From contig MEDY01000229.1 in assembly GCA_001724265.1 (NCBI GenBank), forward strand, positions 1-47,264: DNA of 47,264 nucleotides, written 5' to 3'. A program made the position numbers and the translations under genes. The number at the start of each line of letters is the position of its first letter. The first letter of the stretch is position 1. Origin of the DNA: Rhizaria sp. SCN 62-66 (lineage: Eukaryota). Below the pieces are notes generated by a model. The model ran no database searches. It was not told the DNA's origin and worked only from the letters and a program-made list of their open reading frames with translations. Below, piece by piece: positions 1 through 47,264 of the stretch.

Positions 1-1656
1 CGTGCTGCCGGGGTCGTAATCGTCCTCGTCGCTAGGGTTCGGCGCCAGCGCCGGCAGTACGCCCGCCGGCAGCGGCACGGGGGTCGAGAAGTGTGGCACG
101 AAGCGCTTGCCGCCGGGGGGATACTGCCGCGGCAGCGCGCCAGCCTCGTTGGCGGCGGCGGCAGCGACCTGGATCTCGACGTCTTTGCCGAGGAACGGCA
201 GCAACGCCGTGTCCGGGTGCCGCAGGCGACTGGTGAAGTACGGGCGGTTTGCACAATTGGCGTGCGCCCACGACGACAGCGCGGCGCCTGAGGACCGGGC
301 CGCCGAGGGCGCCAGTACGGACGCGGCGGGGGCCTTAGGTGCCGGCTTCACGACGGACGGTGACGGCGATGACGAAGCTGACGAGGACAGTGACAGGGGC
401 AGAATGGCACTCGCCTTGGTGGTCGTGTGAGGCTTCGCATTGCTCGGGTTGTTGCTGAGGGTGCTGTTGGGGGGCAACGGCAAGTCCAAGTGAGGGTTCC
501 CGTCAGTGATGCTTCTAAGGTGCCAGTGCTTGTTCGTCGTCGCGTGGGCGTTCGCATTGTCTGTCGCGACAATGATGGCACTCGTGGTCGCAGTGTCAGA
601 AATGACACTAGCCGCATCGTCAGCAAGCGGGTTCGCGTTCGTATTGGTTTCACGACTCAGGTTCACTTCATCGACGTCCAACTTGCTCTTCTCGTTCTTG
701 TCACTGCGACCGCGGCCGTTAGACGTGCTGTTGATGTTGTTGCTCAGAGGGTTATCGCCTTCTTCCTCTTCCTCATCACTGTTCACGAGTACGCCGCCGC
801 TGCGCAAAAGGGGCGAGGCAGAAGTGGGCTTCACGGGCATAGTCGCCGCGTTCACCGCCGCGTTCACCGCATGGCCCTTGCGTGGGCCGGCCGGGCCGTG
901 GCCGTCGAGCTGGATCGGCATCGCCAGCGCGCCGGGGCCGTGCGACTGCGACTGGGACTGGGAGGCAGCGAGAGCAGACAGCGCGTCTGCGGCCGCCGAG
1001 TGGAAAACCTCGGCCACCGTGTGCCGCCTCAGGTACTGCATGCCGGGGGCCTCCCACGTCGTGGCGGGCGCGCCGCCGACAAGCGGAGCAGGATGCAGCA
1101 GCGGGCCCGTGGCGATGCTGCCGAAGACGCGGCGCAGCACTAGGTCGGTCAGCGTGGCGTATGCCACCAAGACCGGGGACGCGGCCGTCGCGGGAAAGCG
1201 CGGGCCGGCCGCAAAAACGCCGCGCGGGCGCGTCGCCGCGGAAGTGGCCTCGACCGTGGCGGCCGAGTACGGCGCGAGGTCCGACGGCAGAGGCAAGTGC
1301 TGCAGCGTCGAGGCGTGGAACGCGGAGGTGGCGCTGTCGGCGATGAGGATCGACTCGAGAGGCGCGTCAGTCGTATACAGCGCGCGCTCGGCGTCGTCGT
1401 TGCAGTGCGCGTTGGCGCCAGAAGAAGCGTGCTTGTGCTGGCTCGCGCGGCGCAAGGTGCTGGAGGTCGCAGGCTGAGATGGCTGCCTCTGCTCCTCGTG
1501 TTGCTCATCGAGACACTGGTACTGCTGATGTTGGTGGTGCCTGGATGTGAGCTCAAGCTCGTGTTCGCAAACATGGTGTTCATGCTGCTGTTGCGGCTGT
1601 GAGGCCGTGATGATGTCGTCCCATCCCACGAGGAGCTCGTACTCGGCAGCGGACAT
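1..1656 (-). CDS. Hypothetical protein, 5' part only (>=552 aa); continues beyond the left edge
   Basis: ATG at 1656-1654 (CACCATGTCC). I read the frame to base 1 and found no stop, which is why the ORF track omits it: MSAAEYELLVGWDDIITAS...ESILIADSATSAFHASTLQHLPLP...RPYFTSRLRHPDTALLPFLGKDVEIQV...SDEDDYDPGST. Codon usage is C/G-ending like the other genes. The nearest upstream in-frame stop is TGA at 1833-1831. No family recognised. Confidence 0.75.
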   Translation of the reverse strand, partial: MSAAEYELLVGWDDIITASQPQQQHEHHVCEHELELTSRHHQHQQYQCLDEQHEEQRQPSQPATSSTLRRASQHKHASSGANAHCNDDAERALYTTDAPLESILIADSATSAFHASTLQHLPLPSDLAPYSAATVEATSAATRPRGVFAAGPRFPATAASPVLVAYATLTDLVLRRVFGSIATGPLLHPAPLVGGAPATTWEAPGMQYLRRHTVAEVFHSAAADALSALAASQSQSQSHGPGALAMPIQLDGHGPAGPRKGHAVNAAVNAATMPVKPTSASPLLRSGGVLVNSDEEEEEGDNPLSNNINSTSNGRGRSDKNEKSKLDVDEVNLSRETNTNANPLADDAASVISDTATTSAIIVATDNANAHATTNKHWHLRSITDGNPHLDLPLPPNSTLSNNPSNAKPHTTTKASAILPLSLSSSASSSPSPSVVKPAPKAPAASVLAPSAARSSGAALSSWAHANCANRPYFTSRLRHPDTALLPFLGKDVEIQVAAAAANEAGALPRQYPPGGKRFVPHFSTPVPLPAGVLPALAPNPSDEDDYDPGST

Positions 1657-2430
1657 GGTGCGCAGGGCTGACGAAGCAGACTGTTGCGTGCGTGCTTCTT
1701 CCTTTACCGATATACAGTACTCACAAACAACGACCGCTGCGACAGCGACAAACGGGGGAGTAGAACGCGCTGTCCCGTGTGAAGAAAAGCGGGGTGGGGT
1801 GACGAAAGCAAAAAGGAAGGTGAAGCTTGCTCAATGGAAGCTTCGAGCAGGCTGTCGAATCGACAATATCAAGGAGGACGAAGGGAAGGAGGCGCAAGAA
1901 GAGGAATTACGGCATGAGACTCACTATTTGTCCAACTTAATTGAGTTTCAGGAGATATAGAATAAAGAGAGGTATCTCCAATCCAAAGGAAATATCTACA
2001 GGTTACTATTATACTGAGACTGGCCGCCGAACGAGTGTGGCTTTTTAGTCTCCACCACGAACAAGGCTTGCGCGATATCTCGCACCAGAAAGGACGTGTA
2101 CCGTGCAGTACATGGCGAGAAAATCGCGTAGTACAATAAAATACATCATTTGGTAGCTATCAAATAACGTTTTTTGCCAAAGCACAGAGGTCCGACTGAG
2201 AAACACAACTTTCAAGTGGGGGCAAGCAGAGCACACAATTCCGACAGACCCAGAGACAGACCGACCGACGCGCGCGGCGCGAGGCCGAAAAATGTCTGGC
2301 GGGGGCGTGCCAGAGTCATAGAAAAACGATTTCACAAAATGGTCGTTTTCTCGCCTTCTTGGCACCTCCCTTCAAGTCTAGACCCTTTTTTCGACTACAA
2401 GCGAGTTCTTTTTTCACCTTGCATTTTCAT

Positions 2431-5400
2431 ATGGGTGGCACGGTGGTACGTTTCAAAATTTCACGCGACTTCAACAACAGGTCGCGAGACAGCTGCAGAT
2501 TTATCCCAACGCTCCTCGTTATCGCCCCTGATGTCATTTCTACTCTTGCACCTTCGCTCGGACGTTGCTCTGCATGTCCTGGTACTTGTCAACCGCCGTG
2601 TGTGACGCAAACTGAACGATTTACTCTTCTTCCACCCCCGTGCAACCGCCGTCGGCTCACCTCCGACCTCTGGACTGTGCGTCAAAAATCTTACCCATCT
2701 GTTTGCTCTCTCTGTGTACTTCCTTGCTTCTATGCCTCGTTGTGCTGCCAACTTACGACGCGCTTCCGCAGAGCGTTGAGCAGGCTGCTCACGACGAGTT
2801 CGTGCGCACGGTCTTCTCCCCACACTCGACCGAGGCGCAATGCGACCGCACGTTAGAGCGTTTCAACACCGTCATGGCTCTGCGCCATGACGCGCTTTCG
2901 CGCGGCGGCCGCGTCGACGCCAACTCGACCATCGAAACCAACGCGAAATCCGCCCACGCCATCCTTAACCTGCTCGCGCGCGTTCAGCACACCAACGCCA
3001 TCCTCCGCATCAAGGTCCTGGTAGGCTTCTACAACATGGCGCGCTACCCGGGCTTCTACCGCGGAATCATCCGCACACCGCTCGAGCCGCTTCGCCAGTC
3101 GCTGTTGCACTCGTCCGCCGTCACCGTCGATCACGCGCTTACGGCGATGCTGCGTCTGCTGTCCACGGACCTGCTGCTGCCCGACGGCGGCTGCTGCGGC
3201 GCCCCCGCAGAGGAGCTCGCGTCCGCCGAGCGCGCGCCCTACACCGACAACTCGCACCGCATCCGCTCCTCGCGCTCCAATGCCAAGCAGCAGCAGAATA
3301 ACACCGCGAACGCTGCCGGCAGCACTGTGAACGCCTCGACTGGCAAAGGCACCTCTCCGGGCCGTCTGCCGACGTCGTCGACGGCGCCCTCGGTGCACGG
3401 CATGTTCACCGCGGCGGCCGCGGGCCCGCTCTACGGCGCGCGCGACGCCAAGAAGACGGCCGAGCTGGAGCACAGGCTTAAGGCGGCGCTCTTCGCCGAC
3501 CGCTGCTACGACGCTGTCATCAACGTCATCGTCCGCTTCGCGCCCCGCATCGTCGCAGCCAACGCGCACCCCTCGTCCTTCTCCGCTGCTGCCGCCGCGG
3601 GCGCCGGCGGCAGCGACGCGCTGCGCTCTGCGGTCGGCACTGGGCTTGACAGCGGCTCGACCTCTTTCCACAGCTTCCGCGCAGGGGTCGACGCCGCCTC
3701 GGCGGGCCGCGGCTCCGCGCTGGGTCATAGTAGCACGACGGGGGCCGCGTCTGGCGGCGTGCCCATCGTGTCGGCATTCCCCGTGCAGCCGCGCGCGTCG
3801 CGGAGAGAGAACATGATCGTGGCCAAGGCGCTGTGCGTGCTGGCGATGGCGCTCGTGGCGCGCGCCTCGACGTCGTCTTACTTCCTCGTCGAGCACATCG
3901 TCTCCAAGCTCGACTCGTTTGTGCCGCTCTCTACCGCCACGACCGCCAACAACGCTGCCGCTGGTTCTGGCTCTGCAGCTGCCACCGCCACCGCCACTGC
4001 GACTGGCTCCGGCTCCGGCTCTAGCGCCGTTGGTAACAACAGTACTCGTGTGCGGAGCGTGTCGCGCTCGCAGGAGGAGGCGCAGCTGCTGCGCGCCGTC
4101 GAGGACGCCCGCCGCGCGGCGGGCTACGTGGCGCCCGTGGTGCGCTACGGCAACGTGATCCGCGAGACGGAGCCGCGCAAGACGGCGCGCACGGACCCTG
4201 CGCACGTGGGCGCGGGCGTCATGGGCGGGCTGCTGTGCGCGCGGCCCTCGCTCGCGGCGGGCGGCGGCAGCTCGCTCTCGGCCGTGCTCGCGCCCTCGGC
4301 CTCCAACCTCAAGGGCAGCAACACCGGCTCCGCGGGCGCGACCGCGGGCGCGGGTCCCGGTGTCGCGGTCAAGGAGGCCGACGGCCCCCGCCCCGTCTCG
4401 TTTCTCTTCGACCTGCTGCTGGCGCTGTCGACGCACGGCGAGCGCGAGGTGCGCCTCGCCGCGGCCCACGCGCTGCGTGGCTTCCTGCTGCACACGTCGT
4501 ACCGGCGCGCGCGCGAGCTGCAGACTCACGCGCTGCGCGGCGGGTACCTGCTTTGGTACCTCTACTACCTCACGCCGCGCGCTGGCATGGCCGAGCACCG
4601 CGCGTGGCGCCACGATGACCCGCCGTTCCTGGAGCTGCTCTCGGTGCTGACCGGCGGCAACGACGCCGCCCGCGGCGTGCTGCAGCGCGCGCTGCCGCAG
4701 CCGCTGTGGGAGATGGCGGAGCAGCCGCGGCGGCCGTACGCCGGGCAGATGACGGGGTACTACGCCAAGGTCCGCAGCACCGAGGCCGCGGCGATGCAGG
4801 ACAAGCTGTGGGTGTGCTTCTCCAAGGGCGCGCTGCGCTTTCTCGACTACACCAAGGTGTTTGCGGCGCTGGACCGCGAGCACGCGACGCCGACGCTCAT
4901 CTGGGCCGAGCGCAACAAGGTCGAGCTGCTCGATGCGATCCAGACCGAGGTGGAGGACTTCCGCGTTCAGAAGGACGTCGACCCGCTCTCGTGGTGGGAC
5001 CACGAAGGGTTCGACGTGACGTACCCGTCGCTGGGCCGCCACCTCAAAGTCGGCGCGTACTACATCCGCAACCTGCTGCCCGAGCTGCAGCGCCAGTGCG
5101 ACGTGCTGTACCGTAAGGACCGCTACACGAGCGCGCTTGTCCCCACGGGCGCCGCGCCGGACCCGGCGTGGGAGCTGCAGATTGCGCCCGCGGAGCTGCC
5201 CGTGCTGGTGTCGCTGTGCTTCCAGCGCGCTGTCGTCGAGGACGACGTGGGGTGGAAGCTCGCGTGCATCCGCGTCATGACCGCGCTCTACACGCGCTAC
5301 CCAGAAGTGCTCCAGGACGCGGACATGATGCCGTATCTCATCTGGCTGCTCACGCCCAAGCCGGAGCTCGACGCCGCGCGCGAGCGCGAGCGCGAGCGTG

Positions 5401-8400
5401 AGCGCGAGGCCGAGTCCAACGGCCACGGCCACAGTTACAGTCACAACGCACTGACGCACGACGGCAGCACGGCCAGCGTCGAGCTGACCGCGGCGTCGGG
5501 CGCGCTCGTCGTCGCCGGCAGTAAGCCCGCCGCCGGCCTCGGTGCCAGCAGCGCCGGCGACCGGTTCGACCCCACGAGCGCCGAGTCGGCACTCGTGTGG
5601 CGCGACTACGTGATCAGCTTTCTGGAGCGCCTGCTGACGCACCCGGGTAATATCTCGCGCTTCGTCGCCTGCAACGGCGTCAACACGATCCTCTACTACA
5701 TCGTCCAGGTGCACCGCGACGGCAAGGCCGCGCGGGCCAAGCTCGCCGAGAAGATCGCCGTCGAGAGCTACGCGCCCGGTCATGAGCGCGTCGACTTCGG
5801 CGACTCAAAGGCCGCCAGCGCGAACGGCGGCGCGGGGAGGACCTCGGTCTCGCTCGTGTCGCCCAGGGGCAACAACAGCACCAGCGACTCTGCCGCGGCT
5901 GCTGGTGGCGCCGGCGGCGCGCGCGGCAGTCTCCGCACGCGCACCGACGCTGCCCTCGCCGCGCCGGCCAACGCGACAGCGAGCTCTAGCAGCATGCCTC
6001 AGTTCCAGCGCAACAAGACGATCATGCTGATGCTCGAGGCCGACGACGACGACGACGCCGGCAACGGCAGCGGCAGCAAGGCCGACGGCAGCACACCCGA
6101 CGGCGCCGCTGGCTCCAGCTCCGGCCGCCGCGGCACGGCGCTGGCCCGCAACGGCTCCGACAGCGCTCCTGCGAACGCCGCTTCCGCAACCGGCTCTGAG
6201 GCGACGAGTGCGGCGCCCGCCAAGACCCTCAAGGCGGCCGGCACTCGCAACGCCGCTGCCGCCGCCGCCGCCGCCGCCGCCGGTGCCGACTCGACTGTAG
6301 GCTCGCCTGCTGCGGGCGACGACGCTGCCAGCGCGAGCGACAGTGACAGCGACTACACCGACTCCGAGTCGATGATCGCCGCCGCCAACGCCGCCGCGAC
6401 TGCCGGTGCCGCGAGCGACAAGCCCGCTTCCACGGCGGTAACCGTGCGCAAGCCGCGCGCGCCGTACGTAATCCCGACGCCTCTGACGATGACGACGCAC
6501 GCGTCGGCCCGCCGCGCGCGCGCGCGTCTGCCGCAGCCGCGCGAGGACCTGCTGGAGGACATCCCGGCCCCCGCGGCGCGCGCCGTGGTCGCACAGCGCT
6601 GTCTCGACCTGCTCGCGCTCGTCGTGGCCAAGGCGCCGCGTCTGCGCCGCACAATGTTCAAGGAGCAGGTGCTCATTGCGCTGGTGCAGCTGCTCGTGTC
6701 CGAGAGCGAGGACATGGTCGACGGCGCGCTCCGCGTGCTCATGGCGCTCATCGACTCGAACACGCACGTGGTGCCCGAGCTCGCGTCGACGGGTGTGTTC
6801 CTGTTCCTGCTCTACGCCACGCGCGGCGCGCGCAAGGTGACGGGCACGATGGCCGAGTTCGTCGCCAAGTACGCGCGCAAGCAAGCCTCGCGCTACACCG
6901 AGACCCGCGGCACGTCGGTGCTGTCACCGTTCCTCCCGCCCCCCTTCGTGCGCTTGCTCAACTCGGCGACGCCGGGCGACGCCGCGCGCGCCGTGCTGCT
7001 GCTCGACCTGCCGTCGATCGAGGAGACGGGGCTGCTGTGGACGCCCTTCATGCGGTCCGACCTCACCACGGCCGTGTGCCGCCGCGTCGCGCCCTTCGCC
7101 GCCGCGCTGGCCGCGGACCCCACGCTGGTGTACGAGTACAACGATGCCGACAACCACGCGCACATCGAGTTCCCCACGCACGAGCAGGAGCTCTACGTCG
7201 GGCAGGTCTACGTCCGCGTCTTTAACGAGAAGGCCGCTGCCGAGGCCGCCGCCGCCGCTGCCGCGGGTGCTGCGCTGCCCAGTGAGCAGGACAACGCGCC
7301 CGCGGCCGCCTCTGCGACGATCGCGGAGGAGGCTGAGGGAGAGGGCGTCGAGGTCTCCTCGCACCCCGCCAACGCTTCTGCTGCGGATAGTGCTGCTTCT
7401 CCTGCGTGCGCCAGTGCCAATGCTGCGAGTGCTGCTGCTGTTGCGGAGCCGCTGGGCCCCACGACGCTGGGCCCCAACGCGCTGCCCGTCGTGCGCGGCC
7501 TCCCCTCACCGCCGGCCTTCTTCAAGGCGCTCATCACGGAGCTGTACCTCAACGGGCCCACGTACGCGGCCTCGGTCGCCGCGCAGCTCGTCATCACCAC
7601 GCCCTGCGCCGCCAAGATCCCCACCGCGCCCGGCGCCGCGCTGTCCTCGTCCTCGGCCACCGCGCCGCCGACCCCGGCCGCCGCGGGCGCCGTGCGCACA
7701 GTCACCTTCGCCGGCGCTGGCGCCGGCTCCAACACCGCCTCGAGTGTGGAGGAGCAGGAGCAGGAACAGCTGCACCAGCGCCGCTGCGAGCACCTGGTGC
7801 ACCTGATGCGCGCGCAGGTCGTAATGGCGCAGCACCTGCCCCAGTACTCGCACTTCACGTCCTACCGCGCGCTGCCGCAGCTGCTCGCCATCCTCGACGC
7901 GCTCCGCGGGCCCTTCACGGCGCAGAACGACCTGCTGCGCGTCGGTGTCCGCCTCTGGCGCGCCGCGCTCACTGCGCAGCGCGCCCCCGCCTCGGCCCAT
8001 GCTACAGCGGGCAGCGGCGAGAGCGGCGATGGCAAGACCGGGCTCACGATCGACGTCGACTCCCCGCTCGCGCCCGTCGGCGGCGGCAAGTCCGTGGCCA
8101 AGAGCGCCGAGGACGGCGGCAGCAGCAGCGATACGTCTCTCTCGGCCCTCGCCGCCGCCTCCGCTGCGTCTGCGGCCGCGGCGGTGTCGAACGCGTCGCA
8201 GTGCGTTGCGCTGGGCGGTGTCCCACTCATCATGCGGTTGGTGCGCGCCGTGTCGGCGCACTGCGACGCGGCGCTGGAGCAGCCCGTGTTTGAGGACGAC
8301 GAGGACGTCAAGGAGAACGTCTCGCTGCTCGACCACCTGCTCAACACGCTCAACGCCATGGTCATGCTCTCCAGCGGCGCCGGTGACTCTGATTCCAGCC

Positions 8401-11400
8401 CCACCGCCTGCCTCAGCAACGACAGCCACAGCGCACTGCCGTCGTCCGCGGCGTCCTCGATCTCGGTCCTCGGCGGCGCCAGTGGTAGCGGCGCCGCCCC
8501 CAGCGCCGCCGCGCCCGCGGCCGTCTCTGTGGGCGTGAGCCACCTGATGGCGGACCACGGCGCCATCACGCACGTGCTGCTGTTGTGCTTGCGCACGCTG
8601 CCGACGCACGTGGCGACACAGCGCCCGCGCCTGGCGACCACGGCGCTGCGCCTGCTGGCCACGCTCGCGCGCTTTGTGCCCAACTCGCACCCGCTGCTGC
8701 TGCGCCACGGCGTCGTGCTGGACGCGGTCCGCCTCTCGCTCGGCTACACCGCTGACTCGGCCGCCGTGCTCGCGATCGACCGCATGGGGCAGCCGTCCAC
8801 CGCGGGCTCGCGCCTTAACAACAGCGCCGCCACCACGCCCGCCGCGTCCGCCGCCGCGCCCGCTGCTGCTGCTGCGTCGAGTAGTCCCTCCGGTAGTGAC
8901 TCTGTGCCCGCGTCGCCCAAGCCGTCCCGCCCCGCGCGCAACCGCATGTCTGCGGCGACGGCGATGACGGCGCCGTCCCCGCTGGCGGCTTCGGCGCTGC
9001 CCGAGCACGCCCGCCTGACGCGCAAGGCCTCGCACCTCGCGGGCTCCAACGAGCGGCTGCTGCCTGGCGAGTCGGACGTCAACGTGCGCTTTGCGGCTGC
9101 GACGCTGCTGTCATCGCTCGCACTGCACGCCGACGCCTTCGCGCCCACCATCGCCAACTCGGCCGCCGCGGCCCCCGAGGCGCACCCCGTCGCCGCGCTG
9201 CTGCTGCAGGGCGCGCTGGGTCCGCGCATCGCCGCCTCGGCCGTCGTCCGCGACGCTGTGCGCAACACGGCCGCGCGCCGCCGCCAGCGCCGCCACGCCG
9301 CGGCCGCCGACGCCGCCGCTGAAGGCTGCACCGCCGCCGCGCTCCGCGTGCCCGCCGCCGCGGTCAAGGCGCTGCTCGCGTCGGGCGCCGTCTCCGGCAC
9401 CGGCTCCGCCACCGCCGAGGAGACCGTCCACATGCAGCTCGACTCCGGCGTTGGCGACGAGTTCGACGCCGAGGGCAGTGACATCGAGGACGACGTGCCG
9501 GACCCCACCACGGTCGCCGGCTCCAGCGGCTCCGGCTCTGGCGCCGCCGGCGTGCCCGCGCTGGGCGACGGCGCGCTGGACCTCGACTCGGGCGTGGGCA
9601 GCGGCCGCGGCCGCCTCGCGCTGCTCGCGCTGGCCACGGCCGTGGCAACGGTGGCGCAGACGCACGCGCTCGGCGACGACTCGGCTGCGCAGGCCGCCAG
9701 TCAGGCCGCGCAGGCCGCTGAGGAGGCCGCGTCCGCCGCCGCCGCCGCCGCGGCAGTGGCCGTGAGCGCGCTCTCGCCCACCTCCGCGGGCGCCTACGGC
9801 GAGGAGGAGGAGTACCAGCTCGACGAGGCCGCTGAGGCCCTCATCGCCACCGCCTCGGGCGACCTCCCCCCGCCCGAGTCCAGCGCCTCCTCTGCCTCCG
9901 CCGCCGCCGCTGTTGCTGCCGCCGCGGGGCCCGTGTCGCGCGTGTTGCGGCTGGCCGCGGCCTCGCGCTCGCCCTGCGGCGTCGCCATGGCGCTCGCAGC
10001 GCTGCACACGCTCACGCCGCAGCTTTTCCTCGTGCTCGCCGCGGGCGGGCCCGCAGCGCTGCTGGCCGCGGCCGACGCCGAGACGCGCTCGCCGTCGCTG
10101 TTGTGGGGCGCCGTGGCGAAGAATGACGTGCTGCAGTGGGTCAGCGCGCAGTGCGAGGCGCGCGACACCGCCGCCGCCGTCCCCGTGCCCGTCGAGATTA
10201 GAGAGATCCTGCCCCCCGCCACCGCCGCTGCCCCCGCCTCTTCCGCTGACAGCTCGAGCCGCGCGCCCGCGGTGGCGCTGCCGTCAGCGCTGAAGCTCGA
10301 GGTGACCGAGGCCTCGGTGGCTAGAACCTGGGGCTGGGGCGTCCGCGCGCTCTCGGCCATCGCGTCCATGGTCGTGGTTGAGACCGCGGCCGCGCGCTCC
10401 GCCGCCGCCGCCACGCCCTTTGCGCCCGCGCCGCCGCCCTCGGTCTCCCTGACCCCGGTCGCCGGCTCCCAGTCCTCCGCCGCCACCACCGCGCTCACCG
10501 CGCGCGTCGCCGCGCACACCAGCGCCTCCTCCGGCGCGCTCGCGGGCTCGGCCACCGGCACTTTGCGCGGCAGCGTGAGCGGCGGCGCAGCCGGCGGCGT
10601 GCGGTGCCGCGTCGGCGCCTTCGCGTTCCCGTCGTACCCGTTCGTGCCGGCCGTGTTCCGCCGCGAACTCACCGTCGACGGCGTCTACCTTCGCGTCTTC
10701 ATCGCGCAGGTCGGCCGCGCCGTCCAGGCCGCCGCGCCCGCCGCCGGCGCTGGCGCTGGCTCTGACGATGGCAGCGACGCGGCGCTGGCGGCCACGGGTT
10801 CCTTCCTGTCGCGCCGCGACTCGAGCGCGCTCATCGTGCGCGCGCCCTCCGTCTCCGCCGACGCCGCCACCGCGTCCAATGCTGACTCTGCCCCGGCCAC
10901 GGTGGTGTACATGGTGCCGTCGGTCACTCTGACGATGCCGCTGCGCGAGACCAACGCCGAGTGCGAGGCCGCCGAGAGCTCGCTCGGGCTGCACCGCGCC
11001 AGCTTCCTGCCTTGGCCCGTCGCATCCTCGTCCGCGCTGCCGGCCGGCGCCGCGTCGGCCTCGAGCGGCGCGGCGGCGCTGGCGCAGATGGGCCCGATGC
11101 CCACCACCGTGTCCAACTTCGCCGCCATCTCCAAGTCCTCCTCTTCCACCGGCGCCGGCGCCAGTGCCAACAAGGGCACTGCTCCCGGTAGAGTCGCGTT
11201 CGCTGCGGGCGGCGCCGGCTCCAACCCGCTCGGCCTGGCCCGCCAGCGCGCGGCGGCCTTCGCGCTGCCCGCCGTGGCGGCCACGGCCGGCCGCACCCCG
11301 CTGTCGCTGTTCAACGCGCTCAGCACCGTGGCCGCCGACGCGTGCCTCGCCGCGGCCGCCGCGCTGTGGCCCGGCGCGGAGGCCTTCGCGGACCCCGCCG

Positions 11401-14400
11401 GGCGCGCCGCCATGATCGCCGCTGACCTGGCCGACGCCGACGCCGACGCCGCCGAAGCCACGCTGGCCGCCGACTGCGCCATCCCCGCGCTCCCGCTCGC
11501 CTTCCTTGCTGCCAACAACTCGCCCCGCTCCGCCAACGGTGCCGCTGCGAGCCAGGGGGGCCACGGACAGAGCCCCGCGGTGGTGTTCGGCGCCGTGTCG
11601 TGCTCCGCGCAGCCGCGCGCGACGCTGGCCTCGGACACCGCCGCCAAGTCACCCACCAACAGCAGCAGTAGCAGCAGTGTTGACGTGCCGCCGCTGCGCG
11701 CGCTGCTGGCCTACTTCGCGCGCGCCATGTTCCTTCTCTCCACAGCCTGCCCCGCCGTGGTGCCCGTGGCGCTCAAGGCCGCTCACGGCCCGCTGCGCCG
11801 CCGCCTGCTCTCGCACCTCGTCAGCGGCTCGCCCGCCGCCGCGGCCGCCGCGGTGCACCTGCTCACGGCGCTGTCGCACCTTGCGCTGCCGGCCTTCATC
11901 TCGCCGGTCAAGACCGAGGCCTTCGAGGCTGCCGTGACGACTGCGGCTACGGGCCGCCAGTCCTTCTTCGCCGCCCCCGGCGCGCGCGCTGGCGCCAACG
12001 GCAACAACAGCAGCAGCGACGCCGCCACGACCACCGCCTCTGCGTCTGCCGCAGCGGCCCCGGCCCCCGCGCTGTCGTCCGCGGCCGCGGCTTCGGTGGT
12101 GGCGCTGAACCCTGACGCCGCCGCAGTGCTCTCGGCCATGGGCTTTGCCTTCGCGCCCAACTGGCGCCTTAAGGCCGCGGCCGAGCACCCCATCCTCGCG
12201 CTCGCGCGCTTCGTCGCCGTCGACGCCGTGCAGCACCTCTGGTACCGCCCCCAGCTCCTCGCGGGCGCGCCCGCTACGGTCACCGTCGGCTCCAGCGCCT
12301 CTGGCGGCAGCAAGACGCTCGCCCCCGGCGCTGTGGCCGCTGCGGTCGCCGCGCAGCAGGGCTACCTGGGCAGCTCCGCCTCGTCGACCTCAGCCGCGGC
12401 GCAGGGCCCGTCCCCGGCGGCCGTGCTCTCGCTGCTCGAGGCCGTGGTGGTCTCGGAGCTGCTGTGCGACCGCGCCAAGGCCGTCCAGGTGTTGCACGAC
12501 ACGGCCGGCATCGTGCATACGCTGCTCGCCATGATCGCGTCGCCCGACCCGGAGGACGCGGCCATCGTGCCCCCCGCCGTCGCGCCCGCCGGCGCTGACT
12601 CTGCTGCTGCCGCTACAGCGCCCGTTCTGCCCCGGCGCAACACCGCAGCCGGCAACAACAACGGCGGCAACAGCAACGGTAGCAACGCTGCTGCTGCTGG
12701 CGGTAGCAACTCTGGCATGTCGCGAGCTGCGCTCACGGTCACGGTCCCCGAGGCCTCGGCTGCCGCCGTGGCCGGCCTGGGCTCCTTCGCGCCGCCCGTG
12801 CCGTCGACCTCCGCGGGCCTGGGGCTGGTGCCCCCGCTGTCGCCCGCGGCCGGCACGCTCCGAAACATCTCCCCCACGGCCACGTCGGGCGCCGCCTCCG
12901 CCGCCGCCTCGGCCACGACCGCCGCAGCCGCAGCCGTGTCGGCCGCCGACGCCGAGGCCGTCACCGCACTGCTCGCCTTCGACCCCGCCGCACCGCTCGC
13001 CGGCGCCCCCGCCGCCGCGGTGTGGGCGCGCTCCGTCGCCGTCGCCGCTGCGGCTCGCGACCCCGCCACCGGCGCCGCCGCCGCCGCCGCCGCGCTGCCC
13101 GCGCAACGCGCCGCGGCCGCCGCGCTCGCCGCCTCGGCTACCGCCGCCGCCGCCGCCGCCGCGACGCCCGTCGAGCCCGAGGCGGCTGCGCTGGCCCGGC
13201 GCGCGGCAGTGCGCGACGCCCCCGGGGACGCCGCCGCCGCGCTCGCCGGGCACTGGTACTACCGCGTCGCCCCGTCGGCGCTCGCGCTCAGCCCTCCCGT
13301 CAACGCCGTGCCTGCCGCCGCCGGCTCGGCCGCGACCGCTGCGACGGCGGCGCTGGCGCTGCCGCGCGTGACGTACCCGCTCTCGGTGCGCGTGCGCGCG
13401 GCTCGGCTGCTGGGCCTGCTGTGTCTGCACAGCGTCGCGGGCCCCTATGTGCTCGCCTCGGCCACGCACCTACTCTCGCAGTCCTTCACCGAGGTCGTGC
13501 TCGCCGCCTCTGCGCGCCCGCGCTGGCTGCTCCAGTGCTTCGACGCGCAGCAGGACGGCGCCAGCGCGCTTCCCTACTCCGCGCCCGCGTCGGGCTCCGC
13601 TAGCTCCGCCGGCTTCGTGGTGGCCCCGCCGTCGCCCTTGCTGTGGTGGGGCGCGTGGTGCCGCCGCGACCTGCGCTCCTTCCTCTTCCCCGAGCTCTCC
13701 GCACTGGGCCACGTGCACCTCGCGCGCACCGCCGCCGTGTCGGCCGCCGCGCACGCCGCGCGCCGCTCGGCCGCGCTCGCCGTCGCCGCGGGCGCCATGG
13801 GCCGCATCAACCTGGGCGCGCGCGTCCGCGCCGAGCACCTGGGCAGCGCGCACGTCGTCGCCGCCACGGCCGCGACGGCCCCCGCCCCGACCTTCGCCGC
13901 GCTCTGCTCCTCTGGCGCGCCCGGTGTGGCGGCCGCGCGCCTGGGCCGCGCCGCCGCAACGACGCTGCTGACGGCTGCCGTCTCGCGCGAGCTCGCGCGC
14001 GGTCGCTTCCCGCTCGTCCCCGTGGGGCTGGAGGACTGCTACAACGGCAACAACAGCTACTCCGCCGCCGTCACTGCGCGCTCCGACGTGACCGCCGCCA
14101 AGGACCGCGCGCGCGTCGCCGGCGGCCGCAACCCCGGTGTCGGCGGCGGCAACGGCGCCTCCCACGCGGCGGCCGCCGCCGCTGCCGCCGCTGCGCCCAT
14201 GTCCGCCGCCGCCGCGGCGGCCGCGGCCCCCGGCGCGAGCACGAGCGGCAGCAGCCTGCTCGCGCAGCCCTACCCGGTCGCGCTCGTCGACTGCAAGGCC
14301 GCCGTGGGCGCGCTCGCGCTCGCGCCCAGGCCCGCGGGCGCCGCCGCCGCCGCGGTCGCCGCGGGCGCGCTGCCGTCGCCGCTGCTGGACGTGGAGACGT

Positions 14401-17400
14401 TCGTGGCCGCGGGCACGCTCGCGCTCGTCACGCTGCCGCCCGTCACGGCCTCCGCCTCCGCCGCGGCCGCCGCGCCCGTCGTGCTCACGGTCACCGCGCG
14501 CGCGCTGACGGCGCTGGCGGCCGCCGTGGACGCCGCCACTGGCGCGACGGCCGCGGCGCCGTCCCGCTCGCGCCGCGGATTGGCCCGGCTCTCACCGCTC
14601 ATCCTGCTCAGTCCCGACGCACCTGCCACGGCGACCTGCCTGGCGCACCCGCGCCTCGCCGCGGCGGGCGCCGGCAAGCAGAGCGCGTTCCTGTCGACGC
14701 CGGCCGTGGTGACGCCCGCGCTCGCCATCGAGGCCAACGCCGCCGAGTCCGCCGCCGCCGCCGCCGCCGCCGCGGGGCTCCCCATCCCGGCCGTCGCACG
14801 CACAGTCACCGTCGGCGCCGTCACCGACGCCTGCCCCGTCGCGCTCGCCTTCATGCCCCCCGCCGGCGCGAATGCCTCCGACTCCACCTCTGGCGCCGGT
14901 GCGGCCGTGAGCGGAGTGCCGCGCATCGGCCTCTTCGTGTTCCCGTCGGCGACGCCCGTGGAGCTCACGGTCGCCCTCGAGCGCGCTGCGGCCGCCGTGG
15001 CCGACGCCGCCTCCGCCTCCGCCTCAGGCTCTGGTAGCAACGGCGGCAGCGACCCGCGCAAGCCGATGGTGCGCGCAGGCGCGTCGATGTCCGTGCTCTC
15101 CTCGCCCTCCGTCTCAGGCGTGGCGAGCCCTGGCAAGGTCAAGGCGGCCTCGGCCAAGGCGCAGGCCGCCGCGGACGAGGCCCAGGCCGCGCGCGTGGTC
15201 GCGCTGAGCATCGGCGTGCGCGGCGACTGGCGCGGCCGCTTCACGCTGCTGCACCGCCACGCGCTGGCCCGCCAGACCAGCGTCGACGGGCTCGTCGTGG
15301 GGGCCCTCACGGCGCACTGGGACCGGCGCGTGCTGCCGCAGTCGGCCGCGAACCCCGTGGCCGGCGACGCCGTAGTGGACGTGCCCGCGCCGCGTCACCG
15401 CACGTCCTTCGCGCTGGGCGTGCTGTCGAGCGTGCGCGACGCCATGGCCAGCTCGCTCGCGCTGCAGCGCACACTGCGTGAGGCTGCGCGCCTGCGCAGG
15501 GGCCGCGCGCTGCTGCGCCACCGCCTCGCCGAGGCCCGCCGCGCGCGCGCAACCAAGAGCGCCGCTGGCGCCACCAGCAGCAACAGCACGCTGGCGAACG
15601 CTGTCAGGGCAAAGGCCGCGCGGAAGCCCAAGTCCTCAGACAGCGACGACAACAACAACAACAACAACAACAACAACAGCGACGACTCGAACGACGATGA
15701 TGATGACGACGACGACGACGAGGACCGCGACGACATCGACACGGACGTCTCGTGCAGCGACAGCTCCGACTCTGACGACGAGTCCGCGGGCGCCGTCGCC
15801 GCCACGGTCACCGCGCGCGCGGGCCCAGTAACCAACGCGCGCGTGGTGTCGCGTCACATCTCTTCGCAGATCCGCGCGCTGTCGGGCCAGGTCCCGCGCG
15901 TGAGCGAGGTCGCGCTGCTGCGCGTGCAGCTCCGCGCCGCGCAGCACCGCATCTGCGCGCTCTTCGACGCGCTTGCCTTTGTCGCGCTCCGCGGCACCGC
16001 CGCCAAGCCCGCCTCCGCGTCGACCGGCGTGCCCGCGACGGTGGCGATCGTCGCTGACACGCTGCTGCTGGCGCGCGTGCTGCTCGCTTCGGACGCGCCC
16101 GCCTTCGTCCCCACCGCCTTCTTCACCGGTGTCTCGGGCACCGACGCCGCCGCAGCCGCGGCGGCTGTCAGCGCCAACGCCAGCCTCGGCGCCGCTGCCG
16201 CTGCCGGCGCAGCCGCGGTGACTGGCGCGCTGCCGTCGGACGACCCCGCCGCGGCCTTCTACTTCAAGCTGCCGGGCTTCGACGTCAACCCGCCCCTGCC
16301 TACGGTCGCAAACAGCGCCAGCAACAACCCCGCGGCTGCCGCCGCCGCCGCTGCTGCCTCCGCGTCGCCTGCACCGACGACTGCGGCCGGTTCTGGCGAC
16401 GCCTCGGCCTCGGCCGGTGCCTCTGCCTCTGCATCTGCGTCTACCGCGGTCACCTCGCCGGTCCCCGCCGCCGCCGCTTCCTCCGCCGCCGCGGCGGGCT
16501 ACGCGTTCCTGCCCAACGGCCCGTCGGCCGAGGTGTTGTCGACGCTGATGGAGACGGCGCCCTCGCTGCACACCGTCGTCGTCGTCGCCGCCGACGCGCC
16601 CATGGCGCACGCGCCCTGGCTCTCGGCGCGCGCCGCCAACGCCGCCGCCGCCGCCGCTGTGGGCTCCATTGCTGAGGGCGACAACGAGGACGAGCTCTCT
16701 CCGAACGGCACCGCTAATAGCAATGCCGCGCTCGCGGGGGGCGCTCCTGGCAACGCTGTCAGCAGCAGCGGCAGCGCGGCAGTGGGCTCCTCCGGCCGCG
16801 GCTCCGCCATCAGCTCCAGCGGCAGCGCCCGCGGCAGCGGCAGCGGCCTCATCAACACCGGTGCCGCCAACGCTAACGCTGGTGCTGTGTCTGTTTCTGC
16901 GATCACGATCCAGGTCGACACCACCAAGACGACCACGACGACTGTGAGCACTACGCCCATCGTCACCGGCAACAGCAGCGGCAACGGTGCGGTCACGACG
17001 ACGACGGTGACGACGACTACGACCTCGTCTTCGGTGCGCTCGGCCGCCGCCGCGCTCACGGCCACCACGGTGCCCGCGCCCACCGCGCTCGTGTCGTGGA
17101 TGTGCGCCGCCACCAACACGCGCGCCGCGCACGGCGCCTCGGCTGCGCTCACCGCCGCCGCCGCCGCCGCCGCGACCGAGGCGCACGCGGGCGCGCCGCC
17201 GCTCGCCCCGCTGGCGCTGCCGCGCGTCACGGCCCCGCCCTCGGCCGCGGGCGCCACCACGGCCACTGCCGCCGCCGCCAATGCCGCCGCCTCAACCGTG
17301 TCCGCGGCCTCGTTCGCGCTCGCGGCCTCGGCCCGCTGCCTCTCTGCCGTCTCCGCGGCGGCGCCCAGCGCGTTCAAGGGCACGTTCCTGCACGCGCTGT

Positions 17401-20400
17401 CGCAGTTCACGCTCGCGCAGACTGAGCTGCAGGACGTCGCGCTGGCCGCCGGGCTCACGGCCGCGGGCGCCGTCGCCGTCCCGGGCTCGAGCGCCAGCGC
17501 GAGCATGTCCTCCGCGAGCGCCGGCGCCAACAGCGCGTTCGACCACCCCGTGGTGCTGCGCGTGCTGCACCTGCTGCTGGCGGCTTCGTGCGGGCCCCGC
17601 GCGGTCGCGCCCGTCGCCGCCGCGGCCGCCGCCGAGGACGAGGCCGACGCCCCGGTCAACGCGCCCTCCCCTGGCGATCTGACCTCGGCCGCCGCCGCCG
17701 CCGCCGCCGCTGGCTCCGGCAGCGCCGCATCTGCGCTGCTGACGCCGCGCCTGGGCCGGCACCTGGGCGCGCTGGCCGTGGCGGCGTCGTTCGCGCAGCA
17801 CCGGCTGTACCGCTTCGTGTTGCCGCTGCTGCACCTTTACCCCACCGTCTACGCCTACCCCTACGCCGCCACTCAAAGCAATAGCAATAGCAACAGCAAC
17901 GGCGCGATGACGGCGGTGCCGACGCTGGACACGCCCGCCTCGGTCACCGCGCTGGCCAACGCCGTGACAGCGGCGCCCGCCGTGGCCGCCGCGTCCGCCG
18001 CCTCGACTGCGCCGCTTAACGCCTACGCGGCGACGCTGGACCTCGCGCTGGCGCTGCTGCGCACCGTGGTGACGGCGCTTGACGTGCCGACCGCGCCCGC
18101 GCCCGGCGCCGTGGCCTCCGCGCTGGGCACCTCGGTCGCCGCCGCGCGCCAGACGGTGCGCCGCGAGGCGTACGTGCGTGCGCACACCTTCGCCAGCAAC
18201 GCCGCCGCCGCCAGCCGCCGCGCGCGCGCCGCCGCCAAGGAGGCCGAGGCGCGCCGCCGCCGCGAGCAGCAGCTCGCGGAGGAGCGCGCCGCCGCCGCCG
18301 CCGCTGCCGCCGCCGCCGCTGCTGCTGCGGCCGCTGCGGCTGCCGCCGCCGCCGCTGAGAACACCACCGCGACCGAGGGCGGCGACGCTGCTGCCTCTCC
18401 TGCCACTGCGGCGGCGACTGAGGGCACTGCTACCGATGCCGCCGTCGCTGCGTCTGCGACTGGCAGCCCTGTCAAGTCGCTCAGCCTCAACGTCGGCGGC
18501 GACGACGATGAGGGCGGCGACGCCCCCACCGCGCTGCCGGCCGTGGCCGCGCCCGTCACGCCGTCGAGCAAGGGCAGCAGCCGCGGCACCAGCGCCGCGG
18601 GCAAGCGTCCCAGCGTCGGCGTGCCCGCCAGCCCTTCCGGCGCGTCCACGCCCCGCTCGCGCGCGGGCACCTTGTCCCGCAACTCCGCTGCCAACGCCAC
18701 CGCTAACGCCGCCGCCGCGCTGGGCTCGCCCGCGGTGCCCGGCGGCGGCGCCGCGGCCGTGTCGCCCGCGGCCGCGCTGGCCGCCGTGCGCGCGCCCGTG
18801 CTGTCGTCGGTGCTTGCCGCCGCGGGCTCCGCCTCGACCGCGGCCGCCACGCCCTTCATCGCGGGCGCGCTGGCCGCCGAGCGCGGCTCCTGCGTCGTCG
18901 ACGCGTCCATCGCGCAGCGCCTGTCGCTGTTGTCGGCGACCGTCAGCGGCATCCTGAACCTCGCCGCGGGGCCCGCGTTGCTGTCGCTAGTCATGCAGCC
19001 CGGGCTCGTGGCGCCCAGCACGCGCGCCGGCGCGGCGCTGACGGTGCTCACACTCTGCGCAGTCGCGCGCAACCGCGAGCGCGACGCGCGCCTCGCCACC
19101 GTCGCCGAGTACCTGCTGCGGCCCGCCATCGCCGAGCACGGCGCGCTCACCGCCGTCGCCGCGCGCCAGCGCGCCACGCTGCCCGAGGCCGCGGGCGTCA
19201 TGGTCTCGGACCTCGTGCTCGCATACGCCGACGCGCACGCCGCCAGCGCGCGCCTCTACGCCGGCCTCACCGCGCCGCCCACGTGCGCTAGCAGCACTGC
19301 GCTCACGCTCGCGTCCCCGGGCTGCGCGCTGCCGCTGTCCCCTAGCGCCGCCGCCGCCGCCGCCAACGCTGCGGCCGAGGCTGAGGTGGCCGTCTCCGCC
19401 GCGACCGATGCCGCCTCTGCTGCCGCGGCCCTCGCCGCCGCGAACGAGTGCTACTCGGCCGCGGCGGCGCTGCTGGGCTTCCCCATCGCCTCTGCCGCCG
19501 CGCTCGCCGCCGCGGCCGCCACGGCCAGCTCCGCCGCGGGCGCCAACCTGCCCTCAGCGGCCCCGCTGCCCTCGCGCGCGGGCCCCGGCGCGGCAGCCGT
19601 GGTGCACTTCACCTCGCTGCTGACCACGGCCTTCACGGACGTGCTGGCGGCCGCGCGCGATTCGGCGGGCGGCGCGCTGTGCCTGCCGCGCGAGGAGGAC
19701 GAGGTTGATGCCGCGATGCTCGCCACGCGCACGCTTGCGCTCCCCTCCGCGGACAACGGCGACGACAGTTGCGACAACAACATCAGCAGCAGCAGTAGTA
19801 CCGCTGTGGTCTCCAGCGACAGCGCAACTGCCGCTGCCCGCGCCGCGTTCGCCGAGCTCTGCGCCAGCGAAGACGCGTCCGCCGCCGCCGCTGCTGGCGA
19901 TGACAACAGCGCCAGAGGTGGCTTCAAGGCCGGCGCGGCGGTGCGCTCCGCCGGTCTGGCGCCACTGCGCGTGCAGCTCGCCTGGCTCGCGCGCGCAGAC
20001 GCGCTCACCGCCGCTGCGGCCGCCGCGCTTGCCGAGAGCGAAGCCAGCGCCTCCGCGGCCGCGACTGGTGCCCGTGGTAGCGTCAGCAGCATCGTCAGCG
20101 CGACCGACAAGTCGACCGCGGACGAGCACAAGGATGCCAGCTGCGGTGACAACGAGGCCGCCGAGCACGACGACGCCGCCGCCGCTGACCGCAGCGACGC
20201 CACCGCGAGAGGCGGCAGAGGCAAGGTGCGTCTGTCGGCCGCCGCAGCCGCCGCGGTGCTCACCGTGGACGGCCACGCGCTGCCCCGTTCTGAGTGCCCC
20301 GCCGACGCCGCTGCCACTGACTCGCAGCCTTCCAAGGCTCAGGCGCAGTCGCTGACGCCGCTGGCGACGGCGCTGAGCGCGATCAAGACCCCCGCGGCGG

Positions 20401-21602
20401 CCTCAGCGGCTTCGCTGGGACTCTTGGCCCACGGGCTCGCACGCGCGCTGCGCCGGCTGAGCCCCGCTGCGCTGGCCGCCGTGCTCGACTGCATGCTCAA
20501 CGGCTCACACAGCACCGCGGGTACCTCGGGTACCACGGGCTCCGCTGCGAATGTGAGCGCGGCTGCCGTCTCTGCGGCCGCGGGCAGCGTGCTGGAGATC
20601 CTCGAGGCCGTGCAGCCGCCCAGCGGTGTGGTCACGACGCCGCAGCAGACCGCGGCGCTGGCCGGCGCGGCCTTCCTCTGCGCCGCCGCGCCGCACGACG
20701 CCGACGCCGCGCTGTGCGGCCGCAAGTGGGGGTTGGCGGCGTCGCGCGCGCCGCTGCTGGCGGCGTTCCGCCGCGCGCTCAACGCGGTCATGACGACGCA
20801 CATCGTGCCCATCGTCGAGGCCTCGAGCGAGGACATCCTCGCCGCGACGGCCGGCCACGGCGGCCACGGCGGCAGCCACAGCAGCAACACGAGCTACAAC
20901 AGCACCCGTGGCGGGCACCGCCACACGGAGCACAGCGGCTCCACCTCTGCCTCGGCCGCCGCCTCCGCCGCGGCCGCGTCCATCCGCAACCGCGCGTCGC
21001 TGATCCCGCTGCCCGGCCCCGGCGCCGCCGGCGCCGTCGCGGTCGGCGGTGCCGCGCCCACGTCTGCCGCGGCCGCAGCTGCGGTCGCTGCCGTGGCCGC
21101 GGGCGCCGGCGCAGGCGCCATGGCGACGGCCTCTGGCTCCGCGGGCGTGGCTGCGCACTCGTTCCCCTACGCCGCGGTGCACGCGGGGACGGTGGGGCAG
21201 TGGACGCCTCACGTGGGGCGCGTGTTCGACCTCCGCGATACGTTGCGCCTCGTCTACACCGCCGCCAACGGCCACGGTTACGGCGTTGGCTGCAACACCA
21301 GCAACGGTGAGAGCGACGGCGTCGCTGCTGCGAATCCTGTCGCGGCGACCGAGCTCTCTGCGCAGCTGCAGGCGGCCGTGCTGGCCGTCGCCGTGGGCGC
21401 CGTGGCGGCGGAGCGGCTGCCGGTCGAGCTAGCCGACGCTGAGCCCGTCGCGGGCGCCGCGGCAGTGCTGCCGTGGAGTCACCTGGCGCCCGTGGGGCGG
21501 CCGCCGACACGCTTTAAGACGCTCAAGGACGCCAACAACAACCCCGCCGTGGCGGCAGGCACCCCGTTGGCGACGCCCGCGTGGTTCGACCAGCCCGAAT
21601 AA
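2431..21602 (+). CDS. DNAJC13: Giant divergent RME-8/DNAJC13-like protein (IWN-repeat/ARM scaffold), ~6,281 aa; exons 2431-2445 and 2772-21602
   Basis: Blocks are collinear with RME-8 IWN-repeat regions: EHATPTLIWAERNKVELLDAIQTEVEDF...WDHEGFDVTYPSLGRHLKVGAYYIRNLL (~4880-5080); RDYVISFLERLLTHPGNISRFVACNGVNTILYYIVQVH (~5600-5715); LVQLLVSESEDMVDGALRVL...TGVFLFLLY...LSPFLPPPFVRLL...GLLWTPFMRSDL...LVYEY...FPTHEQELYVGQVYVRVFN (~6680-7225); RSPSLLWG (~10090); RELTVDGVYLRVF (~10660); PSPLLWWG (~13630). A phase-0 intron 2446-2771 (GTACGT...CCGCAG) joins ATG GGT GGC ACG GTG to AGC GTT GAG. Ends TAA. May be a paralog rather than the orthologue. Confidence 0.8.
15645..15735 (+). repeat. Coding trinucleotide microsatellite (AAC)n then (GAY)n: poly-Asn/poly-Asp
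   Basis: Seen directly: gacgac aacaacaac...aacagc gacgac...gatgatgatgacgacgac, encoding DDNNNNNNNNNSDDSNDDDDDDDDDEDRDD. Confidence 0.9.
18288..18356 (+). repeat. Coding (GCN)n poly-alanine tract (>20 Ala), the longest of many in the window
   Basis: gccgccgccgccgccgctgccgcc...gct after EERA in the giant ORF. Confidence 0.9.
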
Positions 21603-22343
21603 GCAGAGTAAGCAAGCAGAGCGACGAAAGTAACTGTCGCAATGCTTTCTGTGAGTTTCTTATATGAGTGCGTTGTACGCTGTATATACGCATTGATTGT
21701 TTTGTTTCGTCTCTGTTTTTTATTGCAACTTGATACGTTGTACCTAGGTCAAATGATACTTGTGCTCCATGTTGCTTTTTTTTCCCCACTTTGTATTTGT
21801 TTTATTCACAGCCTACTTCTTTAAAAAGACCAAGTTTCCCTTTGATGTTATAGCCTTGTTAACGTGTACGTTTTTGCTCTTGTATGTCTCAAGCTATTTC
21901 CTCTTATTATTAGCAATGTCGACTAAATACAGCTATGTCGCTTATTTTCATCATCGCACTTCGTCATTACATTCGAGTTACACTGCGTGACACACACTTG
22001 ACGTCAGCCAGTGGCGGGTTGGTCGGGGGTTGGCTCTGCTGGAAGATGGCGTTATCGGAAGCGCAGTGATTGTGGTTCAAAGTTCGACGAATAGAGATGA
22101 ACTCTCACTATGCTTTTTTAGTTGTGCGCCTATATACATTTTTTAATAAATTATCTCAAATCCTGTCATATCCTTGCAGCCGCCTGAGCGACTGCTCTCA
22201 CCTCTCCCACTCCCCGTGCTCGCATCTCCCGACCCACTCGCTCCGCGCTTTCTTCATCAGCAGAAGCAGCACCACAACCACCACAGCAACTCGCACTTTT
22301 CCCTGACATTTTGTTCCCGCGCGTGCGTTCGTGAGTCGCCGCC

Positions 22344-24284
22344 ATGTCGTCCCTGCTGCACAGTCACGGGCTCGACGACTCGGACCTGGAGACGAGCTAT
22401 CTCACCGCCGCGTCCTCCTCCTCGTCCTCCGCCGCCGCGGCAGCCTCCGCCGCGGCCGCCGCGCGCCTGTTCCCGCGCTCCCCGAGCGACCCCGCGCACC
22501 CGCCGTCCTTTGCCGTCTCCGCCGACGCCGCCACCGGCTCCGGCTCGCACTCGCTCAGCGAGTCCGACCCGACGCGCCCGCCGTCGTGCCGCTCCCCCGC
22601 CTCAGTCGCCTCGCTGGCGTCCTCGGGCGCCGCGAGCTACGCCAACACGGACTCGGCGCTGGCCGCCTACGCAGCCGCGTCGGCCGCGTCCCTGACGCGC
22701 TACGGCAAGTCGGTCCCCTCGGCCGTGGGCGTCATCATGCCGCAGGCCTCGGGCCTCCGCGCGCGCGCCGCGCTGGCGTGGGCGCACTTCCTCGTTCACG
22801 CGCCCAAGGAGGCCTTCATCATGAAGAAGAACTACCGCCTGTTCTTGCTTGGCGCCTTCTTCCAGTACGTGCACTCGGTGGCGCACAACCTGGCCTACTT
22901 CCTCCACATCCCGAAGCAGCCGCTCTACGACCTGGGCTTCGCGGTGCTGCCGGCGATGCCGACGCCCGTGCAGATCGTGTCCGAGATCGCCTTCTTCATC
23001 ATCGTCGTCACCACGATCCTTTTCGCACTATCACCCTTTTTCCACGACAACATCGAGGACGTGCAGGCCTCGCTCCTTGCGGGCTCGCTCACAGCCTTCG
23101 CGCCCACCAACAGCAACAGCAACTATAACTCCGGCAGCTTAGGCTCGCCGCGCACAGGGAGCCGTCGCTTCAACAGTAACAGTAACGCGTTAACCAGCCC
23201 CGGCGGCTCCGTGCACCTGCCGACGCTGCGCAACTCCGCCTCGCACTCACAGGCCAGCCGCTCTGCCCTCGCGCTCAACGGCGGCGGCAACGGCAACGGC
23301 AACAACAACGACGACGACTACGACGGCGGCGTCCACAGCGGCGGCAACAACGGCAGCGCCTCCGAGCATCGCCAGCGCCACCGCGGCACGCACGGCACAC
23401 GTGGCGCTCATGGTCGTATGCTGACGCCGCCCAGCCTCGCCGTGTCGGCGTCCCTCAACCTCAACACGAACAACGCCCACGCCGGCGCCGTCACCGCCAA
23501 TGCCAGCGTCACCACCGTCGCCGGCTCCCCGACTCTCGCCCCCGCGGCGCTGTCGCCGTCTCCCCCGGCCGCCGCCTCCGCCTCCGCGGGAGCAGGAGGA
23601 GCCTCAGGGCTGCCCTCCGCCCTGGCCGTCCCTAGCAATGGTAGCGCCATCGGCACTGGCGGCCACTCGCTGCCGTCGTCGCCCTCTGGCAACAGCGCGA
23701 TGCGCGCGCTCGTGGCGGCGGACTACGCCACCAAGGCCGCCGCGGCCGCCGCCGACGGCGGGTCCGTCAACTGGACGGGCCCGAACCCGCCGCGGTACGT
23801 GGTGCTCTCGCTGGGCCGCTTCTTCGCCGTGCTGGTGCTGGCGCAGGCGATCCGCATCACGTGTTTCCTCGTCACCGCGCTGCCGGGGCCCAACTACCAC
23901 TGCCACCCGTTCTCGCCCCACTATGACCCGCCGACGACGGCGCTTGAGGTGCTCTTCCGCTCTGACGCCTTCTTCTCCTGCGGCGACCTCGTCTTCTCCT
24001 CCCACACGACCTTCATCGTGCTCTGCGCGCTCGCGTATCAGAAGTACGGCCGCATCGGCTGGCTCAAAAAGGCCTTCTGGGTGACCGTACTCTTCTTCGG
24101 CGGGCTCGTCGTGTCGGCGCATAAGCACTACTCGCTTGACATTGTTGTGGCCTTCTACACGGTACCGCTACTCTGGTACGCATACGACATCTACTGCCCC
24201 GACCTGGTGCCGAGCGAGATCGTCGCCTGGGAGGTCGCGCAGGCGCGCGCGCTAAACCCGCGCATCAACGACGTCCTTAACTGA
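22344..24284 (+). CDS. IPCS: Inositol phosphorylceramide synthase (phosphatidylinositol:ceramide inositolphosphotransferase), plant/protist IPCS/ERH1 type, single exon, 646 aa
   Basis: Motifs match plant IPCS in order: FFQYVHSVAHNLAYFLH...PLYDLGF; QAIRITCFLVTALPGPNYHC; SCGDLVFSSHT (D3, catalytic His); HKHYSLDIVVAFYT (D4, catalytic His/Asp). Several hydrophobic TM segments. GCCATGTCG start, TGA stop. Confidence 0.9.
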   Translation: MSSLLHSHGLDDSDLETSYLTAASSSSSSAAAAASAAAAARLFPRSPSDPAHPPSFAVSADAATGSGSHSLSESDPTRPPSCRSPASVASLASSGAASYANTDSALAAYAAASAASLTRYGKSVPSAVGVIMPQASGLRARAALAWAHFLVHAPKEAFIMKKNYRLFLLGAFFQYVHSVAHNLAYFLHIPKQPLYDLGFAVLPAMPTPVQIVSEIAFFIIVVTTILFALSPFFHDNIEDVQASLLAGSLTAFAPTNSNSNYNSGSLGSPRTGSRRFNSNSNALTSPGGSVHLPTLRNSASHSQASRSALALNGGGNGNGNNNDDDYDGGVHSGGNNGSASEHRQRHRGTHGTRGAHGRMLTPPSLAVSASLNLNTNNAHAGAVTANASVTTVAGSPTLAPAALSPSPPAAASASAGAGGASGLPSALAVPSNGSAIGTGGHSLPSSPSGNSAMRALVAADYATKAAAAAADGGSVNWTGPNPPRYVVLSLGRFFAVLVLAQAIRITCFLVTALPGPNYHCHPFSPHYDPPTTALEVLFRSDAFFSCGDLVFSSHTTFIVLCALAYQKYGRIGWLKKAFWVTVLFFGGLVVSAHKHYSLDIVVAFYTVPLLWYAYDIYCPDLVPSEIVAWEVAQARALNPRINDVLN

Positions 24285-25543
24285 TGTGAGCTCTGAGACC
24301 GAGGACGGAGTGACTGACTGTGCGTACAGCAGAGCAGGCTGTGAGTTGAGGTATCCGTAACAGACTGTGAGCGAGTGGCGTCACAGCTGGTGACCGTAAG
24401 CTTAGATGTGTCAATGCTGAGTTCTTGCAGTTATTTGAGAAAGACAATTACATTAGTGTATAAGCTTATTAATAATATTATTCTGTTTTGTAGCTAATAT
24501 GTGTCTTACATTATGTAGTATACCTATTCGTAATCATTGTTTTCTCCAAAGGCCAATCGTGTCGTATGCAATACAATACATGTATCGTTTTGGACTGAGA
24601 AGTGCAGAAGACTTATTTTCATTTTGTTGATGTTTACATTTTGTATTTGATTGTTTTAGGTACGTATTGATGAGAACAAAACACTGATGAAACACACTAG
24701 AGCAACGGCATAATAAGTCACAGAAGCAACAACACAACTTAAAGTGTTGATGCTACAAAACTGCGCCTGCCAGAAAGTCGCTCTGATTTTGTGTGCGTAT
24801 ATGGACAAAGAGAGATGTAAGTATACTAATTAAAAAACGTATGTTACTGATTATATGTTAATTATCCTATATCTACCCCATACATGAAAGCGATATAAAA
24901 CAGCAGCGCTGTCGCAATACAACCAAGCGTGCACACACAACAACAGAGAAACAGCAATACTTGAGTTGTTAATGTTTGTGACGCAACTTGAAAATACAGC
25001 GTGAATGCGCTTTTTGTCCATCTAAGCGTCGTTAGAAGGCGACTGAGACGAAATCTAAGTACCCAGGACGTAGAGAGATACTTAGACGACGAGACTTGAC
25101 TAAGTGTGCAGTGATAGAACAAAACAAACACAAACACAAAAGCGACAAAACCATTGTCGCCTAGTTTCTGTTTTTTTTTTGCTTCTTTCTTTCTTTTTAA
25201 AAACGTTTCACTTCAGCTTTCATGCACACGCGCTCAGAGCGTTGAAAGAAACATGAAGCGAAACCAAGACAATACGGAGACAAAACTGATTGAGGAAACC
25301 AAAAGCAAGCCTAAAATACATCGAAACACAGTGATTAATCACACAACATCGCAGAAGCAAGAAGAAGACAAGACGAAAGCAAAACCACGCCGATCACATG
25401 CCCTTAGACGCTATCTAAGTGCCCCGCGCGCTTTGCCCCTCTCACTCATTCGAACTGTGCTATTCGTTCAGAACAGCTTCTGTTTCTTTCACTGCCCCTT
25501 GCGGTGCTCTTTCGCTGTTCATCGATGTTTCCTCGCTGCGCTT

Positions 25544-28298
25544 TCACTGCTGCGGCTGCTGCTGCTGCTGCTGCTGCACGTCTGGCGCGGGCACGGCGGA
25601 GGGGTAGGCGGACTGCGGCGAGATCACGCCCACCGAGAGCAAGTACTCCAGTCCTTGCAGCGCGGCCGCCTCCCGCGGCGCCATGTCACGGAAGACGTGG
25701 ATGAGCCGCGCGATCGACGGGCGCTCTGCGGGGTCCTCGGACGTGCAGCGCGCGCACAGCAGCTTCATGTCGGCCAACACCTCCGTCTGCCAGTGTGGGT
25801 GCGGGGGTGGGAGTTAGTGTGGAGGGCATGCGAGAGCACAAAAGAGAAAGGAGTGGCATTGAGAGATGAATGAGTGTGATTGATGTGAAAACAGAGTGAA
25901 CATATCTTAACTCGAACAGATAGAAGAGGAAATAAGAGCTATTCCAATCTTACAATGCTTAATATTTAATAAATAGCCGTGATTATTACGTACAATGAGC
26001 CCAGCGTTGCAGAGCACCACCTCCTCAATTTCCTCCTCCTCATCTTCACAGTCGCTCTTTTCGTTGTTGTTGCTGTTGCGGCTCTTGCTAGCGGCAGCAG
26101 CAGCACGGCCATGCTTCTGACCGTGCGCGCTGCCCCCCGCCTTGTTGCTATGGGCAGCGGCGTTGCGCTCCCTGATCTGCTGCGCGAGCGTCACGACGGG
26201 CATCATGCGGGCCTCAATGACCATGAATGCGTCGGCCATCATAACGCCGAAGCCGTAGACGTCGGCCTTGGGGGTAAGTACCCCCTTAGCCGCGACCTCG
26301 GGCGCGCGGTAGCCGTCGGTGCCGATATTATTGCACACGCGGGTGGTCATGTCCGTGGCCAGACCCAGATCCAGCAGCTTCCAGACTTGCTTCGTGTCGG
26401 AGAAGCGCACGTTCTCGGGCTTGAGGTCGTTGTGCGAGATGCCTGAGTCGCAGGAAAGAATTATAAAATGCGAGAAAATGCGATAAAGGTGGATGTGTTA
26501 GCACTTAAAAACGTAATATTAACATAAAATACAACAAAATAAACTTGAATACTAACTTATTCGTAAATAATTGATAATGACGTGGTTATATATCGATATC
26601 GGTGAAAAGGATTGCGAGCGCCGTACCGAGGCGGTGGAGGTAGAGGATGGCGGTAGCGATATGCTCACCCAGCGCAGCCCAGGACCACGTCTGCAGCAGC
26701 GCCTGCTGGCGCGTGACGGCCAGCGAGTCGTCGAGCGAGAGTCCGTCGACGAACTCAAACACGATGCCAGGGCCGTGCGTGCCGTAGAAGCGCAGCAGGT
26801 ACGGGCACTTCCACGTCTCGATCTCGCTGTGTAGGCGATAGAATATCGTAAAAGAGACAAAATGAACATAAAGATCAGTATCTAAATCAAGACAAATAAA
26901 AATATAGAAATTGCAGAATTAAATCTGAATATAACACTTATTTCTCAATAATAATTCATATCGCCGCGATACATCCCGTGTCGAACGTACCGGTACATGA
27001 CGACCTCGTCGAAGCACGTCTCGAAGCTGTCCTTCCACTCGTCCCAGGAGCCCATGAGCGGGTACTTGACCACGACGCGCACCTCGCGCGGCGCGTGGCG
27101 CGCGGCCTCCGCGGCCGCCTCAGCGGCGGCCGCGGCGGCGGCCGCGGCGGCCGCGGCCTCCAGCTCGCGTGCCACGGTCAGCGCGTCGACGACGGGGGGC
27201 AGAGTGTGATTGTTGCCGTGTGCGGGGGTGGCGGGGGCGTGCGAATGCAGCAGCGACGCGGGCGCGTCGGAGCCGCTGCCGCTGCCGCCGTGGCCGTGGC
27301 CGTGGTCAGTGGTGGAGTGGAGACCGACGCTGGCGCTGTTGCTGAGGCCGCGGCCGCGTGTCGCGCGCGCCGCCGCCGCAGGCGCAGGTGTCGCAGCAAC
27401 AACGGCAGCAGCGGCGGCGGCGGTGGGAGCGGGCGTGGTCACACGGCGGGCCCCGCGGCCAGTAGCGGTAGTAGCGCTGGTGGCCGCGGCGGCCGCGGCG
27501 GCGGAGGCGCGGGTGGGGCGGCCGCCGGCCTTGGCCACGCTGCTGACGGCCGGGACAGCCACAGCCGCGGCAGTGACGGCGGCAGAGGCGCGGGTGCGGC
27601 GCGTGCCCTGCGTCTGCGAGTGGCCGTGCGCGGCAGCGGTTCCGGCGGTACGCGTGGCGGCGCGGCGCGTGCGCGGGTGCGCGTTCTCGTTGTTCTCACA
27701 GTCACTGCCATCGTCGCTGCCATCGCCGCCGTGGCCGTGGCGGTGGCGAGTGCAGCTCTCGTCGTCTTCGCCGTGCTCCTCGACGTCGCTGCCCGGGGCG
27801 TCGGGGTCCTCCACGCCAGAGTCGCACCCGCAGTCATCATTGCCGCAGGCGCTGCAGTGGCCCGAGGAAGAGGCGGCGGCGCTGGCGAGCGCGCGGCCGC
27901 CGCGGGCGCGTGTGGTACGCGTGGCCCGCGAGTTCCCGTTGCTATGACTTTCGCTGCTGCTGTTGTTGGTGGTGTCGTCGTTAAAGTCGGAGTCGCGGAC
28001 AAAAGACTCGTCGAGGTCGTTGCCGTCCCCGTCCTCGTCGTCGTCGTTGCTGTTGCTGTTGTTGTTGTTGTTGCGGCTGTTGTGCTGGCGGCGCGGCTGC
28101 TGCTCCTCCGCGATCGGCGCGAACGCGGGCGCGTAGCCGTGGGCCATCAGGTTGCGCGGGGGCAGCCCCGTCGCAGTTGCAGTTGCAGTCGCGGCGGCGT
28201 TGGCGGCGGAGGCGGAGGCACCTGCGGAGGCGGAGGCGGAGGCCACAGCGGAGGCCACGAGCTGCGCGCGGCGGCGCGTCATGGGTGTCTCCGCCACA

Positions 28299-28337
<39 letters not shown>

Positions 28338-29306
28338 GCGGTGGCGGGGCCGAGCGCGGCGGCGGTGCGGGCGGCGGCGCGCGCGGCGACGGCGTCGGCG
28401 GCGCGGTCCTGGCGGCCGATGGTCGACTCGGGCGGAACGGACATGACGCCCGAGTAGAGATACGAGTTAAACGAGTTGATGTCGATCTTGAGCGGGCGCA
28501 ACTCCTTGAGGTGCAACGCGTCGGCGTCGCGCGCGGGCCGCGTGGCCGACTGCGGCATCGCGAGCTTCTCGCGCGTCGCCAGCGGCGTGCGGGGCGTGTT
28601 GGGGTCGGTCAGGCGCGCCAGCACGGACACGCGGTTCGGGGTCACGGTCGGCGCGGCTAGACAGTCAACGATTTGGCGAGTGAAAACAATGTAAATAATC
28701 ACAAAAGAGTTAGGAAATCGTGGGTGTGAGAGATGACTGTGATTTGAGTCGACTATGATGGTCCACTAAAGAGAAACGTGAACGCGGACTGAAGGCGGAC
28801 AGTCGGCGGGCAGGGGCGCTCCGGGGATAGAAACAACATGAAAACGGCGCATAAAAGAAGGTTTGAAATACGATAGTAAAGCATAACGTACAATTCTTAG
28901 AGCTCTTAACTGGAGTGGTGCTGGAGTCGGCATCAGTGCTGGGCGCGGGGGCAGAAATGGCGTTGGAAGCGGTGCGGGCGCGCTTGAGAGTGGAGGTGTT
29001 GCCGGAGACGGTGCGCTTGAGCTGGTTGGTGGGCTTCTGGAGCCCGTCGGCGTGCGCGGTAGCATCGGGAAGGTGGCTGACCAGACGCACGTTCTTAAAC
29101 CGGAGATTGAATGTGTGTGAAAATGAGGGAAGGTGAGTTGGGAGCTCGTGAAAGAACAAACCGGAGCTGGGGCAGCACCTGGGTTGCCAAGAGGCCAGAT
29201 TGTAAGTATAGAAATAACGGGGAAATGACCGCGGCGTGGAGATAATATTATGAAACCAAATACGTACTTGCGTGAGGTCACCGAGTGCACGGCGATTAGA
29301 CGACAT
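25544..29306 (-). CDS. Protein kinase (non-RD, family unassigned), ~932 aa; 6 exons: 29306-29268, 29093-28892, 28656-26991, 26826-26627, 26442-25994, 25786-25544
   Basis: All five introns are GTACG...AG with consistent phases (2,799 nt total). Kinase motifs: VRVVVK (II), FDEVVMY (alphaC Glu), LLRFYG, IVFEFVDG (hinge), ILYLHRLGISHNDLKPEN (VIb), KLLDLGLA (VII), GTDGYRAPE (VIII), ADVYGFG (IX), CTSEDPAERPS (XI). C-terminal poly-Q, TGA stop. Confidence 0.9.
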
Positions 29307-29650
29307 GGGGTTGTTGAAACGCCAGTAAATGTCTTTTCGTCAACTTGGAGCCGTTGGAGCCGTTGATCATCTTGGGGTCGTTGGCAGCAGTTGGCGGCCC
29401 ACCACGGTCGGCGGTGGACACGGTCGTGACTGTGCTCCCGTTATGAAATACTACACAGTGCCGTATCCACCCGATAAAAAGGACTAAAATTTCGTGTCTG
29501 GGGGGTAACATTTAAACGAGTTTTTATATTTTTAATTATATTGTGCTTAGTACTCGCTGTATCTCTGTGTGGATATCCCTACTTTCGCGCCCTCGCCCTT
29601 CTCATTCCACAGCGAGAGCAAAGCAAGCCGTTTGCCGCTGCCATCAGACT
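29307..29650. promoter_or_regulatory. Putative bidirectional promoter between the kinase and TMEM218
   Basis: Head-to-head ATGs (29306 minus, 29651 plus) with only 344 bp between them and an AT-rich core (tttttatatttttaattata, ~29521-29540). Inferred from geometry only. Confidence 0.5.
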
Positions 29651-30538
29651 ATGTTGCTGCCTCCTCTGCTCAAGATTGCCGGGCTCGGCGCCGGCACCTT
29701 CATCATTATCATGGCCATTGTCCTGGGCATCCTCATTGCTCTCGTCGGCTATCAAACCTCCAAGCCCTTGTACGTGACCTCCTCGCTCGACCGACGACTG
29801 TCTCCGCTTAACGACTCTGGCTTGCCACATCAAGCGTGTTCTAGCTCTCTACGATCTCTATTGTGCGATATTCTGTTCTTCATCTTCTTTTACTCTGTGC
29901 TATGGCTCTTTCTTGCATCGAGCTTGCTTTCTTTTCACTCCCTTTTCCTCCTCATGCTCGCAACCACTCACCCTACTCACGACCTTTCCCTCCCGCTTGC
30001 TCGCACGCATTTGGCGCGCTGCAGCCTGTTCATGCTGATCGGCATTCTTATCCCTGTCATCCTCATCATCGTCTTTGCCGCCGTGCCCAAGGGACCCCGA
30101 CCGGTACGTTCTGACTCTCAAACAACCAACTCACTTTCTTAATTCAACTCATGGTTGATCACTACTATATCCTTGACAGCATTTCTCGTTTGCTCGTCTA
30201 AATGCATAATACTTCACCAAATCGCAAAAAGACATTCGCTGTATCTATTCTTTTCTCCAGTGTTTTTCTCTCTCACGAATAATCAATCTCACCGTCCTTT
30301 GTAACTCTCATGGCTGTTGTCACCGTCCTTGCTTCTCTCTTCTATCTTCTATCTCTCGTCTCTCTTCCTCTCCGTCGCCCTCCGCGTCCAGCCGACGGAC
30401 CCGAACGAGAGCGGTGACCCTCTGTGGGGCACGCGCGTGGGCATTACAGTCATGCTGGCGCTGTGCGCCGCCGCGGGGCTAGGTATGGTTCTCATGCAGT
30501 ACGTCATGGCGCCAGTCAAGGCCAGCCGCTTGCGCTGA
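29651..30538 (+). CDS. TMEM218: Transmembrane protein 218 homologue (ciliary transition zone), 114 aa; exons 29651-29769, 30025-30103, 30392-30538
   Basis: Spliced product: MLLPPLLKIAGLGAGTFIIIMAIVLGILIALVGYQTSKPFLFMLIGILIPVILIIVFAAVPKGPRPPTDPNESGDPLWGTRVGITVMLALCAAAGLGMVLMQYVMAPVKASRLR. It has three TM helices, an N-terminal GxGAGxFI, a P[KR] after TM2, a DxxxxxR before TM3 and a C-terminal YVxxPxxA, all as in animal TMEM218 (~115 aa). Both introns are GTACGT...CAG. Confidence 0.85.
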
Positions 30539-31475
30539 GTGGAGTCGCCACACCACGCTACCACGTCACCAAGCAGACAGAGTACAGGGTGTAGAGTGCG
30601 CGTGCGGTGCGGCACGGCCCCGGTCAAGGCGGGGCGGCTGCGCTGAGTGAGAGAGGAACGCAGTCCGTCCGTCATGACGCTGCCCGTTTGCGGTGATGAT
30701 AAGACGAAGCGAAGACTCAACTCGCGACAGTGAGATGCAGAACAGCTTTATTCATGGCTAGAATTGTCACAGTGATAATACTACTTGCAGCAGTTACTTA
30801 CAATTGCAAGGAAGCCATGAGAACAACAACGTTACTTAGACTTGATATTACTTTACATTAGCGACTTTTAATACACTAGTTCATTTAGAATCCTTGTTTC
30901 GTGCACATTGAGAATGAAACAACTACGTAGCTTGTTGTATAAAGTATTATTACTCATGAGTTCGCAAACGGTTTACATGTACTTGTACGTTTGCATATAT
31001 CGCCGCTCGAGCTGCCAGTTAGGCTAACCTTGTATGCAATGCAATGATGACACATGGAGAGAATATTAAACGTTAAACACAAACTGCGACAAAACCGGCA
31101 AAGGATTAAAGGGTAACCAGGCCGTCTGCGCCGTTTGCGACGTACATACGGATGTACTGGACTAATCTAACACTGAAGTAAGAGAGAAAGGGAGAGAAAA
31201 CGACTCGAAGTCACACTGTGCAGCCAACGTGACTGCTGTGGTAGCAGCTAAAACAGACACGAAACAGAGACAAATAGACATTGCTGCTGGTTTATCAGCT
31301 TTAATTAAAAAACATAAATACTAATTGAATAGCACTAACCGCAACATTGAAATCAAATAACAAATACAAAACCAAATCGGACGTTCTTAAAATGTGAAGT
31401 ACAGACACAGTAACCGGGAACCAGACAGGAACCATTCAATATTGAAGCTTAACTTTCAGCCAAAAAAGATAATTA

Positions 31476-34400
31476 CTACTTCTTTGTCGCTACTTCACCG
31501 CTCCGCTGTGCAAGCTCCTCCCGCATCGCCGCAATGACCTCATCGACGGAAATCCACCACAAAACGGTTTTACGCTCCCTGCCGCCGCTACCGCCGACTG
31601 AGCCGTTACCACTCGCACTCGCGCTCGCGGCGGCGGCGGCGGCGGCGGTAGCATAAGCGTCGCTGTGCGCGCGCAGCACGCTGCCGGGCGGTTCTGAATC
31701 GTGCAAGACAGCGTACACGCCCTCAATATCACCCTCGTTGCCGCTCGCAGCGCCGTTAGCGCCCGCATTCGTTGCTGCTGCTGCAGTGTGGGCGGCGTTG
31801 ATTGCGGTCGCGGCGGCGGCGGCGGCGGCGGCGGGCGGCAGCCGCGCGGCGTAATAGTCCTTCGCGAACGCGGTCAGCAGCGTGTTGGCGCCCAAGAACG
31901 CGCCGCGGCCTAAATTCGACACATCCGCAGCACCAGCGCTATGGCTTGGCGAGTGCGTGCTCGCGCCGTGCGCGCCGTTGCCCCCAGAGGGCAGACGCCG
32001 CAGCTGGCCCGCCACGATGACCACGAACGCGTTCGCGAGCGGCGCCAACAGCGCCGCGGCCTCGGCCCCGCTCGCGGTCACGCACGACACGCCAACACCG
32101 CCACCGCCGCCACTGCTGCTGTCTGCCGATGCTGCTGCTGCCGCTGCTGACGCTGCCGTCGACGGCACGGTAACGGTGACTTTGGAGCTGCAGCCGGGCG
32201 GGGAGAACGACAACCGACCGACCCTGGTACCAGCAGCAGCGCCAGAAGCAGCAGCAGTGGTGGTGGCGGTGGCGGCGTGGAGGCGGCCTCCCTGGCCCTG
32301 GCCGTCGCCGTCGGCGCACGTATCGCCGATCTCGACCCGTTGCATGCGCTTGACCAGGCGCAGCAGCTGCAGCCTGTCCAGCAGCGGCAGCGCCACACCC
32401 GCCGTGGCGGCGACCGTGGCCGTGACGGCCTGGTCCAGCGCGCCCAGTAGCAGCGTCACGTCCGCTCGCCCCGTCGGCTGCAGCCGCGCGCTCGCGGGGC
32501 CCGGCGTCCCGAGACCTGGTGTCGCCGCACTGAGACTGAGACCTGGCGTCCCCGCGCCGAGGCCGGCGGCGACGCCGGGGGCGGGCGGGCTCTGGACCTG
32601 CGATGGGGTGCCGCTCGGGATGGGACTGATGATGTAGGCGCCGTTGTTCACGACGACTTTGCGCGCCGGTGACGGCAGCACCAGCGTGCGCGGCCGCAGC
32701 GGCGCCGACTGCGGCGGAATCCCGCCAGAGCCCGCCAGAACAGCGCCGCCGCCACCGCCGCCGCCGCCAGGGAAAGCGCCGCCGTCGAGCTGACCGTGAG
32801 CAGCAAACTGACCGTGGGCGTCGTAGCCAGCACTATCGCTGGGTGTGGTCAGAGAGGCGTAGTTTGCTGACGTCATCAAGTGCTCGACCGTGCTGCCACG
32901 GCGGCGCATCGCGGCGGGTAAGGGCCCCCTTACATTTCCGCTTACATTACCACCGGCGGCAGCGGCGTCGCCTGCGTTCCCGCCGACGACGCTGACGTTG
33001 AGGTCGCCGTAGCCGTAGCCGTGCTCCCCGCCGCCGCGCGCCGTGACTGCGGCGGCGGCCTCTGAGGCGGCGGCCACGGCGGCGGCCGCCGCGGCGGGGT
33101 CAGTCGCGGCGGCCGCGGCGGCGACAAAGCTCTGCAGGCGGCGCTGCTCGTCCTTGATCTGCATCGCCATAATGCGCAGACGCCGCAGCTCGCGCTTGGC
33201 CGCCACCGCAGGGTCCTCGGCCGCCTCCGCGCTGCTCGCATTCGCACTCGTACTCGCGGCGGCGGCGGCGGCAGTGGCGCCCGAGTCAAAACTAGCGCTA
33301 AAGCTGGCGTTGGGGTTGGGGACGTTTGTGTTGCTCAGCGTGCGCGTGTGCGTGCCGACGGAGCGGCTCTGGGCCGCCGCCTGCGACGCTGTGACGCCGC
33401 TGATGCGACTGACGGGTTTGCTCACGCCCGCATTGCCGGCGTAGTGAATGGCGTCTCCGGAGTCCTCAGCGTCGATGAAACCGCCGTCAGCCGCGTGGTC
33501 GCCCGCACTGTTGCTGTGATTCTTCTTGCTGCTGCTGTTGTTGTTATTGCTGCTGCTGTTGTTGTTGTTGTTGTTGTCTTTCTCGCTGAAGATATTCCAG
33601 TCGACGACGGCCGCGCTCGTGGCCGCCGCCACGCCCGCCCGCGCGGCCGCCGCGATGTCGGCGCTGAAGTGGCCGCGGGCGCCCGCATTTGCTTGCGCGC
33701 TGCCACCGGCAGGAGTGTTGTTCTTGTTCGTACTGGCGGTGAGCTCTGCGAGCTCCTTCGATGAGAAGTCGTCGAACTGGTAGCTGCCGCGGCGGGCGCC
33801 CGCGCCGTGGCTGCCGAGCCGCGGCGCAGTGCCAGGAACGACGGGACCACCCCCATGTGTTACCCCATGCGTACTGGGGCTCGCGGCGGCGGGGTGCGGC
33901 GCGTGCGTGCGCGGGCGCAGCGGGGACGAGGCGCCAGCCCCTCCAGCGCCGAAACCAGAGTACTCTCCACTTCCCGCGCCCGCGCCTGGGCCGCCGCGCG
34001 CGGTCTGGGGCGCTGCGACGACGGGTCTGGCCGCGGCGACGGGCACCACGGGGGGCTGATAGCCCGCCAACGCGGCCTGAGACTGCGACAGATGTTGTGA
34101 CTGGTACTGCGCCTGTAACCTCGACTGTGCCTGAATCTGCTGCAACTGCGACCGCGTATCGCTCACCGTTGTTGTGTTGCTAGCGTCGCCGCCATCTGCG
34201 GCGCCGCCGCCGCTGCCCACGGCCTCGTTGGCGTACTGTCTCTCGAAGTCGAGGTGGCTGAAGAGCAGCAGGAACACCCGCCGTGCGATTGCGTAGCACT
34301 CGACAGTCTCGGCGCCCGTGGCGCGCACGGTCGCGGTGCGCGGGACGGGCCGCAGCAGCGCCGCCTCGCCAAAGTACGCGCCCGCGGACAGCACGGCCAC

Positions 34401-35289
34401 GGGCCGGCAGTGCTGCGGGCAGTGTGCGTACCCCTTCACAGCGCCAGCAACAGCAGCAGCAGCAGCAGCAGCAGTGCCAGCGCTTTGTGGGTTCGCCAGC
34501 TCGGTGACAACAACGGGGTTGCCGTCGGCGTCAACGGGCCTGCAGCGGCAGCCTGAGTGCTCGACGGTGACGGTGCCGGCGCGAAGCAGGTACAAGTGGC
34601 GGCCGCGCTCGCCCTGCGTGATGATCGGCACGCCCGGGGGGAAGCGCTGCGTCGTGGTGTGCCGCGCCAGCGCAGCGATGTCCGACGGGGACAGCCGCGC
34701 AAGACGGATCAGGGGCACGGCGGACAGCGCGGCCGCGGTCGCTGCGGTCGTCGCGGCGTCGGACGCAGACGTAGACGCAGACGCAGACGTGGCACTAGCC
34801 GGCGCAGGAGCAGTGGTGGCGGCGGCGGCGGCGGAGACAGCGGGGTTGTTCGGGGGCGGGGGCCCGTGGAACGGGCTCAGCGGGCGCTGCTGCGCTGTTA
34901 GTCCGCCAGTGCCGGCGTTATTACCGCCAGTCGGGAGCGGAGGCGTGGCGCGAATGAGACTCGAAACCATGTTGAGCTGCGCGGAGGCGGCTTGCTGGGC
35001 GAGAGCACGCTCCCGCTGTAAAACGCAAAAAATATAACACAAATCAGGCGCATAATGAGATATGCGGATGGGATAAAGATATAATAGCTCAAACTCACCA
35101 TATATTTCGTTGTTTAGTGCGGCGTTAAAGGCGTACCTCGATGCGGGCGCGGCGGGCGGCGATCTTCTGCTTGAACTTGCGCTGGATGCTGACGACGGCG
35201 TGCAGATACAGCGGCGAAATGCCAGAGCCGAGGCTGCCGCGGCGGCGCAGCGACGCTGCGCCAGGCGGCTCCAACGGTGGGGATGACAT
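31476..35289 (-). CDS. IQ-motif and cyclic-nucleotide-binding domain protein, ~1,230 aa; exons 35289-35137 and 35015-31476
   Basis: Exon 1 MSSPPLEPPGAASLRRRGSL...AVVSIQRKFKQKIAARRARIE (IQ-like motif), with an in-frame TAA just upstream of the ATG. Intron GTACGC...TTACAG, phase 0. Canonical cNMP domain: FPPGVPIITQGERGRHLYLLRAGTVTV...LSAGAYFGEAALLRPVPRTATVRA...ECYAIARRVFLLLF. A degenerate second copy lies near the C-terminus (AFVVIVAGQL...LGRGAFLGANTLL...VLWWISVDEV). Ends TAG immediately followed by TAA. Confidence 0.85.
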
Positions 35290-36287
35290 CGCGGACAGAG
35301 GTTAGGAGTGGCTGCAAAGCTGTGATGGGGCTAGAAAGTGGGAAGAGTCACTGGGAGCGTGCGTGGGGGAGGCCGTTGTAGGGGGCACCGGGGGGGACCT
35401 CCGCGTTGAGCACAGCAACGACGCTAGAATCGCAATTAGATAGGCCCAAATGAGACTTCAAACCAATTGTTAAGTGGCTAAAGGTGGATGCAAGCGGCAG
35501 AATGCAGTGAAAAAGGACACCAGGTGCAGGAATAAAAGCAAAGGAAACGAAACAGTTGGGTGGTGGTGAGGATGAATATGATGTTACAAAGCAGGTGAGA
35601 GCGCAACTAGAGCTATAAACAAAACGGATTTGCGTATGAAATGACTTGAATTATCTTGTCAAACGCCTACACCAGCGCATACGGAGAAATGATCCAGATA
35701 TCGCCTTCACAAAAGTTCTACATTGCCCCAACGACTCTTCGTCCACTGGAGCAAGAAACCAAAAAGATCGAGCTAGACCGACGAGACTCGCGCTGCAAAA
35801 TAGCTTGCGGTGAGGCACGACGCAACACGGTGCATGCGCACTTGTGGGCCGTTATGTAGCAAATTCATGCTGATTTTCTGTTATTATGCTGAGTTTTGTA
35901 TTCTTGCATTAATATCCCACTTCCTCACCTCCCGTTATTTGCCCTCCAAATCCCCCCCGCGCACACCGGCTTGTCTCTCTTGTCCTGATAGGAACGATTC
36001 TCGCGCTCCGCTCCGCCCTGCGATCTCTAACTCTCAGAGCTGTTTCGCTGCGTGCCTCAGCTTCCGTTCTTCCTTTCCCCCGCTCCGCTCGCTCTAGCCT
36101 CAACAGCATCACCGTTGTCGCTAGCTCACGAGTCGTCGGTTCCCCTCGCCTCTTCTTCTCCAACACTTCAGTCGCCGCCGCCGCCGCCGCTCCCGCTGCC
36201 GCCGCTGCCGTCGACCCTTCCACCGTCGTCGTCACCGCCGCCACCCCCGACCCCGCCGCCGCCGCGCCCCGCCACCGCCACCGCCGC

Positions 36288-39010
36288 ATGTCCGTGAACC
36301 CGCTGAAGCGCTCTGCCGAAGACTGGCGCAAGGTCAAGGATGAGAAGCGTGCGCGCCGCGCCGACCTGCTCGCCGCCGCCGGGCTCGAGCTCTGCCCCGA
36401 CGGCCGCCTCAAGCCCGTCGGCACGGAGGACGGCACCTCGCCCGCCGCCGTGCTTGCTGCGCTGAGCCCCGACATGCTGAACCAACTCCGTCTCTTCCGC
36501 CCCGCTGAACACAACGCCAATAGCGCCGAGGATGGCGACGACAAGGACGTGCAGCTCGGCGAGGGCGGTGGCGACGGCGCCGCGGTGGAGATCCCCGCCG
36601 ACGCCGGGCTGGAGGCCGTGACGCCGCTGTTCCGCATGCCCTACTCGCGCCAGCTGCAGCGCAAGCGCAACGACGTCGTCAAGGTCCTCCGCAAGGCCCA
36701 GCGCGAGACGCGTTTCCTCTACAACCGCCAGGTACGCCAATAACAACTAGATCTAAACGTATATTAATTTCATTATTGTCTTCATATTTTAAGAAAACGA
36801 CTCAAAACTCACGAATATCATTATTTTTTGTTATTTTTTGTTGTTTTCTCTTTCACTGCTGCTAGGTCAAGGAGCTCGCGCTGGCCAAGTCGACCGCTGC
36901 GCCGCAGCCCTTCGCGCTCACCTACGCGGGGCCCAGCCCCAAGGACCTGATCTGCCCGCTGGGCCTGGTGACGCCGTCCCCCGTGCTCGAGGGCTACCGC
37001 AACAAGAACGAGTTCACCTTCGGCCGCGACGCCGCGGGGCTCAAGACGGCCGGCTTCCAGCTCGCGCGTTACGCCACAGCCGGCGAGGCCCGCGTCGGCT
37101 CCCCCGCCGGCTGCCTCTCGGCGCCGCCCGTCGCGCTTGCCATCGCGGAGCTCGTCACGGCCTTCGCGCGCGAGCGTGACGATCTCTCGGTCTGGGACAA
37201 GCGCTCTCACAGCGGTCTGCTGCGGCTGCTCACTGTCCGCAACTCGCCCACGCTGGGGCAGCTCATGGTTGTGGTCCAGGTCTCCCCGCAGGCGCTGGGC
37301 GGCGCCGACAGCGAGGCCTTTGCGGGCTTCAAGCGCGACCTGCTCAAGCTCCTCGTCGACAACTGCTACGCAGGCTCGCTCTCGCAGGCGCTCATCGACA
37401 AGCACAACGCGGACGTGGCCGCCGCTGCGGCCGCCGCGAGCCCCGAGACGGCGGCGCTGGTGCCCGCGCCCATCACCGCGCCGCCCGCGGCCGTGACGGC
37501 GCTGCCGCCCCATGCGCCCGCGGACGGCGAGATCACCGACAAGGCGCGCGCGTTCGCCGCGCTGTACGGCCACTCGCTTGCGTCCGTGGCCGTCGAGCAC
37601 TACAACGGTGTGTCCAACGTGTCGTCGGCCGAGTCCGCGACCGTGGAGCCGCTTTTCGGCGGCGCTCACATCTACGACCTGCTCGCAGGCATGCTCTTCC
37701 GCGTCGACTACCGCTCCTTCTTCCAGGTACGACTTTAACTAATCGCAGTATACCTCGAGTATATCAAGTTATCTGGAAATTGAAACAATTATTCATTGAT
37801 ATAATCGTAATATTTATCCATTCATAAAATATATCCTCGAAAATCACTCACCTCATCCCTCTATATTTTATATTCCTCGTAATCTGCGACTGTGCTTCCC
37901 CCCTCTCAGGTCAACCCGCGCGGCGCCGAGGGCCTATACGCCAAGGCTGTGCAGTGGGCGCTGGCCCCGCGCCACGACTGGAGCCTTGACACGCCGGGCG
38001 TCATGGCGCGCTACGTGGCGCCCAGCGCCGAGGAGGCCAAGGACTGGCTGGACCGCGTCGAGCGTGTCATGCGCGACAAGAAGGAGCGCGCCGACGCCGC
38101 CGCCGCCGACGCCGCCGCCGCTGTCACCGCCGCCGCTGCCGCTGAGAACGCCGATGCTGCCACCTCTGAGCCTGCTGCGGCTGCGGGCAACGGCAGCGGC
38201 GACAACGACGACGGCGAGGCGCTGGGCGCGAGCGACACGTCGCCGACCTCGCTGCCGGCGCTGATGCAGAGCGCGCTGGCGGGGCTCCCGCGGCTGCCGC
38301 TGGCGCCCGACGCGCAGTCGGCCGCGCGCACGCTCGTGCTCGACGTCTGCTGCGGCACCGGCACCATTGGGCTGACGATGTCGCGCCACGTCAAGCGCGT
38401 CGTGGGGCTCGAGCTGGTCCCCGCCGCGGTCGAGGACGCCAAGGCCAACGCCGCGCTGAACGGCGTCACCAACACTGAGTTCGTGTGCGGGCGCGCGGAG
38501 CAGACGATCAAGGCCGTGCTGGCCAAGTGCGCGGGGGAGATGGACATGGCCGTCGCTGTCGTCGACCCGCCGCGCAGCGGACTCCACAACGACGTCGTCA
38601 CCGCGCTGCGCGGCTCCAAGCTCAACCGCATCGTCTACGTGTCGTGTAACCCCGCCACGCTGGCCGAGAACGTCGAGAGGTACGCACAACGAATCAAACG
38701 AGCTGTTAATCTGAAATATGTGCTTTTAAGACTTAAAAATTTCGGTACATAGCTACATTGATGTGTTTTTGATTAGATGCTCACTTATTTCCTCTTATTT
38801 GTGTTATCTTGCATTTATCGTAGGCTTTCCGGCCCCTCGTCGAAGAAGTACCCCGGCACGCCCTTCATCCCCGTGGCGGCGCAGGCCGTGGACATGTTTC
38901 CCCACACGGCCCACTGCGAGCTCATCATGATGCTCGAGCGCAAGCCCGAGGCCGAGGCCGCCGAGGCTGCTGCGCCTGCTGCTGCTGCTGCGGAGAAGAA
39001 GGATGAGTAA
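36288..39010 (+). CDS. TRM2: tRNA (uracil-5-)-methyltransferase, Trm2/TRMT2 (TrmA) family, >=753 aa; exons 36288-36731, 36866-37726, 37910-38679, 38824-39010
   Basis: Motifs: VTPLFRMPYSRQLQRK; SPVLEGYRNKNEFTFG; GLLRLLTVR; SFFQ|VN across an intron; LVLDVCCGTGTIG (SAM motif I); GLELVPAAVEDAKANA; VVDPPRSGL; IVYVSCNP (catalytic Cys); AVDMFPHTAHCE. Three GTACG...AG introns in phase, TAA stop. The frame stays open upstream to 35913 (see findings). Confidence 0.92.
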
Positions 39011-39869
39011 AAGAAAAGCTGTATTTTATGTATTAGTGTGTTATACTAACAGTATTTTGATAAATAAACATGACAATAAGTTATAATACTTTCCCCGGTC
39101 TGTTATGAAATTAGGCTCATTAAAATTTACCCTATTTTCATTTAGAAACTCTTGCTTTTCATTTTCCTTCGAAGCAAGAAAGAAAATCGACGTGAGTGGC
39201 CTGTCATCGATCGAGTCGCAGAGAGGCCTCCGACTTCACAGTTGCCGTTCCGCGCAACGACACAGCCGAGATGCGTCGCTCGTGAGAGCTGTATGTAGAT
39301 GTATCTGCAGCGCGCTATATCATCGTCATTTCACTTTTGTCTTGATCCTTGGAACTAATCAATGGTGAATCTTCTTTTTCAAATCTTGACTTCACGAATT
39401 CTCGATCATACCAACGATGTATCCCCTGAAAACGTACACCGGTCGGATTGGCTTCGCACCGGCACACTCCCTGGCTTCACGCGCGCCTTGTCCCTGCCTC
39501 ACATCTTCCTCACTGCTTCGTATTTCTGTTTGCTTTATTACAGCACGCGTTTCGCCCTTCCCTCCACCGAGGACAAGGCCCGTTACCGCGTTTTCTGACT
39601 TCGCAAACCCCTCTTACACGTTCCGCTCAGCAGCAGTCGTGCTTGGCCCCCTCCTCTCGCTGCCAGCGTCCGCCGCCGTTGTCGTCGTCGCCGCCGCTGT
39701 CGCTGCCACCCGTCGCTGTTGCGCCTGCTGCCGCCGTGTCCGCGCCTGCGTTTGCCACTGCCGCTGTTGCGACCGCAGCAGAGGTCAAAGCGAAGCGAAG
39801 CGCTTGACTTGAAGCTCGTTATCAAATCAAACTAAGCTCTCTGCTTTGCCTTTGCTTTTGCGCCCCACG

Positions 39870-42800
39870 ATGCCCCTGCTGCTTCCGTCCGCCCGCGGGC
39901 GCGTTTCCGCGCTGCTGGCCTCCCTGGCCGCGGCCGTCGCGCTGCTGCTCGCCGCGGCCGCGCCAGCCGTGTCCCCCGTCGCGGCCGCGCCGCTGGCCTG
40001 GTCGGTCTCGGCCTCTTACGACACCGCGACCGACACCCCGGCGTCGGAGGACGAGCGGTCGTTCTTCTACCGCACCAACTGGGCCTCGGACCCCGAGACG
40101 CGCGTGCCGCTCACCACGGCCAAGGCCACCAAGCTCACCCTCAAGCTCACCTCCTCCCCGCCCAAGTCGAAGCTCAACGCTCCCACCACTAGTATTAGCC
40201 ATGGCGATGGCAGCTCCAGCTCTGCGGACGACGACGGCGAAGACCTCAGCCCGTCGTGTTTCGCGTCCCTGTGCCTGACGCACTTCGCGCCGCTGTCGCG
40301 CGAGTTGGAGCGCACCACCTCGGTCGAGTTCAGCTGGGGTCTGCACTGCCTTTGGGAGGCGCGGCTCAACACCAACTTCTCCCAGACCACCTCGGCGGCA
40401 GTCGAGACGGTGCGGCACATGCACGCGGGCCCGCTCTACGCCTCGGTTGGCATCCGCTACGTTCAGGCCACCGCCGTCGCCGCAGCCCTCAACGACCTGC
40501 TCGACCGCGGCCGCGGCAACGGCAGCGGCGACGACGACGCTGACTCGACTGGGCCCGTGACGGTCGCATGGGGCTCATGCAAGCTCGAGGCGAAGCTTGA
40601 GGCCGAGTCGTGCGACGGCGACGCCCTCATTACGGGCGGCGTTGGCGGCGTCGATTGCGGCCTCATCCCGATCCCGGTCGAGAGCTGGCCCTCCAAGGCC
40701 GCGCCGCTGACTCTGAAGCCCACCGAGGAGGCGCTGTTCGAGTACTTGCCCATCGCAGACTACCGCGCCAGTCAGCAGCTCCATAGTGAGCAGGCGGGGG
40801 CTGCGAGCGATGCCGACATCGACCCGTCTGCGTTTACTGACATTGTCATTGCGCAGGCGTACCTCAACTTCACCTTCCACGTCCCCGAGACGCACAAGAA
40901 CTTCATCAAGACTGCTAAGGCTGCTCAGACTGCCCGGAAGACCGGCGACGGCACTGCCGACAGCTTTGGCGACGAGGGCGAGGAGGAGGACGACGACGAC
41001 GACGTGGACACTGTGCCGACGCTGAGAGGGTACATCGCCGACAGCGTTGTGCCGTCGCTGTTGGTCGGCACTATGTCGGGCGGTTACGACGCCTACAAGA
41101 CGCTCTCGCAGGAGACCGCGGGACTGGACACGTACCTCAGCGTCGAGGCCATCAGCCCGCGCTTCTCAATCCTCACCACCGCGCCTGCCGCCCTGACGCA
41201 GTCTAAGGGCCTTACACATTCTAGTGTAAGTGCCGCCGCCGCCAAACCGTTAGCGCGGCTGAGGTACCGCGGCCGCTCCGTCGCCACAGGATCCATCGAC
41301 ACCAACGTCCCCAGCAAACTCTCTCGCGCGAGCGATTCTGCAGTGCAGAGCGAGGGCGATGAGCCCGGCGTGACCGACATCCCGCGGTCCCGCGCGTTCC
41401 CCCTCTACGTGCTGCTCAAGAACACGGGTCCCGTGCCCCTAGTCGTCACCGGCGTGACCGCCGAGGCGCCGCTGTGCCCCTGGGCGCGGTCCGGCGGCGA
41501 GTGCGAGCTCGCCTACAGCGTGCTGGACCCGCGCAAGGTCACGTCCTTCACATACGCGTCGTCTATCCCCGTCATTAGAGCCGGCGTCATCAAGCCCACC
41601 GAGCTCACCGGCGGCAGTCTGAGTACCCCCTTAGCCACCACCAGCGCGATTACCCCCACGAGTGCCCCCATGAGTTCCGCGCGCGCGTCCCTCGCCGCGC
41701 GCGGTCTGGCCCCCGCGCACCGCCTCTACACAAACCCGCTCCACCCAGCCTACGCGCGCTCCGCGGCCCCCATGCGGCCCCTGAGCTAGGCAGAGCTGCT
41801 CACGGTCACCCGTGACCAGGTAACTGCGCTCAGCCGTGCCAGCGCCAGCGGTCGGGTGACGGTGCCGCGTGCGTCGCTGCTCGGCGCCTCTGTGCTCTCC
41901 TCCTCAAACGCCCTTTATAACCACGTCAACAGCGTTGAGGCTGTTCAGACCTCGGACGCCCTCTACGGCAACTTCCACCGCGACGTCAATGGCAACACCG
42001 TCTCTGTCGGCGCCGCGCGCTCGCTGGGCACGTTTGCGCCCGAGCTTTACCTGCGCGCCGGCAATGTGCCGCTAGTGCCCGGCACTCTGGGCGCGCAGGG
42101 CACGTGGGACGCGCGGCTCGTGGGCAGCTCCGCGCTCACCAGGTACCTCGAGACGCCCGACATCCCCCTCACCGAGAAGGCGCAGTCCGTGGCCCATAGT
42201 GACGAGGCGGGGACCAGCGACGACGCCGTGAGCGTGATGTGGTACTACGCGACGCGCGTGTCGGGCACCGGCGAGGCCTTCGTGTGGTCCTACGACAAGT
42301 GTCCGAACGCGTGCTCGGGCCGCGGCTCGTGCGGCACGGGTAGTGACCCGCACGGCTGCATCTGCCAGCCGGGGTACAACGACGAGATCGACTGCTCGGT
42401 CGGACCGCCCGAGAACGACCCCGACGGGTTCAACCCCTTCCAGGTACGAGAAACAAACTGTCTTAAATATCGTGTAGATATCTTGAAAGTATAAGTGAAA
42501 TTATTATATAATCTGTGTCTTTATGCTATTTATTTTATAATCAATATTTGTACTGATTCCTAACATTCTCGCCATCAATTGTTCTGTTTTGCGTTTTCTT
42601 CGCAGCCGTGGTTCCTCGCCTTGATCGGGAGCTGCATCGTGATCATGCTGATCTTCATGAAGTGCCTCTACTCCGCCTGCCGGCGCCGCGGCAAGGCACG
42701 CCGCCATACGCGCCGCAGCGTGCTGGGTGACAGCGCTGACGATGGACTCGCCGGCACCGGCGGCGGCGGCAACCTGAGCGACCTCTCGGCGCTATCTGAC

Positions 42801-44225
42801 TACAACTACACGCGCGCGCACCACCCCGGCAGCACGGCCCCCGGCACGCGCGGCGGCGGCGGCCGCGGCGGCGACGGTGGCACCGCGATGCTCTCGCCCC
42901 AGTCGCGCGGCGGCGGCCCGGGCGGATACCTCCACGATAGCGACGGCGGCCACAGCGGCCAGGGCGGCTACGGCGTTGGCCACGGCTACGGCCCCACGGC
43001 GACCGGTGCGAGCGGCGCCGCGGGCATTGGCGGCGGTGTTGGCGGCGGCGCGGCTGCAAACGCGGCGAGCGCGCACCAGGCGGCCGCACTGACGGGCCTG
43101 CACATGGGACTTGCGCTGCACAACGACCCGCACTACGCGCATGCGCACGCCGCCGCGGTTGCATCGGTCGTCTCCGCCGCTGCGGCCGCGCCCAGCAACG
43201 GCGGCGGTCAGCAGCAGCAGCAGCAGCAACATCAGCAGCAGCAGCAGGGGCAGCAGGGTGGAGTCGCGTACTACACAAACATCGGCGCACACGCGGCCAA
43301 CAACGCTCACGGCGGCAAGAACGGCGGGGCCGCGGCTGCGGGCGCCGGCGCCGGCGCTGGCGGCTACTACGGCCCCGGGGGGGTTGGCGCGGGCGCGGGC
43401 GCGCTCTACGGGCTCGACGACCAGGTACGGGCACTTTCTTGTGCGAAATGCTATATCTCGATTATTTGGGGCTAAACAAGATTTCATAACTATAAAATCA
43501 AAGTACACTGAAATTAAAAGAGTATTTTATGTGATTATACTCTTGAATTTGTTTTAGTGTTCGTGTATATTGTGCGTCAGATCTCTAATAATATTGTTTC
43601 CTCTGTTGCTCTTTTCTCTTTCTGATTTGCTTCTTGTTCCTCAGGGCCTGGGCATGGGCGACCCGTCGCTGCACTCCTTCGGCGGCTACGGCAACGACTA
43701 CGCCATGGGGGCGGACTACGCAACCGCGGTGGAGCTGGGCGCCAGCATCGGCGGCACCGGCTCCGGCGGCGGCAAGAAGGAGAAGGGCAAGGGCAAGGGG
43801 AAGACTGGCAAGGCCGGCTACTTCGCCCAGGTCCACAGTCAGGTGCGTGCGCTATAGCAACATCATCGTGACCATCAATATGTGTCTATCAACAAACAAA
43901 TCTTGAGTTTATTGCTTGCATGTGTTGTCTTTTTGTGTTAAACTTAGTTTCCCTGCTCATATCTCATTACTCTCTGTTTTGTTTTGTTGTTATTGTTGTT
44001 GTTTTCCTCGCGCAGGGCAACCAAGCCGCGCGCGCGTCTCTGGGCAACGCCTCCGACGCGATCCTTATCGCCCCCCAGCAGCAGCAGGGGCTGCAGCCGC
44101 CGCAGCAGGGGCAGGGGCAGGGGCAGGGGCAGGGGCAGGGGCGTGCGGCGGCCGCGGCAGCGGGCATGACGATCGGCAGCTACCAGGAGACCGACTACGA
44201 CCCCCGCGTTGCTGGAACACTGTGA
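39870..44225 (+). CDS. Type-I membrane protein: signal peptide, large ectodomain, EGF-like module, TM helix, Gly/Gln/Tyr-rich tail; ~1,266 codons with an in-frame TAG at codon 640; exons 39870-42443, 42606-43424, 43645-43842, 44016-44225
   Basis: Signal peptide MPLLLPSARGRVSALLASLAAAVALLLAAAAPAVSPVAA. Ig-like LKNTGPVPLVV motif. EGF-like CPNACSGRGSC...CICQPGYNDEIDCS. TM PWFLALIGSCIVIMLIFM followed by basic RRRGK. ORFs 39846-41789 and 41856-42494 share a frame and are separated only by TAG at 41787-41789. Introns are GTACGA/GTACGG/GTGCGT...CAG, all phase 0. TGA stop. Confidence 0.75.
44106..44141 (+). repeat. Coding hexanucleotide repeat (CAGGGG)6 giving QG repeats
   Basis: cagggg repeated six times in the last exon; also a G-run array. 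Confidence 0.85.
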
Positions 44226-45291
44226 GCTCCCCATCAACTCGAAATCTAAACCAAGCGGTCGAAAGACTCTGACTCCTTGTCTCCTATTTGTTGCTGCGGA
44301 CAATGCTCTCGACTGATGCTCGTTTCTTGATTGTATATCTTTTTGTGTCCCGACTTACTGTGGACTTCTAAATGTAGCGACTGTACGTTGTTAACATTGT
44401 GCATAAGCTTGTTTTCCACTATTCCGCAGCATTGTCAAACAACGAACAACAAAACAAACACTGAAGTGCGAAGCCGTTTTTATAATTTATGCCATATCAA
44501 TCACTACTACTCGTGTACAGACAGTCCGTTGTTGCTCTATGCTTGCATGCTCTTATATGTAGTGTTGAACTGCATGTTATTTGCTGCATGGCTCGAAGCA
44601 TTTGCAATAATGCGAAGCTACTCCCTCCCCTATACTCCAAAACTTTTTTCGTTTTGTTTTCGCTACTTGAAGGACGGAATGACTATATATATCTCTGCGT
44701 GTATCTTTATTTTATCGGTGTGCTATCGTAACACTATATATCAATTAGCGTTAATTTTTTGTTGTTATAGTTTGGCTAATCGGATTTGTGCAAGGTGTGT
44801 ATGACTCCAACTTGTACAAGTACAGGTGTAACACAAAATCAAAACAATGTGTTACTCTTTCTAGACACAACAAGGAACAAAACGGGCATTATAGTGAGCT
44901 AATTTAGATTAATTACATTAAATTAGAAGTTTCAATTCGAAGACTAGAGTGTCTTATACACAACTAACTCATGCTAACTCCTTGATGGAACTAACAACAA
45001 GTTACTGTACTAGTACTAGTATAGTGTCATTTGACAATCAACGAGATGCATCTCCTGAATCATGTCAACGATACTCTCTCACATAATGCTGTTGTGCTTG
45101 GTCTTCTTAAATCCGTTTGTATCTTTAAAAATCTCATTGTGATTGTAATGAGTGTACTATTCAGAATGCTCACGATACAAAGACATATTACACTTAACAG
45201 CTGCTCAGACACTGAACACCTCATTGTGTATTGCAAGAAATAAGTAGAAAAGATTTTGATCATTGCATCATCAAATCAAATGATGGTATTT

Positions 45292-45363
45292 GTGCATGTA
45301 GCTCAGCGGTAGAGTACTTCGTTCGCAACGAAGGGGCCTCGGGTTCAAACCCCGACCTGTACA
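45292..45363 (+). tRNA. tRNA-Ala(CGC)
   Basis: Cloverleaf GTGCATG TA GCTC-AGCGGTA-GAGT A CTTCG-TTCGCAA-CGAAG GGGCC TCGGG-TTCAAAC-CCCGA CCTGTAC A. Has G3:U70 and A73, one acceptor mismatch (U6/C67), and is followed by a TTTCTTTTT Pol III terminator. Confidence 0.93.
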
Positions 45364-45757
45364 TTTCTTTTTGCCGCCCTTCGCAGCACCTTCGCACGCA
45401 TGAGCTGTTTCACGAGCGCGCCGGTGCTTTTTTTTCTTTCTCCATCCCTTCACATCTCGAGCACAATGTTGTTACTACTAATAGTATTAATAGTTACATT
45501 TTTTTGGCACAACATCAGCTGAGTGGAAAATCTACGCTCGCAAGATCACGCTGCAGTGACACACGTAACCGATCATGAATGACCTTCGACATCTTTGCGA
45601 GCTACTATTACGAACGGCACCACAAACAAAAACAAAACAAGCGCGGGTTTAACTCTGCTGTTGGAAAAACCAGCTGTGTGTCAACAGAGACAAAAACGGA
45701 CGTGCAAAAAATTATGCCGCGGGCAGCAGGCGAGCAGCGACGAAAAAAAAAGATATG

Positions 45758-45830
45758 TGTAGCTTGGGGGCATTGATCCCCCTGCCCCGCGCATGCTAAG
45801 CGCATACTCTACCATCTGAGCTAAAGCCAC
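45758..45830 (-). tRNA. tRNA-Ala(AGC), copy 1
   Basis: GTGGCTT TA GCTC-AGATGGTA-GAGT A TGCGC-TTAGCAT-GCGCG GGGCA GGGGG-ATCAATG-CCCCC AAGCTAC A. Has G3:U70, A73 and the A54 T-loop typical of eukaryotic tRNA-Ala; T9 terminator downstream. Confidence 0.95.
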
Positions 45831-46356
45831 GATACGTTTTACTTGTTACACGGACAAAAATTTTAACTACAAACAGTGAGCTTCTAAAACCAGGTGTTGC
45901 ACGCCAATCGCAGACCGACGGCGCCAGCTCAACATGCAGTAAGTGTATTAATAATATTGCTAGTCACACATCTGTACACAAATGAACGACTAATAATGCC
46001 ATATTTTGTATAGTAGACAGCTTTTTGGAAAACAATTTTGTCATCCAGCATAATTCTATACAGGTACTAGTACTAGTAATGCCTGTTTTCACGCCAGAAG
46101 ACAAAACTAAGTCACAGTACGTAAAGCTAAGGATGACAAAATCTTACTACTAGTACAACAACACTTGAAGTGACACTAATCTAAGTTAACACAACAAACA
46201 AAAATAAATTAATCAAGATTTCAACTTGAACAAAATAAAAATACAACAAGTTATTGGAAAGAAAGACATTATCCATCGGAATTACGCGTTCCCAAAAAAG
46301 CAATGCACTTAGCGCAAACGCGCCGCGTTGTTAACGCGGCCAGAAACAAAAGGATA

Positions 46357-46429
46357 TGTAGCTTGGGGGCATTGATCCCCCTGCCCCGCGCATGCTAAGC
46401 GCATACTCTACCATCTGAGCTAAAGCCAC
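46357..46429 (-). tRNA. tRNA-Ala(AGC), copy 2
   Basis: Identical 73-nt body to copy 1; trailer TATCCTTTTGTTT. Confidence 0.95.
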
Positions 46430-46537
46430 CTAGATTCTGACGCGTTTACACCAGAACAAAGCTCGGAATCAGCAACTGGAAGGCCGTTGCACCTCTGCTT
46501 GTTTACATCTTCGGGGAAGACTTGATTCAAAAAAGAA

Positions 46538-46610
46538 AGCCACCGGCGGGGCTCGAACCCGCGGCTAATCGGTTAAGAGCCGAACACTCTACCGACTGAG
46601 TTACGACGGC
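46538..46610 (-). tRNA. tRNA-Lys(CTT)
   Basis: GCCGTCG TA ACTC-AGTCGGTA-GAGT G TTCGG-CTCTTAA-CCGAT TAGCC GCGGG-TTCGAGC-CCCGC CGGTGGC T. Anticodon CTT; followed by TTCTTTTTT. Confidence 0.93.
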
Positions 46611-46681
46611 CTTGAACTGTAACGTTTGTGGTTGTTGCACATCCACATGTTACACATCAGAATGATGAACAAAAAGATATG

Positions 46682-46754
46682 TGTAGCTTGGGGGCATTGA
46701 TCCCCCTGCCCCGCGCATGCTAAGCGCATACTCTACCATCTGAGCTAAAGCCAC
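46682..46754 (-). tRNA. tRNA-Ala(AGC), copy 3
   Basis: Identical 73-nt body to copies 1 and 2; trailer CATATCTTTTT. Confidence 0.95.
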
Positions 46755-47264
46755 TTCTTACTTCCAATCGCAACTCACCGCCGCCGTCACAATGTCAGAC
46801 ACTGCTTCAACGAAGATTGTCGCTCTCGGTCCGCTGACACAACGGAAAGGGTACATCTGAAAGAAATGATAAGTAAAATAAAACATAAAACGAGCAAAAA
46901 AAATGTTATGGAAGCTATTGCCCCCGACTCTATGAAGTCTTAGCTGCGTTTGATGGCGCGGCCTAACTTGTTTGATGCTGAAAATGACAAAATTTAAGGT
47001 CTATAAAGTTTATTCATAAATTCTAAGAACAAGGATATCTCTTTCATTCCATTATTTCTTTTCATTTTACTCCTTGAAATTGTAATTTTAATCTTTTTAC
47101 TTAAAAAATCCGTCGAAATTGTTTCCGTAAATCTGCATATCCTCGAGATCCTACAGGTTGTGTAATACTACTGCGGGCAAAAATATCCGTAGCTGTGGCT
47201 AAAATATCCGTAGTTGACCAAGCAAATTTGTGGTGGAAGTTGATTTTGTAATACAATTGGATTG

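Follow-up and report, generated by a model that had tools for sequence, protein, structure and literature searches.

In Drosophila readthrough of the kelch/headcase type, one pair of ORFs gives rise to two long products; the stop codon between them is conserved across species and both products have been shown. A different situation is that of lineage-specific surface-protein genes that carry a nonsense (amber) allele or have recently become unitary pseudogenes: a single premature stop interrupts an otherwise intact ORF, and a relative has a sense codon at the same site. UAG is also used as a sense codon in a few protists, namely Rhizaria sp. exLh, Iotanema and some ciliates. Reassignments that affect UAG only are reported in eukaryotes (PMC5304391). 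Among viruses, the type III readthrough motif is defined as UAG-G or a purine-rich spacer combined with a 3′ structure; gammaretrovirus gag-pol and the benyvirus CP extension are examples (PMC3542737). Finally, premature stops in otherwise intact "pseudogenes" of Fusarium and Neurospora are subject to restorative editing, for which U is preferred at position -1 (PMC10776026, PMC4817773, PMC11156358).

The locus described here lies in a 47,264-nt stretch of DNA (hereafter the window), which is contig MEDY01000229.1 of assembly GCA_001724265.1, deposited as Rhizaria sp. SCN 62-66. It carries an in-frame amber codon, TAG, at 41787-41789 within the GC-rich, 2,574-nt first exon of a four-exon gene (Table 1). 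The stop-to-stop ORF that closes at this TAG spans 39813..41789 and amounts to 639 codons when counted from the ATG at 39870. Beyond the TAG, the same frame is free of stops from 41790 to 42494, with 218 codons up to the GTACG donor at 42444. Between 41790 and 42443 the gene frame contains no stop, whereas the other two plus-strand frames contain five and seven. Third-position GC was 0.85 over the 55 codons that precede the TAG and 0.75-0.88 beyond it. Throughout the 626 codons that follow the TAG, we found no additional stop or frame break. The three splice-site pairs are intact, and all six cysteines of the EGF-like module, the TM helix and the GTL motif at the C-terminus have survived. The coding total of the read-through gene is 858 + 273 + 66 + 69 = 1,266 codons, and its predicted product is a 1,266-aa type I membrane protein with a signal peptide, an ectodomain, an EGF-like module, a TM helix and a tail. 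The introns of the gene are AT-rich (162-220 nt, GC 0.29-0.38). A preliminary description of this locus had claimed as much: a TAG in frame, 218 further open codons up to a GTACG donor, three more well-formed exons with an EGF-like module, TM helix and tail, no other lesions, a composition that stays constant across the TAG, products of 639 aa upon stopping and 1,266 aa upon reading through, and no GTACG donor upstream. The sequence, the ORF list and the codon counts bear these points out, and the upstream absence of GTACG holds throughout 40900-41830.

Table 1 Features of the interrupted gene, in window coordinates
Feature	Position	Strand	Description
Exon 1 before the stop	39870..41786	+	639 codons; signal-peptide-like hydrophobic N-terminus (judged by eye from the translation), Cys-containing ectodomain
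TAG codon	41787..41789	+	Aligned opposite Ala of P0002
Exon 1 after the stop	41790..42443	+	218 codons, same frame; third-position GC 0.88; most conserved part of the family
Hairpin	41796..41819	+	24 nt, 7 nt after the TAG; -10.8 kcal/mol
EGF-like six-cysteine module	42300..42395	+	C811 to C842 of the read-through exon-1 product
Intron 1	42444..42605	+	GTACG...GCAG, 162 nt, GC 0.29
Exon 2	42606..43424	+	273 codons: TM helix (~42609-42671), basic stop-transfer stretch, Gly/Gln-rich tail
Intron 2	43425..43644	+	GTACG...TCAG, 220 nt, AT-rich island
Exon 3	43645..43842	+	66 codons
Intron 3	43843..44015	+	GTGCG...GCAG, 173 nt
Exon 4	44016..44225	+	69 codons plus TGA; C-terminal end ...DPRVAGTL

A single full-length relative was found, P0002, which is an uninterrupted ORF of 1,011 aa (37% identity, E 5e-155). 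The alignment with P0002 runs straight across the TAG, and 10 of the 14 positions around it are identical. Upstream, the 639-codon part aligns to residues 2-545 or so of P0002. Downstream, the two proteins are collinear over the intron 1 junction, from NPFQ into the TM helix, and the correspondence is seen again in the TM region (P0002 residues 742-785, E 1e-4), in exon 3 (residues 924-982, E 0.004; both end in QVH(S/K)Q) and at the C-terminus encoded by exon 4, where 8 of 12 residues are identical to the last residues of P0002, albeit with a weak E of 0.24. This C-terminal motif is common to the family, as P0004 and P0006 end in GTL and P0005 ends in GVL. The comparison with P0002 indicates that the TAG lies within coding sequence, at a position where the sole full-length relative has a sense codon, and that the ancestral gene was one continuous reading frame across this position. 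Since P0002 is continuous here and conserved residues flank the TAG, the readings that place an intron or a gene boundary at this point are effectively ruled out. As to the latter, the part after the TAG has no signal-peptide start of its own, and its sole in-frame ATG comes 150 codons after the TAG. Gene callers should accordingly annotate one interrupted locus rather than two genes.

We consider that the TAG is probably an ordinary, recent amber nonsense mutation and that the locus is a young null or truncated allele. The gene would ancestrally have encoded a continuous type I membrane protein, with a signal peptide, ectodomain, EGF-like module, TM helix and GTL-ended tail, and the amber mutation would have arisen in the genome of an uncultured eukaryote that lives in wastewater or bioreactor communities. 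Ribosomes would then be expected to terminate at the TAG. The gene would be left either with a transcript that is degraded or with no more than a secreted fragment of 639 aa, from which the membrane-proximal region, the best conserved of the family, is missing; both outcomes amount to a young null or truncated allele. The TAG is one transition away from CAG, which occurs as 48 codons in this gene, or from TGG, which occurs as 11. Only 2.7% of the point changes in the 1,878 coding bases after the TAG create a stop; thus, a young pseudogene would be expected to keep an open frame downstream, and the absence of a second lesion says little. We presume that the mutation is recent. The gene resembles nonsense alleles and young unitary pseudogenes in its single premature stop in an otherwise intact ORF and in the sense codon of its relative; it differs in that no second lesion was found. 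The preliminary description had regarded a CAG>TAG nonsense allele and a base-call error as equally live explanations. The nonsense allele is now favoured, while the base-call error has lost ground, as the TAG is present in several assemblies (see below). As it stands, we would take this to be an ordinary premature stop in a surface-protein gene that is specific to the lineage of an uncultured protist, of use chiefly as a warning in gene prediction.

Programmed readthrough would give the same TAG a regulatory role. If the signal were of the type III-like kind, most ribosomes would release a 639-aa soluble ectodomain, and a regulated fraction would proceed, by means of a near-cognate tRNA, to the 1,266-aa anchored form. 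After the UAG come a G at +4 and the purine-rich spacer GCAGAG, with a compact stem-loop some 7 nt from the stop, and this arrangement formally fits the verbal definition of the viral type III signal (PMC3542737). The intact downstream ORF and splice sites are likewise expected of a maintained read-through gene, which would also show conservation up to the last residue, as seen here.

However, the hairpin downstream of the TAG is at chance level. It consists of stems of 3 and 6 bp with a 4-nt loop and shows no sign of a pseudoknot. The preliminary description was right that a hairpin exists, and the structure is even somewhat larger than claimed there, but it does not rise above the background: 16.9% of 1,500 control codons have a hairpin of equal or greater stability 4-12 nt downstream. 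A 114-nt fold gave a z of +0.28 and was matched or surpassed by 126 of 200 shuffles; a 63-nt fold gave a z of -1.11 and was matched or surpassed by 32 of 200. First-position GC is 0.62-0.67 here, so the G at +4 is a common first codon letter. Moreover, P0002, the sole relative, has a sense codon at the site, and the residues beyond the stop form the conserved core of the family rather than an optional extension. The site thus differs from the viral signals in that it lies in a cellular gene, has a plain hairpin of background stability, is not conserved as a stop in the one relative and would add, by readthrough, the conserved core of the protein. With kelch and headcase it shares a mid-gene stop that parts two long coding stretches in the same frame; stop conservation and protein products are established in those genes. 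Beyond the type III-like context, we found no positive evidence for the programmed readthrough that had been proposed, and we regard it as an unlikely explanation. We are similarly doubtful of the broader proposition that a single surface protein of an uncultured free-living eukaryote is switched by UAG readthrough between a secreted ectodomain and an anchored receptor with the EGF-like module, or is subject to mRNA editing in a particular life stage. If the stop were nonetheless bypassed, the locus would be a cellular case of recoding that switches a protein between soluble and anchored forms, in a eukaryotic lineage about which little is known, and readthrough or editing here would be a rare case of recoding that controls protein topology outside viruses, animals and ascomycetes.

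Repair at the RNA level, considered separately, appears quite improbable. In this case, the TAG would be edited in the transcript, perhaps in one life stage, either by A-to-I conversion to UGG (Trp) or by U-to-C conversion to CAG. The gene is otherwise intact, and a premature UAG in an otherwise intact gene is the situation described for filamentous ascomycetes, where U at -1 is preferred; this U is trivially present in every UAG (PMC10776026, PMC4817773, PMC11156358). Unlike those cases, the A of this UAG lies outside a hairpin loop in the predicted folds: at 63 nt it falls, unpaired, between two hairpins, and at 33 nt it is base-paired. Relatives of TRM2 did not place the host, as the top match, at 68%, is an unnamed one and the best named matches are scattered over animals, amoebae and chytrids.

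A polyA RNA library (X5) has contigs to the left and right of the TAG, so the gene may still be transcribed, although DNA may be present in the library. Neither X5 nor X4 covers 41653-41833, and X5 likewise leaves the flanks 39300-39661 and 44187-44700 uncovered. One X5 contig (43569-43836) includes the last 76 nt of intron 2, so the library holds unspliced RNA or DNA. No splice joints of this gene were seen in the X5 contigs. The joints that did appear all have sides of 20-25 letters within GC-rich, low-complexity stretches, and we took them to be foreign or repeat matches.

An assembly or sequencing artefact, with a sense codon such as CAG as the true codon, is very improbable. We compared four runs with the window at a likeness of at least 90. 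The JGI contig L001 agrees with the window at 2,659 of 2,659 bases, including the TAG, and over 41563-43195 the Logan contigs of X2 and X3 show no differences from the window. The depth is low, about 7 in each of X2 and X3, and these two may be one data set filed twice, as their contigs are of identical size. The same letter is also implied by gene calls on four to six contig records from Logan, ENA and JGI; a single sample or a few related ones may account for several of the records. The protein of 639 aa that terminates at the TAG (P0012) is found on 4 contigs of other assemblies, and an ORF called just after the TAG is found on 5 contigs as P0003 and on 1 as P0011. The protein collection contains no ORF that bridges the TAG. 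A search for bridging proteins of 471-1,502 aa gave 2 matches among 8,000 scored candidates, neither of which was a bridging copy, and a search at 30-470 aa gave 1 match among 7,328 candidates, again with no bridging protein. The TAG is a genuine feature of the genomic DNA, and more than an error in one contig. As several assemblies carry it, a base-call error is now unlikely.

A spliceosomal intron that removes the TAG is even less probable. The preliminary description had pointed to 41623-41793, where a GTACC at 41623 and a GCAG ending at 41793 would remove 171 nt and keep the frame. GTACC also occurs at 41132 and 41264, and GTGCG at 41501, within 40900-41830. However, the segment has a GC of 0.74 and a third-position GC of 0.85, with codon periodicity kept, in comparison with a GC of 0.29-0.38 in the four recognisable introns, and there is no AT-rich island between 39864 and 42422. 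It also encodes residues conserved in P0002, including NPLH and the APxRPL...AEL island that flanks the TAG, and its removal would delete conserved residues on either side of the stop. We therefore reject this intron.

Genome-wide reassignment of UAG to an amino acid can practically be dismissed: although UAG-only reassignments are reported in eukaryotes (PMC5304391), this TAG is the only one in frame among 9,658 codons, there being no in-frame TAG, TAA or TGA in the other 9,657 confident codons of the window (8,527 of them in four other genes) and no in-frame TAG in an ORF of 6,328 codons, and none of the five tRNA genes in the window (four Ala and one Lys-CUU) has the CUA anticodon that reads UAG. 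In addition, the neighbouring cNMP-domain gene ends in ...KK-TAG-TAA exactly where the GC-rich coding sequence switches to AT-rich sequence, and this TAG apparently terminates the gene, if composition marks its true end. The earlier suggestion of UAG recoding thus finds no support in the window.

The family to which the interrupted gene belongs is almost unsampled. Of 1.84 billion proteins, 10 representatives reached E<=1e-3, and three of these, P0001, P0003 and P0002, are either ORFs of the window itself or the one close relative. Four collection scans and the protein searches gave no close orthologue, and P0002 is too distant (37%) to serve as one. Specifically, a scan of metagenomes with alignment A1 gave 95 pattern matches, none of which was confirmed; a second scan with a degenerate EGF pattern found L001 alone, which is from the same organism as the window; and two scans of prokaryote genome contigs for mis-binned relatives gave 0 and 0. 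A Pfam search of the 639-codon part before the TAG detected no family. An AlphaFold2 model of the exon-1 product as read through (858 aa), built from 6 alignment rows, gave a mean pLDDT of 39.5 and a pTM of 0.39, and hence no reliable fold. In a protein atlas, the top feature, a laminin-EGF cluster, scored 0.89, under the lead threshold of 0.9.

Pfam EGF_Teneurin matched the EGF-like module with an E of 0.0049 and 17.4 bits, below the cutoff of 24.3, and weak matches to the same model were obtained in 5 of 6 family members. All Pfam scores of the family lie under the curated cutoffs, which, together with the mere 10 representatives, sets it apart from the beta-sandwich plus EGF modules of reelin repeats and from teneurin-like EGF proteins. 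The family profile matched the reelin EGF region with an E of 8.7e-5. The six Cys columns of the module are invariant across 6 family members (alignment A3), and, in a further likeness to the reelin and teneurin-like proteins, the module of the window gene directly follows the conserved ...LYLRxGNxP...WYY... region.

The gene interrupted by the in-frame amber codon (the TAG gene) has four exons and would encode a type I membrane protein of 1,266 residues if read through; our preliminary description of it proved right in each detail checked. Downstream of the TAG, the gene frame contains 0 stops, whereas the two remaining forward frames hold 5 and 7, and the third-position GC of the gene frame is 0.88. 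Given these features and the strong homology to P0002, a full-length relative, there can be no reasonable doubt that the frame behind the TAG is coding.

Features of the TAG gene and of its neighbours in the window
Feature	Position	Strand	Remarks
Giant uninterrupted ORF	2616-21602	+	6,328 codons; TAA end
PAP2_C-domain protein gene	22335-24284		E 2.3e-17; terminator TGA
Kinase-like C-terminal exon	25544-25813	-	by-eye call
cNMP-binding-domain gene	tandem TAG-TAA at 31473-31478	-	1,284-codon ORF
TRM2-type tRNA (uracil-5) methyltransferase gene	35913-39010		multi-exon; terminator TAA at 39008
TAG gene, start	ATG 39870	+	hydrophobic signal-peptide-like N-terminus
TAG gene, pre-stop coding part	39870 to TAG 41787-41789	+	639 codons
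TAG gene, post-stop coding part	to GTACG donor 42444	+	same frame; 218 codons
TAG gene, exon	42606-43424	+	TM helix; basic stop-transfer stretch
TAG gene, exon	43645-43842	+	
TAG gene, last exon	44016-44225	+	TGA terminator

P0002, the sole full-length relative found, lies on a JGI contig as an unbroken ORF of 1,011 aa, and aligned with the read-through exon-1 product over residues 57 to 858 (469 bits, E 5e-155, 37% identity). In this comparison, the TAG sits in a small conserved island amid an otherwise variable linker, the window having APMRPLS-stop-AELLTV where P0002 has APLRPLA-A-AELAAV. Collinearity extends into the TM helix (E 1e-4) and over exon 3 as far as a shared QVH(S/K)Q (E 0.004), and both products end in ...VAGTL. 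This continuity across the TAG and on to the C-terminus shows that the ancestral gene encoded a single continuous membrane protein. A two-gene reading of the locus was ruled out by the continuity of P0002 across the TAG.

A family profile search returned 10 proteins at E<=1e-3 among 1.84 billion representatives, three of which (P0001, P0003 and P0002) stand for ORFs of the window itself or for the single close relative. The other members P0004-P0007 have in common a membrane-proximal core (...YLRxGNxP..., WYY..., a six-cysteine EGF-like module, a TM helix and a basic stretch), after which the family tails often terminate in GTL. Since they share this core, the part behind the TAG is the conserved core of the family, which the 639-aa fragment lacks. 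Pfam gave EGF_Teneurin matches only below threshold, in 5/6 members (best E 0.003), and the family profile matched the reelin EGF region with E 8.7e-5. Although the cytoplasmic tails diverge and are of low complexity, P0002, P0004 and P0006 terminate in GTL and P0005 in GVL (compare 44199-44222 in the window), which may be a C-terminal sorting or docking motif.

We consider the TAG to be, with moderate confidence, a plain and recent amber mutation. The intact downstream frame is striking at first sight, yet it would be exactly as expected of a young pseudogene, since only 2.7% of downstream point changes create a stop. TAG is one transition away from CAG (48 codons in the gene) or TGG (11 codons), and the strain differences in X4, a sequencing run from another study, are C>T in 2/2 cases. 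The readings were weighted as they are because of these three observations, and the probability that the named readings leave over goes to unforeseen explanations.

Programmed readthrough, proposed in the preliminary description, is unlikely, and the evidence on it is mixed. Viral type III motifs, as PMC3542737 defines them verbally, consist of UAG, followed by G or a spacer rich in purines, together with a 3' structure, and the TAG site matches this definition with its UAG, GCAGAG context and stem-loop at 41796-41819. However, the folding of the 114 nt 3' of the stop does not surpass that of shuffled sequences (z +0.28), z is -1.11 for the 63-nt context, and, among 1,500 random codons, 16.9% are followed by a hairpin of equal or greater stability (-10.8 kcal/mol) that starts 4-12 nt downstream; the stem-loop is ordinary for such GC-rich coding sequence. 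RNA editing of the TAG is improbable; restorative mRNA editing is documented in ascomycetes (PMC10776026, PMC4817773 and PMC11156358).

An artefact is highly improbable, and the TAG is real in the DNA. Over 41591-44249, the JGI metagenome contig L001 matches the window at 2,659/2,659 positions, TAG included, and Logan contigs from runs X2 and X3, which have equal contig sizes and may be one data set, span 41563-43195 with 0 differences. A collection of 15 billion proteins places P0012, the product of 639 aa that stops at the TAG, on 4 contigs, and ORFs called right behind the TAG on 5 contigs (P0003) and on L001 (P0011); these are counts of contig records, which may stem from fewer independent samples. 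No protein bridging the TAG was found among 8,000 + 7,328 scored candidates. P0001, an ENA gene call of the TAG gene, diverges from the window after ...NTGPVPL, at about 41442, and its last seven residues are presumably translated sequencing adapter; X2 and X3 Logan contigs likewise stop at 41442. This departure is probably an assembly artefact, not biology. X4 differs from the window at 40184 and 40199, both lying in one 16-nt stretch of the ectodomain part, and more than one strain therefore exists. A contig of the polyA RNA library X5 (43569-43836) holds exon 3 together with the 76 nt of intron 2 that precede it, reflecting either unspliced RNA or DNA carry-over.

An intron removing the TAG is barely credible. 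Judged by P0002, residues on either side of the TAG are coding, which excludes introns over it, including the 41623-41793 intron raised earlier, whose GC is exon-like (0.74 versus 0.29-0.38 in four recognisable introns). Genome-wide UAG reassignment, also suggested earlier, is unsupported and has a negligible probability: 9,657 confident window codons, the 6,328-codon ORF included, hold 0 other in-frame stops, TAG-TAA apparently terminates the cNMP-domain gene, exactly at the turn to AT-rich composition (~800 nt follow), and the five window tRNA genes are 1 Ala-CGC, 3 Ala-AGC (equal Rfam scores) and 1 Lys-CUU. Terminators seen in the window are TAA (giant ORF, TRM2), TGA (PAP2_C gene, TAG gene) and TAG-TAA.

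The window DNA is eukaryotic, with exons of 65-78% GC and AT-rich introns and spacers (29-45%), and its 31-mers are present in bioreactor, wastewater and activated-sludge metagenome runs (shares 0.43 to 1.00 for X1-X5). The tRNA genes cluster in AT-rich DNA at 45291-46754, just 3' of the TAG gene. The best relative of the TRM2-like neighbour shows 68% identity, and named relatives spread across animals, Balamuthia, chytrids and others. The giant ORF has a third-position GC of 0.90 and no AT-rich island inside; its first 3,128 residues contain an RME-8 N-terminal domain match (residues 749-822, E 1.8e-12), and typical RME-8 proteins are far shorter than this ORF.
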